64,000 nucleotides of DNA from Candidatus Omnitrophota bacterium (GTDB taxonomy: Bacteria; Omnitrophota; Gorgyraeia; Zapsychrales; JANLHA01), in NCBI GenBank assembly GCA_022711395.1, contig JAKLFA010000003.1:290509-354508 (forward strand), in the 5' to 3' direction. The notes beneath the pieces are model-generated. The model saw only the letters and a program-made list of their open reading frames with translations, had not been told where the DNA came from and ran no database searches. Positions 1 through 64,000 of this stretch are shown piece after piece. Each line of letters begins with the position of its first letter. Position 1 is the stretch's first letter. Position numbers and translations under genes: made by a program.

Positions 1-44
1 TTATTCAGGCGCACGCGCACGACGTGAAGGAACTGGACGTTTAG
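1..44 (+). CDS. possible 3' end of an upstream gene (frame reads ...IQAHAHDVKELDV*), partial; a gyrB-like C-terminus is plausible
   Basis: Open frame from the window edge to TAG at 42-44, immediately upstream of gyrA. The gyrB-gyrA order is common, but the fragment is too short to verify. Confidence 0.25.
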   Translation, partial: IQAHAHDVKELDV

Positions 45-71
45 GTTTTTTAACGAAAGGCTTATAAGTAG

Positions 72-2516
72 ATGAACAGTTTAGCGATCAAAGAAAAAGT
101 GGTCCCTGTTTTTATAGAGGAGGAGATGAAGCGCTCATATATGGCGTATTCGATGAGCGTTATCGTCGGCCGGGCGCTGCCGGACGTGCGAGACGGGTTA
201 AAGCCGGTCCATCGCAGGATTCTGTTCGCGATGAACGACCTGAACTTGGACCACAACAAGGCGTATAAAAAAAGCGCCCGTATCGTTGGTGAGGTTTTGG
301 GTAAATATCATCCTCACGGGGACACGGCCGTGTATGACACTATGGTCCGCATGGTGCAGGAGTTTTCTCTTCGGTATCCTTTGGTTGATGGACAGGGAAA
401 CTTTGGTTCCATTGACGGGGACTCTGCCGCAGCGATGCGTTACACCGAAGCGAGGCTTTCTGCCGTCTCGTCGCAGATGTTGATGGACATTGAAAAAAAC
501 ACGGTGGATTTTCTTCCGAATTTCGATGCCACGCTGCAGGAGCCCCAGCTTCTTCCCGCGGTTCTTCCTAATTTGTTGGTTAACGGGTCCAGCGGGATCG
601 CCGTCGGAATGGCAACCAATATGGCGCCGCACAACCTTCATGAGATCTGCGACGGGATCGTGCATTTGTTGGGCAATCCGGAGGCAACCATCAAGGACTT
701 GATGAAGTTCGTGAAAGGGCCGGATTTTCCTACAGGCGGGATCATTTGCGGCCGGGACGGCATTAAGGACGCATATTCAACAGGTCGTGGAAAGGTCGTT
801 TTGAGGGCGAAGGCCGCGATCGAACGGCAAAAGGGCAATAAAGACACGATCGTGATAACAGAGATACCCTATCAGGTCAACAAGGCGAACCTGATCACCA
901 GCATCGCGGATCTTGTTCAGAACAAATCCGTGGACGGCATTACGGATATCCGGGATGAATCGGACAAAGACGGGATTCGGATCGTTATTGAGTTGAGGAG
1001 AGACGTCGAGCCGCAGATCGTTCTCAATTATCTTTATAAACACACGCAGCTTGAAACGACATTCGGGATCATTAACCTTGCCCTGGTCCACAATACTCCG
1101 CGCGTTCTTAATTTGCGCCAGCTCATGGCGGAATATATTGTTCATCGCCGGGAAGTGATCCGTAGGAGAACACAGTTTGATCTGGACCGGGCTTTGAAGA
1201 GGGCGCACATTTTAGAAGGTCTTCGGATCGCGATCGATGCGATCGACGAGATCATTCAGACGATCCGTAAATCAAAGACGACGCCCGAAGCCAAGCTGAG
1301 CTTGATGAAAAAATTCAAGCTTTCGGATCTGCAGGCCCAGGCGATTTTGGAAATGCAGCTGCAGCGCCTGACGGCCCTGGAGCGTTCCAAGATCGAAGAA
1401 GAATATAAAGCCCTTCAGGAGGATATTAAACATTATCGAGCGATCCTGGCTTCTGAAAAAATGGTCGATGACATCATTAAAGAAGAGTTGGCCATGCTCA
1501 AAGAGAAATACGGAGACGATCGCCGGACGGAGATCGCCGCGACGGCGGAGGAGATCGAGGTCGAGGACCTGATCGCCGAAGAGGACATGGCTATAACGAT
1601 CAGCAACACCGGATACATTAAGAGGATCGCTGTAAGCGCCTACCGCAAACAGAAGCGCGGCGGAAAAGGCGTGAATGCCATGAAAACAAAGGAAGAGGAC
1701 TTTGTAAAACATCTTTTTGTGGCCTCTTCCAAGGACTTTCTTTTGATCTTCACGAATTTGGGAAATGTCCATTGGCTCAAAGTCTATGAGATCCCCATCG
1801 CGTCCCGAACCTCTCGAGGGAAGGCCATCGTGAACCTGTTGAGCTTGAGCAAAGACGAGGGCATCACCTCGATCGTTTCTGTCAAGGAGTTCAGTGAAGA
1901 CCAGTTCGTGGTTATGGCGACGGCCCAGGGCACGGTCAAGAAGACCCAGCTTTCAGCGTTCAGCAATCCGCGCAAAGGCGGGATCATTGGGGTCACGCTT
2001 GAGAAGAACGACTTTTTGATCGGAACCGCCGTCAGCAACGGTAAAAATGAGATCCTTTTGGCCACGCGTCAGGGCAAGTCTTTGCGTTTTTCAGAAAAGA
2101 ATATCCGGGAAATGGGCCGGGCGGCGAAGGGCGTTCGCGGCATCAAGCTGGGAAAGGATGATGTGGTGGTCGGGATGCAGGTCTTTCCGGCTGATATTGA
2201 TAAGACCGGAAGCACCCTTTTAACGGTCACCAGCCAGGGCTTTTCCAAGAGGTCCGCATTTGATGATTACCGCATACAATCTCGCGGAGGGAAGGGCATT
2301 ATCAATCTTAAGGCGACCGAAAAGAATGGTGTGGTTGTCGGTATTTTGACGGTCATGGACGATGACGAGGTTATGGTCATCACCCAGGAAGGAATGGTTG
2401 TCCGCTGTCCGGTCAAAGACATTCGAAAGTCAGGCAGAAGCACACAGGGCGTTCGGTTGATTTCTTTGAATGGAAGCGATAAAGTGACCTCGGTTGCCAA
2501 TGCGGTTAGCAGCTGA
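72..2516 (+). CDS. gyrA: DNA gyrase subunit A
   Basis: 814-aa ORF. It has the canonical GyrA N-terminus ([27 protein letters not shown]), the active-site region ([10 protein letters not shown]) and a C-terminal beta-pinwheel repeat region. Confidence 0.95.
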
Positions 2517-2613
2517 TCCGGGGGCTTAAAAAAAACTTGACCTCTCGGGAAGGGTGTATATAATATCACAATCTTAAGACGCCGCTATCGTGCGGATCGG
2601 GAGAGCATATAAA

Positions 2614-2687
2614 GACCCCATCGTCTAGCCTGGTCAGGACACAAGCTTTTCAAGCTTGCAGCGCGGGTTCAAATCCCGCTGGGGTCG
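2614..2687 (+). tRNA. tRNA-Glu (anticodon TTC)
   Basis: Cloverleaf readable by eye. The 7-bp acceptor stem is gacccca/tggggtc. The anticodon stem is caagc/gcttg with loop ttTTCaa. The T-arm is gcggg-ttcaaat-cccgc. No CCA is encoded. Confidence 0.85.
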
Positions 2688-2696
2688 TTGATTTTT

Positions 2697-2728
2697 AAAA
2701 AAGCAGCCGAAAAGGCTGCTTTTTTGTT
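2697..2728 (+). terminator. rho-independent terminator after tRNA-Glu
   Basis: The hairpin is gcagcc-gaaaa-ggctgc, followed by TTTTTTGTT. Confidence 0.7.
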
Positions 2729-2836
2729 CCTTAAAACAGCGCATTTTCAGAAAATTTTTAAGAAAAAGGGACAAAACAGCAAAAAAGGTATATAATTTTA
2801 CACAGTTTATTCACTGGGTGTGGAAAAAGGCGAAAA

Positions 2837-3622
2837 ATGAAAACGGCCATTATACAAATGAATTCGGGGCTGGACAAGAAAAGCAATATTCGTAGGGCCA
2901 AGCAACTTGTCCTTAGGGCCTGCCGGAACGGAGCAGGCCTAATCGTTCTCCCTGAAGTTTTTACCTACCGGGGGCCGCTGGGGCTGAAAAACCAAAAAGA
3001 ACAAATTGCTGACACAATGAGCGGGCCTTTGATCAAAGAATTTTCCACTATCGCCAGAGAGAAGAGCGCGTGTATAGTTCCGGGCTCGTTTTATGAACCG
3101 GGCAGGGACAAGAAAAGATTTTATAATACGATGGTTGTGATATCGGCAACGGGAGAAATTGCCGCTGTTTACAGAAAAAAGCATTTATTCAAAGCTTGTT
3201 TAAGAACGTCAGCCGTGAATGAGGACCGTCATTTTATTGCAGGAAAAAAAGCGGCGACCGCAAAGCTCGGCCCTTTTCGATTGGGTTGTGCGATCTGCTA
3301 TGATCTTCGTTTTCCAGACATGTTCCAGGAGTATTATAAAAAAGGCTGCAATGTTTTGGTCGTTCCGTCGGCATTTACACATGAAACCGGGAAAGCGCAT
3401 TGGGAGACTTTGTTGCGCGCCCGCGCGATCGAAACGCGAAGTTATGTGTTGGCGCCAGATCAATATGGAAATGGCGGCAATGGTGTCATGGCGCATGGAA
3501 ACAGCATGATCATCGACCCGTGGGGGACGGTTTTGGCAAGAGCGAAGACGGCTGGAACGGAAATCTTGTATGCTGAGTTGGCACTTGAGGAAATACAAAA
3601 AGCGCGCCAAAGACTGCCGTAA
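2837..3622 (+). CDS. carbon-nitrogen hydrolase family protein (nitrilase/amidase superfamily)
   Basis: 261 aa. The E-K-C catalytic triad is in its expected context: [26 protein letters not shown]. Confidence 0.8.
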
Positions 3623-3639
3623 TTTTTAAGGAGAGGGTT

Positions 3640-4623
3640 ATGAGTGAAAAAATCAAAGTTGTTGTGACCGGAGCCGCCGGTCAGATCGGGTATTCGCTGA
3701 TCTTTCGGTTGGCATCAGGAGAAGTTTTTGGGCGTGAAACACGGGTTGACTTAAGCCTTTTGGAGGTGGAAGCGGCGATTCCTTCGGCCAAGGGCGTTGT
3801 CATGGAGCTTGAGGACTGCGCATTTTCCAGTTTAAATAAAGTTTCGTTGTCGGCCGATCCTTACGAAGCGTTTAAGGACGCGGATTGGGCGCTTTTGGTG
3901 GGGAGTTTTCCCCGCAAGGCCGGTATGGAACGGGGAGAACTTTTAACGATCAACGGAAAAATTTTTATTGAACAGGGAAAGGCTTTAGACGAGCAGGCCA
4001 AGGAGACCTGTAAGGTCTTGGTCGTCGGAAATCCTTGTAATACAAACGCTTATATTGCTAAAGAAACCTGTCGTCGCATTTCATCACGCAATTTTTTTGC
4101 CATGACCATGCTGGACCAATACAGGGCCCAATCCCAGTTGGCCTTAAAGGCCGGGGTTGCGGTCTCGGAAGTTAAGAATGTGGCGGTTTGGGGCAATCAT
4201 TCCGCGACACAGTTTCCTGATTTTTATCATGCCACGATTTCTGGACGGCCCGCTTGCGAAGTGATCAGGGACGAACAGTGGCTGAAAACCGAATTTTTGG
4301 AAACGGTCCAAAAAAGAGGCGCAGCCGTGATTCAGACCCGGGGGAAATCATCTGCCGCTTCAGCAGCCAACGCGGTCGTAGGGACGATTCAGGGCCTGAA
4401 TAACCCCACCCCCAAAGGAGAATGGTTTTCGGTCGCGGTAGAATCGGACGGGAGCTATGGAGTTGAACCCGGAATCATCTTCGGATTCCCGGTTGTTTAT
4501 GACGGACACAAATGGACGATCGTTCAGGGCATTGAACATGATGAATTTGCGCGCGAAAAATTAAAGAAGACGCTGCAGGAGCTTCGACAAGAGCGCGAAG
4601 AAGTGCGGAAGCTTTTAAAATAA
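3640..4623 (+). CDS. mdh: malate dehydrogenase (LDH/MDH family, cytoplasmic type)
   Basis: 327 aa. It has the N-terminal Rossmann motif [15 protein letters not shown], plus [11 protein letters not shown] and [12 protein letters not shown] good SD (aaggagagg) precedes the ATG. Confidence 0.85.
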
Positions 4624-4734
4624 AGACCATATTGAAAAACTTGTTTCGATTGAACGGAAAAAATTGATTTTTCCCTGTAATCATTCTTGCTTCTCATGTA
4701 TACTTAAATTTGTAAATTACATAAGGAGGAGAGA

Positions 4735-5715
4735 GTGCGCATCGATAGCAAGCGAATCGGCTTTTATGTTTTGTTTTTATGTGTTGTTTCTGTTCTAGGA
4801 TGTGATCAGGTCCAGAAATTCACCCAACGAATATCCCCCAAAAAAGAAAAGCAAGGCCAGCTTCAAATACAGCAGCAAGCAGCGACGGGCCCTGTTTCGA
4901 ACTCAGCAGTACAGCAGCCGCAGTCCATGGAAAACGTCGTGGTCCGCGTTGGAAATTGGGCGTTAACAAAAACCGACTATGATAAACGAGTGGCTGCGCT
5001 CCAAGAAATGATCCCCGATTTTGATCCGCAAAACAAACAGCAGGTCCGTTTTATTATTGAAGAACTCCTCCAACAGCAACTTTTTGTCCAGGACGCATTG
5101 CGAAGAGGGTTAGACAAAGATGAGGATATGGAGATTGCCGTGCAAGAGTTTCGGAATTCTTTGCTGGCACAAAAATTGGCGGCAGACCTTTTGAAAGACC
5201 TGGCGGTTTCCGAGGAGGAAATAAAGGCCGCGTATGAACAGTATAAAGAAAATTTTACGGTTCCGTTTCAATGGAAGGTGCGGGAGATCGTCGTGAAGAA
5301 TGAAGCGGAGGCGCAGGATATCGTTGTTCAGTTAAACCAGGGATCCGCTTTCGAGGATTTAGCGCAGAAAAGGTCCATTTCTTCTAGCGCATCGAAGGGC
5401 GGCGACCTGGGGATCATGATGGTCGAAAATTTTGAATTTGAAAAGATGGCTCAGACCGTTTTTATTTTGGAGCCCGGGCAGGTCAGCAACTATTTTAAAG
5501 GCCCCTTAGGGTATTATATCGTGAAAGTGGAATCCAGGACGGGCGGAGAAAGCCAGTCATATGATGATGTGAAGGCGATGATCGAACAGGAGCTTTTGAT
5601 GCAAAAGCAGCAGAACGCTGTTTTGGAGCATCTCGATAAGTTGCGGAGCGAGATCCCGAATCAGATCAACGAACAGCTTTTGGGGTTGAGCCCGGAAGTC
5701 AATACGCAGAAATAA
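4735..5715 (+). CDS. parvulin-type peptidyl-prolyl cis-trans isomerase lipoprotein (SurA/PrsA/PpiC-like)
   Basis: GTG start with SD aaggagga. Lipoprotein signal with lipobox VLGC. The PpiC domain reads ...FQWKVREIVV...GGDLGIM...GYYIVKV. Confidence 0.7.
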   Translation: MRIDSKRIGFYVLFLCVVSVLGCDQVQKFTQRISPKKEKQGQLQIQQQAATGPVSNSAVQQPQSMENVVVRVGNWALTKTDYDKRVAALQEMIPDFDPQNKQQVRFIIEELLQQQLFVQDALRRGLDKDEDMEIAVQEFRNSLLAQKLAADLLKDLAVSEEEIKAAYEQYKENFTVPFQWKVREIVVKNEAEAQDIVVQLNQGSAFEDLAQKRSISSSASKGGDLGIMMVENFEFEKMAQTVFILEPGQVSNYFKGPLGYYIVKVESRTGGESQSYDDVKAMIEQELLMQKQQNAVLEHLDKLRSEIPNQINEQLLGLSPEVNTQK

Positions 5716-5762
5716 AAAGCATGCAGGCGAAGACTTAAAATTTAATTTATAGGAGATCCGTT

Positions 5763-6605
5763 ATGAATTTAGAAAACAAAAAACAGATCGCTATTATTTT
5801 GTTGGCTGTTGGTCTGGGCCTGGTGGCGTCGGTCTTGACGGCGCAGTTCGTTGATACGAAGATCGCCGAGCAACGGAAAGCGTTGAGCGAAGAGATCACT
5901 CAGACAAAAGTGGGGCCGCTGGTCCGCCAGATCCAGGAGCTTGAAAAGCAAATGGTCGATATGGCGGAAGAGCAAAAAAGGCTCGCTGCTATACGGGTCG
6001 CACAACCGGCTCCGACGGCTGAAGGCGGGGCGCCTGTCGAAGGAGCCTTGATCGCGGAAAAGGCGGTCAGCAAATCCACATTGGCGCTGATGACGCCTTC
6101 CGGAAAGCGCGCGTTCACGGTCATGATCGACTCGTTATCAGCGGTCGGAGGCATGATCAGCCCGGGAGATTTTGTTGATATCATTGTTGATGTCAAAATG
6201 CCAGACCCGACTGAAGGCGGAACAAAGGATGTTTCGTCGATCATTTTTCAGAACATACAGGTTTTAGCGGTAGATACGAACCTCAAAGCGTCTGGTCAAT
6301 ACGAACAGCAATCAAAAGCAAGGTCTTTGAACTTGACCTTTGCGCTCACGCCGGAGGAGGCGGGGCTGATGTCCTTTTTGCAAAAACATGGACAGATGCA
6401 GCTTTTATTGAGAGCTCCGGCGGAAGACGAGATCGAGCTTGTTGAAGTTGCTTCATGGAGGTCCTTGGCGGACTATGTGGCCGAAAAGCAAGGGACAGAG
6501 CTCGTGATCCCAAGGACAAAAGCGATCATTGAGCCGATCTCGACAAAGACGACAGAGGAAGTGAAGCCGTTTATTGAGATTTTTGAAGGCGGCCGGGCAA
6601 AGTAA
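5763..6605 (+). CDS. cpaB: Flp pilus assembly protein CpaB/RcpC-like
   Basis: 280 aa. One N-terminal TM helix and an SAF/CpaB-like core (GKRAFTVMIDSLSAVGGMISPGDFVDIIVDV). The gene sits first in the tad cluster. Confidence 0.65.
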   Translation: MNLENKKQIAIILLAVGLGLVASVLTAQFVDTKIAEQRKALSEEITQTKVGPLVRQIQELEKQMVDMAEEQKRLAAIRVAQPAPTAEGGAPVEGALIAEKAVSKSTLALMTPSGKRAFTVMIDSLSAVGGMISPGDFVDIIVDVKMPDPTEGGTKDVSSIIFQNIQVLAVDTNLKASGQYEQQSKARSLNLTFALTPEEAGLMSFLQKHGQMQLLLRAPAEDEIELVEVASWRSLADYVAEKQGTELVIPRTKAIIEPISTKTTEEVKPFIEIFEGGRAK

Positions 6606-6636
6606 AATTTTATGAGCATCTCAACAGGAGAAATGT

Positions 6637-8352
6637 ATGAGCCATACTCAAGTCTTTAAAAAACTGAGCTGTGTCCTGTTAAGCGCATGGCTGGCGATCG
6701 TCTGGTCGCTTCCTCCTTGCCAGGCGCAGGGATCGATCAATGAGGACATTGTTGACACCCGTGAGACCGACGAGATGTTTTTGTATCTCGGAGACCTGGG
6801 GACGCTGCGGGTCTATAATCTTACAAGGCTTGCCGTAAGCAACCCGGGGATCGTTGAGATCGTTAACACGGATGTGAACCAGATCCTTCTTGTCGGAAAA
6901 CAGGCTGGCGAAACACAGTTTTTCCTTTGGGACGAGTATGGCAAGCGGACGGTCATTATCCGGGTCCTTGAAAGGGATCTGGAGCTTATAAGACGGCGGA
7001 TTACGAAGCTTTTGGAGGCGGCCGAGATCGACGGGGTGATTTTGGATTATAATCCGCTGGAAGGGAAGATCCTTGCCCGCGGAAAAATGAACAAAACGGA
7101 AAAAGAGGAATTTGACAAGGTCGTTGAATCTTTTGGCGATTATTTGATCAACATGGTCCAGGAACAAAGCGATCTGATACAGATTGATTCACAGATCACG
7201 GAACTTAATAAGACGCTCAACGAGATTTTAGGGGTGAGCTGGAGCCAGTCTTTTAATGTTGAAGAAACGCTTCCTGGCTTTGACGGAAAAATTTATGATA
7301 CGTTCAGGATCGGGGACTTCGCCAGAACAACCAAGATTTTGGCGACAGTTAACGCCTTACTCACAACTTCGCAAGCCCGGAACCTGTCCCGTCCCAGCGT
7401 CACAGTTGCCGATGGAGAAGAGGCCAGCATTTTGGTTGGTGGCGAGGTTCCAATTACGTCAACGGTCGTGGGGGACGGGGGACAAACGGAAAGCGTTCAA
7501 TACAAGAGCTACGGCGTGGAGATGTCCGTTACGCCCAAGATCCAAGATGATAACAAGATCGAGATCACGCTTAGTGTTTCGGTGCGGGATGTTGATAGCG
7601 GGACGGGAAACACAACATCGTTTGCAACAACAACAGCGGACACCAAGGTCCTTTTAGATGACGGCCAAACGATCGTGATCGCCGGCTTGATAAAACAAAA
7701 CGAGCTGTCCACTGAAAAGAAGGTCCCGTTTTTGCATAAAATACCGATCCTCGGGCTGTTTTTCAGGAATCGCGATTACAACAAAACCACGGACAAAGAA
7801 CTTGTGATCTCTTTAACTCCGCGTATTTTGAGACAGAAGAACAAGGAAAAATATGTTAAGTCGGAGAAACGGCCGGCTGAGGAGATCAAGGCTGCGGCTC
7901 CGTCTTCTGGTGAAGAGCAGCCCGCAGATGTTTTAAATGAAGAGACGGATGTGGCAGCGGGATCCGAGATGGAGTTTTCAAATGAAACGGTAGATCTGGA
8001 GGCCATGCCGCAGATCTTATCCGAGGATGTTGAAGAAGATGATGCCGACCTTGTAGCGGAATACGCCCGCAAGGTCCAGAACAAGATCGCCAGTAAGATC
8101 ACGTTTCCTTATGAGGCGATCGAACAGGGATGGGAAGGCACCGTGATCTTGTCGATCGTTGTTTTGAGCGACGGGACCCTGAATAAAGCAGATGTTCAAG
8201 AATCTTCGGGGCGCGCGATTTTCGACAAAGACGCCGTGAATACCGCAGAGATCGTTTCTCCATTTGATCCGTTTCCTGTGGATTTAGAGATGGAAGAAAT
8301 TGAGATTTCCATACCGGTGATCTACAGTCAACAGCTGACAAGTAAAGAATAA
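6637..8352 (+). CDS. cpaC: Tad secretin (CpaC/RcpA family) with C-terminal TonB-C-like domain
   Basis: 571 aa. Signal peptide. A pilus-secretin N-domain (LRVYNLTRLAVSNPGIVEIVN...) and a secretin core (VADGEEASILVGGEVPITS...VLLDDGQTIVIAGLIKQ...KVPFLHKIPILGLFF). The C-terminal ~90 aa resemble TonB C-terminus (YEAIEQGWEGTVILSIVVLSDGTLNKADVQESSG...). Confidence 0.75.
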   Translation: MSHTQVFKKLSCVLLSAWLAIVWSLPPCQAQGSINEDIVDTRETDEMFLYLGDLGTLRVYNLTRLAVSNPGIVEIVNTDVNQILLVGKQAGETQFFLWDEYGKRTVIIRVLERDLELIRRRITKLLEAAEIDGVILDYNPLEGKILARGKMNKTEKEEFDKVVESFGDYLINMVQEQSDLIQIDSQITELNKTLNEILGVSWSQSFNVEETLPGFDGKIYDTFRIGDFARTTKILATVNALLTTSQARNLSRPSVTVADGEEASILVGGEVPITSTVVGDGGQTESVQYKSYGVEMSVTPKIQDDNKIEITLSVSVRDVDSGTGNTTSFATTTADTKVLLDDGQTIVIAGLIKQNELSTEKKVPFLHKIPILGLFFRNRDYNKTTDKELVISLTPRILRQKNKEKYVKSEKRPAEEIKAAAPSSGEEQPADVLNEETDVAAGSEMEFSNETVDLEAMPQILSEDVEEDDADLVAEYARKVQNKIASKITFPYEAIEQGWEGTVILSIVVLSDGTLNKADVQESSGRAIFDKDAVNTAEIVSPFDPFPVDLEMEEIEISIPVIYSQQLTSKE

Positions 8353-8393
8353 AGCTTCTTGCGCTAATAAAAGCAACCATAAAAAGGTAGAGT

Positions 8394-10556
8394 ATGAGCG
8401 CGCGTATTATCACGATTTTCAGCAATAAGGGTGGGGTTGGAAAAACATTTACAACGGTCAACCTTGCGACGACGCTTGCCATGTCCGGAAAAAGGACCCT
8501 GTTGATGGACATGGATTTTCAGGCAGGGCATGATATGGCGCGCATGATGAACATGGTGCCGAAGTTTGCCTTGGTCAACCTGCTTTCTCAGATCGAGAGC
8601 GAAGAGAATTCTGAGATCATTAAGAAGTTCGTTATTTCGCATTCCAGCGGGCTGGATTTTTTGCCGGCCGTGATCCACGCAAAACAGATCGGACACATCT
8701 CGGCGGAGAATATCAAACCGTTCTTTAAACGCGCCGCGGAAATTTATGAGTATATTATTATCGATGCCGGAAAGGCGTTCAGCGAAACGATGCTGACCGT
8801 TCTGGACCATTCTAACCTTATTCTTTTGGTCGCCACGCCGGATGTTCTGGCTGTTTATCAATTGAAATGGTGCATCGATATGTTGCAAAGCCTGCATTTT
8901 CCTTTGAAGATGGTCAAGATTGTGCTCAATCGCGCGGAAAGCCATGGAGGGGTTGCGTGGCAAGAGGTTCGTGCGGCGTTGAATTGTGACATTTTCGGGC
9001 GCATTCCTTCTGATGGGCGGGCCGTGGGGATGGCCTTGAACCGGGGGGTGCCGTGTGTTATTGACAGCCCTAAGAGCAAGGTTGTGGAAGCTTTCAAACA
9101 GATGGCCAATGAGCTGAAGAACAGTAAGCTCTATATTGAAGCGGATACGCAGAAAAAAGTCCGGGAAAAGATGCAGTGGTCTTCTGGCCAGGATGATTTT
9201 TGGCAGAAGTTCGGGATCTCTCAGCAGCGCTCAAACATGTCGACGGCGTTTTCGAAGGAAGAGGACGAAGTCGTCGCGCTTAAGAAAAAGATCCACGAAA
9301 AGCTGGTTGCTCGTTTGAATGTTCAGGACCTGACCCCGGAAACGCTGAGCGATCCTAAAAGGGCGCTGGAGCTTAAAGAGACCGCAAGAAAAATCATCGG
9401 GGACCTGCTGATCGAAGAAAAGGGGGCCCTGATCGCGTCTCATGAAGAACGGGCCCGCATTGTCAAAGAGATCGTTGATGAAGCGCTTGGCCTGGGGCCG
9501 CTGGAAGAATTTTTAGCAGACCCGGACGTTACGGATATTATGGTCAACAGCCGGGATGAGGTGTATATTGAGAAACACGGGAAGCTTCTTTTGACAAACA
9601 GAAAGTTCATGTCGGAACAGCAGATGAGGGCGATCATTGACCGTATTGTTGCCCCGCTTGGCCGGCGTATTGATGAGTCCGTTCCTATGGTTGATGCCCG
9701 GCTTCCCGACGGGTCTCGTTTTAACGCGATCATTCCTCCGTTGTCTTTGAACGGCCCGATGATCACGATCCGTAAATTCGGGGTTGAGCGCCTTTCGCTG
9801 GAGGAGCTTCTCAAGAAATATGAAAGTTTCTCGAAGCCCATGCGCGATTTTTTGGAAGCCTGTGTTATTTCTCGGCGGAACATTATTGTCTCCGGAGGGA
9901 CGGGCGCCGGGAAGACCACCCTTTTGAACGTTATTTCTGAGTTCATTCCGGACACTGACCGCATTATTACGATCGAGGACGCCGCTGAGTTGAGATTAAA
10001 GCAACGGCACTGGGGGCGTCTGGAATCCCGCCCCAGCAACGTTGAAGGCAAGGGGGCTGTTACGATCCGGGACCTGTTTATCAATTCGCTTCGTATGCGG
10101 CCAGATCGGATCGTTATCGGGGAGTGCCGCGGGCCGGAAGTTTTGGATATGCTCCAGGCCATGAACACCGGCCATGATGGATCTATGACAACGCTTCACG
10201 CTAACTCGACGCGGGATGTGGTTGTCCGCATGAGCTCCATGATCCTTTTAAGCGGGATCGAACTGCCCGTGCGCGCGATCTATGAAATGATCTCTTCTGC
10301 GATCGACGTAATCGTCCACATCGCCCGTTTTTCAGACGGGTCTCGTAAGGTCACGGGTATATCGGAAGTGGCTGGGCTTGAAAAAGACTTTCAGCTTGAT
10401 CTGCGGGATATTTTTACTTTTGAGCAAAAGGGGATGACCTCGGAGGGAATTATCCAGGGAGAGTTCTCGCCGACGGGTTATGTGCCAAAATGTTATGAAG
10501 ACATGAAGCGTATGGGCATCCATTTGGATGAGAGCATCTTCGCTCGCAAAAAATAA
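8394..10556 (+). CDS. tadZ-tadA: fused TadZ/CpaE-like ParA ATPase + TadA/CpaF secretion ATPase
   Basis: 720-aa continuous ORF. The N-terminus carries a deviant Walker A of the MinD/ParA type (NKGGVGKTFTTVNLA). The C-terminal half is VirB11/CpaF-like, with Walker A GGTGAGKTTLLN and the motifs ECRGPEVLDMLQAMNTGHDGSMTTLHANS. Confidence 0.85.
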   Translation: MSARIITIFSNKGGVGKTFTTVNLATTLAMSGKRTLLMDMDFQAGHDMARMMNMVPKFALVNLLSQIESEENSEIIKKFVISHSSGLDFLPAVIHAKQIGHISAENIKPFFKRAAEIYEYIIIDAGKAFSETMLTVLDHSNLILLVATPDVLAVYQLKWCIDMLQSLHFPLKMVKIVLNRAESHGGVAWQEVRAALNCDIFGRIPSDGRAVGMALNRGVPCVIDSPKSKVVEAFKQMANELKNSKLYIEADTQKKVREKMQWSSGQDDFWQKFGISQQRSNMSTAFSKEEDEVVALKKKIHEKLVARLNVQDLTPETLSDPKRALELKETARKIIGDLLIEEKGALIASHEERARIVKEIVDEALGLGPLEEFLADPDVTDIMVNSRDEVYIEKHGKLLLTNRKFMSEQQMRAIIDRIVAPLGRRIDESVPMVDARLPDGSRFNAIIPPLSLNGPMITIRKFGVERLSLEELLKKYESFSKPMRDFLEACVISRRNIIVSGGTGAGKTTLLNVISEFIPDTDRIITIEDAAELRLKQRHWGRLESRPSNVEGKGAVTIRDLFINSLRMRPDRIVIGECRGPEVLDMLQAMNTGHDGSMTTLHANSTRDVVVRMSSMILLSGIELPVRAIYEMISSAIDVIVHIARFSDGSRKVTGISEVAGLEKDFQLDLRDIFTFEQKGMTSEGIIQGEFSPTGYVPKCYEDMKRMGIHLDESIFARKK

Positions 10557-10562
10557 TCTTTC

Positions 10563-10910
10563 GTGAAAATCTTAAATACCACCAAAAGCACGGTTCTTGT
10601 TTTAAAAGCGGAAAAAGCCGACACTCCATTTTCTCGCATCAGGGGGCTTCTTGGGCGGGCGTCTATCGCCCAGGACGAGGGGTTGATCATTACGGATTGC
10701 AGAAGTATCCACATGATGTTCATGAAGTTCGCCATTGATGTGGTATTCGTGGACCGCCATCACACGGTGATCGGGGTGGTCAAAAACATCAGACCATTTC
10801 GCATGAGCCCTTATTTTTTAAGGGCGTCTTATGTTGTGGAGATGGCGCCCGGCCGGATCACAGAAAGCCGGACAGAAATCGGTGATCAGCTTAGGATCGA
10901 AGGCTCCTGA
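10563..10910 (+). CDS. DUF192 family protein
   Basis: 115 aa. DUF192-like pattern (RIRGLLGR...IHMMFMKFAIDVVFVD...SYVVEMAPG). GTG start without SD, so the start is uncertain. Confidence 0.55.
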   Translation: MKILNTTKSTVLVLKAEKADTPFSRIRGLLGRASIAQDEGLIITDCRSIHMMFMKFAIDVVFVDRHHTVIGVVKNIRPFRMSPYFLRASYVVEMAPGRITESRTEIGDQLRIEGS

Positions 10911-11177
10911 TCAAAAACTATCCCAATCGATATTGTTGATCGTTTGATTAAGCTCATCAAGCCATTTGTGACAGAATTTGCAAATGTGCGCTTCTTGCAG
11001 GATTTTTTCACCGCAAAAAATGCAGGGTTTTTTGTCAATGCTGGGGTAAGGGACATCTAGAAGGTCATCAATGATGAATTGATTGCAGTGGTGGCAGCGG
11101 TTGGTGTGTTCGTCGAGATGTTCGTAACAGTAGGGACATTTGAGCATAACGGACTCCTGGAATGAGCGTATAATCAA
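10911..11177 (-). CDS. small double zinc-ribbon protein
   Basis: 88 aa with two CxxC...CxxC pairs (CPYC..CHHC; CIFC..CKFC). It is convergent with DUF192, and the two stop codons abut. Confidence 0.45.
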   Translation of the reverse strand: MIIRSFQESVMLKCPYCYEHLDEHTNRCHHCNQFIIDDLLDVPYPSIDKKPCIFCGEKILQEAHICKFCHKWLDELNQTINNIDWDSF

Positions 11178-11216
11178 AGTATATCACGGCAAATAATGCC
11201 ACAAAATGGAAATTTT

Positions 11217-11292
11217 CAAATGTTTTATTTTGGACATTTGTGTTTGTAAGTTCTTTTATGGCTATGATATAATTAAACGTTCAAATGTCCAA
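11217..11292. promoter_or_regulatory. promoter/operator region of the HTH-protein gene. Palindrome CAAATGT-N10-ACATTTG plus a direct CAAATGTCCA copy and an extended -10 (TGaTATAAT)
   Basis: caaatgt at 11217-23 and acatttg at 11234-40 are reverse complements. tggacatttg at 11231-40 and caaatgtcca at 11282-91 are reverse complements of each other. tgatataat at 11263-71. Confidence 0.4.
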
Positions 11293-11303
11293 AAAGGAAT
11301 CTT

Positions 11304-12986
11304 ATGGGAGTTGTTCACAAACTCACGCAGGAAATCATCGATTTTATTCTTTCGCAGAAGAAAGAAAGCCCTTCTCTGAGTTGCCGGTCCATGACTAGAC
11401 TGGTTTCTGAACGATTCGGAATGGACGTTTCTAAATCTTCTATTAATAACTTGTTGAAAGAAGAACGCTTAAGCAGCCCTGTTGGGCGCAGATCCGCATC
11501 CTTACGTACGAATAAAAAGCAGTTTAAAATTCCAGAAACAAAAAGAAGCCAGATCCAGCTTGATCTTGCGTCCAGCTTTGTTCAACAATCAGCCATTGAT
11601 GGGCCTGAAGAGAAAAACAAGGCAGAAAAGCAGGCGGATCTTTTAGATGGCGCCGGGGTTATTTTCTTAAGGGCTGCGGAGTGCGACTTGACCAGGGGGC
11701 CTGTTCTTGGGGAGATCCTCGATTGTGGCGATGAAGAGGAGAGGGCGTTTGTCAAGATTTTGAGCCTTCTTCATGGGTTTAATTTAGACTCTTTTGAAAA
11801 AATCCGTCAATATTCTGGAAAAGGGATGTGGAGTTTGGCGAATTTTCATCAAATGGGAGAAAGGTCCTTTGCGCAATGGCTTGAAAAAGGTAAAGACTGG
11901 AAACAGGCTTTGCTCAAATTTTCTGTAAAATCTCCAGCTTTTTTTACAAAAGTTTCATATTTTAAGCTTTATTTAGAAGATAAAAGCGTGTTATATTTGG
12001 ATGCGCAGGCTGGGGCTGTTTGGTCAGAAAATGTCCAATCTGGACTATATGCTTCACTAGCCCAATCAACAGAAGTTCTTGCCCGGCAAATATTAAGCAA
12101 TGTCCAATCTGTGGTTTTGTGTGGAATGTGTCCCAAAAAACAAGGACAAAAGACAACATCTGCTTTATATTTTCAAAATTTTATTGAATCTTTTGAAGGT
12201 ATACACGGAAAAAAAATCGTGGCGATCGGGTTAATTGATGAGCAAGGCCGAGAATTGGCCCAGTTCAAATCGGACTTGAATATCCGCAGAGAGTTTATTG
12301 CGGGGGTTTGGCCTTGGCAAATCGAATTTCAGGGGCTGATGGAGTCAAAGCGGGAAATCGCCACAGGAAAATTGGCGATGAGCGATTTAACATCGGAGAT
12401 CCATTTTAAAGAAATAAAAGCTTCAAATCTTTTTGGCGATGGGACCACGTTTAAAACGTTGCGCGGGTTTTTACTTTATGAGCCGTTTAATAATATTCCT
12501 TTTGCCGGGCTGCTTTCCAACCTTGATCCGCAGCAAGAAGCACAACGAGTCGTTGCGGCTTATGTAAGAAGGTGGCCGTATCTGACCCAGGGGGCTGTTT
12601 ATCAAAGAATATCGTCGGGAGAAGCAAAAACGTTGCTGGGATCGGACAAGGGGGGGGCGGATACGCTTTGGGAAGGGCTTACCGAAAAAGGAGAGGCCTT
12701 TTCGGCCTTTGATCTGACTCGCAGTGTGGGTGAAATGTTAAATCGATACGTCCAATGCCGGTTTTTTCCCGCACAGTATCATGAAGCGGATTTTTACACC
12801 ATGCACAATCGTTTTTACCGGTTATCGGGGTCTTTGGTGGAAAACAAGCAGGAATATTGTGTTGTTTTGGATGTCTCTTCGGAAAACTTGGCCTATAAAG
12901 AGGACCTTATTTTTGCTGTCCGGGCGGTTAACGAAGCATCGATACAGATGTCCCACCATAAGCCTATAAAGATATTATTAAAATAG
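11304..12986 (+). CDS. hypothetical protein with N-terminal helix-turn-helix; possible regulator
   Basis: 560 aa. The N-terminus (IIDFILSQKK...SMTRLVSERFGMDVSKSSINNLLKE) resembles HTH_23/28-type DNA-binding motifs. The rest is unrecognised. SD aaaaaggaa. Confidence 0.6.
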   Translation: MGVVHKLTQEIIDFILSQKKESPSLSCRSMTRLVSERFGMDVSKSSINNLLKEERLSSPVGRRSASLRTNKKQFKIPETKRSQIQLDLASSFVQQSAIDGPEEKNKAEKQADLLDGAGVIFLRAAECDLTRGPVLGEILDCGDEEERAFVKILSLLHGFNLDSFEKIRQYSGKGMWSLANFHQMGERSFAQWLEKGKDWKQALLKFSVKSPAFFTKVSYFKLYLEDKSVLYLDAQAGAVWSENVQSGLYASLAQSTEVLARQILSNVQSVVLCGMCPKKQGQKTTSALYFQNFIESFEGIHGKKIVAIGLIDEQGRELAQFKSDLNIRREFIAGVWPWQIEFQGLMESKREIATGKLAMSDLTSEIHFKEIKASNLFGDGTTFKTLRGFLLYEPFNNIPFAGLLSNLDPQQEAQRVVAAYVRRWPYLTQGAVYQRISSGEAKTLLGSDKGGADTLWEGLTEKGEAFSAFDLTRSVGEMLNRYVQCRFFPAQYHEADFYTMHNRFYRLSGSLVENKQEYCVVLDVSSENLAYKEDLIFAVRAVNEASIQMSHHKPIKILLK

Positions 12987-12998
12987 TAAGACTTCAGG

Positions 12999-13028
12999 TT
13001 GACATTAATTTTATATTCATGTTATACT
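12999..13028 (+). promoter_or_regulatory. sigma70-like promoter upstream of the pilin array (TTGACA-18-TATACT)
   Basis: ttgaca at 12999-13004 and tatact at 13023-28. The same hexamer pair and the same tgttatact context recur at 24482-24508. Confidence 0.45.
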
Positions 13029-13226
13029 CTGGATATCAACAATTGATCTTTGTCTAATTCTCTGCCTAAGGTAGAGATTTTTCCGCGTAATACTTTGAGA
13101 TACAAGTATTTGCGGAGGCCGTGAAGAGCGGCCATATATGCCCACTCGGTTTTCTGCTTTAAGTTGCAAAAAGCGGGCAACGGTTCACCTGTAACACATA
13201 AGAAACAGGCGCGGAGAGGCTTGAAC

Positions 13227-13367
13227 ATGGTTTCAAAAATGGGACAAAGTTTAGTTGAATATGCCATCGTCGTGTCCATTGTGGCGGCCGCCATGGTTGC
13301 CATGAGTACTTATGTGTTCCGTTCGGTGCAGGCAACGCAACAGGCGATCCATGAGGAATTCCGATAA
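13227..13367 (+). CDS. flp: Flp-family pilin 1
   Basis: Class-III prepilin signal KMG|QSLVEYAIVVSIVAAAMVAM, with Glu at +5 of the mature peptide. SD ggagagg lies 8 nt upstream. The longer 13164 start is less likely. Confidence 0.75.
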   Translation: MVSKMGQSLVEYAIVVSIVAAAMVAMSTYVFRSVQATQQAIHEEFR

Positions 13368-13401
13368 AACTAAAAGAAGCAAACTTTAAGGAGGATTTAG
13401 T

Positions 13402-13596
13402 ATGTTTAAAAATAAACTCTTGAAGCGCCGCGGGCAAAGCACATTGGAATATATCGTGTTGGTTACAGCGATCATTGTTGTTTTGCTCATCTTCTTGAAT
13501 CCGAGCACGGGTAGATTTTCTACCTATTTGAACAGGGCCCTGGATTCAGCAGGCCAAGGCATGAATTTAATGTCTTGCCGTGTTTTTGCCAAGTAA
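13402..13596 (+). CDS. flp: Flp-family pilin 2
   Basis: KRRG|QSTLEYIVLVTAIIVVLLIF. SD aaggagg. Confidence 0.75.
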   Translation: MFKNKLLKRRGQSTLEYIVLVTAIIVVLLIFLNPSTGRFSTYLNRALDSAGQGMNLMSCRVFAK

Positions 13597-13610
13597 ATTT
13601 GTTATGGCAC

Positions 13611-13633
13611 GGCACGCCTTGGGCGTGTTTTTG
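13611..13633 (+). terminator. putative intrinsic terminator after pilin 2
   Basis: cacgcc-ttg-ggcgtg hairpin followed by TTTTTGG. Short stem, moderate confidence. Confidence 0.35.
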
Positions 13634-13670
13634 GCTCATAATGAATCTAAACGTTTAAGGAGGAAAAAAC

Positions 13671-14048
13671 ATGTTACAAACAATTTTAAAAAATAAAAGA
13701 GCGCAGCAGACCGCAGAATATGCTCTTTTGATCTCTTTGGTCGTTGCTGCTGTGGTTGCGATGCAAACCTATGCACAGCGCGCTCTGCAGGGACGCATCC
13801 GTCAAGGTGCGATTTACATGAAAAATCAAACGGATACTAAGTTTGATCCCACCGGTGCAGCCAGCACAAAGCTACAGTATGCGCCGTATTATTTGACATC
13901 AGAGTACCAGGTTACGAAAGATGAAAATACGGATGACTTTTATTCTAAGTCAAAAGGGTTTGGGATCGATCAGATTTCAAACACGACCAGAGACGCTGGC
14001 GGGTTTAAGGAAGAAAACTTCAACACCGGCGATACGTCAAATTGGTAA
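13671..14048 (+). CDS. Flp-like pilin paralog 3 (extended, 125 aa)
   Basis: KRA|QQTAEYALLISLVVAAVVAM, then the family motif QRALQGRIRQGA. SD aaggagg. Confidence 0.65.
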   Translation: MLQTILKNKRAQQTAEYALLISLVVAAVVAMQTYAQRALQGRIRQGAIYMKNQTDTKFDPTGAASTKLQYAPYYLTSEYQVTKDENTDDFYSKSKGFGIDQISNTTRDAGGFKEENFNTGDTSNW

Positions 14049-14087
14049 TATTAACCAAAGAGCTGAATTTTTTAAGGAGGATAAATT

Positions 14088-14411
14088 ATGTTTAAACGAT
14101 TAAGAAAAAGACGCGCGCAAAGCACCTTGGAATACGCGGTGTTGATTGTTATCGTCATCGGCGCGCTTTTGACTATTCAAACATATGTCAAACGCGGTAT
14201 CCAAGGCCGTTTGCGGCAAGCATCTGACGATATCGGCGATCAGTTTGATGTTGATATCAATATGAGCCGCAAGACGAAATTCCATTCCAAGACCAACGAA
14301 ATTTACAATGTTGGGACTTTGAACAGCGTCTTGATCGACAAAGAAACAACAAACGTTGTTTATAACGTGATCTTTACTGGAAACATGGATTACACATATT
14401 GGGGCAAGTAA
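14088..14411 (+). CDS. Flp-like pilin paralog 4 (107 aa)
   Basis: KRRA|QSTLEYAVLIVIVIGALL, then KRGIQGRLRQASDDIGDQFD. SD aaggagg. Confidence 0.7.
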   Translation: MFKRLRKRRAQSTLEYAVLIVIVIGALLTIQTYVKRGIQGRLRQASDDIGDQFDVDINMSRKTKFHSKTNEIYNVGTLNSVLIDKETTNVVYNVIFTGNMDYTYWGK

Positions 14412-14438
14412 TCCCTATATGTTAATTTGCAGCAACAA

Positions 14439-14487
14439 CAGGCTTACTCGGTCAGCCCGAAATCGGGTCGGGTAAGCCTGTTTTTTT
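14439..14487 (+). terminator. strong intrinsic terminator inside the pilin array
   Basis: caggcttac ... gtaagcctg stem with a nested cccgaaatcggg hairpin, followed by TTTTTTT (14481-87). Confidence 0.7.
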
Positions 14488-14521
14488 CCACAGCATCCAA
14501 GGACGTCAGGGGGCTGGAGTC

Positions 14522-14911
14522 ATGTTCAGGCGCAGTAAAAAACAATATGCACAAGCCGGAGTCGACTACGTTCTCATCTTTTTTTTGGTGACAGCCGCCG
14601 TACTTGCCATGTCTACTTACGTTAACAGGGCCATCCATGGCCGCCATCTTATGGTTCGCGGGTTTATGTATGATCAGGTCAATGCTGTTTTTCGAGACAC
14701 CACATTAAATCTATACGGAAATTTTGTTCGGGGTTACGACCCGTATTATTTAAAAGTGGAAAATGAACGCCGGCAGGATTCTGTGATCGTGGACACGTTG
14801 CAGGCCGGGGTTTATGGTGGGACGGTCCCTATAGCGAAGAAAGAATATTTGAACTATGAAACAGGAGCGGACTCTTTTTCTAACCAGCTTCCGCCAAAGT
14901 TTGCCAATTAA
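14522..14911 (+). CDS. Flp-like pilin paralog 5 (129 aa)
   Basis: KQYA|QAGVDYVLIFFLVTAAVLAM, then NRAIHGRHL. Confidence 0.6.
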   Translation: MFRRSKKQYAQAGVDYVLIFFLVTAAVLAMSTYVNRAIHGRHLMVRGFMYDQVNAVFRDTTLNLYGNFVRGYDPYYLKVENERRQDSVIVDTLQAGVYGGTVPIAKKEYLNYETGADSFSNQLPPKFAN

Positions 14912-14915
14912 GCTT

Positions 14916-15263
14916 ATGGAATATAAAGAATTAAAATATAAAGAAAGACAGAAGGCGCAGACATTTCTGGAGTATGTTTTGTTGTTCAGCATAGTTGTCG
15001 GGATCGTAATAGCGCTTTCTCCTTTGATGAAACGAGGGATACAGGCGACGGTGAAATCTGTGGCGGACCAGATCGGGCTTCAACAGTGCGCTGAACAGAA
15101 GGGCGGAGAGGACGGGAAAATTGATTTGGTTGATACGCGGGCGGACGTCAGAAAGAAAAAAACACGCATCGAGAGAGTGGGGAATTTAATGTATCAATAT
15201 GATGACGCGACGATTGTGGCGTCGCAACAGCTCACAAATTCGGGGTTTACCAAAGAATATTGA
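14916..15263 (+). CDS. Flp-like pilin paralog 6
   Basis: Internal ATG after the previous stop. QKA|QTFLEYVLLFSIVVGIVIAL, then KRGIQATVKS. Confidence 0.6.
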   Translation: MEYKELKYKERQKAQTFLEYVLLFSIVVGIVIALSPLMKRGIQATVKSVADQIGLQQCAEQKGGEDGKIDLVDTRADVRKKKTRIERVGNLMYQYDDATIVASQQLTNSGFTKEY

Positions 15264-15274
15264 AGGAAAAGGCT

Positions 15275-15589
15275 ATGCTATCTCGAAAAGGACAGTCTGT
15301 GTTAGAGCAATCCATGATCTGGGTTATCATTATGGCGGCGATCCTGACCATCGGGGTTTATTTTAAGCGGGGCATACAAGGACGATGGAGGGCCGCTATC
15401 GACGATGTGGGCGATCAGTATGATCCGTATATGGCGGATACGAACCTTGTTTTTGGCGATCGCGCCAACGTGTTCACCAAGATCTTGACCATGGAAGACG
15501 GAAGCGGGTATTGGACGTTAAGGGAAGATTATACCAATTCTACAAGCACTAAAACGGGCTATGAATCTTTTGGTTCTTTTATACCGTAA
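15275..15589 (+). CDS. Flp-like pilin paralog 7
   Basis: RKG|QSVLEQSMIWVIIMAAILTIGV, then KRGIQGRWRAAIDDVGDQYD. SD aaggaaaagg. Confidence 0.6.
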   Translation: MLSRKGQSVLEQSMIWVIIMAAILTIGVYFKRGIQGRWRAAIDDVGDQYDPYMADTNLVFGDRANVFTKILTMEDGSGYWTLREDYTNSTSTKTGYESFGSFIP

Positions 15590-15594
15590 GGCGC

Positions 15595-17172
15595 ATGGCG
15601 AGCATTATGAAAAAAAGATCTTTTTTTAAAACCCGATGGTTATCCGCTCAATCAGCCGCGGAGTTGGCGGTCTTTGGGGCTGTTGTCATGTTCGTGATCG
15701 CCAGCCTTATTAAAGTGGGCCTGAGCATGTCCCAAAGAACGAATAATCAGCTGCGCGCGTTCCGTTTAGCACTCCTGGAATCTTATCGGACCTCGGAGGG
15801 GCGATACGGCGACATCATTGCAGCGCGTAATTCAGCCAGCATCATGATCCTGGAGGACCGGCTCACTGTTGAGCCTGGCAGCAAACAGGGCACGAGCAAT
15901 CGCTTGCCATTCTTGGCCCAGGGGTCAGGCACGTTCAGCAAGAACATGTTATACCCTAAGGACATGGGCGAAAAAAGCAATTTCCCTTTTTATGATGTAT
16001 TTATCAACGGCCAACGGTTCCCTCTTATTATGGCTGATTTTATTTATTTGAATATTTCCGTTGCCGGCCAGGTAAGGATCCAGCGGCGCAGGGAAGGCCA
16101 GGCCTTTGGGTCGTCAGATCTTAATCCGGTTGTTTTGCCGCCGTGCAATACGGTTACGCCGCGGGCATGCTGGAACACGGGCGGCGGATTTGCGGTCTTT
16201 ATGCGTAAAAATTATAATTATCCGGCAAATGAACATTGGTGTTCCGGGACAGGAGGAGGCTCTTGCCCGAATCTTCCAGCCAAATGGAGGTTCGACCTGG
16301 ACCTTGACGGGGATTTAACGGATGTTGGCAATGGATATGTTCCGGAAAATTATACGTTAGATGCAGCCAATTCCGTAGAATTAAGAGATGAATTCATGTG
16401 GCAGTGGATCGCTGTGGCGGCTTATCCGGTCCCGGAAGAAGGAACCCCCCCGACGGTTTCAGTAACGTTTAGAGATGAAGCGGGAAGTCCGTTCACGGTC
16501 AACGGCGTGCTCGCCCTTCAGGTTGGGGAACGGGCGGATGTGGATAGCGATTTTCAGGATGAGACCGTGCATACGTTATCTTATGCCGGGGCCGCGGCAG
16601 GCGTTTTGTTGCCGACATCTTTTTTGGTGATGGATTCTCAAGAAGGCGAGATCGATTTTTCCTGGGACAACAGAAGCGACGAGCAGCTTAAGGATTTGGT
16701 CGCCTGGTGGACGGCTCATTGCACGACCGTTCCTTTGCCGGCCGGTTGTTCCGCAACTCAGCCGGTCAAGCCGGAGGTCGGCCTGCAGAAAGACGTGCGG
16801 ATGTATTCTTTCACGAAAGACGGCACGTATTTGAGGTTAGAGGAAGGGAAGCTGGTCATCCCGTCAACGAATCAGGTTGTCCGCAGCACGACCAAAAGGG
16901 ACCATGTGGATATCATTGAAAGAATTTTTTTGTTAAGCAATGACACGGACCGTTTTTGCGATGAAAGCGGCAGCCGTCGCGTCTGGGGAGGATCGACCTG
17001 GGCTTATAATAATGGAGTTTTCGGGCTTCCCAATCCGGTCGAGGCCTGCAATAATTGTTTTTCGGCGGAGAACGTGCAGAATACCTGTTTTGATGAATCG
17101 AGCAAAATTTTATATATCCGCAGCCGCTTGGACGATGTGCGCGGCCGAAAGTGGCAGACGATCTACAAGTAG
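15595..17172 (+). CDS. large TadE/TadG-like pseudopilin (525 aa)
   Basis: N-terminus SA|QSAAELAVFGAVVMFVIASL (Glu at +5), followed by a long Cys-containing periplasmic domain. Confidence 0.6.
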   Translation: MASIMKKRSFFKTRWLSAQSAAELAVFGAVVMFVIASLIKVGLSMSQRTNNQLRAFRLALLESYRTSEGRYGDIIAARNSASIMILEDRLTVEPGSKQGTSNRLPFLAQGSGTFSKNMLYPKDMGEKSNFPFYDVFINGQRFPLIMADFIYLNISVAGQVRIQRRREGQAFGSSDLNPVVLPPCNTVTPRACWNTGGGFAVFMRKNYNYPANEHWCSGTGGGSCPNLPAKWRFDLDLDGDLTDVGNGYVPENYTLDAANSVELRDEFMWQWIAVAAYPVPEEGTPPTVSVTFRDEAGSPFTVNGVLALQVGERADVDSDFQDETVHTLSYAGAAAGVLLPTSFLVMDSQEGEIDFSWDNRSDEQLKDLVAWWTAHCTTVPLPAGCSATQPVKPEVGLQKDVRMYSFTKDGTYLRLEEGKLVIPSTNQVVRSTTKRDHVDIIERIFLLSNDTDRFCDESGSRRVWGGSTWAYNNGVFGLPNPVEACNNCFSAENVQNTCFDESSKILYIRSRLDDVRGRKWQTIYK

Positions 17173-17182
17173 GAAGACGGTT

Positions 17183-17440
17183 ATGAGATCAAAAAGAGCG
17201 CAGGTAACGCTTGAATTCACAATGGCGATGATGGCGACGATCTTGCTGTTTGCCGGAATGATACGGGTGTTTTTATGGATCGGAAAAAGCATGATCGAAC
17301 AACGCAAGGCCCACGAGAGGGTTTTGATGACCGATTATAGCTCGGCTGGCGTGGCGGGCCCGCTGTATCAGCTTAAAGAGGATTTTTATACGCCGGCAAC
17401 GTTTGATGCTGCGGTCAGCAGCGATCTGTTTAAACATTAA
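17183..17440 (+). CDS. TadE-like pseudopilin (86 aa)
   Basis: KRA|QVTLEFTMAMMATILLFAGM. SD aggaag. Confidence 0.6.
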   Translation: MRSKRAQVTLEFTMAMMATILLFAGMIRVFLWIGKSMIEQRKAHERVLMTDYSSAGVAGPLYQLKEDFYTPATFDAAVSSDLFKH

Positions 17441-17464
17441 AGGACCGACCATAAAGGAATAAGC

Positions 17465-20400
17465 GTGATTCGATTCTTGCGAGAAACAATGTTCCATTCC
17501 ATCCGGAAAGCGTCTTTCAGACAAGGAGCTTCATCACTCCGTTCACAGTCAGGGCAGATCGGGATCATCCTGATCCTGCTGGCCGCTTTTGGGTTGTTGT
17601 TCTATGCGATCACGTTGAATTTTAACCGGGCCTCTGACTTAAAGACCCGGACCCTGATGGCGGCCGAAGCGTCTTCCGCGCTCACGGCGTCTTATTTGGC
17701 CGGAACGGCGGAAAAATTATCCCAGGAACATTTAAAAGGAGAAGCGGGATATTGCGATTCGTCAAGCTGGTTGGAGGCGGTATTTAAGATCATCCTGCTG
17801 TCGATCGTCATTGTTATCGCCATCATCATTAATATTATTCCAGGAGTTGGTTCGCTTGTCAGCGCGCTTTTGTGGGCAGTCGTTGTCGGCGCTATTTTGG
17901 CCATTGTGTTTACGACGATTTCCATTATTTTGCAGATCACCGTGGTTCAGCCCGGGATCACGTCCATGTGGAACGAAATGATGGCCAAGACCTTTAAGGA
18001 GATCGAGGACCAGGTCATTGAGCAGGGCATCCAGATCGCTATTCAGAAACTGGTCGATGACCCGATCGAGCTTCCTGACACACTGGATTTTGACAATGAC
18101 GGTGTTTATGTTGTTGTGAATGGCGGTGAGATCCAGGATGATGAAATTGTGGATTCATACGCGCGGTTCGCGCATTACAATACCCGCCGGCTGCAGGGGG
18201 TCGTGGGAACCCCGTCTTATTATGTGGATGAATTTTTGGCCCGCCTGGAAGACCTTGTTTATTTAATTCCGGGAGGGCCTTCGCCTACGGCTCCGGATTT
18301 GTGGGGGTTTGTGGATGGGCAGACCTTTATACCACCGATCGGAACATGCACGAACGATGCGTCTGTCTGCAATCCGTGCTGTTTTCCCGTGGCCGCGGCT
18401 TGTTGCGGCAGCTGTTCTGGCGATACACGCTGCACGGCCGGACTGCCTCCAGCGGATGTCCCGCCCTGTTGCGCTGTTGCGGCCTGCACGACAGAGGCGG
18501 ATCAGGCGACATGCGCGACGTCAAGGCCATCGTATTGCGGGGCGGAATATCCAGCCAAATGTTATCAGCGGAGCTTTTTGTATGAAGATGGTGACGCGAA
18601 TGACACTACGATCGAGGCATCGCGGGGATTACCGTTCATTTTTGATCCGTTCTATGAAGGGGCTGTTAACAATACAATGCACGCTGCTGGAGGCGCTGTT
18701 CGGATGATCTCATTCAGGGAATGGGTCGGCAGGGATGATGTGTCTGATGCGTATTATGTTGATCCCGAACCCAACGATTCAGTCAGGTGGCATTCGCTGC
18801 ACGCGGCGGCGATCGCGGACAACCGTCAAAAGATCGAAGACGGAGTGGCGACGGCAGCGTTAGCGTTTACGAACAGATTCGTTCTTTCTTTGCAGGACCG
18901 CTTCCGGGCCCAGGACGCCAGTGGGTTTTATATTTCACGGGGTGACGATCAGGTCGGTGTTTTTCCGCTATTCTATCGAATGAGGGACCAATTGGAATTT
19001 CCGACTTCTTTTCCGGGTGCGCATCATTTAGGGTGTTTGTGGTGGAATATTGCGGACCAGGCGTGCAATTACCGCACACTGTTCCGTCCTGTGGACCAGT
19101 TCACTCTTCCGTATTTGATCACCGCGGTCATTCAATACGGCGGACAAACGCTCACGGACAGTCTGGGCACGCCGCTTCGTTACGCGGATTATGCGGGAGA
19201 GCACGCCTTCATCGATATGGGATTTTATAACGCGCCCGATCGGGTGCGAAAAGGAGCCATCAACAGGCTGTTTGCCGCTGATGCTGTCTGTGCTGAAGTT
19301 GCGGCCAGGCCGACAGTGACCATGGCTGCTGTATCAGCATCGCAGAACGCCCGGACAAATATTAATTTTCCCGGGATTAAACAAGGAGCGGATTTCTATT
19401 GTTCGGCCAATTATCCGTATGATGTTGGGTGTTTAAAGCACGGAACGGGTGGATGCACCAGAACGCTTTGGTTTGAACGGATCAACGATGCGACAGGGGC
19501 CAAGGAAATGTATAGCCAGGTGTTTCCGGTGGACTGCGCTTGCGGAGAAGCCGGGTCAGCGCCTGCCGATAAGTGGCCGGATGATTTTCTGGACGCGTTC
19601 CATAAAAAGATCACGGAACTTAAGCTTTTGACCGCGGAATTGAGCGGCCTGAAGATGCGCGGGCTTTTGGTCTCGACATTTTCTGATTGGTATTTAAAGA
19701 TTGCGGACTGGATCGAGCCGGCCTATAACAAGGCCGCCTGTACCGCTAACAGCGCAAGCGTCGCGTGCAAAGAAACGGTGACGCGTAAGGAGCGCTGGGG
19801 CTACCTGTGGTCATTTCGAGAGCATTTTAGAGAGATCGCGCTTATTTTAAATGACTGGTTGAATGACCGGGACGAAGCAGGCGCGACGATGTCTTATCAG
19901 GCAGCCAATTGTTTTGATGCGTGGTGTTTACCCAACCCGGGCTGCACGATGCTGAGCGCCGAAGAGCGGCTGGGATATGATAATAACGGCGACAATCTTT
20001 ATAATGCCAATGATAACGGGCTTACAGCTGTTATAAAATGTATGGATTGGGCGTCAACCGCTGTGACGAACGACCTTACGTATTCTGCAGCGGTCCCGCC
20101 TCCGCGAAACAACAATCCGCAGCTTTTAAAGGACGCCAGCGGCAATAATTATGTGGGGATCAAAGGGAAATACCAGGCGTGTCTCGAGAACTGCGGCACG
20201 CAATATTGCGATGATCTTCCGCGGCCGTTCGTTCCATCGTATGAGGTCGATAAATCGATCACTGCCGGAGCGGACTGGAGGATATTATCAACGCCAACGA
20301 TCCCCGCGGCGGCCGGGGACGCTGTTTATTTGGGCACGTATAAAAAGTGCCTGCGTTCATTGACGGTCGCTCAGTGCACGGCCAACACGGCCGCGATCGA

Positions 20401-21889
20401 CGAATGTCCGGACGCTCCCGGTTATATCGCGCCTGACGGGCAGTATACCGCGCTGATCCAGTCTTTGACGAATCTTTGCCCGACGGCGACCTTTGTTCCG
20501 ACAACCCAGACCTGCCATGATGGAAGCACGTTGCTGGTGGACTGCACGACCCCTCAGACCCAGATCGATTCCTGCATGAGGCATCTTTTAAACTCTTGCC
20601 AGTGGATCGTGCCGGGACAGACCTCGCCATTTTATAACAATTTGATCGCTACAACGGATTGCGCGCAAGCCATTGGCGCCAACCCGGAGACGCCCTACCG
20701 GCAATGGTTAAAGGCCAATATCATGGTCGCGGATCCTTTTGTGAATAAACTTACTATGCGGAAAAACAGCCTGTCTTTGCGGAGGCTGCAGATGATCGAG
20801 GCCAGAGATAAATTTAATGAGGCTTACAATCGGATCACGGAGTTCCTTGATAATGGGACGCCTTTTGACACCCCCGCGGCGGATATCGCCCCGACCAATT
20901 GTCAGGCTGATCTGGGGGCCGGTTATCAGTTGTCGCTGTCCCCGACCCCGGCCGGGTATGCGCGGTCAAATTCTTTGTATACCAGCACAGTGGCTCCCTG
21001 CGCGCCGAGGTTTCCGTATAACCCGACGCAGACCATAACATATCATGACGCAAGCTTCACGGGCACGAATCAGGATTCTCCATCTGAGATGCTGATCGAC
21101 GCGCAGGAAGCAGAGAAGACCTCTGACGCGCTTGCGGCCTTCGCGATCTATGTCTGGCGGGGAAATCCGGATGATGACCCTGATTGGTCCGATGGGGCGA
21201 ATGTTCAGAATGACGGCCTTCTGCATGCCGTCAAAGTCGAGGCTAGGATCCCCCGGCGATGCATGGGGCTGTGTGATTACGCCGGAACAGGGCCGATGGA
21301 TTGGCCCAAGATCGAAACATACACCACGGGGTTTTTGGGGAGCACGCGCTGTTATGAATTGCGGAATCATTTTGGGATGACCAAGGCGCGCGTCATACGG
21401 TTTGATCAATCACCGAACATCTCGAAATTCAAGCTGTTTAACAAGATCCCGTTTTCTCTGCCGAACTTCTCGCATCCGGCGGTGGTCCATGGGCAGAACA
21501 TAACAGGCGGCGATATTTTTGATAAATGCGCGATGCATATTGATCCGCTGATCGAGGATTTGATCGCCCGGAACAGTCCGCCAAAGGTGCCGGCTGTGCC
21601 CATTTATTTGAGGCAGGGCTTCATGATCAATTGGCAACCGAAGTATATATTGACAGATCCGCCGGCAGGACCGCAGTATGAGCAGGACAGAAAAGAAAAA
21701 GCCTGCTGGGAAGCTGTCCATGAGATCTTGCGATACGGCGTGCAGAGCGCCAGCTGCGCGAACTATTACTGGGGCGGCTCAGGCGGGGCCCTTTACGGGA
21801 ACCAGGGCATGCGGGTGAAGTTCACGTCGTGCAATCAAACGTTCATTGAGTCGGGAGACATGGTCGCCCCACACAATATTCCCGAATAA
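17465..21889 (+). CDS. 1474-aa cysteine-rich pilus-associated protein (TadG/tip-adhesin-like?)
   Basis: GTG start (an alternative ATG lies at 17489). N-terminal hydrophobic segment GQIGIILILLAAFGLLFYAITL. A poly-Cys patch (CNPCCFPVAAACCGSCSGDTRC...PPCCAVAAC) sits at about 18340-18560. The gene is embedded between pseudopilins and flp/tadBC. Confidence 0.7.
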   Translation: MIRFLRETMFHSIRKASFRQGASSLRSQSGQIGIILILLAAFGLLFYAITLNFNRASDLKTRTLMAAEASSALTASYLAGTAEKLSQEHLKGEAGYCDSSSWLEAVFKIILLSIVIVIAIIINIIPGVGSLVSALLWAVVVGAILAIVFTTISIILQITVVQPGITSMWNEMMAKTFKEIEDQVIEQGIQIAIQKLVDDPIELPDTLDFDNDGVYVVVNGGEIQDDEIVDSYARFAHYNTRRLQGVVGTPSYYVDEFLARLEDLVYLIPGGPSPTAPDLWGFVDGQTFIPPIGTCTNDASVCNPCCFPVAAACCGSCSGDTRCTAGLPPADVPPCCAVAACTTEADQATCATSRPSYCGAEYPAKCYQRSFLYEDGDANDTTIEASRGLPFIFDPFYEGAVNNTMHAAGGAVRMISFREWVGRDDVSDAYYVDPEPNDSVRWHSLHAAAIADNRQKIEDGVATAALAFTNRFVLSLQDRFRAQDASGFYISRGDDQVGVFPLFYRMRDQLEFPTSFPGAHHLGCLWWNIADQACNYRTLFRPVDQFTLPYLITAVIQYGGQTLTDSLGTPLRYADYAGEHAFIDMGFYNAPDRVRKGAINRLFAADAVCAEVAARPTVTMAAVSASQNARTNINFPGIKQGADFYCSANYPYDVGCLKHGTGGCTRTLWFERINDATGAKEMYSQVFPVDCACGEAGSAPADKWPDDFLDAFHKKITELKLLTAELSGLKMRGLLVSTFSDWYLKIADWIEPAYNKAACTANSASVACKETVTRKERWGYLWSFREHFREIALILNDWLNDRDEAGATMSYQAANCFDAWCLPNPGCTMLSAEERLGYDNNGDNLYNANDNGLTAVIKCMDWASTAVTNDLTYSAAVPPPRNNNPQLLKDASGNNYVGIKGKYQACLENCGTQYCDDLPRPFVPSYEVDKSITAGADWRILSTPTIPAAAGDAVYLGTYKKCLRSLTVAQCTANTAAIDECPDAPGYIAPDGQYTALIQSLTNLCPTATFVPTTQTCHDGSTLLVDCTTPQTQIDSCMRHLLNSCQWIVPGQTSPFYNNLIATTDCAQAIGANPETPYRQWLKANIMVADPFVNKLTMRKNSLSLRRLQMIEARDKFNEAYNRITEFLDNGTPFDTPAADIAPTNCQADLGAGYQLSLSPTPAGYARSNSLYTSTVAPCAPRFPYNPTQTITYHDASFTGTNQDSPSEMLIDAQEAEKTSDALAAFAIYVWRGNPDDDPDWSDGANVQNDGLLHAVKVEARIPRRCMGLCDYAGTGPMDWPKIETYTTGFLGSTRCYELRNHFGMTKARVIRFDQSPNISKFKLFNKIPFSLPNFSHPAVVHGQNITGGDIFDKCAMHIDPLIEDLIARNSPPKVPAVPIYLRQGFMINWQPKYILTDPPAGPQYEQDRKEKACWEAVHEILRYGVQSASCANYYWGGSGGALYGNQGMRVKFTSCNQTFIESGDMVAPHNIPE

Positions 21890-21930
21890 AAAATTAAAAG
21901 ACCGGCCTTGTCATTACAGGCGGAGTTGTT

Positions 21931-22308
21931 ATGATGATATGGAGAAAAAAAAGAAGTCGGCGCGGCACGACCGCCATTGAATACGCGGCTTTGGTCACGA
22001 TGCTGCTGTTCGCGTTTTGGATCGGGCTGCGGGGGTATATCCAGCGGGGCATGCAGGGCCGCTGGAAAGCCGCAGGCGACACTTTCGGACAGGGCAAGCA
22101 GTATGAGCCGTTGGGAACAAACGCCGTCGGCAGGACCAGTGAATGTTTTTATTCGGACCTGATCAATCCATCGACCGGGGTCCGCGTTCGTGAATGGGTC
22201 GACCTGACGTGTTTTGAAACAAACTGCAATTGCACGCTGGAAAGCGACGCCAGCACATATTCTACCGTCTGTATACAATGTTTGAGGAACTGTGACTGCG
22301 TGTTTTAA
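21931..22308 (+). CDS. Flp-like pilin paralog 8 with an 8-Cys C-terminal module
   Basis: RRG|TTAIEYAALVTMLLFAFWIGL, then QRGMQGRWKAAGDTFGQGKQYE, then C..C.NCNC...C.QC..NCDC. Confidence 0.6.
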   Translation: MMIWRKKRSRRGTTAIEYAALVTMLLFAFWIGLRGYIQRGMQGRWKAAGDTFGQGKQYEPLGTNAVGRTSECFYSDLINPSTGVRVREWVDLTCFETNCNCTLESDASTYSTVCIQCLRNCDCVF

Positions 22309-22341
22309 GGCAGGGTTCGACTTCAGGGGGAAAGTCAAGTC

Positions 22342-23199
22342 ATGTTCGTTCTCGCGTTATTTTTCTTTTTTACAACCTGCGTGATCGTTGGGTATTGGAT
22401 CCTGCCGTCAGCGTATCGTCAAACAGTCGCTTTAAATCAAAAAAGGGCCCATCAGCTTTCTTCTAAACTGGAGAGGGTCATTCCCCGGGCCCAGATCCGT
22501 CAAGTGGTCCAGATGTATCTGCTCGCCCCGCTTCTTCTGGGCGGGCTTTTCTTTGTTTTCTTTCCGCAAAAAATGCAGGTTTACGGTGCCGTGGCGGGGG
22601 TCGTGCTCGGTTTTATTTTTCCGTCGATCTACACGCGATTTTTGATCGCGTCCAATAAAAAGAAATTTTCTGATCAGCTGATCGATGTGCTGATGATCAT
22701 GTCCAGCTCGTTCCGCGGGGGGTTAAGCTTGATGCAGTCGATGGAGGCGGTCACGGAGGAGATGAGCGACCCCGCCAATCAGGAGTTCTCCACTGTCCTG
22801 GGGGAAAATAAAATGGGCGTTTCGTTGGAAGAATCGCTGGAACATTTATACAATCGTCAACCGTCGTCGTCGTTGCAGCAGATGATCACGGCGATCCTTC
22901 TGGCCAGAGAGACCGGCGGTAACCTGCCGGCCATTTTTCAGCGTATCGTTGAGGTCATCCGCCAGCGGAAGCGGATCCAGGGGCAGATCGACACTCTGAC
23001 CCTTCAGGGAAAGATCCAGGGCGTGGTCATGGCGGCGTTGCCGATCGTCTTTTTCGGGTGGGTTTCAGGGATCAATCCGGACCATTTTAAGATCATGTAT
23101 GACACGCCGGTTGGAAGGAACCTGCTGGTCGCCTCGTTTCTGCTCGAAGTGGTCGGGGCGTATATGATATGGCAGATCAGTTCATTGAAGGATTTTTAA
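22342..23199 (+). CDS. tadB: Flp pilus assembly inner-membrane protein TadB (T2SSF domain)
   Basis: 285 aa. TM helices and a GspF-like domain (LIDVLMIMSSSFRGGLSLMQSMEAV...LQQMITAILLARETGGNL). Confidence 0.8.
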   Translation: MFVLALFFFFTTCVIVGYWILPSAYRQTVALNQKRAHQLSSKLERVIPRAQIRQVVQMYLLAPLLLGGLFFVFFPQKMQVYGAVAGVVLGFIFPSIYTRFLIASNKKKFSDQLIDVLMIMSSSFRGGLSLMQSMEAVTEEMSDPANQEFSTVLGENKMGVSLEESLEHLYNRQPSSSLQQMITAILLARETGGNLPAIFQRIVEVIRQRKRIQGQIDTLTLQGKIQGVVMAALPIVFFGWVSGINPDHFKIMYDTPVGRNLLVASFLLEVVGAYMIWQISSLKDF

Positions 23200-23217
23200 G
23201 AATCAAAAAGGAGCGGT

Positions 23218-24099
23218 ATGTTTTTTATCGCGGTCTTATTATGGTTTTTGTGCGCCTTTAGTTTTGTCCTGGGGCTGTTCCCCTTGGAAATGGAGGCCCG
23301 TCCGACATTGCAGGCCTTCGGTTATGAACTGCGTCCGACGAAGAAAAGAAAAAATCCTCTGGCGATCGTCCGGTCGGTTGCGATGTTCAACAGACCCTTC
23401 GTCGGTTCCGGGCAGTTGCGCGAAAAGATCCTGCGCGAACTTTCGATGGCGCATGTCAATTTAACGCCTGAGGAATTCTGGCTGTTCAAAGAGATCTCGA
23501 TCGTCGCGATGCTTATCTTTACGTATCCTTTGGTCGAGCCTGATTATATGGTCATCTGGCTTCTTTTGTGCGTGTTTTTTGGATACATGCTTCCGGAATA
23601 CTGGCTGCGCGGAAAGATCAAAAAGGTCAAGGGGATCATCATGAAAGAACTTCCCGACGCTGTTGATCTTTTGGGGCTGTGCGTCAACGCGGGGCTGGAT
23701 TTTATGCTGGCGCTGAAGTGGGTCGTTGAAAAGTCTCCGCCTTCGGTCATGGTCAGCGAGCTTAATATTTTGCTTCAGGAGATCAACGTTGGGAAGACCC
23801 GACGAGATGCTTTAAAGGCCCTTTCAGCCAAATATGATCTTGCGGACCTTGCGACCTTTACGCGGACCCTGATCCAGGCCGACAAGATGGGGACATCGGT
23901 CTCAGAAGCCTTGACCATCCTTTCAGAAGACATGCGTCTTGCCCGGTATCGACGGGGTGAGCAGCTTGCCATGAAGGCGCCTATGAAGCTTCTGGTGCCT
24001 CTTTTGTTCTTTATTTTCCCGGTTGTTGGTATCCTGGTCGGCGGACCGATCTTTATTCAGTTCATGACAGAAAACCCCATGAGCCGCATGACAGGATAG
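23218..24099 (+). CDS. tadC: Flp pilus assembly inner-membrane protein TadC (T2SSF domain)
   Basis: 293 aa. GspF-like domain (LPDAVDLLGLCVNAGLDFMLALKWV...TLIQADKMGTSVSEAL). Confidence 0.8.
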   Translation: MFFIAVLLWFLCAFSFVLGLFPLEMEARPTLQAFGYELRPTKKRKNPLAIVRSVAMFNRPFVGSGQLREKILRELSMAHVNLTPEEFWLFKEISIVAMLIFTYPLVEPDYMVIWLLLCVFFGYMLPEYWLRGKIKKVKGIIMKELPDAVDLLGLCVNAGLDFMLALKWVVEKSPPSVMVSELNILLQEINVGKTRRDALKALSAKYDLADLATFTRTLIQADKMGTSVSEALTILSEDMRLARYRRGEQLAMKAPMKLLVPLLFFIFPVVGILVGGPIFIQFMTENPMSRMTG

Positions 24100-24278
24100 T
24101 CTTTGAAGGATTTTCGGTGTTTTTGTATAGGCTGTTTCTGTTCTCCAAAATGACCCCGCTCAAATCAATGGCAGATGTCTCTATTTTTTGCTTGGCGAAA
24201 AATGGACAGCCTTTTTCTACCTATTTTTTGCTTAAGAGATATCAAATTTATAGTAAATTGCATGGCGTTTTTTTGTTT

Positions 24279-24338
24279 AATGTCCAGGCAGATTTTTAAT
24301 GTCCAATCAGAAAAGTTAAAAAAATAAAATGTCCAGTC
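24279..24338. promoter_or_regulatory. three direct AATGTCCA repeats (at 24279, 24298, 24328) in the AT-rich region upstream of the giant gene
   Basis: ttaatgtccagg, ttaatgtccaat, aaaatgtccagt. Further copies lie in the opposite orientation at 24491-97, 24570-76, 24659-65 and 24695-701. Confidence 0.5.
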
Positions 24339-24481
24339 AAAAGCATAAAGTTTCCGACGGGAAAAGGCATTATTATATATAAGAAACAATTTATTTTCGT
24401 TCGAGAAAATAGTTTTCAAAAAACGCCTAACTTGTTCTAAATAAAGCATTTCATTGATAAAAAAATTTTTGAAAAAATTTG

Positions 24482-24508
24482 TTGACACTATGGACAGGTG
24501 TTATACTT
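24482..24508 (+). promoter_or_regulatory. sigma70-like promoter (TTGACA-15-TATACT) with an overlapping inverted repeat ggtgtt...aacacc
   Basis: ttgaca at 24482-87 and tatact at 24503-08. The palindrome ggtgtt-N8-aacacc spans the -10. A GGAGG motif follows at about 24522. Confidence 0.45.
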
Positions 24509-24593
24509 GAAACACCTAGCCCGGAGGAAAGTGAGTTAAATTTAAGAAACCGCTTTACCTGAAAACATTTTGGACAATTCTTTAATTCTTCAA

Positions 24594-24622
24594 TGACCGC
24601 CTTTCGGCGGTTTTCTTGTTTA
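24594..24622 (+). terminator. terminator/attenuator-like hairpin in the leader of the giant gene
   Basis: accgcc-tttc-ggcggt followed by TTTCTTGTTT. It lies about 90 nt downstream of the promoter and about 85 nt upstream of the likely start codon. Confidence 0.4.
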
Positions 24623-24705
24623 TACAGAACCTTCCGGCTAGCAAACTAACGTACAATCTGGACATAAAAAAGACCCTTTTTATGGACGACAGACTGGACA
24701 TAAAT

Positions 24706-27700
24706 ATGCAGGCCATTCGTGTCTCTGATGCTCAAAGCTCTGAGAACGAGGGAGTCTCTATATCTAATAATGTCCAGAATACATATGGCACGGAGCCTGA
24801 AAAAGCCTTCAAAAGCCGTTTTAAAGGCTGGCTTCGTTTAGTTGCCGCGATCGTTGTTTTTGTCTTTCTTCCGGAGCAGATCAGCTGGGCCATGAACTAC
24901 AATCCGGCGGTCCTCTGGAGCGCTCAGCCGATCTCCATGACCGGCATGCCGATCGCCTCGCAGGCACCGGCGCTGGAGCTTCAGCTGCCGCAGCGGGAAG
25001 CGGCAGAAATGCTGGCGACCAATGTCCAGAGCCTTTTAAGCCGCGCCGCTATGGAAGGCAACCGCAATCTGGATATCCAGATCGCCTCTCCGAACCAAAA
25101 AGAATTCCGTGACATTGACGGTTTGCGTATTTCGGCCAAAACGTCTTTAAGCCCCGAAAAGATCCAGGAAGTCGCTCAATGGCTTCGCAAGCCTGGCATC
25201 CATCCGTTGAACTGCGGCGTTTTCGCCCTTCATGATTTCTTGAAATTAAGCAAAATGCCGATCTCCCTGGAACAGGCGGCTCTTTCGACCCTGTCGGTCG
25301 ACCTTCTTACAGACATTGTCAAGCCCGGAGACCCGACGCTTAAAACGTCCCTTTACGCGATCGATAAGGTCATCTCGCTCTATCAGCTCGATCACGCGGT
25401 CATTAAACTGGAACCGCAAGATATCCTAAAATTGAATGTTCCGTTCATCGCCAATTTCGGACAAGAACACTTTGTGACCGTCACGGCGATCGATGACAAA
25501 GGTGTCCACGTTCAGGACACCGGCGTTGAGCGGATCATGTCTCAGGAAGACTTCTTAAAAGACCTGAGCGGATATGTCTTGATCTTAAAGAAGAATATCC
25601 CGATCTCTGTTTCTTACCAAAATGTTGATGATGTCGAAAAAGCTTTCGTCTGGGGCGACCGCTGGGTCGATCAGTCGGATGAATTGCCCGGTCTTTTGGG
25701 CGATGTCGGCGAAGCCTGGGCGCGCGCGGGGACGGACGTTGCTATCACGGTCGTTATATCGATCGTCACCTGGGGTTTCGGGACATGGTTAAACAGCCTT
25801 GCTGAGGCTGGAAAGATCGCCGGCATGCTGGCCAAGCTCGCCAGCGAGCTGGCCAAAATGGGCACGATCATTGCGGGCATCGCCGCGATCGGTATCGGTG
25901 AACTTGTTAATACCATTAATCAGATCGCGATCATGAACGGCTGGTGGGACGAGGATGTGGGCTTCGTCATGGGCATTGTCCTTTCTACGGCGCTGTCCGT
26001 CGGCTGCGGTATGCTGACGTCGGGCTTTGCCGGAGCTCTGGATTCTTCGGTCAAGGCCGGGACGAACGGGTTGACTGGCGCGGCGCTGGGCGGGGCTGCG
26101 TTCCGGGGATTGGGGACCGGGATCGGCAACGTGCCGGTGGTTTTTGCCCAACGAATGGCGCAGTCGCTGATCGTTGCTTTTCCAAAGGCTTATCTTGCTA
26201 GAGAATTAGATAAAATTATAGACATTGATGATCCTATTTTAAAACAGGCCGCGGTCGGCTTTCTTTCAAGCCTGGGAACACAGATCGGCCTGATGGGACT
26301 TTCGTTTAGTTTAGACCAGGTTGGTTTAGATTCTGTTAATTCATTCTTAGATCTAAAGGCTCCTGAATCTTTGGGAGAATTTTTAAAAGAAGCGGGTCTT
26401 TCGATTGGCCGAGGACTTGTTGGGAATGCGGCAAGCATCGGCTTGCGGTATTTATTTTTAGAAATCGATGATGAAACATTTGCGGCCGACACTCTTGTGT
26501 CCCAGGCTATTGGTCAGGTGGGACAAACCTTTGGAAACCTTTTATTTGATATTGTCAGTTCAGGATCCTTGCCGCAAATTTTAAGAGGGGATGTTAAGAA
26601 AGGAAATTTTGTAGGTGATGACGAGGTTGTTTCTGCCGGACTGTTTGCGCGAGATTCAAACGGCGATTTACAAGAAGCTTATAAGGATGATAAAAACAAT
26701 TATTACATTTTAGGAGAGAACGACCAGAAACAGCTTGTAGGAATAGATAAAATTGTTACCCGCGGGATCGGAGATTCGGGAGTTGTTGAAAGACCTGGAG
26801 ATCAGCTCGAAAGCTTCAGAGGCATAACAATAGATGGTTCTAATTATGCTATACGCAAGAGAGACGGACAGCTGGTCGATGCCAACGACCAAAGGAGCCG
26901 GTATTTTATATTAGATAAACAAGGCCGGCCGGCTTTTCTTAATGTTGACAGCGACGGAAAGGTCACGATCCCTACAGAAAGTTTTGCGCAACTTAAAGCA
27001 AAAGGATTAGATCCCGAAGGAAACTATTCTCTTAAGGAAGACGCTTTAGAAGGGGGATTGCCGCAGCTTCATTTGATGCAGAGGCAGGCCCTATCCTCCA
27101 GATTGCTGGCGGAAGCTGTGCAGGGATTGGTAGGCGTAGCGATCGCCTTTGGAATGGATCGGCTGGAAGATGCGGTGATTGATGAAGATGATGAAGGGCA
27201 AAAAGATAAATACCAGACCCTTGGTTTACGTTTGGTCGGATTTTTGGGAACATTGGTGCTGGCAGAAGGAGCTTCCGCGCTAGGCCGTTCCAGCGGCAGC
27301 GCAGACGGCGCCAGTTTGGAAGGCGGGAGCGTTTTGAGTGCTTTCGGGGACACTTTTTATAGAGGGGGAGCGACCTTTGCTTTACAGCTTGGCAATAATT
27401 TCTTAAGGGCAAACGGCACCATGCCGAGCGGATGGGAGTATGGAAAAGGAAGCTTTGATTCTATTGAACAAATGGTCCGTTTTTATGAGCAGGCCGGCGA
27501 GCGTGCGGGTTGGGGAATGGATTCTATTTCTAAAATCCGCGGTCTGCGTAAACAGCTTGATGAAAACGAAGATCTGACGGATGAACAAAAACATTATTAT
27601 TTCTTTATGGGAGTTTCGAACATAACCAAAAAGGCGAAAGATGAATGGGCCATTGATCAGGTCAATACCAACCTTGCCGGAGGTTTTGTCAACAATGACA

Positions 27701-30700
27701 TGTTCATTGAGGGAGGGATCGTTACAAATATTAAGTCAACATTGGGGATGTTGTTATCGAAATTCCAAAAGCCGGAGATCACAAAAGACCTGTTAGGGTT
27801 TACTTATTATCGATGGGCTCTGGAAAAGACCGGAGAGGTAGAGATTGATGGAAAGACAGCTAAGGCTTTAGAAAAACTTGAGGGTGAGGCTAAGCAGGCG
27901 GGCGAAGAGCAGAGCAAGAAAGTTGATCGTTATGCTTATTATTTATATAAAACATCCGATGTCAAAATTGATACAAATATTATAGCGGAAGAAACAGAGG
28001 TCAGCATTGCCGGGGTCGGCCCTGCCGGATGGGAGATCGCCAAGATCCAGCCTGGCTTTGGAAGGGTGTCGTTTGGGATGGTCCTTGACGATGGCCTTAT
28101 GAAGAAATTAGGAATATCAGAGGGGGATATTCGTGATGGATTGGTAAAGAACGAAAATGGAGATGTGGATCTTGCTAAGACCCGCGATTCTTTGAGCCCG
28201 GATACGGTTGTCGGTATTGAAAATTTATTAAGATTGTTCAAAGAAGACAAAGGCCTGGATCAGATCTTTAACACAACTGTTTATTTAGGAGAAGGAAAAA
28301 CAGATCCAAGAAGCGTTAAGATGGAATATTTTCGTAGCGCTGGCGAAGTAAGTCCTTGGACCGCCAAAATTTTTAAATATAACGCTCCGGAAACAAAACA
28401 ATCCGGAGGACAGGTCGTAGAGAAGAGCAAAACGGTTTATTCTCTGGGATTTCAGCCGGATTATTTGAACCCCAAGGGCGCAGAGGAAGCTAATCCCACA
28501 TGGCTGATTGGACGTTTTAACGCGTCGGCTGCGGTTTATGGATATGACCGCACTCCAGGCGTGAAGGATGAGAAAGAACATATTTTAGAATTTGAAAGCG
28601 CAGCTGGTTTTAGATGGGCTTCGAAGCTTCCCGGGTCGATTGAACAGGGGCTTCCTCTTGGAGAAATGGGAATCGCTCCTGCGGTCAAGTTCGGAAAAAT
28701 GAACGCCAATCCCCGGGTGTTGGCTGTTTATGGGGACAAAACATATTACGCCCGTCAGGGAAGTCAGGGCGGGGCGTTTCAAGCGATCAATGATCTTGTC
28801 GGTTCTTTTATATCAGAGAGAAGTTTTCGTTATGATTCGATAGTCGGCGCTTTAGATGAAGGATATGTTATCTCGACATTTGAAAAATGGGGAGAAGAAC
28901 CCGGGGTCGATAAGACGGGACTTGTGCGTCTCGCCGGCGGAGGACAGCAGCCCAGTACGCTTATGATCTTCAGCGTCAATAAGGACCGTAAGATCGAGAT
29001 GGATCCTCAGACGCTTGAGATCAAAGAAAAAGAAGGTGTCAATGCTTTAAATGGACTGGGAGTGCTTGATCTTTTTACAGCAGGGATCTCGCCTTTGGAG
29101 ATCTTGCGCGGAAATATAGCGACGGGAAGTTTCTCTCCTGAACAAATGGCCGCCTATGAAGCGTCCTGGAAAAAGCTCGACGATAAAGCCCGGCAACTGG
29201 TCATGAAATTGGGCACTGATAAAAAAGTGCTGAAAGAGCTTTTAGATATCGTTAACAGCTATATCGCGCAGAACGGAGCGGCTTCTGCAACGCCGGAAGG
29301 GCTGGAAGCGTTCGTTAATTCAAAGGAAGAAGCGAAAAGCGCGGTCGGCAATCATATGGGGGAAGTGAAGGATCTTTTAGGCTTGCAACAGGCGCTTGAG
29401 GAGGTCAAGAAGCTGAATCCTTTAGATGCGGGGCAGACCCGTTTTGCCCGGGCCCGCATGTTTTTGCCAGCGGAAGATGGCACACATCCTTCTGCGACCA
29501 CCGCATCGTTTTTCCAACAGGGAGTTATTGATGAATTAACCGTAGAGGCGCTTCATCAATATTATGTTAAGGAAAGCGATAACCCGACGCCGCCAGAAGT
29601 GAAATTCGTCAAGCCCGGCACATCAACGGTCGCGGACGCTGAGACGCTGGACTCGCCGTTTGGAGTGCTGCCGAAATACGCGTCTCTTTCTGAAAGCATT
29701 GCAGGCGGTGATATTTTTTATAAAGACGGGCAGCTTGCTGATTATACAGCGATCGGCACAAGCGGAACGATTTTTAATCTGGACGTATCAAGCGGCCGGG
29801 CTATGGCGTATACGGTCGATGCAGCTAGAAAGATAAATGTTCCGGAGGCCTTTGATAAGCGATTTAAAACAGAATATGCCGGCGATTATAAGATGCAGAT
29901 CTTTTCTAACCGCAGCGGTGTTATGGCCGGAGAGGGGTCCATTCTTAATTATGGTAATAATTTCGGCTGGACCATCGGAGGCTTAAATGATTCTGAGATC
30001 AAGAACGCCATCGCTGTTCATGACGGATTGAATGTCCGCTATTTCGGAACGGAAGGGAAGGAAGGGTCAGAAGTAACATTTTTGCAAACACGCACATTTA
30101 GAGAATATAAGCCGACCGCGGATATAGAAAGGAATGCAACATTAACAGAAATCAAAGATGGCAAAACCGAAGTGGTTGGCTTAATTCATAAGATGGATAC
30201 TAAGGTTTTTGAGCTTTCTTCTTTTGAAATTGGCGGCGGATTCAGATTTTCGCTGGAAGGCAAAGGATCGGATTTTAAAGACACCTCGATCGCTCCATTA
30301 TATCGTTTTGCCACAAGCGATGGAGCTACCATAACCGTTAAGCTTCCCGATGAGCCGGATGCGCGTGTTTTGAAAGCTGACGTGTCTTTAGATTTTTCTG
30401 AAAAAGATGATGGGACTTTCCTGCGCCTGTCAAATTTAAGAGGCGATTATGACGTCAAAGCAGAGGCGGCGGGAAATAATTCAGTGGAATTTAGAAAAGG
30501 ACAGAATCTGGTCATTCCTATTATAAGCGCCCTTGGCCGAGCGACGATAAGAGAGCAAGAAAAAACAGTCGATCCGGCTCTTATAGGAGAGATTGCGAAA
30601 AAGGCCTCAACCGAACAGCAGCCTATAGACGCGAGTCAAGTGGTCGCTTCGCATTTTGTTTCTGCCGAGTTTATGGATAAAACGGCGGCGCCAGGGGCAT

Positions 30701-33700
30701 CTGCCGTGTTGGTCGAAGCGAAAGCGGGAAACGACGGCAAAAAGCAATTCGTTCTTTATGTTCTTGAAGCCGAAAACGAAGCGGAGCCAAAGGATCTTGG
30801 CCCTGTTCAGGTCATGGTTTCTCTTGATGAATTTTTACAAAGAGGGAAGATCGCTTTGGGCGAGGGCGAGAAGCAGCAGCCAGTTGTTTTTTCGACAGCT
30901 TCTATTAAAGACGCGAACGGAAATGTTATTACCGGGCTTACAGCGGAAACAGCACGAACGGCCCTAGAAAGCGCGGCAAAGAAAGATCCGTCCAGAGCCG
31001 TTTTTGTTGAACAGGTCCTTGTCCTTTCCAGTGAAGATGAGGAAAGTAAAAAAATGGTGTTAGCACAATTCCCGGAAGGAACCCAAGCAGGAATTCTCGG
31101 GAAAACACTGTTTCTTACGCCGGAAGCCCTGCAGGATCTGGCGAACGTCTCTTTTTCTCAACCGTTGAATCCCTCGCAAATTGTTGAGGTTTCTGCTGCG
31201 GATGGGTCCTCGCGCAAAGTGCTTTCCGATCCAAGCCTTTCGGCGGAAGACGCGATCTTCGCGGCAGGCGTTATACAGCAACAGCTGGTTTCTACTGCTA
31301 AAGTCGAGGACGCGGGATTTTTCTCAAAATTCACACATATTGGAATTGTTGAAGATGACCAAATTATGGGTGGTCAAATAGCCATAAGTTTTGAAGGGGA
31401 TGTTGCCCTTATTACTAAGAGCGGTCTAGCAAAGATCAAGGAGGCTCAAGAAACAGGAGAGTCTTTCTTGGGGCTGCTTGATAGAGGCAGGATCAATTCA
31501 GAGGATCAAAATTTTCAAAATTTAGGTTTTGTCGGAACCCTTGCTAAAGCAGACCCCTTGGCTGAGATCACCTTTGAGAATGGCGGCAAAGCAAATGTTA
31601 TAGCTGTTGATTTTCAAAAAGGAAAAATTCCTGAGGTTCTTGAAGCCAGGGATGAAAATGGAACGCTTATAGGGCAAGCTCTTGTTGAGAAAGCTGAACC
31701 GCGTCTTTCCTATTTATACAATCCTTTGCAGCAGGGGTATCAGGAGGATATTATTGCTGGGTTTGATATGAGCGGACGGCTTTTTGTTCCCTCCACAATG
31801 CCGGTCAGCATTTTTAAAGAAGTTCAAGAAACAGCTTTGCCTGCGGGGGCTCCGGAAGCCATTTTAAAAGAAAAAGGTCTTTTGCCGATGACCAGCCGTT
31901 CATTGAGCGGATTTTCCGGGATCATTGATTTTAATCAAGACGGGCAATTTAGGATCCACGCCGGATCAAGAGGGATCAATGAGGCCATTCAGATCATGCT
32001 CACGAAAGGCACGCCTGAAAGCAAAACAGACTGGCTTGTTACAACCTTGAAGCAGACAAGCGTTGATTATTTCAATGATTCCGGCATTAAATCCTTGAGC
32101 GAGTCTTTTGAGCAAAAGCTGAGCCAGGCTTTTTCCAGCAATAATTGGGTGGCTGTTGATAATGAGGCAAAAATTACAACATTTTTGGAGGGAACAGCCA
32201 AAGGACGAGGCCTTTTGCGTTGGCATGGTGAAGATCTTAATTTGAATGGATCTTCGGGAACGATGTTCGCCAAAGTTTCCGTAATAGATGCCAATGGGCA
32301 GACAAAAGAGCTGAAATCCAAAGAGGTTTCTTATGATCACGCCCTTGCTATGGAGAAAGGGCGAACGAATCAGGGAGACGCGTGGGTTCCAGTCAGCGGA
32401 CGTGTTGCGGAAGCGTACGTGAAAGCGAATGATGTGAGCGATCTCCCGATCGATCTTAAGAATATTCAGATCTATAAGAGACCGATGAGCCAGGAGACGC
32501 TTGATGCGTTAGTTAAATTACGGAAAGCTGTGCAGCGCTATCAAGCTGATAAGATGTTTGGTGACGGGGTATCAGCTCCTCAGGCGGAGATGGACAAGAT
32601 CATCGAGCAGGCCGAACGGCTTTATGGACGGGTAACACCGGATACGATTGTAAAAACCATGCTTTTTGGTGGTGCAGGAATTAACAGCAGCATGGTGGAT
32701 GTTATTTTAAACGAACACAACGCTTCTGTTTTCAGAGATGCCGCTGAAAAGGATGGATTAGCCGTTCAAATTCAAACGGATGTGCATTTGTCTGTATTGT
32801 CCCGAGGGCTAGAAGGTATTAATGCTTATAGCAATGTTTTATTAAGTGGCCTTGATTTGACTTCAGACGCGGGAAAGGCTGAATTCCAAAAAAGGATCAA
32901 GGATCTTAGAGAAACGTTGGCAAATAATCCAAGAGCGTCGGCCATGATCCATCTTTTAAGACGGGAGGATCAGGCGGAGGCCGGTTTGTTAAATCGTGCA
33001 ATTCAGTTTGTAAAGGTGGGTCCGGGAGGGACCGGAGGTCTGGGCTCTAATATCGAAGATCCTGCCAAATTTGCCGCGTTGGTTCTAGTGGCTATTTATA
33101 AATTGACCGAAGGCAAAAAAGATATGATGAATAAGCTGGATCCAGCACAAAATCCAGCGGTGGCGGTTATAAACGCCTTATATAACAGCCCTAAGTTCGA
33201 TCTTGCTGCCGTAGGAAGCCTTTTTGATGAAAAATTGAACGGTTCTGATCTGGGGCTTACAGAGGAGCAAAAGGCAAGTGCTATTAAGTTTTTGACCGAT
33301 GTCGGGAACTCAATGCGGGCGGAAGATGATGCGGAGACCGCTTTTCAATTTATTGTGCGTAATCAGGATCGTCAAAAGATCTTAGGAAGCGTCGAAGTTT
33401 TATTAGGAGAAAAGGTTTCAGAAGAATTAAAACAAAAGATCGGGATCGTTACCAATTTTGAGGGGGCTTTAGATAACGGAAAGGTCAGGAGGGTCGTATT
33501 TGGGGCATTTTCGGATGATACTTACAAAGCCCTTGCAGATTTTGGCAAGCAATTAAGAGCTGTTGTCAATTTGAGCGAAACGTTCAATGACGCCGGATTG
33601 ACCTTGTCCGAAAGTAAAACGTTAGTGGCCCAGGTCAGCGCCCTTCAAGAGGGAGGAAAGGCAGTAAGCCCGGCGGATGTTGTTGTTCAACTGTTTGAAA

Positions 33701-36700
33701 ACAGCGCGTATAAAAATCAAATGATCAAGATTTTTGGAGCCCTGGGAATTAAAGACGAAGAATTCTTAAATGCTGCGGTAACGACTTATCATGCGACGCA
33801 ACGGGAGGCCAAAGAAAACGAATTTCTAAAAATGGCTAATTTTATGGCCTCGGCTGGGCCGGCTAATATTGCACGCATTTTTGCGGACCCGAACAGTGCT
33901 ACTCAAGCGACATTAAAGGCGGATGGCGAAGGAGAGGCTTTATGGATCGCGTTTGGGAAGCCCCAACAGAGCCGATTGGAAGTTTTTATGTTCGCTTTAG
34001 CCAGCGGAAACACTAGTGCGATCGGGCAAATTTTAGGTGAGGCCAAAGTTTCTCCGGAAGAGATCACAAATATACAGATCGCCGCTCTCCAGTTCAGCAA
34101 AGAAGCCGCGGCCAATGATTTTAAACCTGAGATCGTTCAGAAAGCTTTTAAAGAAAAGTTTTTACCGTCTTTATCGGATAAGGCCCTTCAGGCTCTAACG
34201 AATCGCGATACCATTGATCAGATCGCCCGCTTTGTTAATCCGGAATACGACCAAAAACAACTGGAAGTCAATTTCAATCCCTTCCTGGAAGGCTCGGTAT
34301 TCAGCAAAGGGGAACCGGCCGGAACGGACGGTATCACGGTCGCGCGGGATGATTTCGCCGGAGTGAGCTCTGTTCTTAACAGCGGCGCGGTAACGATCAA
34401 GAACGGCACGTTCTTTGTGCAGGAAGCCGGGCTTAAAACGACATCTCCGATCTACGCTCCCGGCGTGATCGGGACGCTGGAGAATGTGATCAACTATAAA
34501 GAAGGCTTACCTGTAAGCGCCTCTTCGATCAATGTTAAGTATTCTGACATGATGACGGCGAAAGGAACAGATTGGAATGTTAGTTATGGCTTGTTCGCTT
34601 TGAAGGCCGGCCAGATGGAAGAAGGTCTTTATGGGCCGCCAGTGCCTGTCGCGGCAACTTTCGGACTGGAAGGGATTGATAAATATCAGCAGGATTATCT
34701 GTTTGTTCCGCAGGATTTTTCGATCGCTGAAGGGGTTGCGGTTAAGCTTGCTAAAGAAAGCGGCTGGTCCCAGACACGGTTTGCTGATGGAAAAACTTTG
34801 AACGGACAGTTTACAAAAGTTGTTTTGAAAGACGGCTTTTTAAGCAGTGCGGCGTTATATGGCGAGGGATCTTTCTGGGAACGGGTAAAGAAGGAGAAGG
34901 CAGGATATAGTCCACGGCAGGCTACTGATATGGATTTTGCGACGTTTGCTATGGTTGAAGGAGAAACGGTCAAGAACGATCAGGGGGTTGAGGAAAAATA
35001 TACACGATATGCAACACCGGCTAACGTCGATAAGACCCTTGGTTATATAAATGAGAAAAGCATACCGAAGGACATGGGCCCTGATGGAAAGAGGTCTTTA
35101 GAGGTCATGAAGGCCGAAGGCGGACGATTGGTTTTTGCTCTTGGAGCGACAGGAGCAGATGGTAAAGGATATTTCACCGGGATTCTTCGGCCGGATTTTA
35201 GAAGGTCTGGGAGCTTGCATTTGTTCTCCAAAGACGCGCGCATTAAGCCGGTTTATGATAAGGATGGAAAGGTTATTAAAGGTTCTTTTGACCTGAGCAA
35301 AGCTGTTACACAATTCGTTGAAGGAACCGGCGATTTTAATACAAAAGGGTTGCCAAAATTTTTAAACGCTCTTTATGATCAATTTTATGCAGCGGAAGGG
35401 GTTCAGCGTAGTGTTGCTGTTAAAGATGGACTATATGCTTATGGGCGCATTGCTCACGTTGTCCCCCAAGGAAAACAAGCACAGGAAAACTATAGCAATA
35501 TATCAGATGCCCCGGAAGATGTTTTAGTTGGGCAGGTTTTTACAGAAGATGGAGTAAAATATTTTGGAGCAGGGGATCTGGGAAGATTTACCGACAATGC
35601 TTTTGTTGGGTTGGCCAAAACAGGGTCGTTTAAGGTAGATCCTTCGCAAAAAACAATTCCGAGTTGGCTTCTTTTTGAAGAAAAAGGTCTTCAAGTCCTG
35701 GGAGAAGGCGGGCAGTGGTTGGGTGTGAGCAAAGATACTTATAATATTAATATCTATCAGATGGCCCTTGGTCAGCGTGAGGATGGGTCGTATGCTCCAC
35801 TGTTGACCCGGGAACAGAAGGTTGACCGCAAAACGACATGGCGAGAAGTGAGGGTCCAGGGAGATGATAAAGAGTTTGAAAAAGCAAATCAGGAACTGCT
35901 GGACGCAAAGCGTCTACAGTTGGTCTTCTTGAAGGAGAAGTTGTCTGGAATGGGAGACGTCGTTCTGGAGCGTCGCCAATGGGAATTTTCGACAATGCGA
36001 AAAATGAACAGCACGATGGCCTGTCACGGGGGAGGGGTTTCGTGTGAGCGCCCTGCCGCGATCAAAGAATTAGACCGGCTGGAGGCGCAAGTTAGAGATT
36101 TGGAGAATCAAGTGGGTCTGCTTTCTGCAGAGTTCCGGCCGATCATTTCTTACGGCTCCAATTGGGGCTATTTGACGGATGATAATGGTAATGCGACGCG
36201 TATGGAGTATTTTTTGGAAAATGGTGAACTTGTCGGACAGTTTGGAGCGGGGGAATCCGGAAGGGCCGTCGGCATGCCGATCATTTCATATCAAAAGTTG
36301 ATCAGCGATCCTTTTAATGAAATAGCCAAGGAGGGCGCGGAGAATACGCTTCTTGGTAAGCTGGCGTCTGGTGATATAAAGACGGGAGATGCGGTCAAGC
36401 TTCCGAATTCGATCGATCTTCATGCGGGCGATATTACACATGTGGTGAAATTAAAAGGAAGGCTGACCAGAGACCAGGTTGGGAGGGACAATACCGCACT
36501 TTATGATTTAAGCGGTGATTTTAGTGTGGGGATCGTGATCGATGGTGTTGATACTTATAAAGGGGAGATCAGGGCCCGGACAACAATGGATATTCCTGGC
36601 ACGCAGATCCTTTTACCGGACCCAGACTCGGTCCTGATCGATAAGCGCGCTAGTATCTATAATCCGCTGAGCGATACTAAAAAATTTGATATTGTAAAAG

Positions 36701-39700
36701 GGGCGGATAAAAAATCATTTAACAGCTTTTTGTATGCAGCCTCAGAAAAAGAATATCAGAAAAAATTAAAAGAAATGACCGTGGGATTGACCGCGAAGGC
36801 TTTTAGTGACGCGAAATACGCGTCTCAATTATTAGGCAAGCCCCTTCAGGAAGATTGGGTTGGATATCCCAAGCTGACCTATCAAGAAGGAAAAGATTTG
36901 CATGCAGCAATTAAGAAAGAAGCGGAAGCAAAAACAAATCAGGAGTGGGTTCAGGATGCAAATCGAGCGGGTTATCGTCTTGAATTCGGAATGATGGATC
37001 TTGATGACCAGATAGCATATATGCGAGAGGATAAAAATAAGGGCGGCCTTGGAATGCTGTTGTTTAGTTATGACTATGAAGGGGGGGCCGCATTTTTAAA
37101 TTTTATGAACAACCCGGATCCGCTTGTGCATGCGGAAACCAATGAAGAGCGCACAGCTATCCGGATGGCAGAGATTGTTTATGGGGCTAATTTCGATCTA
37201 GATGAAAAGATGGATGATTTCCGGGTTAGCAGAGAATACGAAAAAGCTTTAAGAAAAGAAGAGAGAAACGACCGTTATGAATTTGCTGCGGGACATTATG
37301 AGCCCTGGCAGCTTTTGAATGATGATAATAATTATCAGCAACTTTCAGCGATTCGCACGCCGAATTCTGTGACGCTGAAAACAGGGCAGAAGGGTGGGCT
37401 TTTAGGATGGTTAGGCAATCGATTTAAAGATGACGAGACATTTACTGCGGCGGAATTAGAGGCCAATCGCGAGCAGAGGATCAAAGAAATCCATGAGAAC
37501 AGCCTTAAGTATAAGGGTCAGGGATGGGGCCCTGATGATGATGACACAAGTTTTAGTTTTATGTCCGGGGGCCGCAACTTCGAATTTTCTTTGGATGATG
37601 AATACGCCAAGCCGGCTTTTTATGATCTAGCCTATCATGGGTATGATGAGTTGGGTGTTCATGCGCAAACAATTGGAACTTTAGGGAACATGGTCGCGGT
37701 AACGACGACCATTGATGTTGCAAGTTATGCCTGGTTGGCAGTGGACGTTATCGTGACGGTTGGCACGTTGGGGGCGGCTACTCCCGCGACAGCTGCTTCG
37801 GAGGCCGGTAGAATAGCGGCAACTCAAGCGGCAAAGAAAGGCTTGATGTTCGCTGCCAAAAAAGCTATTTATACTCAATTGCGTAACGCAGGTTTTAGGG
37901 CAGCCACGTCTCATGCTATGGCCAAGGTCATTGTTCAGGCAGGGACAAGGGCCCTTATATATGCGGGCATAAATGTCGGATTTACGGCGCTGATAAGTGG
38001 AGGAAAAGCAGACGCTGGTGATTATGCCAAAGCTGCCGCTTGGGGTGTTTTGTTCTCCCGTCCGTGGGCAGGATTGGGGCGGATGTCTGCCGCCGGTCTT
38101 GTGAAATCCGGCATGAACAAAATAACTTTAGCAGCGCTTAAGAATGTTCGAACGGGATCAACTGCCGCCGTCCAGGCAGTTGGACAACAGATAGCAGCAT
38201 CAGGAGCCCAGATCGCCGCAACAGGAGGGACGACCGCAGGGGTTTGGGGACAACGAGTAGTCAGTCTCGGCCAATTTGTTAATCGACATGATAAAGCGAT
38301 TGCATACACAGGCCTTGCGGCTATTTTGGGAACGGGAACATATTTTGGAGTTAAGTCTCAGAAAGAAAAGCTCGGAGAATTCGTAAAGACACACATAAAT
38401 ATAAGTTCTATCGGCGGTGGTTTGGTCGTTGGCGGGATTGCTGCAGGAGCGCTTTGGGGCAGGGACAAGGTTATGTTTGCAATGAAAGAAGGGATCAAAA
38501 AATTTAAGGATGCTTTTTTGTATAATATCGTCAAATTTGACGATATTATACAAAAAAGCATCCTTTCAAATTCAGTAGGAAAAGTCGCTTTGGGTTCTAT
38601 TATTGGCACCGGCGTGGCGGCGGCAGGCGGATATGGAATTAATTCAATATTTAATAATGACAGCTTAGACTCCCGTGGATATGTGGCAAGCGTTGGAACT
38701 CTCGCTTTGGCAGGGTTGGCGCTTTATGGCGCTAAGAAAATTCCCGCGCCTGTTTTGCAGAATATAAAAACACGGGCCGTAAATGTAACTAAGCCGTTAG
38801 TTGCTATTGCTAAAGAAAATCCCAAGGCGGCCCGTTATGTTGCAGTAGGCGCAGGGGCGGCGGGATTGTCAGCGTATGCCGAGTACCAATCCTATAATCA
38901 GTATATGGCGAAACAGAAAAGTTTAAAACCCGGTGAATCAACGTCCTATACGGGCTATGGGCGTCCCACTCTTGCGATTGCCAGCGCGTTTGCTGCTGTT
39001 CTTGGCGGCAGAAAAATGTCGCGATTCTTGGCAGCGAATCCAGAGGCATTATTGATCAGCATTTATCAAACAGGAGTAGATGCTCGGTATGATCAGAATC
39101 CAGCGGAAAGCAGCCTTTTAACGAATGTTTTTAGAAGCATTGTTTTATCGCCTGGTCGTGCCATTGTAGGAAGCATGGCGGGAGAGGGCGGACGTAAATT
39201 CTTGGCGCGGAGGACATATTTAGAACAAGAGGCGATATTTGAATCTGCTCAGAATAATCTTGGAAGTCTTGGCGCTGCGGGGCTTTCTTTCGCTACGGCA
39301 TATACTCGCGCCCTTTTTACGTGGGGAACGGGAGCTTATCAGGCTTCGGCAGTATTATCGCCACTCGATACGATCAAAGAATTTGCGGATATGTCCCGTA
39401 AGCCCAAGAACATTCCGCAGAACACCCAAGAAGAGTTTAAGCTTGCTCATTTGGCCTGGATGGCTGGAAGCATTATGGGTGTAAAACCGGGTGTGAAAGC
39501 GGCTAACGTTAATTTGAAAGGGCTTCTTCCTCCCGGCGGATTACGGCAAGTTCTTAGAAGAACAAACGCCGCTATGCCAAGCTGGGTTTTTGTTAATTCC
39601 GCCATTAATATTTTTGCTCCTAGTATTTTTGGAGAAGGAACAGATGAGATGCCGGATCGTATTAAATCAACGGCTTATCAATCTGATAATGTTGCCCGCG

Positions 39701-42700
39701 GGGCGTTCGGGGCGGCATTGCTTTATAATGCGGTTCTTTCTCCAATTGTTAAAGGAGTTTCCGCTCGATATACTCGCGCCACACAGAATTGGAGCACGAC
39801 CACTCAGACCATGGTGGGCGGCGGCCTTACAGTCAGCGGTGTGGCCATGCACGTGTTGGGCACTCAATGGAAAGCCAGATTGGAATCAGAATATGAACTT
39901 CTTAAAGCGGAAGAAGTCGCTTTAGCAAAAATAAAGAATAGGGCCCCGGATTTTAGTAAGATCCCCAAAAAGGGAGTTTTTGCAAATATTCTGGCTAACA
40001 GCGGATTGCTTGTTCAAAGCGTCGGAACATCGATTCTATTGAAACGCCTTCATCCAAATACTTGGACAAAAGATTTTAAATCATACACAAATCGGCAAGG
40101 GACGTTTTTTGTTGGCGGAGAGACATCATTGACAGCAAGAGTAACAGACCGGCTTTTTGTTCGGCCAGGAGCGTTTTTAACCGGCACATCACTCGGGGTT
40201 CTTTCCGCTGCAAGCGCGGTCTACGGAAGCAAGAAGCTGGTGGTGGATCACGTGATAAGCGCTTTTCAGGCTCGTCAGAATAATGAAGCAGAGGGAGGGT
40301 TTTTGAGTCATTTTGCCGCAAACTATCTTGAGAAAAGCACGCCATATCTTTTAAGAGGAAGAGAGTATTCAATAAATAAAGCAGTAGATTTAGTGGCCAT
40401 GGCAAAAGCTTTGAAAGTTCTTGATAAGGATGCTACGTTCGATGAAAAACAAACGATCAAAGATAAAACATATTCAAAGATGACGAACGAAGCCCTTAAG
40501 GAAGAGGCAAAGGCATTAGGCATGTCTGAAACAGAAGTAGATAAAAAATTGCAAGCCAATGATCGGGATGCGATTGTATGGGCTGTCATTAAGGGTAAAG
40601 TGGACCGGGCGATGGAATCGTATAAGGTTGCAGGAAAAGATAATGAATACAGCTTTAACGGGGAACTTTTCAGCAAAAATCGAGATGAAAATTATGAGCG
40701 CAGGGTCGGCGGATACGGGACAGATTTACCAATTTATTTGCTTGAAGGGTTGATGGTCGCGGCGACGGTCAAAGGCATAAAGGAATATCGAAGTAAATTT
40801 GCTGAGTTAAAGAGAAATAATGATTCAGTTAAGGGTGTTTCCAAAGGGCTCGATGACTATTTTGCGGAATCAGGAAAACTCAGACAGGCGACTGATAAGT
40901 TTGGTCAAGAACACGCTTTTGGGACTGCGGCGGCATGGGCTGGCGCTGGCGGCGTTCTTTGGGGAGGCGGCGAATTGTTGGAGAGGGCAGGGCAGGGACA
41001 AAAGAATCAGACTATGCAGGAATGGGGGAGGGCGATTCAGGTTCTGGGAAAGACCGGAGTTGCTATTGGAGGTGCGGTTGCTTTGGGCGGTTTTGGGGAT
41101 AGGATTTTACAATCGTCCAAATTAAGCTTTGCTGGAAAAATGAACAGCGGGGCCATAATGGTTGGAAAGATGACAGCAGAAACGGCGAGCAATTTAGCTT
41201 TTGTTATGGCGCCTCTTTCAGGTGTTTTGGAAGGAGTTTCCTGGGCGGCCAACAAGGCGGTTCCTTTGGCTGGATCTGATATGGAAAAGAACTTCTTGAA
41301 ATATACGGTTGCCGGATTCTGGGATGACACGCAGGTCTTGGCTAAGGACGGAAAAACCTGGATCGACAGAGGTGCAGTGAAATATCAGGGAGCCACATCG
41401 ATTTTTGGTGTTATGGGCCGTGCGTATTCATCGGGCCTGTTCGGATATGATGTGGCGACGGGAGAACTGAAAGTCGCGTCTTTGAGCGATATTCCGACCA
41501 CACCGCAAAAATTGCTTCCGCTTCCTGAGAGCATGGGCGGATCCCCCACGGAAGAATATAAAGGCCTTCAAGGACAAATGATCGGATTTTCTGCCGGATT
41601 GACAGCATTGCGATGGATGACACCGGTATTAAATAATATCAAATATGCTGATTTTGGACGCAGATTCCAAGCCATGAATCACTCGTTTGATAAAACGTTT
41701 GATATTGATCTGTTTAAGTCAAATTCAAAAGTAGGAAAGATGTTTGAAAGGTTCCCGCTTCATCCGTCACGCATGATCAGCGGCAGCATCGAGGAAATCG
41801 GCGAGCAGTTCGCCCAGATCGGCCTTCAGATGACGCCGGTGGGCTATGTGGGGCCGATCTTAAGGCAGTTCGGGGTTTCTCCGACGGCAGCAAGAAGCTT
41901 TTCAGAACAGTTCAATGAGATCGTTCAGGAGATCGTTTTAAGCGGAAGCAAGATCGGTGTTAAGAATTCACGGTATGCTAATCAGCAGGTCCTGCAGTTT
42001 TTATCGAACAATGCCGGACGGTTCTCCGGAAGCCAGGGCCTTGAGAACCTTAAGGCGGGCCTGCGGGACGCGGCCAGCGCCGACCAGCTGGGAGATATCC
42101 GGGCCGATGAAGTGGACTATGTGATCGAGAATTATGAAGAGATCGGGTTCGTGGATTCTTACGGCGTCACCATGCCGGCGAGAATGGTCCTTGCCGCCAC
42201 TAACGGGATCGGCGCGGATGCCAGAGGATATGGCGCGGAACAGGCCAGGCAGGCGCTTGCGAACTTCAAGGCTTTGATCACGCAGGATATTGAACTTCAG
42301 ATCGACGAGCAGAATCGATCCGTTGAGCAGGTGGCAAATGTGTTGGAGGCGCAGGCGCAGCAGAAAGGGCAGTCCTTTAACCGTCAAGAATTTTTAGCGT
42401 CTGCCAGATCGAGCGGACGGCTTATAACATCTGAGAAAAGGGCAAAGATCCTGGAAAGCTACACAAAGTCGCTGGAGGCTTTAGAAAAGAAAGATGATTT
42501 GACTGTTTTGGATGTGGCCCAGAAAATGGATGAGCTGAAGGGTTCATCCGCAAATCTTCAGCAATTCTTTACTTTAGCGGCGGACCGGGGAGGGTTTGAC
42601 GCGTCCTCGCTTCAAGGCGTGACGTATGGCGAAGTTGCGGCGTTTTTGCATGAGGGCGGATTTAGAGGAACGCAGTTCGCGGGGGTGACCCAGAGCGATA

Positions 42701-45700
42701 TGCGACAGCAGCTGTTTGGCCAGGCAGGAGATGTGACAGGTGCGACGATCTTCCGCCATGGCGATCTGGGCGCGGGCGGCCAGCAGCAATTATACGCCAT
42801 GCTCAGAGGCGGCACGGGCATGGTTGCGGCCCATGATGTGGAAATGGGAGACGAGATCATCATTGAATCCATGGCGCATCAGCCGGTTTCAGCGGACGCT
42901 TTTGGAGGGACACAGCCTCAGGCGCCTCCTTCAGCCACGCCAGCGGCCAGCGCGTCTTCTGCTTCACCGACTTTAAATACGACAACACCGTCTTCATCAC
43001 CAACACCGCTTGATCCTTCTGCACCGACACCGGGCACAAACGCATCCGTAACGCCTTCTACACCGACAACTCCTTCTGTTTCACCGGCTCCTGCCACAGC
43101 GCAGGCTCCGGCTCCGACTTCCGCAAGCGCGGCAGCAGAGGCCGTGGCTAAACTTGTAGAGCGCAAGCCTGGAGATATTGCCCGTGAAAAAACTTTGAGC
43201 AGCCTTTCCATGGGACGCGCTGTTCAGAGGGTCATGAAAAAGGCCAAAGATGGCAAAGTCGAATTGATAGGGTTTTTGAACGCCACGGCGCAGGCGGTTG
43301 AGATCGACGTTGGCTCCGGAGAAAAAGTTCAGCTGAAGAGCGGAGAATTTTTAAGAGCGAAAGACGCGGCGGTCTTTGGCTATGACGCTTCACGGCTGGC
43401 CGGCCAGACCGATAAAGCGCGCGTGAAGAGCTTCGGCTTTGATGAGGCTAAACCGGTCGCCTTGTTTGAGCAGGAAGTGGAGACTCCGGGTGTTACACAG
43501 ATCAATCCGATGACCGGTAAACAGGAAGTCGTCAGCCGGGATAAACTCCGCACAGTCCGCCGAGAGGTCATGACCGATGCCGCGACCGGCAAGAGATTTA
43601 TTGAACGCAAGATCGCTGATGTTGAAATGACGGTCGGTGTCGAGCAGGCGCCTTTAGCGAATGTTCCGCAGATCGAAGTCAGGTCCACGCAGGAAGTGAC
43701 CGTGGAAGGCGATAAGGTCGTTGTTTCTCCCCGGAAGATGACCAATACGATCCATATTGTGCAGCCTGCCGCCAGCGAAGAAGGAGTTGCTCCGGCAGCG
43801 ATCGATCCGCAGGTCCAGGCGTTAGATGGCGCGCGGGTCGAGGGCAACGTGGTGTATTCCGCTTCCAATAATACACCGGTCGCGCTGATCCATGACGGTT
43901 ACAGGTCCATGCAGTTCGTTGATGCCACGGACGCGGGTTACCGTATCAAGGGCGGCGATCTGTTCGCTGAAGCGGTGGTGCAGCGTTTAGGGCTGTCCCG
44001 GCATTTACCGTCTCAGGACGCCGAAGATGCCCCTGACATCATTATTCCAAAAGCTGAATTTGAGAACGCCCTTGGGCGCAACCGCGAGCTTTCTCAGGCT
44101 GACACACGGATTTTAGGAAACGTTGTTTATCGTAATGAAGCCGGAGAGATCCATACGGATTTTGTCGACCCGACAGGACGAAAATTTGTTGTTTTGAGAG
44201 GGAGCGATGGCGCTTCCTATATTATTGAGCGTGATGAAAGTGTCGGTGCGTATCGCGTGGCCGCCAACAATACGGAAGCCAGGATCCTTTTGCGCCGTTC
44301 CGGGATCAAGACCCGTTCAGAGGCGGGACAGGATATCCTGATCTCTGACGCGCAGATGGACCAGGCGCTGTTAGGTAACGGCAAGTTCCATATGGCGGCG
44401 GAGATCAACAGCCGTTTACGAAACAAACAATCTCAGGACCCGGCGGCTGATGCTCAGAAGCTGGCGCAGTTGACCACGGAATTGATCTCATATTATCATC
44501 CTAACGCGACCGTTACGCCAAGCGTGGAAAAGGGAACGTTAGTTCATACGTATAGCGTTCCTGATGGATCAGGCGGGCATAAGACATTCAGGTTCCTGCC
44601 GACGCTGGAAGCGGAAAAAGGAAAATCGTCCGAGCACTATCGCGAATCAGAGCGCGTGGACACAGGGTTCCAGGCGCTGGTGGCGGAGTTGACGCCGTTT
44701 AAGCCGACGGAAGGCGTTGGCGTTGTGGGCCATGAAGGCAGGCACGTTTTTGATTTCCGCATGAGAGTGCAAGGCGGCAGGCGATTGGGCGGCAGCGCGA
44801 TGATCACCGGAGCCGTGGCCCTTCCGATCCGCAAAGGCTTTGTCAGCAGCGGAAAACGCAATGATCTTTCCGATGTTCAGCACACAAACATTTATTTATC
44901 CTCAGTCCAGGGCGCGCAGAAAGCGACCGAGTTGGGCGAAGTCCGGGCCTACCGTTCACAGCTTTTAGCCCAGGTCGGCCAGTTCCTGGAGAGCGCCGAT
45001 ATTGAGGATCATGAGCTGGCCCAGGAGCAGGCTAAAGATATGCTGTATTTTATGAAGCTTGCCCGAAACATTTCTTATAAAGCGGAATTTGGTTATCGGC
45101 AGGCGTTGGGCATTATTCGAGGAGGCCAGTTAGGACAGGATTTTGCCATTACAGCAGACCCCTTGAACGCGCAGGGTTCCATTGTTGTTGTAACATACAA
45201 AGATGCCAGCGGCCAGGTCAGAAAGATCCAGCAGCCGATCGATCCCCGGGCAAGGGACCGGATCAGCGCGAAATATGCCGCTCAAGGCATTACAAAGACA
45301 GACGATGAGGTCACAAAAGAAGCGGTCATTGAGATCTTTGAGAGCACGGTCCAGGAAGAGCAGGCCCAATCGGCCCGTATCGAGCAGGCGATCGTATTGT
45401 TGGATCAGGTGGGAAGAGACGCCTCTCAGTTCAATCCGTTAGCGTTCCGGGTGGCCTTTAAGGGTTACAGCGCGACATCGAGAGGCGGGAACACGCGAGA
45501 GCATTTAGCCCGCGTTTTTGACCAGGCGGTCGATAGAGAAAGAAATTTTGCCGGGATCGGCAATGAAGGGATTGCTTCAGATATTCAGGCCCGCCGTGTG
45601 TTGGCGGAGATCACGTCGGATTCTGTTCGCGTTGACGGAGGAAGCTCGGAGTTCACGAGATTGACAGGAAGAGCGGCGGATTCGAATATGATCTTGGAAT

Positions 45701-48700
45701 ACAACGCGCAGACCGGCCGAGGCGTGATCTACGAAAAAGAAGGGCAGAAGGTCATTGCTGACGCTCCGGTCTTAGGGAAAGACGCCAGCGGAAAAACGAT
45801 CGTGGTCGAGCGGAAAGATCAGGTCAAGAAAACGGGCGGTAAGATTTTTGCTTTTGTTTCCGTCGGCTCCAGCGGCTCGCCGAAACAGATCCAGGACGTT
45901 CGCGCCAAGATCGATTTTGACAGCACGGCCAAGATCGAGGTCGTGAAGGCCCAGCAGCCGGCAACACCGGCCGCACCGGCAGGAACCAGCCCGGCGATCC
46001 TGGTGAGCGCTCCGGCTGCTTCCGCGTCGACCCCGGTTCCGGCTGTGTTGACAGCGCAGGCGGCCCTGTCACAGAACACAGAATCTTATAGCGCTGATAT
46101 GGCGAGAGCCACGCCTGTTGAATTTGCAAAATATACATTGGGCCGTCAGGCCAGCAAAGGCAGCACAACAGCGCAGAAAATTTTGGCGGGCGAGATCCCG
46201 CTTCAATTAAGCGGAACAAGCGCGATCGTTCCGGCTGGATCAGATGCGGCAGAGACTCAGCCGACACCGCGCGCGGCGATCAATGCCGCATTCAGAGACA
46301 GCAAGCCGGTGAACGCCGAACTTTTGGCCGCCTATAACGCAAAGTCTGAGCGTCCGATCAGCGTTCCTCAAAATTATGTCCAGCAGGGTGAATTTTTGGT
46401 TCCGTCCTCTGGCGCCGTTTCTTCATCGACCAGCGCGGCAGTCCTTTCAACACCGGCGACTGAGGCCGCACTTCCGGCATTGGCCACGCCGCCGGATGTC
46501 GGCACGGCCGCACCGGTCGGCACATTGCCTGTTGCGCCTGTTCTGACGCCGGTGGCCGTTACAGGGATGCCGTTGGCGGCGGACCTTGACGCGATGAAGA
46601 CAGCGGATAAATTAGCGCGCGCGCATATTGACAATATTATTGCCGACAAACCGGGCTCGGTTGAGCCGGCCGGCACATCTGCAGTCGATAGACAACCACA
46701 ACCACGCGTGTCCCAGGGTTCGAGATATTCCTCCGGGCAAGGGGAAGTAACCGGGGCACGCACTGTCGATCAAGCGAAGGTCCTGGACGCGGCGATGAGC
46801 GCGGTCAAGCCTGATTCCAATCAGGTGATCGCGACCCGACGCGCGGATGGGACGATCGTTTCCATTATAAATCCGAACACGAAAACAGTTGAGATCGCCG
46901 GCGTTGCCTTGCAGCCCGGCCAGGAAGCGGTCATGGCCCAGGAACCGCAGACGCAAGAATACAAGGCCATCAAGGTAGAACGAAGGCAGAGCGAAGGACA
47001 GACACAGACGGTCGTGAGCGAACCGGTCACGATCGGGGCCATTCAATTAGAGCGCGGCGATATCGTTGAATACGCCAAGACCGGGGAGGTCCGGATCCTG
47101 GACAAGGCCAAGCCTCAGATGGTGAAGGCGGAAGTCGCAGGCCAGGTCCGCAGTGATATTGAACCGGACGCGGTCAAGCAGGTTGAGGTTCAGAAGACCT
47201 TCGGTGATCTGAAAGTGGTCAAGGCTGATGTTGCGGTCGCGACGGGAGAATCTAAAACTTTGTATGTGCAGCCGACTGAAACCGTTCAAAAAGTTTTCCC
47301 GGACCGTAAAGCGGACGAAAGCGGAAATGTCCGTTTGAGCGAGCAGGAAATAAAAACAGTCTTCAGCCTGGAAAATACAGGTGTCACTAATATAGAGAAG
47401 ACCCGCCGTGATCTGAATCAGGCGGTTGTGGCGAAAGCGGAAGGACGCGGAGAGGTTAAGACGCTTACCGCAGCGCCGAAAGTTTATCAGCAGGCTGTTG
47501 AGGCGGCCCGTCAGGACCTGCAGGGCCAGTTGATGATCGCTCAGGCTAAGGCCCAGGACAGTAAAGGGGAGGACGAGAGGGCCCGGTTTGAAACGCAGGC
47601 CCGCCAGATCCAGAGCGAACTGGATCTTTTACGTGACGAGAATGTGGTTGTCCTCGATACTCCGCAGACACAAGTCCAGACATACAGAACAGAAGCTCAA
47701 GCTGAACAATTAAAACCTGAACAGGCTGTTGCCGTTGAGCGCGTCTTGAATGAGCGCGTGGAAGGCGGTTTTGTTGATAACACAGGCCGCGTCGTTGTAT
47801 TTGCTGATACAGCGGAACGCAATTTCGATTATGCTGTCAAAACAGAGCAGGCGAATTTGATTCAGGACAGCGTGAAGGCGCGCGTGGCCGAAACAGTTAA
47901 ACATGAAGTCGCGGCCGCGGCGAATCAATACAGCACGGATGCGGCCAATATCGAAGCCGCACGGACACGCATCGCGGATTTAGGTCTTCCGACGCAGGCA
48001 AGCTTGACCGGACGTGAGGGGGACAAGACGGAGGTCATGGATGCCTCCAGCGTAACGGCGATGTTAAGCGGCCAGAAACATGAAGTTCGTCCGTTTGACC
48101 GTCGACGGGAGGTCGCGCCGCGGAATTGGGAGGTCGTCTTCCCCGAAACAGTTTTTAAGGCCCAAAACATCAGCTTCCAGGAAGAAAAACTGATAAGCGC
48201 TTCCCGCGCCCGTGAAAGTTTCGTTCATGGATTTTTATTAAATCAGCCCCAGCTGGAAGTTGAGAGCGCGATCAGCAGAGTTCTTAAGAAACCGGTCAAT
48301 CTTGACGATGTTAGCGATAGGATCACGTTAAGTTATTTTGATGAAGGAACGAATAAAGACGTCTTTAAGGTCACCATGACCGCTCAAAACGGAGAGCAAT
48401 TTACATTTAAGCTCGCGCATAAGCAGCCGAAAAAGGGTGGCGATATCTCGCCGAGAGAAACGGTCAATCTTTCTGCCGTTTCAGATGTTTCCGGAGCGGT
48501 TCCCGGTTTTGGCGGGCGCTATGAATACAATGGCCGGGCATTTTATATTGAGGAATTCATTGAAGGAAAGACCGTTCGCCAGATCAACCAGCAGGGCGGT
48601 CTTACTCACGCGATCCGTGAAAAGTCGGTCAAAACGATCCTGGAAGTTTCTAAAACGCTCCATGATCTGGGAGAGGCCGAAGATATGCCGAAGGATATCC

Positions 48701-51700
48701 ATACCGGCAACGTCATGATCCGGGATCGGGACGGCTCCGCTGTAATGGTGGATATCGGTAATAATTATGTTCCGGTTGGACAGGGGGTCCAGAACCTGGT
48801 CCGGTTCTACGGTTATTTCGGTGAGAACAAGGACAAGGGAAGCAATGAATTCATTTATCAGGCCCTTTTGGATGCCTATGGCCGGGAAGATGGTTTGAGA
48901 TATTTGCAGAGCAATGTTGATCACATCAAGGCGGCCATGGCCTATGATCAAAAGACCGGCCGTGAAGCGGGCGTAACGTCACCCAAGAAAAAGCAGATCA
49001 GAGAGCAAAGGGATGAGCCGGCTCTCAGGACGGAAGATTCTCTGCAGGTCGTTCAGGAAATGGAAGATTTTATCAGACGCGTGTCCAGCAGCCCGTCATC
49101 GGATCTCGTAAGGGGCACGAACGCCGCGGTCATTGCTCCGGCCGTCACATATAAAGTTTCGCCGCCGCAGATGGATAGGCCTGTTCTGGAAAAGACCTTT
49201 GTCAGCCCGCAATTCGTCCATGACCTGAAGGTCCTGGGAGTCCGTGATGAAAATATTTCAAAGGTCGAGATCGGGCAAGGCGTAGGCGGACGGGAAAAGA
49301 CATTTTATCCGGTCACAGCGGGAGATCAAAAGGTCGCCGTTGTCGTGATCGGCGGTGGTCAGGAGAATGTGGACCGCAGTTATGAATTCCAGAAATTGGT
49401 CAGTCAAAAATTGCTTGGTGTGACGCAGACTCCCGTGAGCCTTCAGAAATATCCGGGCGGCGTCGGGGTGAAGGTTGAAGAGTTGATTCCCGGGCCCAGC
49501 CTTGAAATTATTTCCCGCAGGCTTTATGAGCGCGCCGCAAAGCCGGAAGTGGATGAGGCGACACGCGGAAAGATGATCGCCACGGCGCAAGCCCTGACGC
49601 GAAAGAGCGTGATGCGCTATGTCAGGCTTTGGGACCAGTTCGGCATGACGGTCGACACAGATCCAAGTAATGTGAAGTTCAAGGCATCAAGCGAGAAGAG
49701 ATTCGGGATGCCGGTGATCGTTGATCTGGACGCTCCGCAGGAATTTGATCCCAGCATGCCGGAAGAATTCACGAGATCTTCAAAAACAGCGTCGGAACTT
49801 ATCGAATCTATAGGCGATCCCTTCGGTAACGGCACAGTGAGCTATGACGCCGTCATGGATGAATATGTGGCAAAAGCCGTCAGACAGGGCAAAACGGTCG
49901 AGGCAGGAAAGCAGGAAGGCGTCCGGGTATTAAGAGAAGCGCTGGCGGAGTTCAAAGCGAAGGCCGCTCCTACCGTTGGAATGAATTTCACGCAGATCTA
50001 CACGGACCAGCTGACATCATATATTGATGGAGATGGCCTCAAGAATTATGAATATGTCGATCATCGCATTGAGAGGATGAATTTACCGGTCATGTCCGAG
50101 ACGGAAGCGGTCAGGACCGCCGCCCGTGATCAGCTGGAGATGATCAAGACCAGACAGACGCTTGCCAGCGCCGGCACGAATTCCGCGGTTCTTTCCGAAG
50201 CACCACGGTCTGCGTTAGCCGCTGCGGTGGATCTTAAGACCGTTCTGCCGGTGAACGCGGAGACCCGCCGGCCGGAACTGAAGGTCGTTTCTTCAGATAA
50301 GAATTATGTGATCGTTGCTTCTGAGCCCAAAGAATCGGTCGTTCCGGGCAGGATGCAGAGCCATTTCAATGTTTATGCGACGGACGCTCAGGGCAAAGTC
50401 GAGATGTCCAATGGTGAGCCGCGCGTGATCGGTGATTTTAAACTTTCTTCTTCGATGCAGAACGGCCGTCCAGTCGTTGAGATCAATGAGGTGGCGATCC
50501 CCAGAGCGCAGGACAGAGGCCAGGGGATCTACGGCGCGTTTGTTGACCAGCTCAAGACAACAGTCCCTGCTGGCGCTGAGATCAAGATCACGGATGTCCG
50601 TCATGCCCAGACGTTGGCGGATTTTGCCGGCGCGGTTTCCACAGAACTTAAAGCCCGCGGAGACGTGGCCGGTTTGAAGGCTGTTAAATTCATGGCCCTC
50701 CGTTCAGAGCTGCAGCAGATCAATGATGACTTTGAACAGGGCAAGATAAGTCTTTTGGAATACACCATGGCGGTTGAAGCCCCGCGGAAAGCGCTCGTTC
50801 CGCTTTTGCATCAGTATGATCAGATCAGCGAATTGGATCAAAGCCTTCCGTCGCTGACTGTCATGGCCAGGAAGACAGATTTCGGCAAACGCCATCAGGG
50901 TCTTTTTGATGTGGAGACGGTTTCCTTCACGATGCCACGCAATGATGGAGATATTCTTCTTCATATTTCGGGCGCGGCGAAGGGAACGGCTTCTCTCGCT
51001 CAAACCGGTACTAACGCTGCGGTGCTTTCTTCGGGATTAGGCAGGACACTCGCCAAGGCCGTTCTTCCGGTTTCCCTCCTTTTTGCGGGAGCTTCGTTCG
51101 ATACGGCGGAAGCGGTGACAGATAGAACAGCGGCCGCTTATGCCGGAAATAACGCGAGATTCGGCGTCGGTTCTTCTGAGATCGTCAAGGCCAGGGCTGA
51201 AATGGACCGTGGGCTTGATGAGATCTTGAATATTGTTCAGAAACGCAATGGCGGAAACCTTATTCCCGGTGGAGTGAACGCTCCGGTCTTATCTGAGATC
51301 TTATCGAAGGCCGTTAAGCCGGGAGAGGCTCCGCGGTTCGAGACGGTTTCTTCCGCGATCAGAAATGAATTGACCTCCCGTTATCAGAAGTTCGATTCCG
51401 GAAAGATGTCTCCTGCGGAGGTCGCCGAACTCGAGCAGCTCGAACAGGATGTGGCTGTCTTTACAACGCGCCTTGTGACCGAAAGCTCTCAATATGACGC
51501 GACGGGCAGGGGCGAGGAATATATGGCCTTGCGTAACATTGTTTATGGATGGCCAACTGTTGATGGAAATATAGCGCGCCGATATGTCTGTGAAGGTTGC
51601 GCGGCAATGAACACGCTGATCGGAGAGAATGAGTTCGGGCTGAGAGAATTCCGCAAACTGAATGTCCAGATGGATGCCAAAGGAATAGTCTTCGGCATTG

Positions 51701-54700
51701 ATGGGGAGGCCGGCCACTCTAATAATTATTTGCGCACGGCCAGCGGAAAGACGGTCCTGCCTGTTGATCAGGGCGTGTTCGGAAAAGATGCGGATCATCT
51801 AAAAGTAGATGTTTGGAATGACCAGGGCGAACACCGTGTCGTTCAGATCTCAGATCTTTCCAAGCCCGAACTTAAAGGGTTCCGTGGCGAAAGCGCCAAT
51901 GAAATTAAAGCCAGGGACGAGGCTGAATTACGGTTAAAGACGTTGACCGATCAGAACAATCTTTCAGCGCGGCTTTCGAACGGACGATCGATGGAGCAGT
52001 TGAGCCAGGTCCGTAGAGAAGTCCAGATGATCGAATCTTCTCCCGAGCTTATGAAGGCTATTGCCCGCCATCCTCATCTTCAGAAAAATTTTGACGGATT
52101 AAAGAAGGGCGTGACGGGCAATATTAAGATTACGACTTACAATGAGGCTGTGGAGCAGTTCAATGGATTGAGCCGTCAGCTCAACGGAGTCGGAACGCTT
52201 TTTGAAAATAAGGATTATAAAGCAGCGGCAGGCCAATATGAAAAGACTGCCACGGATATCAAGAAGGCCATTGAAACGCTCAAAGCGAACGGATTTGAGC
52301 AGTTACAACAGGCGTCTTCTGACGGCCAGATCGTTCGTGGAGGATCGCTGATCTCCGGCCTTGAAAAAATGCTCAAGGTCGCGGAGGACAACGCCGCCGC
52401 GGCCCGCCACAATGCCGGAATCGGGACTGGCCTCACATCAAGAACGCCGTCATCCGTCGTTGCGACCGGCAGCCGCACGGAAGCGCTAAAGGTCAACGGG
52501 CTTATTTCACGGTTCAATGAGGCCAGCCAAGCCAAGAATATTTCTGAGCTCAAGCAGCTCTTGTCCGAGGTTGAAACGCTTTCTGGCACAGTGAACGACA
52601 AAGCAATGTCAGAGGCGCTGGGTGACATTAAGACAAAGGCCGGTCAGAACATTACCGTTCTTCAGTTCAATGACCTTGCGGCGCGTTTTAATGTTTACGC
52701 TAATCAAAGAGGCCAGGGGGCTGTCAAAGAATTAGAGAAGATCCAGGCCGACGCAGAAGAGGCTTTAAAGACCGCTCCGCAAACAAGCCCCGTAAGGACC
52801 AAGCTGGACGATATGATCCGTCAGACACGCCAGATCATTGAAAGAAGGAGATCCGGCGCTTCTGTTGATCCGCAGCAAGCCTCTCCGTTGAAGGAAGCGG
52901 AAGGGCAATTGGCTTCTGTGAACACCGTGACGCCTTTGATCGAGGCGACTGCGGAACTTTCGCCTTTGCCCTATGAAACGGTCACAACATACAGCGTCGA
53001 CCACGGGGTTGTGGTCGCGCGGGGAACGCCATGGATGGACACGCTGGCAGGACAGGCATCAGATGCTGATCGTGCCGGCCGCAATTATGAGAACGGCTCT
53101 GCCCAGGCATTGGGCCGCCCGGCGCCTCAAACCAACGCCGCGGTCCTCGCCCAGGAAACCATAAAGATCAATTACCGTTATCCCAAGTCAATATCGGCAG
53201 GCTTGGGCAGGGCTTCGAATTTTGAAGGAAAAGCGGAGATCTCTCGCAAAGCGCATCAGGCCAACAGCGGCAAGGGGGATTTCAGGCAAGTTCATGTTAT
53301 TGCTTCCGATGACGCGGATCCCGCGGCCCAGGCCGAGAAGATGGTTTATGAAAGACAGGCGCGGAAGGATCAAACGCCGGTTTATATTTTTGATGCTCAA
53401 GACTCTCAGTCTCCGCTGAAGGCAGTGGAGATCACGGATAAGGGACAGATCAGCTACCGCAAAGTTCAGCCAAGTGAGATCGAGACGGGTACGGTTGTTG
53501 TCGCCAATCCTCGCTTGAATACCGCCGCGGCTTTCAGCCCGGCTTCCGAGACGGCGCGCAACTTGGTCAAAAAAGGGAACGTTATCGTTGATCCGGACGT
53601 CTTTTCAGTGGAACATCTGGATGGCCAGGCAGCGCCGGAAACTTCTGTGATCGGACTATCGGCAGCTCAGACCACTAAAGTCCATGCGGCAAGCATTCCT
53701 GCGGTTCAGGCCAAGGCCATGAAAAGCGTGCGGATTGTTCTTGGCGTTCAGGACGGGGTCGTTCTGTCTCGCGAAGCTTTTGTTGATCCGCGCATCAGGC
53801 AATATTCTCCCAAAGAACAGCAGAACTTGAATGACGCGATCTTTGTTTTTGCTCAGCAAGGAACGTTTGATTACGTGCAGATCGATGATACGGATCCGAG
53901 CAGTATGCGGACAGAGATCATCCGCACGGCGGACGGCATGAACATTTTAGTGATCGGCGCAGGATATTCTAGAACAGAGATGCGCACGTTGGTCGAAAAT
54001 ATTGGTGATGAAGCAGCTCAAGATAGCGGCTGGGCGGCGTTGGCTGTCAAGACGGCGTCGAACTGGTTGACAAAGATCAGACCATCTGTGGTCTTAAGTG
54101 ACAAGACCGCGGGAGATATTATGGTTGGCCGTAAGAATTTGACTCCTGGTCAGGCTCCGATCATCTCGGCTCAAGCGTCCGCGGCGCTCGTCGGGCCCAA
54201 GAGCGGAAAGATCCCGAGCTGGAGCGAGGCTGTGTCGAGCTTAGCAGCGGAGCAGAAAGCCGGTGTTCAGGGAATCAATGTGGCGTCGGGATTAAAGGCT
54301 TCAACCTCTTCAACACAGGTTAATAATGCCGTTCTTTCATCCGGAAATAGCGGCAACGAAGACGGCATGGATGCTGATCAGTGGGTCGCTTTGATGCAGG
54401 CGCAGTCAGGGATATCGGATACCGAGATCGGGGACGTGTCTGTTGTGGAAGGATTTATTCCCAGCATGCATGATGGCGAAGGTTCTCTGGAAGAAAATTC
54501 CCGAGAAGGCGAATATTACCGGATGACCAGAACAGGCGCTGGATTTAAGGTTTCAGAGATCAGACCGGCGAATGATTTTAAGGCAGTGGATGAGGCCAGC
54601 GATATTGTTTTGTTCGTCCGCAAGGACCGGCCGGAGGTCATCGCGAAATATCATTTAAGGACCGCGTCGGGAAAAGAAAAGCCTGAAGCAGAGATCTCAA

Positions 54701-57700
54701 GGGCGGTCAAGACCGTGTTCGAAAGTGAGCAGTGGAAGAACCGCCAGCCTCAAAGCGTCAGGCAGGCGCCCGCTTCTGAGAACAGAGGGGCCAATGCTGC
54801 TGTCGTGAAGGAGCCTTCAGATATTTTCTTGGGTGGAGTTCCGACGAGAGGGGAAACTGTTCTGGGATTGATCGGCACGGTCTCTTCTGAAACCCAGCCT
54901 GTCGCAGGAGCGGAGGACAGCGCTCCCGTTCAGAAACATGTGATCAATTTCTTCTCTTCCAACGAAGGAAAAGATAGTTCGGCAGGCGCCGCACGGAACT
55001 ATCCTTTGGAAACTCCGATCACAGACACGCTGCAGAGCGAGATCCGGGACCTTGAACATGAATTTGATCAGGCGCAGGTTTCCGCTCAACCAGCCGAAGT
55101 TCAGGAAACGGCTTATCGTAAGCTTGTGGCCGCCAAGGCACTGCTTTTACGTGAATATGAAACGCGCCTGTTGAACCAGGTCGCAAAGGCGCGTAATGAT
55201 GATGCTCTGCAGAATGCCACAAATCCGCTTGAGCATGATATTCGTATTAATGGAAAGACAGTCCTAACACTTAAAAATTCAGAAGGGATTCTCAGAGGCG
55301 GCAGTTGGTATGACCAGCTGGCAAAACAGGCCCAGGATCCCGAGGTTTTGGATGTCTTGGATGTGGCTAAGAATTTGGATCGGCAGGCGGATCATTTATC
55401 GCATTTTGACGGGCAAGGAATGTCAGTATCAGCTATTAGAGGAGAGATCTCTTCTCTGGCCGGACAATTGAATTGGCTGAAAGTCAGGCTTTCTGCATCC
55501 GATCGTTCAGACAGGGCTGTTGCTCGCGCTCAGCGTAGTGTGCGCCAGCAGACACCGCGAACAACAACTCAGGCCGTTTCGGCATTACAGCGGCCGTCCA
55601 AGGTCGGTTCGGTGATCGTTGGAATCGCGACCAGCACCAAGAACCCGATGGATACGGAAGCATGGCGTCCGTTCTTGGAAGGAAAGATCAAGGCCGGAGA
55701 CCAGGCCGCGATCGCTGAATATGTGGCGCTCTTCCTGTCGGGCGACGCGAACTGGGTTGAGTTTAGAAGGCTTTTGGAGGCGGGAGCGATCGAAACCGGC
55801 GAAATTTGGGCCCCGGTCTTAGAACTGGTCTACGCGAAAGAAGCGGAGCTGGCCGCTCAAGGAGCTGTTAATGAAACAGAAGATGCGAATGCCGCTGTTC
55901 TTGGAGGATCATTCTGGGTTCGCGGAGCGCAGTCGCTGTTAGTGGCCGGAATGCTCGCTCAGGGCATTTCAGGATTTAATGCCGGAGCGGCAGAGGCTAT
56001 TGCTGATTCAGTGAAGCAGGAGATGGCCGCGGACGCCCGCTTAAGAGACGAATTGCATCGAGCGATGGCTGAATTTGACAGGATCGAGAAAAAATACACG
56101 CTTAAGCGCGAATTCAAGCCTGGCTTGCACATGATCGGAGATTTTGATGACATCCGTCCGACGGTGATCTTGATCCATGGCGGGTTCTCCAGGCCGGACG
56201 CTTTTGAGCGCTTCGCGCCGTATTTCAGAGAGAAATTCAATATCGTTATCTTTGCGCATGATTCCGCGGAGCGCTTGACTCGCACAGGCGAGCTTTTCAG
56301 GGCGGATTATGAACGGTTGTTGAAGGGGACATCTTCCAAGAAGATCGTTGTGACCCATTCATTCGGCAGCACGGCGTTCATGAGGGCGATGCTTGACGCG
56401 AGTCCGGAATTTAAGGCGGAACTCAAGACCGCCAAGGTCTTTATGCTGTCACCGGCGTTCTTCGGTTCGGCGCGCGTTGGCATGGGCGGCAGCTGGTTCG
56501 TCCAGGGCCAACTGTGGCTGGGATCATTGGGCGGCGCGTTCGATTTTCTTGAAGCAACTCGACGACAAGGACAATATCATGATCCAGATGGCAAAACGAC
56601 CGCGGAATTATATAAGCGGTACCAGGAATTTAAAGCCCTGTTCAATGATGAGGTTGAAGTTATTGCTTTGACCAATGATTCTCATGCGCCGAAACGGCAA
56701 GAGAGTGTTTTAGGGCAGCGTTATCAGCAGATCGTTGTTGAGGGCGGCGCGCTTTTGCCGGCTGAAACGGATGTCGGGCATTCTGAGATCTTGCGCCGCA
56801 GAGATGTTGTTGAAACGATCATTAATAAAGTTTCAGGAGGCGCTTCAACGGAGACAAACCCGGCCGTGCTTTCACGTGATTTTGAATGGCCGGCCCTTCC
56901 GCAGAATGAAAGCCAGTTGCGCTCACAACTTAAGGAATCTTTTGCTAGAAGCTGGAATCCTGTCAGAGGAACGCCTAGAGATGCGTTAAGGATCTATCGT
57001 GTGAACGGACGATTCTTTGTGAAGGCGCCTTTGGCCGCGCATTTGATCTTAGGAAAAGAGCTGGCATTGAACGCCTTTGGTCGCCATTTTATACCGACGA
57101 CGGCGTTGGTCGCCTCTGTTGATTCCTTAAAGTATGGAGTGGTGGATCAATACGCGGCGAACGATCCGGGAGCGCCCGTGGTTTATGTTCAACCGGTCGT
57201 TCAGCCGTTCGTGGATGTTGTGCAGGATGAATTTGGGTTCCAGCACGCGGTCGCCGGCCAGGGTATTTTGAATGCTGAACCTGCCCAATCGATTGCGCGC
57301 ATTGATTTTTATTTCGAGATCCTGGAAGACATGCTTAAAGTCGGATTGTCGAACGCGGACGCGACTATTGCCCAGGTTGGCGTTGCTGAAAACAATAGAA
57401 CGTATTTCTTTGATATTGAGCGGTTCCGCGAGGTTAAACCGCAACTGGGTGATGCGCAGGATGTGCAGGTCAACACGTTGTTGGCCATTGATGCACGGAA
57501 TAGAGAATTGTTGGCGGAAGCGGGTGTTGGTAAAGAGATTTTGAGCCACTATGACCTCAGGTCAAAGGCATTCTTCAAGCAAGACACGCTTGATAAGCTG
57601 TGGCAAGCTGAGATGAACTTACGCCAGCCGGTAAGCAGCTTGTTTGATTATGCGAAAGATGTGGCATCACGGTTCACGCCGTCATTAACAAAAGAAGAGT

Positions 57701-60700
57701 TTAAGCAAAACGTGGCCTTGCCTGAATTAGGGGAAGCAGTAAACGCATCCGCCATGCGCGGAAAAGCTGCGCCTGTGGCAGGGGATTCAGCGTTGACGAA
57801 TTCAGCCGTTCTGCCGGGAGCAGATGACAGTGCGCTGCCGGAGCTTCCTCAACCGGATATTAATCCAGCGGTCCTTCCGGATACGTCAACACCGTTGCCG
57901 ATCCAGCTTAATCCCGGCATGTTGCCGGTCTATATATTAGGGAAGGCGGATACAAATGTTCCTGATCCGATAGGACAAGGTTCTGAACGAGATTCTAAAC
58001 AGTCTCCGGTTGTTCCTGTCAGTGGAAGTCAATTACCGCTTCCTCTTATACCGGCTGATGGCGGAACTCCTGGACCCGGCACAGGCACAGGATCAAAGGC
58101 AAATTCTACCGCATTTGTGGTGTTAGCCCGTTCAATCTTGCCTGCGTCTAAGCAAGAAGTGCGAGCAGCGCCTAATAATTTGGATCAAACTCAAGGAGAT
58201 TTTGAGATCACAGATATCCGAATGGCCAGTCGCAAGAACTGGACTGGTACGGGCTTGAGTCCAACGGCATGGGTCTCTGCCGACCACTCCACAGTGGTTC
58301 AGGCAGAGGGAGCAGTAGAGTGGATAGGACTTGGAGTAGGAACAGTTGTAGAAGGTGTGGTATTTGACAATGTGGCTAACTTGTTGAGCAACACAGGCTT
58401 GAGTAGAGTGGCGCTTAACGAGGGAGAAGCAGATGCGTGGTCTGTGCGCCTTGGCGCGAACTTCACGCAAGAAGTAGCAGGATCAGTTGTAGAGGTAGAA
58501 GCAGCAGTAGAAGGTGTGACTGATGGATCGAACTCGGCTGTCTTAGGTGGCGTAACGACTGATAAGGGAGAAACAGAAGCACGGTCTGTGCGCTACGGCG
58601 CAGAAAACGTGCAACGTACTGGAATAGTAATAAGCAGCAGAAGTAGCCGTAGAGGTAATCGTTCTTTGAAGGGTCATGATACTGAAGCGCGCGGCATTCT
58701 GGTTGCCGCTATTCAGCCTTGGGCTCTGCTTGAGGCCGGAGAAGGCATTCTGGATGTGGTAAGCGGCTTAGGTACCAAGATCCTGGCTAGTGTAGTTGCA
58801 GTAGGAAGTAAACCTGTTGTAACGGGTGTCAAACAGGGTTCTCAGAGTGCGGGTTCTAGAGATAGAACTGAGCATTCGAGTCCGCTGGCGATGCCTGAGG
58901 TTCTTGGGGTGCGTATTGACAGCTCATATAGTGTCAGCCGTAGATCCAGGAATCAAAATGCCGGACGTTCGAACAGCAAAGCCTTTGGCCGCGCTGTGAA
59001 TCGTTTGGCCAGAACCATTAGAGGTATTATTGGAACAGTTGTAAGAAGTAGACGTAATCGCTCTGTGGAACACAACAGTCGTGGGTCGGATAGTTCTGCT
59101 GAAGGTGAATCCGCTGATTCTGATGCGGATGCTGATGCAGAAGATTCACGAAGTGTAAGAACAATCAGTGGAAGTTATGATGTAGAAGGAAGTCGTTCTG
59201 TCATCAGTTCAGTAAGTGCGGATCAATCCGAAAGATTGGTCCAAAATGCAGTTCAGGGAGTGCGAGAACTGCAGAATGTAAGCGCCGGATCCAATGCGGC
59301 TGTAGTCGCGGAAGGTCAGGTGAATTCTGCTGATGCTGATGATCAAGGTGTGAGAAGTGTTGGAACTAAGGATGTAGAAGGAAATCGTTCTGTCATCAGT
59401 TCAGTAAGTGCGGATCAATCCGAAAGATTGGTCCAAAATGCAGTTCAGGGAGTGCGAGAACTGCAGAATATGACCGCAGGATCTGATCGTGCGGTTTCTG
59501 CTATTACTGATGATCATGGAGTTGAAGGTAATCGCTTGCTGAATGCAGGCGCTGTATATAGTGTAGGAACCTCACAGCTCGAAAGAGCTGATTCTGATAG
59601 TCCTGAGTTGCGCGAAGAAGAAAGAGCGGCTCAGGCTCAAGACGTTTCTACCACAAGTATTCCGGCTGCGACAACAACCGGAACAGGCTTCGATGGAAAT
59701 GCGAAGAGAAGCCAGTTCTGGGCATCTGTTCGTATGGCCGGGTTCAAGACAGAAGCACGCATCATCCTGACCAGGATGACAGGTGCTTTGAGTACGTTTA
59801 TCCTCGCAATACTCAAAGGCGCTCAATCCATCCGTGCGCCGAACTTCGTTAATTTAACAGCGTCTATTAACTTTATGAAGAGCCTGATCAAGGGCGGTCT
59901 TTCTATTGTCCGGACCGCGTATGATCAGGCTTCTTCATTTATCAAAGGAGGGTCATCATGGTACTCGTTAACACACAACCAGATGTCGAATTCAAGTATT
60001 TCCTTGAAGTCCCTAAGTCACGCTGCACGTTCTGCTCAGGGAGAGACAGAACAACCGGTAAGACCAAGCTTTACCTTGTCTTCCATGAACACCAACGCGT
60101 CTACACTCGCAACGGGCTCAGAGGAACCTGGGAAGAGCTCGAATCAGGAACAAGCAGACAGCTTAGAAACATCCTCAACGATGCCTACACAGACATCAGC
60201 ATCCCGCGCTACAGCTCGAACAAGTACCAGTCGCTTATCAATTAGAGATCATGTGTATTCAACCGGGCTATGGCTGCTGTTGGGGATTGTTCTTTCTGCC
60301 TATATGTCCGGGATGCATATTTTAGTCATTGTAGCGATCGCGTCTGTTTGGTTAGGAATCTCAGCCAGGATCTATCAAGGAACATCCTTAAGCCAGAACA
60401 AAGGCAAAGGGCTCTTAACTCGTATTGTTGAGAATACGGTTTTAAAGAACACCATTTTGTGGTTCATGATCTTCTTCTATGGATTTGCCGGAAACGCCAT
60501 GGGCGCTTCCATGAAAGCCGAAGATCGTGATGCTGGATACAAAGCTCCAAACGTGGTCAATGTGGAGAATTGGACCGGTCACCAGAGCGGCATGTCGTTG
60601 TCTGGCACCACATTATGGATGGGCGATCGCGCGAATGATCAAGGAATTTTAAGGTTAGCGCATGCGATGGCTCAACAGAACCGCGGGCCGGCCAAGGTTG

Positions 60701-63700
60701 TGGCGGCTGCTGACATGACCGGTGACGGCAATAACAATCCGCCAGCCCAGCCTGATGCAGAAGACACCAAACCGGCCAAGGCCCAAGATCCGGCTCCGGC
60801 TAAAGACACTAAGAAGCCGGTTGAGCCCAGCAAAGCTCCCGTGGCGCCGATTGCCACGATCGATGATGAGACGTTAGGAAAGGCCCTCACCAGCGGTATG
60901 CCGCTGCGCTCGGAAGAAATTTTTGCCAACTTCGAGCATCCGTATAATGTCCGGCTTTTCGCCGCGGCTTTAGCCCAGGCTGAAAGCAAAATGCAACATC
61001 AGATGGCCACCGATGACGGCAGCGGCTTGTTCGGCATGAGCGAAGAAGAGTGGTCTCAGGCCGTTCAATATATGCTCAACCATAAGTTGTTGGAACAGCC
61101 GTTGTCTTACGCGCATGTCTTAGACCCGAACGTGGCCGCTGAGGTCGCGATGGCTAAGTTGAACTATCAGTTCGAGCTTCTGAAGAGCAACCATATGGCT
61201 GACGGCAAGTCTCAGGAAGAGGTCCAGAGACTGGCCCTGGCTGCTTACAGGATGGGCATGGATGAAGTTGTCAAAGCCGGTAAAGTCCCAGCCGCGGCCA
61301 AGGCCTTTGTTGACCAGGTGATGGCTGATTATAAGCGTTCTGATGAGATGACACGCAAAGCCTACAACCTGGAAGTTGTTTACAACCTGCCTAAGACCAT
61401 GTCCGCCGCGCCGGTCTTTACGCCGTATACCAATGGCTTGGGCATTGTTGATGCTCTGGAAGGAAAACATGAAGAACATAAAGTCGGTCCGAAAACAGAA
61501 GTGTTGGAAGCCGTAAAGCAGAGCGCTGAAGATGCGGTGACCAGGTCTGTTCCGCAGAACGCGAAAGCGGAAGAAGACAGAACTGATGCAGCTCTTGCGC
61601 AAGAGAAGAAGTCTTCTGAAGATCCGCTTCTGCCGGCCCTTCCAGAAGGAGACGTTTCGCTCGACCCGACCAGCATGGTCCTGCCGCCCAAAGACGCGTT
61701 AGGGACAGAGTTGCCCACGCTTTCGATCGGGGAACCTGTTGAGGGGACAGGGATGTTCCGTCGCGTGCAGGTCAGCATTAAAGCGAAGGGCCTGGAAGAT
61801 GTTCAGGCTACAAAATATGGATATCAATCAGACGAGCATATTGACAGCAATTCTTTGAACGGGATCGGTCATAGCAATAACCGTCTGGTCAAAGATGTGA
61901 GCGTGGCCCTTATGGCGGAAACAGCCAATGCCTTGGGAGTGTCTTCAGGTGATTTGATTGTTATCCGTTTGAAGAATGGGCAAACGCTCCTGGGAAGATA
62001 TGATGACACCATTCCGTCATTGTATAAAGGGCACAGGGTTGACTTCTATACGCCATCGGGAGAGTTGTCTTTTGATGGGCAGAAGGTCGAGTTGTTTAGC
62101 TATAAACAGATCATGAGCGGCCTTTCTGCTGAAGATCAGACAACGATCAAGGCGGAAGCCGGCCTGCTTGCTTCGAAGACGAATGACACACAAGAAGCGG
62201 CCGTGGCCGGCCAGAGCAAGATATTGAGGAACATGAGCACGCAGGTCGAGCTGACGGCCGATCTGAGGGTCGAAACGATCGACGGCAAAAAGACCCTGGT
62301 CCTTGACCGCAGCTATTATGAATTGGGCGAGAACGAGTTGGCGAAAGTGTATCTGCCGCTGATGGAGAAATTGGGCGTTGACCGCATCGTGATCAAGGGC
62401 AAACAGCCGGTCGCTTATTTCATGGAAGACGGCAAACTGAACACCAAGCGCTTTATGCAGACAGCGGCTCACGGCCAGACCTACCGCGAAAGCGGATATT
62501 ACGGCACGGCGGTCGATACCAAGAGCTGGATCGTGACGGTTCAGGTTCCGTTCGCCTCGCCGGTCCGCACGCCGGTTGCCGGTAACGTGGCCGCGGTCGC
62601 CTTGACAGCGGACGGCTGGAAAGTCACGGTCCAGGCCGAGAACAAGATTGAGACGATCTTCACGCACCTGGGCGAAACAGCGGTCAAGGCGGGCGAAACA
62701 TTGGCAGCGGGCGATCTGATCGGTCTGGCGGGCGAATTCAAGAGCAAGGATGCGAAAGAATATCATTTCCGTATCCAGGTCAAAGAAGACGGCAAGGAGG
62801 TCAACCTTTTGAAGAAAAATGACGGCGCCTCAACGATCGAAGGCGTTCGTCAGGCCTTTGTGAAGAATTTCAACCTCGATCAGGCGGAAGTCGATTTCTA
62901 TACCGGCAAGCTCGAAACGCATGAAGAGCGTAAGACAGAAGCGGACAGCGCCATCGCCGATAACAATGCCCATGTTGAAAAAGGCAAGCTCGAGATCGAG
63001 AAGCAAAAAATCGCTGTTGAGCAGGCCAACGATCCGGAACAGATCCGCCGCAGAGAACAGAGCGCGATCGGCTTCTACTTGTTCGGCAAGCGCGATTGGG
63101 ATGTGGCGAATCCTTATGGCAACGCGAACGCCAGCCGCAGCATGACCGACGCCTTATACGGCACGCCGGCCAATGAGGGCGGTTTCTGGTTCGGGGTCGG
63201 GTTCAATTCGATCTATTCAACGGGCGTCGGCGGTCCGGTCCTCACCCTGGGCGACAACAGCTTCTCACTCGATATTTCCGGCGGCGTGAACAATCAATTC
63301 TTAGGCACATGGGGACAGCTGGCTGGCGATGTGTTTGGGGCTGAAGATGTTCTTTCTAAGGGTCCGGCTGCTACAGCGTTGTTTGGCATTTCATTAACCG
63401 ATAATCTTATTAAGTTGCGCAATACATATGAGGATATTTCACACCGCGCCAATCAGTATGGCTATACTGAATTTTTTGATCAGGGCTGGATCTTCAACAA
63501 ACCTTGGAAGTTGGCGCTGGATACATCCAGGGTTGTTCCCAATCCGCGCCCGATCAACGGTGAATGGGTCAGCGATCCGTATCATCACGCGGACTTTACG
63601 CCCGCGCGCATATTAGAGTATCCCGGCAAGCTGGTCAAAGGCCTGCTGACACTGGATGCCTTTACATCTGATTTCTGGAGCAATAATCCGCTTTATAAGC

Positions 63701-64000
63701 CGTATGAGTCGATCTGGCATGAAGGCTGGATGCAGCGTGAGTGGAGCAAGCGCGCCTTTGAGGCAACGGATGTGAGCGAGTTCTCGATCTTCAGCCGTCT
63801 GTCCGGCGAACCGGAAGCCCTGACTTACGGAAAGGTCAGCCGTTTGGCCGACGGAACATTGTCCTACACGGAAAACATGAAAGAACTTCCGTTCTTAGGA
63901 TATGATGCCGCGACCGGTGATTATGCCAACCGCGAATTCTTTGATGTTTCCAGGAACTGGAGACGCAATGTTGATGCCGGAACGCTGAACATCGTTCCGT
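24706..64000 (+). CDS. giant multidomain protein, 5' complete and 3' truncated by the window edge (>=13,098 codons)
   Basis: Hand translation in frame 1 finds no stop from the upstream TGA at 24559-61 to nt 64000. The frame was verified at 27541, 30001, 36001, 42001, 48001, 54001, 60001 and 63961. All - strand ORFs in this span are short. Candidate starts are 24592 (inside the hairpin), 24682 and 24706. N-terminal TM anchor; domains listed separately. Confidence 0.85.
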   Translation, partial: MQAIRVSDAQSSENEGVSISNNVQNTYGTEPEKAFKSRFKGWLRLVAAIVVFVFLPEQISWAMNYNPAVLWSAQPISMTGMPIASQAPALELQLPQREAAEMLATNVQSLLSRAAMEGNRNLDIQIASPNQKEFRDIDGLRISAKTSLSPEKIQEVAQWLRKPGIHPLNCGVFALHDFLKLSKMPISLEQAALSTLSVDLLTDIVKPGDPTLKTSLYAIDKVISLYQLDHAVIKLEPQDILKLNVPFIANFGQEHFVTVTAIDDKGVHVQDTGVERIMSQEDFLKDLSGYVLILKKNIPISVSYQNVDDVEKAFVWGDRWVDQSDELPGLLGDVGEAWARAGTDVAITVVISIVTWGFGTWLNSLAEAGKIAGMLAKLASELAKMGTIIAGIAAIGIGELVNTINQIAIMNGWWDEDVGFVMGIVLSTALSVGCGMLTSGFAGALDSSVKAGTNGLTGAALGGAAFRGLGTGIGNVPVVFAQRMAQSLIVAFPKAYLARELDKIIDIDDPILKQAAVGFLSSLGTQIGLMGLSFSLDQVGLDSVNSFLDLKAPESLGEFLKEAGLSIGRGLVGNAASIGLRYLFLEIDDETFAADTLVSQAIGQVGQTFGNLLFDIVSSGSLPQILRGDVKKGNFVGDDEVVSAGLFARDSNGDLQEAYKDDKNNYYILGENDQKQLVGIDKIVTRGIGDSGVVERPGDQLESFRGITIDGSNYAIRKRDGQLVDANDQRSRYFILDKQGRPAFLNVDSDGKVTIPTESFAQLKAKGLDPEGNYSLKEDALEGGLPQLHLMQRQALSSRLLAEAVQGLVGVAIAFGMDRLEDAVIDEDDEGQKDKYQTLGLRLVGFLGTLVLAEGASALGRSSGSADGASLEGGSVLSAFGDTFYRGGATFALQLGNNFLRANGTMPSGWEYGKGSFDSIEQMVRFYEQAGERAGWGMDSISKIRGLRKQLDENEDLTDEQKHYYFFMGVSNITKKAKDEWAIDQVNTNLAGGFVNNDMFIEGGIVTNIKSTLGMLLSKFQKPEITKDLLGFTYYRWALEKTGEVEIDGKTAKALEKLEGEAKQAGEEQSKKVDRYAYYLYKTSDVKIDTNIIAEETEVSIAGVGPAGWEIAKIQPGFGRVSFGMVLDDGLMKKLGISEGDIRDGLVKNENGDVDLAKTRDSLSPDTVVGIENLLRLFKEDKGLDQIFNTTVYLGEGKTDPRSVKMEYFRSAGEVSPWTAKIFKYNAPETKQSGGQVVEKSKTVYSLGFQPDYLNPKGAEEANPTWLIGRFNASAAVYGYDRTPGVKDEKEHILEFESAAGFRWASKLPGSIEQGLPLGEMGIAPAVKFGKMNANPRVLAVYGDKTYYARQGSQGGAFQAINDLVGSFISERSFRYDSIVGALDEGYVISTFEKWGEEPGVDKTGLVRLAGGGQQPSTLMIFSVNKDRKIEMDPQTLEIKEKEGVNALNGLGVLDLFTAGISPLEILRGNIATGSFSPEQMAAYEASWKKLDDKARQLVMKLGTDKKVLKELLDIVNSYIAQNGAASATPEGLEAFVNSKEEAKSAVGNHMGEVKDLLGLQQALEEVKKLNPLDAGQTRFARARMFLPAEDGTHPSATTASFFQQGVIDELTVEALHQYYVKESDNPTPPEVKFVKPGTSTVADAETLDSPFGVLPKYASLSESIAGGDIFYKDGQLADYTAIGTSGTIFNLDVSSGRAMAYTVDAARKINVPEAFDKRFKTEYAGDYKMQIFSNRSGVMAGEGSILNYGNNFGWTIGGLNDSEIKNAIAVHDGLNVRYFGTEGKEGSEVTFLQTRTFREYKPTADIERNATLTEIKDGKTEVVGLIHKMDTKVFELSSFEIGGGFRFSLEGKGSDFKDTSIAPLYRFATSDGATITVKLPDEPDARVLKADVSLDFSEKDDGTFLRLSNLRGDYDVKAEAAGNNSVEFRKGQNLVIPIISALGRATIREQEKTVDPALIGEIAKKASTEQQPIDASQVVASHFVSAEFMDKTAAPGASAVLVEAKAGNDGKKQFVLYVLEAENEAEPKDLGPVQVMVSLDEFLQRGKIALGEGEKQQPVVFSTASIKDANGNVITGLTAETARTALESAAKKDPSRAVFVEQVLVLSSEDEESKKMVLAQFPEGTQAGILGKTLFLTPEALQDLANVSFSQPLNPSQIVEVSAADGSSRKVLSDPSLSAEDAIFAAGVIQQQLVSTAKVEDAGFFSKFTHIGIVEDDQIMGGQIAISFEGDVALITKSGLAKIKEAQETGESFLGLLDRGRINSEDQNFQNLGFVGTLAKADPLAEITFENGGKANVIAVDFQKGKIPEVLEARDENGTLIGQALVEKAEPRLSYLYNPLQQGYQEDIIAGFDMSGRLFVPSTMPVSIFKEVQETALPAGAPEAILKEKGLLPMTSRSLSGFSGIIDFNQDGQFRIHAGSRGINEAIQIMLTKGTPESKTDWLVTTLKQTSVDYFNDSGIKSLSESFEQKLSQAFSSNNWVAVDNEAKITTFLEGTAKGRGLLRWHGEDLNLNGSSGTMFAKVSVIDANGQTKELKSKEVSYDHALAMEKGRTNQGDAWVPVSGRVAEAYVKANDVSDLPIDLKNIQIYKRPMSQETLDALVKLRKAVQRYQADKMFGDGVSAPQAEMDKIIEQAERLYGRVTPDTIVKTMLFGGAGINSSMVDVILNEHNASVFRDAAEKDGLAVQIQTDVHLSVLSRGLEGINAYSNVLLSGLDLTSDAGKAEFQKRIKDLRETLANNPRASAMIHLLRREDQAEAGLLNRAIQFVKVGPGGTGGLGSNIEDPAKFAALVLVAIYKLTEGKKDMMNKLDPAQNPAVAVINALYNSPKFDLAAVGSLFDEKLNGSDLGLTEEQKASAIKFLTDVGNSMRAEDDAETAFQFIVRNQDRQKILGSVEVLLGEKVSEELKQKIGIVTNFEGALDNGKVRRVVFGAFSDDTYKALADFGKQLRAVVNLSETFNDAGLTLSESKTLVAQVSALQEGGKAVSPADVVVQLFENSAYKNQMIKIFGALGIKDEEFLNAAVTTYHATQREAKENEFLKMANFMASAGPANIARIFADPNSATQATLKADGEGEALWIAFGKPQQSRLEVFMFALASGNTSAIGQILGEAKVSPEEITNIQIAALQFSKEAAANDFKPEIVQKAFKEKFLPSLSDKALQALTNRDTIDQIARFVNPEYDQKQLEVNFNPFLEGSVFSKGEPAGTDGITVARDDFAGVSSVLNSGAVTIKNGTFFVQEAGLKTTSPIYAPGVIGTLENVINYKEGLPVSASSINVKYSDMMTAKGTDWNVSYGLFALKAGQMEEGLYGPPVPVAATFGLEGIDKYQQDYLFVPQDFSIAEGVAVKLAKESGWSQTRFADGKTLNGQFTKVVLKDGFLSSAALYGEGSFWERVKKEKAGYSPRQATDMDFATFAMVEGETVKNDQGVEEKYTRYATPANVDKTLGYINEKSIPKDMGPDGKRSLEVMKAEGGRLVFALGATGADGKGYFTGILRPDFRRSGSLHLFSKDARIKPVYDKDGKVIKGSFDLSKAVTQFVEGTGDFNTKGLPKFLNALYDQFYAAEGVQRSVAVKDGLYAYGRIAHVVPQGKQAQENYSNISDAPEDVLVGQVFTEDGVKYFGAGDLGRFTDNAFVGLAKTGSFKVDPSQKTIPSWLLFEEKGLQVLGEGGQWLGVSKDTYNINIYQMALGQREDGSYAPLLTREQKVDRKTTWREVRVQGDDKEFEKANQELLDAKRLQLVFLKEKLSGMGDVVLERRQWEFSTMRKMNSTMACHGGGVSCERPAAIKELDRLEAQVRDLENQVGLLSAEFRPIISYGSNWGYLTDDNGNATRMEYFLENGELVGQFGAGESGRAVGMPIISYQKLISDPFNEIAKEGAENTLLGKLASGDIKTGDAVKLPNSIDLHAGDITHVVKLKGRLTRDQVGRDNTALYDLSGDFSVGIVIDGVDTYKGEIRARTTMDIPGTQILLPDPDSVLIDKRASIYNPLSDTKKFDIVKGADKKSFNSFLYAASEKEYQKKLKEMTVGLTAKAFSDAKYASQLLGKPLQEDWVGYPKLTYQEGKDLHAAIKKEAEAKTNQEWVQDANRAGYRLEFGMMDLDDQIAYMREDKNKGGLGMLLFSYDYEGGAAFLNFMNNPDPLVHAETNEERTAIRMAEIVYGANFDLDEKMDDFRVSREYEKALRKEERNDRYEFAAGHYEPWQLLNDDNNYQQLSAIRTPNSVTLKTGQKGGLLGWLGNRFKDDETFTAAELEANREQRIKEIHENSLKYKGQGWGPDDDDTSFSFMSGGRNFEFSLDDEYAKPAFYDLAYHGYDELGVHAQTIGTLGNMVAVTTTIDVASYAWLAVDVIVTVGTLGAATPATAASEAGRIAATQAAKKGLMFAAKKAIYTQLRNAGFRAATSHAMAKVIVQAGTRALIYAGINVGFTALISGGKADAGDYAKAAAWGVLFSRPWAGLGRMSAAGLVKSGMNKITLAALKNVRTGSTAAVQAVGQQIAASGAQIAATGGTTAGVWGQRVVSLGQFVNRHDKAIAYTGLAAILGTGTYFGVKSQKEKLGEFVKTHINISSIGGGLVVGGIAAGALWGRDKVMFAMKEGIKKFKDAFLYNIVKFDDIIQKSILSNSVGKVALGSIIGTGVAAAGGYGINSIFNNDSLDSRGYVASVGTLALAGLALYGAKKIPAPVLQNIKTRAVNVTKPLVAIAKENPKAARYVAVGAGAAGLSAYAEYQSYNQYMAKQKSLKPGESTSYTGYGRPTLAIASAFAAVLGGRKMSRFLAANPEALLISIYQTGVDARYDQNPAESSLLTNVFRSIVLSPGRAIVGSMAGEGGRKFLARRTYLEQEAIFESAQNNLGSLGAAGLSFATAYTRALFTWGTGAYQASAVLSPLDTIKEFADMSRKPKNIPQNTQEEFKLAHLAWMAGSIMGVKPGVKAANVNLKGLLPPGGLRQVLRRTNAAMPSWVFVNSAINIFAPSIFGEGTDEMPDRIKSTAYQSDNVARGAFGAALLYNAVLSPIVKGVSARYTRATQNWSTTTQTMVGGGLTVSGVAMHVLGTQWKARLESEYELLKAEEVALAKIKNRAPDFSKIPKKGVFANILANSGLLVQSVGTSILLKRLHPNTWTKDFKSYTNRQGTFFVGGETSLTARVTDRLFVRPGAFLTGTSLGVLSAASAVYGSKKLVVDHVISAFQARQNNEAEGGFLSHFAANYLEKSTPYLLRGREYSINKAVDLVAMAKALKVLDKDATFDEKQTIKDKTYSKMTNEALKEEAKALGMSETEVDKKLQANDRDAIVWAVIKGKVDRAMESYKVAGKDNEYSFNGELFSKNRDENYERRVGGYGTDLPIYLLEGLMVAATVKGIKEYRSKFAELKRNNDSVKGVSKGLDDYFAESGKLRQATDKFGQEHAFGTAAAWAGAGGVLWGGGELLERAGQGQKNQTMQEWGRAIQVLGKTGVAIGGAVALGGFGDRILQSSKLSFAGKMNSGAIMVGKMTAETASNLAFVMAPLSGVLEGVSWAANKAVPLAGSDMEKNFLKYTVAGFWDDTQVLAKDGKTWIDRGAVKYQGATSIFGVMGRAYSSGLFGYDVATGELKVASLSDIPTTPQKLLPLPESMGGSPTEEYKGLQGQMIGFSAGLTALRWMTPVLNNIKYADFGRRFQAMNHSFDKTFDIDLFKSNSKVGKMFERFPLHPSRMISGSIEEIGEQFAQIGLQMTPVGYVGPILRQFGVSPTAARSFSEQFNEIVQEIVLSGSKIGVKNSRYANQQVLQFLSNNAGRFSGSQGLENLKAGLRDAASADQLGDIRADEVDYVIENYEEIGFVDSYGVTMPARMVLAATNGIGADARGYGAEQARQALANFKALITQDIELQIDEQNRSVEQVANVLEAQAQQKGQSFNRQEFLASARSSGRLITSEKRAKILESYTKSLEALEKKDDLTVLDVAQKMDELKGSSANLQQFFTLAADRGGFDASSLQGVTYGEVAAFLHEGGFRGTQFAGVTQSDMRQQLFGQAGDVTGATIFRHGDLGAGGQQQLYAMLRGGTGMVAAHDVEMGDEIIIESMAHQPVSADAFGGTQPQAPPSATPAASASSASPTLNTTTPSSSPTPLDPSAPTPGTNASVTPSTPTTPSVSPAPATAQAPAPTSASAAAEAVAKLVERKPGDIAREKTLSSLSMGRAVQRVMKKAKDGKVELIGFLNATAQAVEIDVGSGEKVQLKSGEFLRAKDAAVFGYDASRLAGQTDKARVKSFGFDEAKPVALFEQEVETPGVTQINPMTGKQEVVSRDKLRTVRREVMTDAATGKRFIERKIADVEMTVGVEQAPLANVPQIEVRSTQEVTVEGDKVVVSPRKMTNTIHIVQPAASEEGVAPAAIDPQVQALDGARVEGNVVYSASNNTPVALIHDGYRSMQFVDATDAGYRIKGGDLFAEAVVQRLGLSRHLPSQDAEDAPDIIIPKAEFENALGRNRELSQADTRILGNVVYRNEAGEIHTDFVDPTGRKFVVLRGSDGASYIIERDESVGAYRVAANNTEARILLRRSGIKTRSEAGQDILISDAQMDQALLGNGKFHMAAEINSRLRNKQSQDPAADAQKLAQLTTELISYYHPNATVTPSVEKGTLVHTYSVPDGSGGHKTFRFLPTLEAEKGKSSEHYRESERVDTGFQALVAELTPFKPTEGVGVVGHEGRHVFDFRMRVQGGRRLGGSAMITGAVALPIRKGFVSSGKRNDLSDVQHTNIYLSSVQGAQKATELGEVRAYRSQLLAQVGQFLESADIEDHELAQEQAKDMLYFMKLARNISYKAEFGYRQALGIIRGGQLGQDFAITADPLNAQGSIVVVTYKDASGQVRKIQQPIDPRARDRISAKYAAQGITKTDDEVTKEAVIEIFESTVQEEQAQSARIEQAIVLLDQVGRDASQFNPLAFRVAFKGYSATSRGGNTREHLARVFDQAVDRERNFAGIGNEGIASDIQARRVLAEITSDSVRVDGGSSEFTRLTGRAADSNMILEYNAQTGRGVIYEKEGQKVIADAPVLGKDASGKTIVVERKDQVKKTGGKIFAFVSVGSSGSPKQIQDVRAKIDFDSTAKIEVVKAQQPATPAAPAGTSPAILVSAPAASASTPVPAVLTAQAALSQNTESYSADMARATPVEFAKYTLGRQASKGSTTAQKILAGEIPLQLSGTSAIVPAGSDAAETQPTPRAAINAAFRDSKPVNAELLAAYNAKSERPISVPQNYVQQGEFLVPSSGAVSSSTSAAVLSTPATEAALPALATPPDVGTAAPVGTLPVAPVLTPVAVTGMPLAADLDAMKTADKLARAHIDNIIADKPGSVEPAGTSAVDRQPQPRVSQGSRYSSGQGEVTGARTVDQAKVLDAAMSAVKPDSNQVIATRRADGTIVSIINPNTKTVEIAGVALQPGQEAVMAQEPQTQEYKAIKVERRQSEGQTQTVVSEPVTIGAIQLERGDIVEYAKTGEVRILDKAKPQMVKAEVAGQVRSDIEPDAVKQVEVQKTFGDLKVVKADVAVATGESKTLYVQPTETVQKVFPDRKADESGNVRLSEQEIKTVFSLENTGVTNIEKTRRDLNQAVVAKAEGRGEVKTLTAAPKVYQQAVEAARQDLQGQLMIAQAKAQDSKGEDERARFETQARQIQSELDLLRDENVVVLDTPQTQVQTYRTEAQAEQLKPEQAVAVERVLNERVEGGFVDNTGRVVVFADTAERNFDYAVKTEQANLIQDSVKARVAETVKHEVAAAANQYSTDAANIEAARTRIADLGLPTQASLTGREGDKTEVMDASSVTAMLSGQKHEVRPFDRRREVAPRNWEVVFPETVFKAQNISFQEEKLISASRARESFVHGFLLNQPQLEVESAISRVLKKPVNLDDVSDRITLSYFDEGTNKDVFKVTMTAQNGEQFTFKLAHKQPKKGGDISPRETVNLSAVSDVSGAVPGFGGRYEYNGRAFYIEEFIEGKTVRQINQQGGLTHAIREKSVKTILEVSKTLHDLGEAEDMPKDIHTGNVMIRDRDGSAVMVDIGNNYVPVGQGVQNLVRFYGYFGENKDKGSNEFIYQALLDAYGREDGLRYLQSNVDHIKAAMAYDQKTGREAGVTSPKKKQIREQRDEPALRTEDSLQVVQEMEDFIRRVSSSPSSDLVRGTNAAVIAPAVTYKVSPPQMDRPVLEKTFVSPQFVHDLKVLGVRDENISKVEIGQGVGGREKTFYPVTAGDQKVAVVVIGGGQENVDRSYEFQKLVSQKLLGVTQTPVSLQKYPGGVGVKVEELIPGPSLEIISRRLYERAAKPEVDEATRGKMIATAQALTRKSVMRYVRLWDQFGMTVDTDPSNVKFKASSEKRFGMPVIVDLDAPQEFDPSMPEEFTRSSKTASELIESIGDPFGNGTVSYDAVMDEYVAKAVRQGKTVEAGKQEGVRVLREALAEFKAKAAPTVGMNFTQIYTDQLTSYIDGDGLKNYEYVDHRIERMNLPVMSETEAVRTAARDQLEMIKTRQTLASAGTNSAVLSEAPRSALAAAVDLKTVLPVNAETRRPELKVVSSDKNYVIVASEPKESVVPGRMQSHFNVYATDAQGKVEMSNGEPRVIGDFKLSSSMQNGRPVVEINEVAIPRAQDRGQGIYGAFVDQLKTTVPAGAEIKITDVRHAQTLADFAGAVSTELKARGDVAGLKAVKFMALRSELQQINDDFEQGKISLLEYTMAVEAPRKALVPLLHQYDQISELDQSLPSLTVMARKTDFGKRHQGLFDVETVSFTMPRNDGDILLHISGAAKGTASLAQTGTNAAVLSSGLGRTLAKAVLPVSLLFAGASFDTAEAVTDRTAAAYAGNNARFGVGSSEIVKARAEMDRGLDEILNIVQKRNGGNLIPGGVNAPVLSEILSKAVKPGEAPRFETVSSAIRNELTSRYQKFDSGKMSPAEVAELEQLEQDVAVFTTRLVTESSQYDATGRGEEYMALRNIVYGWPTVDGNIARRYVCEGCAAMNTLIGENEFGLREFRKLNVQMDAKGIVFGIDGEAGHSNNYLRTASGKTVLPVDQGVFGKDADHLKVDVWNDQGEHRVVQISDLSKPELKGFRGESANEIKARDEAELRLKTLTDQNNLSARLSNGRSMEQLSQVRREVQMIESSPELMKAIARHPHLQKNFDGLKKGVTGNIKITTYNEAVEQFNGLSRQLNGVGTLFENKDYKAAAGQYEKTATDIKKAIETLKANGFEQLQQASSDGQIVRGGSLISGLEKMLKVAEDNAAAARHNAGIGTGLTSRTPSSVVATGSRTEALKVNGLISRFNEASQAKNISELKQLLSEVETLSGTVNDKAMSEALGDIKTKAGQNITVLQFNDLAARFNVYANQRGQGAVKELEKIQADAEEALKTAPQTSPVRTKLDDMIRQTRQIIERRRSGASVDPQQASPLKEAEGQLASVNTVTPLIEATAELSPLPYETVTTYSVDHGVVVARGTPWMDTLAGQASDADRAGRNYENGSAQALGRPAPQTNAAVLAQETIKINYRYPKSISAGLGRASNFEGKAEISRKAHQANSGKGDFRQVHVIASDDADPAAQAEKMVYERQARKDQTPVYIFDAQDSQSPLKAVEITDKGQISYRKVQPSEIETGTVVVANPRLNTAAAFSPASETARNLVKKGNVIVDPDVFSVEHLDGQAAPETSVIGLSAAQTTKVHAASIPAVQAKAMKSVRIVLGVQDGVVLSREAFVDPRIRQYSPKEQQNLNDAIFVFAQQGTFDYVQIDDTDPSSMRTEIIRTADGMNILVIGAGYSRTEMRTLVENIGDEAAQDSGWAALAVKTASNWLTKIRPSVVLSDKTAGDIMVGRKNLTPGQAPIISAQASAALVGPKSGKIPSWSEAVSSLAAEQKAGVQGINVASGLKASTSSTQVNNAVLSSGNSGNEDGMDADQWVALMQAQSGISDTEIGDVSVVEGFIPSMHDGEGSLEENSREGEYYRMTRTGAGFKVSEIRPANDFKAVDEASDIVLFVRKDRPEVIAKYHLRTASGKEKPEAEISRAVKTVFESEQWKNRQPQSVRQAPASENRGANAAVVKEPSDIFLGGVPTRGETVLGLIGTVSSETQPVAGAEDSAPVQKHVINFFSSNEGKDSSAGAARNYPLETPITDTLQSEIRDLEHEFDQAQVSAQPAEVQETAYRKLVAAKALLLREYETRLLNQVAKARNDDALQNATNPLEHDIRINGKTVLTLKNSEGILRGGSWYDQLAKQAQDPEVLDVLDVAKNLDRQADHLSHFDGQGMSVSAIRGEISSLAGQLNWLKVRLSASDRSDRAVARAQRSVRQQTPRTTTQAVSALQRPSKVGSVIVGIATSTKNPMDTEAWRPFLEGKIKAGDQAAIAEYVALFLSGDANWVEFRRLLEAGAIETGEIWAPVLELVYAKEAELAAQGAVNETEDANAAVLGGSFWVRGAQSLLVAGMLAQGISGFNAGAAEAIADSVKQEMAADARLRDELHRAMAEFDRIEKKYTLKREFKPGLHMIGDFDDIRPTVILIHGGFSRPDAFERFAPYFREKFNIVIFAHDSAERLTRTGELFRADYERLLKGTSSKKIVVTHSFGSTAFMRAMLDASPEFKAELKTAKVFMLSPAFFGSARVGMGGSWFVQGQLWLGSLGGAFDFLEATRRQGQYHDPDGKTTAELYKRYQEFKALFNDEVEVIALTNDSHAPKRQESVLGQRYQQIVVEGGALLPAETDVGHSEILRRRDVVETIINKVSGGASTETNPAVLSRDFEWPALPQNESQLRSQLKESFARSWNPVRGTPRDALRIYRVNGRFFVKAPLAAHLILGKELALNAFGRHFIPTTALVASVDSLKYGVVDQYAANDPGAPVVYVQPVVQPFVDVVQDEFGFQHAVAGQGILNAEPAQSIARIDFYFEILEDMLKVGLSNADATIAQVGVAENNRTYFFDIERFREVKPQLGDAQDVQVNTLLAIDARNRELLAEAGVGKEILSHYDLRSKAFFKQDTLDKLWQAEMNLRQPVSSLFDYAKDVASRFTPSLTKEEFKQNVALPELGEAVNASAMRGKAAPVAGDSALTNSAVLPGADDSALPELPQPDINPAVLPDTSTPLPIQLNPGMLPVYILGKADTNVPDPIGQGSERDSKQSPVVPVSGSQLPLPLIPADGGTPGPGTGTGSKANSTAFVVLARSILPASKQEVRAAPNNLDQTQGDFEITDIRMASRKNWTGTGLSPTAWVSADHSTVVQAEGAVEWIGLGVGTVVEGVVFDNVANLLSNTGLSRVALNEGEADAWSVRLGANFTQEVAGSVVEVEAAVEGVTDGSNSAVLGGVTTDKGETEARSVRYGAENVQRTGIVISSRSSRRGNRSLKGHDTEARGILVAAIQPWALLEAGEGILDVVSGLGTKILASVVAVGSKPVVTGVKQGSQSAGSRDRTEHSSPLAMPEVLGVRIDSSYSVSRRSRNQNAGRSNSKAFGRAVNRLARTIRGIIGTVVRSRRNRSVEHNSRGSDSSAEGESADSDADADAEDSRSVRTISGSYDVEGSRSVISSVSADQSERLVQNAVQGVRELQNVSAGSNAAVVAEGQVNSADADDQGVRSVGTKDVEGNRSVISSVSADQSERLVQNAVQGVRELQNMTAGSDRAVSAITDDHGVEGNRLLNAGAVYSVGTSQLERADSDSPELREEERAAQAQDVSTTSIPAATTTGTGFDGNAKRSQFWASVRMAGFKTEARIILTRMTGALSTFILAILKGAQSIRAPNFVNLTASINFMKSLIKGGLSIVRTAYDQASSFIKGGSSWYSLTHNQMSNSSISLKSLSHAARSAQGETEQPVRPSFTLSSMNTNASTLATGSEEPGKSSNQEQADSLETSSTMPTQTSASRATARTSTSRLSIRDHVYSTGLWLLLGIVLSAYMSGMHILVIVAIASVWLGISARIYQGTSLSQNKGKGLLTRIVENTVLKNTILWFMIFFYGFAGNAMGASMKAEDRDAGYKAPNVVNVENWTGHQSGMSLSGTTLWMGDRANDQGILRLAHAMAQQNRGPAKVVAAADMTGDGNNNPPAQPDAEDTKPAKAQDPAPAKDTKKPVEPSKAPVAPIATIDDETLGKALTSGMPLRSEEIFANFEHPYNVRLFAAALAQAESKMQHQMATDDGSGLFGMSEEEWSQAVQYMLNHKLLEQPLSYAHVLDPNVAAEVAMAKLNYQFELLKSNHMADGKSQEEVQRLALAAYRMGMDEVVKAGKVPAAAKAFVDQVMADYKRSDEMTRKAYNLEVVYNLPKTMSAAPVFTPYTNGLGIVDALEGKHEEHKVGPKTEVLEAVKQSAEDAVTRSVPQNAKAEEDRTDAALAQEKKSSEDPLLPALPEGDVSLDPTSMVLPPKDALGTELPTLSIGEPVEGTGMFRRVQVSIKAKGLEDVQATKYGYQSDEHIDSNSLNGIGHSNNRLVKDVSVALMAETANALGVSSGDLIVIRLKNGQTLLGRYDDTIPSLYKGHRVDFYTPSGELSFDGQKVELFSYKQIMSGLSAEDQTTIKAEAGLLASKTNDTQEAAVAGQSKILRNMSTQVELTADLRVETIDGKKTLVLDRSYYELGENELAKVYLPLMEKLGVDRIVIKGKQPVAYFMEDGKLNTKRFMQTAAHGQTYRESGYYGTAVDTKSWIVTVQVPFASPVRTPVAGNVAAVALTADGWKVTVQAENKIETIFTHLGETAVKAGETLAAGDLIGLAGEFKSKDAKEYHFRIQVKEDGKEVNLLKKNDGASTIEGVRQAFVKNFNLDQAEVDFYTGKLETHEERKTEADSAIADNNAHVEKGKLEIEKQKIAVEQANDPEQIRRREQSAIGFYLFGKRDWDVANPYGNANASRSMTDALYGTPANEGGFWFGVGFNSIYSTGVGGPVLTLGDNSFSLDISGGVNNQFLGTWGQLAGDVFGAEDVLSKGPAATALFGISLTDNLIKLRNTYEDISHRANQYGYTEFFDQGWIFNKPWKLALDTSRVVPNPRPINGEWVSDPYHHADFTPARILEYPGKLVKGLLTLDAFTSDFWSNNPLYKPYESIWHEGWMQREWSKRAFEATDVSEFSIFSRLSGEPEALTYGKVSRLADGTLSYTENMKELPFLGYDAATGDYANREFFDVSRNWRRNVDAGTLNIVP
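25180..25600 (+). other. domain: C39-like papain-fold cysteine peptidase in giant protein
   Basis: HPLNCGVFALHDFL (Cys) ... 85 aa ... EHFVTVTAIDDKGVHVQDTG (His, then Asp). The spacing and motif context match the bacteriocin-processing peptidase fold. Confidence 0.55.
48270..48960 (+). other. domain: protein-kinase-like fold 1 in giant protein
   Basis: FKVTMTAQNGEQFTFKL (Lys), catalytic-loop-like DIHTGNVMI, and DFG-like VMVDIGNN. Confidence 0.4.
49290..49790 (+). other. domain: protein-kinase-like fold 2 in giant protein
   Basis: Glycine-rich VVVIGGGQENV, then DTDPSNVKF (HGD-like loop), then VIVDLD. Confidence 0.35.
56100..56840 (+). other. domain: alpha/beta-hydrolase (lipase/esterase-like) in giant protein
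   Basis: Oxyanion motif VILIHGG, nucleophile elbow VTHSFGS, and downstream Asp (TNDSHAP) and His (TDVGHSEIL). Confidence 0.6.
59180..59480 (+). repeat. tandem direct duplication (~201-nt period, 2 copies, core ~85 nt essentially identical) inside the giant ORF
   Basis: cgttctgtcatcagttcagtaagtgcggatcaatccgaaagattggtccaaaatgcagttcagggagtgcgagaactgcagaat occurs at about 59194 and about 59395. It encodes RSVISSVSADQSERLVQNAVQGVRELQN twice. Confidence 0.85.
60265..60510 (+). other. two internal transmembrane helices about 11.85 k residues into the giant protein
   Basis: GLWLLLGIVLSAYMSGMHILVIVAIASVWLGI and ILWFMIFFYGFAGNAMGA. Confidence 0.5.
60950..61340 (+). other. domain: lytic transglycosylase (SLT, lysozyme-like) in giant protein
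   Basis: AQAESKMQHQMATDDGSGLFGMSEEEW (ES...GLMQ-like), LDPNVAAEVAMAKLNY, and ALAAYRMGMDEV (AYNAG-like). Confidence 0.65.
62470..62790 (+). other. domain: degenerate M23/LytM-like beta-barrel in giant protein
   Basis: YGTAVDTKSWIVTVQVPFASPVRTPVAGNVAAV...FTHLGETAVKAGETLAAGDLIGLAGEF...EYHFRIQV. The topology is M23-like, but the HxxxD and HxH metal ligands are replaced (Y...D, YHF). Confidence 0.35.

Follow-up and report, generated by a model that had tools for sequence, protein, structure and literature searches.

A divergent SLT-like domain and a degenerate LytM domain form a candidate cell wall cassette in a giant Omnitrophota protein

Results

By sequence comparison, the window (the whole stretch of 64,000 nucleotides that was analysed) is chromosomal DNA of an uncultured Omnitrophota bacterium: its GyrA is 90% identical to that of an Omnitrophota MAG, and the top matches, about 50, are all Omnitrophota or mislabelled PVC MAGs. 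A frame scan shows a giant ORF (Table 1) whose uninterrupted frame of 13,138 codons (24586-63999) runs past the window end; the encoded protein exceeds 13,100 aa. The ORF is incomplete in the window, and the domain inventory covers these 13,138 residues, not the downstream part. The protein starts with a signal-anchor-like TM segment and a Peptidase_C39 domain, and it contains only 6 Cys in 13,138 residues; low Cys content is typical of proteins that are exported unfolded. On the same strand and 5' of the giant ORF lies a Tad-pilus cassette (RcpC, secretin, CpaE-CpaF, TadB, TadC), which ends 583 nt before it. Gene adjacency is the only tie between the giant protein and the Tad locus.

The original prediction had placed three envelope-degrading modules in this protein. 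All three lie in a single plus-strand frame at the positions given, and they are recognized by Pfam (M23), by profile-profile comparison (SLT), and by Abhydrolase_6 together with hhalign (hydrolase).

Table 1. Features of the giant ORF.
Feature	Position (nt)	Strand	Basis or remark
Giant ORF	24682..63999	+	first ATG at 24682; open frame begins at 24586 and has no stop up to window end
N-terminal signal-anchor-like TM	24838-24894	+	hydropathy, charge of flanks
Peptidase_C39 domain	about 25345-25596	+	Pfam, 37.7 bits
Alpha/beta-hydrolase-like domain	56164..56790	+	Pfam Abhydrolase_6, hhalign
Hydrolase oxyanion H-G-G	56176-56184	+	aligns on BioH H-G-W
Hydrolase nucleophile elbow T-H-S-F-G	Ser codon 56359-56361	+	HSFG aligns on BioH Ser82 elbow
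Favoured hydrolase Asp (in NDSH)	56677-56679	+	motif pattern only
Favoured hydrolase His (in VGHSE)	56779-56781	+	motif pattern only
123-nt direct repeat, two copies	59169-59291, 59361-59483	+	93% identical
Hydrophobic transmembrane cluster	60262..60507	+	Kyte-Doolittle scan, flank charges
Pro/Ala/Lys-rich linker, 38 residues	60742..60855	+	between membrane cluster and SLT-like domain
Family-conserved block around SLT-like domain	60856-61434	+	conservation among relatives
Divergent SLT-like domain (GH23, family-1 lytic transglycosylase-like)	about 60958..61326	+	motifs, profile-profile comparison
AQAES	60973-60987	+	catalytic-position Glu codon 60982-60984
GLFGM	61024-61038	+	motif
D-P	61123-61128	+	motif
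AAYRMG	61240-61257	+	motif
Insert between SLT and LytM	61807..62049	+	absent from P0001/P0002 in alignment
Conserved pre-LytM block and degenerate LytM (M23)	62296..62805	+	Pfam match 62539-62805
E-Y-H of LytM domain	62758-62766	+	former HxH

Sequence comparisons confirm the SLT-like domain as a very divergent homologue of genuine SLT domains. The motifs announced for it (AQAES, G-L-x-G-M and an AYNAG-like stretch) are present exactly as described, the last as AAYRMG. The segment has zero matches to Pfam, NCBIfam or PDB sequences even at E<=10; a match to the SLT family, proposed earlier as a check, thus came not from the silent Pfam SLT model but from profile-profile comparison alone. In a phmmer search of 1.84e9 proteins, residues 86-163 of the segment match P0004, a true SLT protein (Pfam SLT 85.8 bits), with E 3.1e-5. 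The hhalign comparisons gave a probability of 96%, P 4.3e-9 and a score of 59.1 with the SLT repeats of P0004, and P 5.5e-5 and a score of 35.9 with Slt70/MltE/MltC/MltD of E. coli, against maxima of 17.8 and 22.0, respectively, in 150 column shuffles. The Glu of AQAES falls on the catalytic Glu in the P0004 SLT repeats and in E. coli Slt70, and the Glu-Ser, G-L, D-P and A-Y-x-x-G positions are kept, matching active enzymes column for column. Compared with GH23 and family-1 lytic transglycosylases (Slt70, MltC, MltD, MltE, goose-type lysozyme), however, the domain falls below Pfam PF01464 detection, has GLFGM for GLMQ and AAYRMG for AYNAG, carries an insertion of roughly 12 residues ahead of D-P, and has nearest relatives that lack the Glu. 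Fold searches with an AlphaFold (AF2) model of low-to-moderate confidence (pLDDT 56.6, below 50 around the Glu) returned GH23 enzymes as all of the top matches; as true SLT rows were present in the AF2 input alignment, this fold evidence is partly circular.

The SLT-LytM pair was found in only two other proteins, P0001 and P0002, among 1.84 billion representatives, a count that may overstate the rarity of the cassette, since the search did not recover the giant protein itself and giant proteins may be under-represented. Both are about 750 aa long, have signal-peptide-like N termini and lie in housekeeping gene neighbourhoods. Their SLT blocks are 38-55% identical to the one studied here, which is therefore under selection, and the LytM domain aligns with theirs as well, which indicates that SLT and LytM are one evolutionary unit. 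Their co-occurrence in P0001 and P0002 points to an origin in periplasmic wall remodelling. The Glu position is occupied by Ser in P0001 and by Tyr in P0002, so the SLT-like family can exist without it. The insert between the two domains (pattern ATKYGY ... GDLIVIRLKNG ... RYDDTIP ... RVDFY) is a candidate RlpA/3D-domain-like (double-psi beta-barrel) module; the sole trace is a weak match to Molydop_binding (DPBB fold, E 0.22), and neither PDB phmmer nor hhalign against RlpA/MltA was significant.

The LytM domain scores above the gathering score of 28.7 for Pfam Peptidase_M23, at 41.5 bits when excised (E 1.6e-10) and at 38.8 bits in long context. Its PDB phmmer matches are M23 peptidases, among them ShyA (E about 1e-3), and its best partial NCBIfam match is SpoIIQ (4e-7). 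In alignments with ShyA and with E. coli MepM/NlpD/EnvC, HxxxD is lost in both possible registers (S..T or T..P) and the central strand has Ala where His is expected; HxH has become E-Y-H, and the T-H-L His is kept. The original prediction, that the zinc ligands are gone, thus holds for two of the three, one being retained in E-Y-H; one of the two catalytic His residues is also lost. Without a metal site, the domain is therefore supported as an NlpD/EnvC-like binding or regulatory pseudo-enzyme, much as had been proposed.

Upstream of the pair, the hydrophobic cluster comprises two segments, aa 11893-11930 and aa 11956-11974, of which the first is either a hairpin or a long single TM. Its flanks are K/R-rich, of a cytoplasmic type, before the cluster and in the loop between, and neutral to acidic after it; the cassette lies about 115 residues past the TM helix. 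Because this cluster and the Pro/Lys-rich linker directly precede the SLT domain, a membrane tether is plausible, in line with the tethering claimed earlier. The predicted topology follows from a crude analysis of hydropathy and charge, and an even instead of an odd TM count would flip the sidedness.

The alpha/beta-hydrolase identity of the third module appears marginal but above chance. Abhydrolase_6 reaches 26.8 bits with the excised segment (E 9.6e-6), just over the gathering score of 26.3, but only 22.2 bits in long context. Comparison with BioH/MenH/YbfF by hhalign gave P 2.4e-4 and a score of 34.0, where the best of 100 shuffles reached 22.8. Of the Ser-Asp-His triad with HGG that had been described, the alignment with BioH covers the HGG and the Ser elbow, whereas Asp and His are assigned by motif pattern only; a second possible pair exists (DPDG / DSHAP), and the global alignment is ambiguous for both residues. 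Only the generic Abhydrolase_6 model matched, with no lipase or esterase subfamily and no homologues found, which leaves the idea of lipid attack without backing. Nor do the data bear out joint action of all three modules: the hydrolase is separated from the cassette downstream of it by about 1,400 residues, which include the hydrophobic cluster. It is best regarded as a separate Ser-nucleophile module, not demonstrably part of the SLT-LytM cassette, and its compartment may differ. In the low-complexity spacer between hydrolase and membrane cluster, the 123-nt repeat doubles a peptide block.

The lack of database matches for the SLT segment, the hydrolase's score under the Pfam threshold in long context, its want of homologues and a single-sequence AF2 run on it that gave no usable structure could all mean that neither is a real domain and that both are chance matches of low information within a very long protein of ordinary composition. 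Chance resemblance of this kind is highly improbable, given hhalign scores well over the shuffle maxima for both domains, the phmmer match to P0004 and the identity of the SLT block in two other proteins.

Discussion

Our data support a peptidoglycan-directed pair in the giant protein, an SLT-like domain with the catalytic Glu and a LytM domain without a metal site, as had been anticipated. What the pair does is less certain. We tentatively prefer, at a little under even odds, a membrane-tethered, PrgK-like cassette that cleaves glycan strands, with a regulatory or binding LytM domain, and whose most likely target is the wall of the producer itself. Its order would be TM cluster, Pro/Lys-rich linker, divergent SLT domain, inserted small beta-rich module and LytM domain without zinc site, and the last TM helix would place it beyond the cytoplasmic membrane. 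There, the SLT domain would cut glycan strands at their MurNAc-GlcNAc bonds, by lytic transglycosylase or muramidase chemistry, with the AQAES Glu as putative general acid; the LytM domain would not cut peptides, but may bind peptidoglycan and/or dock on and tune the adjacent glycosidase, as the degenerate LytM of PrgK does with its SLT and DipM with the lytic transglycosylases SdpA/B.

In the type IV secretion system of Enterococcus pCF10, the cell-wall hydrolase PrgK is TM-anchored and joins a LytM domain devoid of metal to an SLT that is its only active domain, modulated by the degenerate LytM and by other domains (PMC11323569). The cassette resembles it as a membrane-anchored, presumably extracytoplasmic, multi-domain combination of SLT-type and degenerate LytM domains near a trans-envelope machine. 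The domain order is LytM-SLT-CHAP in PrgK and SLT-(insert)-LytM here, where CHAP was not detected; PrgK is plasmid-encoded in a Gram-positive host and of ordinary size, whereas the host here is a diderm and the protein exceeds 13,000 aa, and a sequence relationship was found only at domain-family level. Like NlpD and EnvC of E. coli, DipM and Bacillus SpoIIQ, the LytM domain has the M23 fold with lost zinc ligands, and its pattern (HxxxD lost, x-x-H left of HxH) comes closest to NlpD in the MepM/NlpD/EnvC alignment. Those proteins carry LysM or coiled-coil targeting domains and act in trans on amidases or transglycosylases, whereas the LytM domain of the giant protein shares one polypeptide chain with its presumed partner. 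In Caulobacter, the degenerate LytM of DipM binds and stimulates lytic transglycosylases (PMC10336132); the same pairing occurs here in cis, with putative binding and activation.

That the SLT-like domain, like the LytM domain, is a pseudo-enzyme, and that the two only bind peptidoglycan and so staple this part of the protein to the sacculus, much as the SpoIIQ-type LytM serves as a structural or interaction module, seems to us unlikely. Loss of the Glu is tolerated in the family, the domain is too divergent for the Pfam SLT model, the canonical Gln of GLMQ is replaced, and the LytM domain, devoid of a metal site, has SpoIIQ as its best partial NCBIfam match. However, the full motif set is aligned with active enzymes, and the giant protein alone keeps the Glu, which suggests selection for catalysis there. 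The blindness of the Pfam model and the Glu-less closest relatives also count against the cleaving cassette that we prefer, as does the published hypothesis of prey cell-wall degradation (10.1101/2023.11.21.568195).

The latter would make the pair a weapon, in which surface-exposed SLT-LytM at the end of the giant protein, possibly with the hydrolase, degrades peptidoglycan and ester-linked envelope components of attached prey bacteria. We consider this less probable than action on the own wall, but more probable than a purely binding role. In its favour, SLT domains found in some giant Omnitrophota proteins are cited in the published model (10.1101/2023.11.21.568195), and neighbouring secretion and pilus genes such as those present here are read as predation machinery (10.64898/2026.06.07.730766). 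The protein is also nearly Cys-free, and it has kept the Glu that its ordinary-sized relatives lost. However, about 115 residues past the TM, with a 38-residue extended linker, would reach the own wall but not obviously pass the outer membrane. Moreover, the LytM domain has no catalytic activity to expect, the nearest relatives are secreted proteins in a housekeeping context, and the prey of the sole cultured relative is a methanogen that lacks murein (10.1101/2023.11.21.568195).

The protein shares with the "Archaeovorins" and related proteins an Omnitrophota host, a length of more than 13,000 aa, an N-terminal C39 domain by a signal-like TM, multiple hydrophobic segments, adjoining type II/Tad secretion genes and an SLT-type domain, a less common domain in giant Omnitrophota proteins (10.1101/2023.11.21.568195; 10.64898/2026.06.07.730766). 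Neither main text mentions M23/LytM domains or an SLT-LytM pairing. SecA-DEAD, glycosyltransferase, dockerin and other typical Archaeovorin domains were not found in the 13,138 residues inside the window, and, with the ORF incomplete, any class assignment is provisional.

We consider the own sacculus the most likely substrate of the proposed cassette, a reading supported by the complete peptidoglycan synthesis of Omnitrophota (10.64898/2026.06.07.730766). Local opening of the wall, or anchoring in it, would then make it possible to install both the giant protein and the neighbouring pilus machinery through it. To our knowledge, no dedicated lytic transglycosylase for Tad pili is known. In VirB1, EtgA and FlgJ-type enzymes, a dedicated glycan-strand-cleaving domain is encoded alongside the envelope-spanning apparatus or fused to it and opens the producer's wall locally; each is either a small protein of its own or is fused to a rod or cap protein. 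Giant Omnitrophota proteins have already been implicated in wall degradation, and the cassette described here fits that proposal.

The SLT-like domain

All three motifs that the original prediction had assigned to a lytic transglycosylase are present in the giant protein: AQAES (60973-60987), GLFGM (61024-61038) and AAYRMG (61240-61257). It had also looked to profile matches with the SLT family, and these were not obtained from Pfam, NCBIfam or the PDB, but only by profile-profile comparison to SLT domains. A Pfam match to SLT (PF01464, GH23) was absent for 60799-61500 even at E<=10, and the segment had no NCBIfam match and no PDB match by phmmer or hmmsearch. A HMMER scan of 1.84 billion protein representatives returned only four proteins. 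Two of them, P0001 and P0002, are closely related to the SLT-LytM cassette. P0003 is a repetitive 2,510-aa protein with a match confined to residues 8-40, which we discarded as a low-complexity artefact. The fourth, P0004, which matched the SLT-like domain in phmmer with E 3.1e-5 (1.84e9 sequences), is a triple-SLT protein according to Pfam (SLT score 85.8 bits).

Comparison by hhalign of the three-member SLT-like family alignment with the three SLT repeats of P0004 gave a probability of 96% (P 4.3e-9, score 59.1), and comparison with the aligned SLT domains of four E. coli enzymes (Slt70, MltE, MltC and MltD) gave P 5.5e-5 and a score of 35.9. In the controls, the maxima of 150 column shuffles were 17.8 (P0004 repeats) and 22.0 (E. 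coli SLTs), and reversed sequences scored 11.8 and 16.9 against the real 59.1 and 35.9. In both alignments, the catalytic Glu of the SLT domains (QES in P0004; ARQES, E505 of the Slt70 precursor) is matched by the Glu of AQAES, at codon 60982-60984. GLFGM aligns with GLMQI and AAYRMG with AAYNAG, and the positions G-L, D-P and A-Y-x-x-G agree as well. The Gln of GLMQ is not kept in the giant protein. Taken together, the alignments argue for a real, if highly divergent, SLT/GH23-like domain, for which a glycan-strand-cleaving module is the best-supported prediction.

The LytM domain

Pfam Peptidase_M23 (PF01551) matched the downstream module above its gathering score of 28.7, with 38.8 bits when searched as part of a long query and 41.5 bits once excised. 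PDB matches by phmmer were M23 peptidases, ShyA and SpoIIQ, and the best partial match in NCBIfam was SpoIIQ as well. The domain was aligned with ShyA, with E. coli MG1655 MepM (active), NlpD and EnvC (both degenerate), and with P0001 and P0002. HxxxD has neither its His nor its Asp, whichever of the two registers is taken, Ala stands in place of the central-strand His, and HxH reads E-Y-H. Two of the three zinc ligands and one of the two catalytic His residues are thus lost, and a single His of each kind remains. The zinc-ligand and catalytic His/Asp positions, including these two remaining His, are not conserved in P0001 and P0002. The earlier description as an M23-like module that has lost its zinc ligands holds, with a Pfam match above threshold and two of three ligands gone by alignment. 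Judged by its residues, the module is a degenerate LytM domain and predicted not to be an active metallopeptidase. It appears to share both the M23 fold and the loss of ligands with regulators of the NlpD/EnvC/DipM type.

Relatives of the SLT-LytM pair

P0001 and P0002 have the same layout: a signal-peptide-like N terminus, an unrelated N-terminal region, an SLT-like block (55% and 38% identical to the giant protein, respectively), a conserved block ahead of the LytM domain, and the degenerate LytM domain itself. Their gene neighbours are housekeeping genes (ferritin and RuvC; ETF-QO and an aminotransferase). An insertion of ~250 residues between SLT and LytM in the giant protein is absent from both. 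The core of this insertion has a motif pattern like that of RlpA/3D domains (double-psi beta-barrel, DPBB), a reading for which Pfam, PDB phmmer and hhalign against E. coli RlpA and MltA were all non-significant; the only trace is a weak Molydop_binding match (E 0.22).

A protein homology search with the 684-aa SLT-M23 query gave one match, and a search with the three-row SLT alignment gave none, missing even P0001. Scans of genome and metagenome contigs with the SLT-M23 protein or alignment, in a collection from which the source contig is apparently absent, yielded no confirmed loci, and no relatives beyond P0001 and P0002 were found in the genome, metagenome, phage and plasmid collections. 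The SLT-LytM pair is a unit that forms an orphan domain family, with three members seen among the 1.84 billion representatives, a count to be read with the caveat that protein searches did not return the giant protein itself and that giant ORFs may be under-represented there.

At the catalytic position, the Glu is replaced by Ser in P0001 and by Tyr in P0002; only the giant protein keeps Glu-Ser. The loss in the two relatives speaks for a purely binding or anchoring role of the cassette, which we consider unlikely. Because P0001 and P0002 bear signal peptides, lie in housekeeping contexts and have lost the Glu at the catalytic position, they suggest a family of non-catalytic periplasmic factors, and the cassette of the giant protein would have been recruited from this family or into it.

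Membrane cluster and spacers

In a hydropathy scan of the whole ORF, strongly hydrophobic stretches were rare: besides the N-terminal segment, they comprised a group at residues 384-476 and a cluster shortly before the SLT-like domain. The sequence before this cluster and the loop inside it are rich in K/R, and beyond the last helix the sequence becomes neutral to acidic. With the positive-inside rule, a crude method, the SLT-LytM part is predicted to lie outside the cytoplasmic membrane. Upstream of the cluster, a Ser/Arg/Asp-rich spacer contains a 123-nt direct repeat (59169-59291 and 59361-59483, 93% identical, 192-nt spacing) that duplicates a peptide block (…EGNRSVISSVSADQSERLVQNAVQGVRELQN…). 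Tandem Repeats Finder reported nothing for 55-64 kb.

The alpha/beta-hydrolase-like domain

The excised hydrolase matched Abhydrolase_6 just above the gathering score (26.8 bits, E 9.6e-6, against 26.3) but fell below it, at 22.2 bits, when searched as part of a query of 3,506 aa; it had no NCBIfam match and no homologues in the protein homology search. Comparison by hhalign with E. coli BioH, MenH and YbfF gave P 2.4e-4 and a score of 34.0 (maximum of 100 shuffles, 22.8). VILIHGG aligns with the BioH oxyanion segment LVLLHGW, and VTHSFGS with LGWSLGG, the Ser82 elbow, which puts the predicted nucleophile at codon 56359-56361. The H-G oxyanion loop after beta3 and the nucleophile elbow (small-x-Ser-x-small) after beta5 are both present, and the order of secondary structure elements in a poor single-sequence AF2 model (pLDDT 43) is compatible with the fold. 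Foldseek matches of that model (kinases and ATPases, TM <=0.27) are meaningless and were set aside. An alpha/beta-hydrolase fold with a predicted Ser nucleophile is supported by these comparisons.

The triad Asp (LTNDSH, 56677-56679) and His (VGHSE, 56779-56781) were assigned by pattern only. They fit the layout of beta7-Asp, beta8-loop-His and C-terminal helix and resemble GERDS and AGH of MenH; a forced global alignment instead pairs DPDG and DSHAP with D207 and H235 of BioH. A complete Ser-Asp-His triad is plausible. For the original prediction this means that the HGG motif and the Ser elbow stand, as they align on BioH, and that the complete Ser-Asp-His arrangement is a matter of motif pattern. 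Its picture of the giant protein was borne out as an observation and in part as an interpretation: a peptidoglycan-directed SLT-LytM pair is upheld, but an attack on lipids finds no support, the hydrolase match being to the generic Abhydrolase_6, and neither does cooperation of the hydrolase with the wall modules, as it lies ~1,400 residues upstream of the SLT-LytM part, on the far side of the membrane cluster, and may be in a different compartment.

The locus and its origin

The exact GyrA sequence encoded in the window is also present on a metagenome contig (JGI 3300010429 Ga0116241_10000028, 538 kb), and it is 90% identical to GyrA of a Candidatus Omnitrophota MAG. When GyrA was compared with genomes, almost every one of the 50 best matches was to Omnitrophota or to a PVC MAG labelled 'Planctomycetales'. 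The giant gene therefore belongs to an uncultured Omnitrophota bacterium. The Tad/Flp pilus cassette (5763-24099) looks complete, is on the same strand as the giant ORF, and has its 3' end 583 nt upstream of it. The fusion of its secretin with TonB_C is unusual.

Features of the locus and of the stand-alone relatives (positions in the window unless stated otherwise)
Feature	Position	Strand	Remarks
gyrA, CN-hydrolase gene, mdh, PPIase gene			before the Tad cassette
RcpC/CpaB	5763-6605	same as giant ORF	Tad/Flp pilus assembly cassette
Secretin with C-terminal TonB_C domain	6637-8352	same as giant ORF	Tad/Flp cassette
CpaE-CpaF fusion ATPase	8394-10556	same as giant ORF	Tad/Flp cassette
DUF192, then several unannotatable ORFs			between CpaE-CpaF and TadB; ORFs small and large, one of 1,474 aa
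TadB	22342-23199	same as giant ORF	Tad/Flp cassette
TadC	23218-24099	same as giant ORF	Tad/Flp cassette
Giant ORF	24586 (first ATG 24682) to 63999, still open at the window end	+	single open frame, 13,138 codons
Signal-anchor-like hydrophobic segment	N terminus of giant protein		five K/R before, none after
Peptidase_C39 domain	25345-25596		just after the N-terminal signal anchor; 37.7 bits
Alpha/beta-hydrolase domain (predicted)	56164-56790		
Hydrophobic cluster	60262-60507		residues 11893-11974; hydropathy scan
Pro/Ala/Lys-rich linker	60742-60855		38 residues, between membrane cluster and SLT domain
SLT-like domain (predicted)	about 60958-61326		
Core of the SLT-LytM insertion	61807-62049		
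Degenerate M23/LytM domain (predicted)	62539-62805		
P0001	L085, 2951-5227		758 aa; close relative of SLT-LytM cassette
P0002	L100, 3658-5862		734 aa; close relative of SLT-LytM cassette

An origin from a mobile element was considered and rejected: among phages, tblastn gave no more than generic M23 matches, in two Thermus phages and with 12% coverage, and plasmids gave none. Polyvalent-protein, conjugative-element and jumbo-phage origins were also dropped, in view of the housekeeping and Tad genes around the ORF and of a GyrA of Omnitrophota type. Within the giant ORF, at ~41800-42000, the G+C content rises from ~0.46 to ~0.56 and does not fall back before the window ends, with no obvious change in amino acid composition across the step. 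This suggests that the giant gene is of mosaic or fused origin. Two independent assemblies with identical GyrA (64,346 and 64,431 bp) both begin just upstream of gyrA, and offset arithmetic places their ends within ~110 bp of one another inside the giant ORF, at about 63450-63560. This suggests that a repeat or strain-variable segment breaks short-read assemblies there.

Proposed mechanism and target wall

The best-supported reading is a glycan-cleaving SLT domain coupled in cis to a dead LytM domain: tethered to the membrane, the SLT domain would cleave glycan strands, with the non-catalytic LytM domain as its partner. Two systems that have been studied by experiment operate in this manner. 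PrgK, from the type IV secretion system of pCF10, combines a TM anchor with three domains: a metal-free degenerate LytM, an active SLT and a CHAP. Its SLT activity is down-regulated by the other two (PMC11323569). In DipM, the partners that the degenerate LytM domain binds and stimulates are an amidase, AmiC, and the lytic transglycosylases SdpA/B (PMC10336132).

As target, we favour the producer's own wall. Envelope-spanning machines are commonly accompanied by dedicated lytic transglycosylases. The membrane tether is short, the relatives are housekeeping-like, the peptidoglycan pathway of Omnitrophota is complete (10.64898/2026.06.07.730766), and a Tad machine is encoded immediately upstream, all of which speak for the own wall. 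Degradation of a prey cell wall has been proposed in the literature (10.1101/2023.11.21.568195), and we regard it as a tentative possibility, less probable than action on the own wall.

Only six of the 13,138 residues of the giant protein are cysteines (codons at 25213, 26005, 36022, 36043, 51589 and 51598), one of them the active-site-like Cys of the C39 domain (NCGVFAL). Cysteine depletion is typical of proteins that are exported unfolded, and it may be a clue to the location of most of the giant protein. A far-reaching reading, which we think quite improbable, is that the SLT-LytM pair is the wall-breaching 'gate' of a novel type of trans-envelope organelle made of a single polypeptide. From an anchor in the inner membrane, the pair would open the cell's own sacculus, a cysteine-free extracellular stalk of >11,000 residues from the same gene would be threaded out, with Tad co-encoded, and the dead LytM domain would serve in cis as a safety switch of the glycosidase. 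If true, no dedicated peptidoglycan-opening module would have been described before it, either for Tad-type machinery or for giant proteins of bacteria.

Relation to known systems

The giant protein does not belong to the PrgK-type wall hydrolases of type IV secretion systems, which have an N-terminal TM segment, LytM, SLT and CHAP domains and are encoded in a T4SS operon. Here there is no CHAP match, the domain order differs, and the genes next door encode a Tad pilus in place of a T4SS. The likeness of the SLT-LytM cassette to PrgK is functional and architectural only. With the giant Omnitrophota membrane proteins (West-Roberts et al., 2023) it shares the Omnitrophota genome, an ORF of >13,138 aa, an N-terminal C39 domain near a signal/TM segment, hydrophobic segments and Tad genes. 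Such proteins have been described with N-terminal C39 domains, many TM segments, type II/Tad neighbours, an occasional SLT domain and a proposed role in cell-wall degradation (10.1101/2023.11.21.568195; 10.64898/2026.06.07.730766), and the C39 domain found here matches the reported C39 architecture cluster. No divergent SecA-DEAD domain and no Archaeovorin-type or dockerin-type domain set was seen in the first 13,138 residues of this incomplete ORF. Term searches of the main text of both papers (10.1101/2023.11.21.568195; 10.64898/2026.06.07.730766) found no M23/LytM domain and no SLT-LytM pairing, and hydrolases are mentioned there in general only.

The locus is not a new kind of system, but a PrgK-like cassette architecture in an Omnitrophota giant protein, with an orphan SLT-LytM family as its basis. 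Wall-active domains in giant Omnitrophota proteins are already in the literature, and the general picture is unchanged. What is documented is a rare domain family that current profile libraries miss. Almost all of the sequence of giant Omnitrophota proteins is unannotatable, and the three small modules, excisable at about 120-210 residues each, offer testable catalytic handles on an otherwise opaque protein. The predictions are Glu-dependent cleavage of glycan strands, a metal-free LytM domain that binds or tunes the glycosidase, and an esterase with a Ser nucleophile. The wall that the SLT domain cuts (own murein, prey murein or neither), together with the side of the membrane on which it lies, would discriminate between models of prey wall degradation and models of assembly or anchoring.
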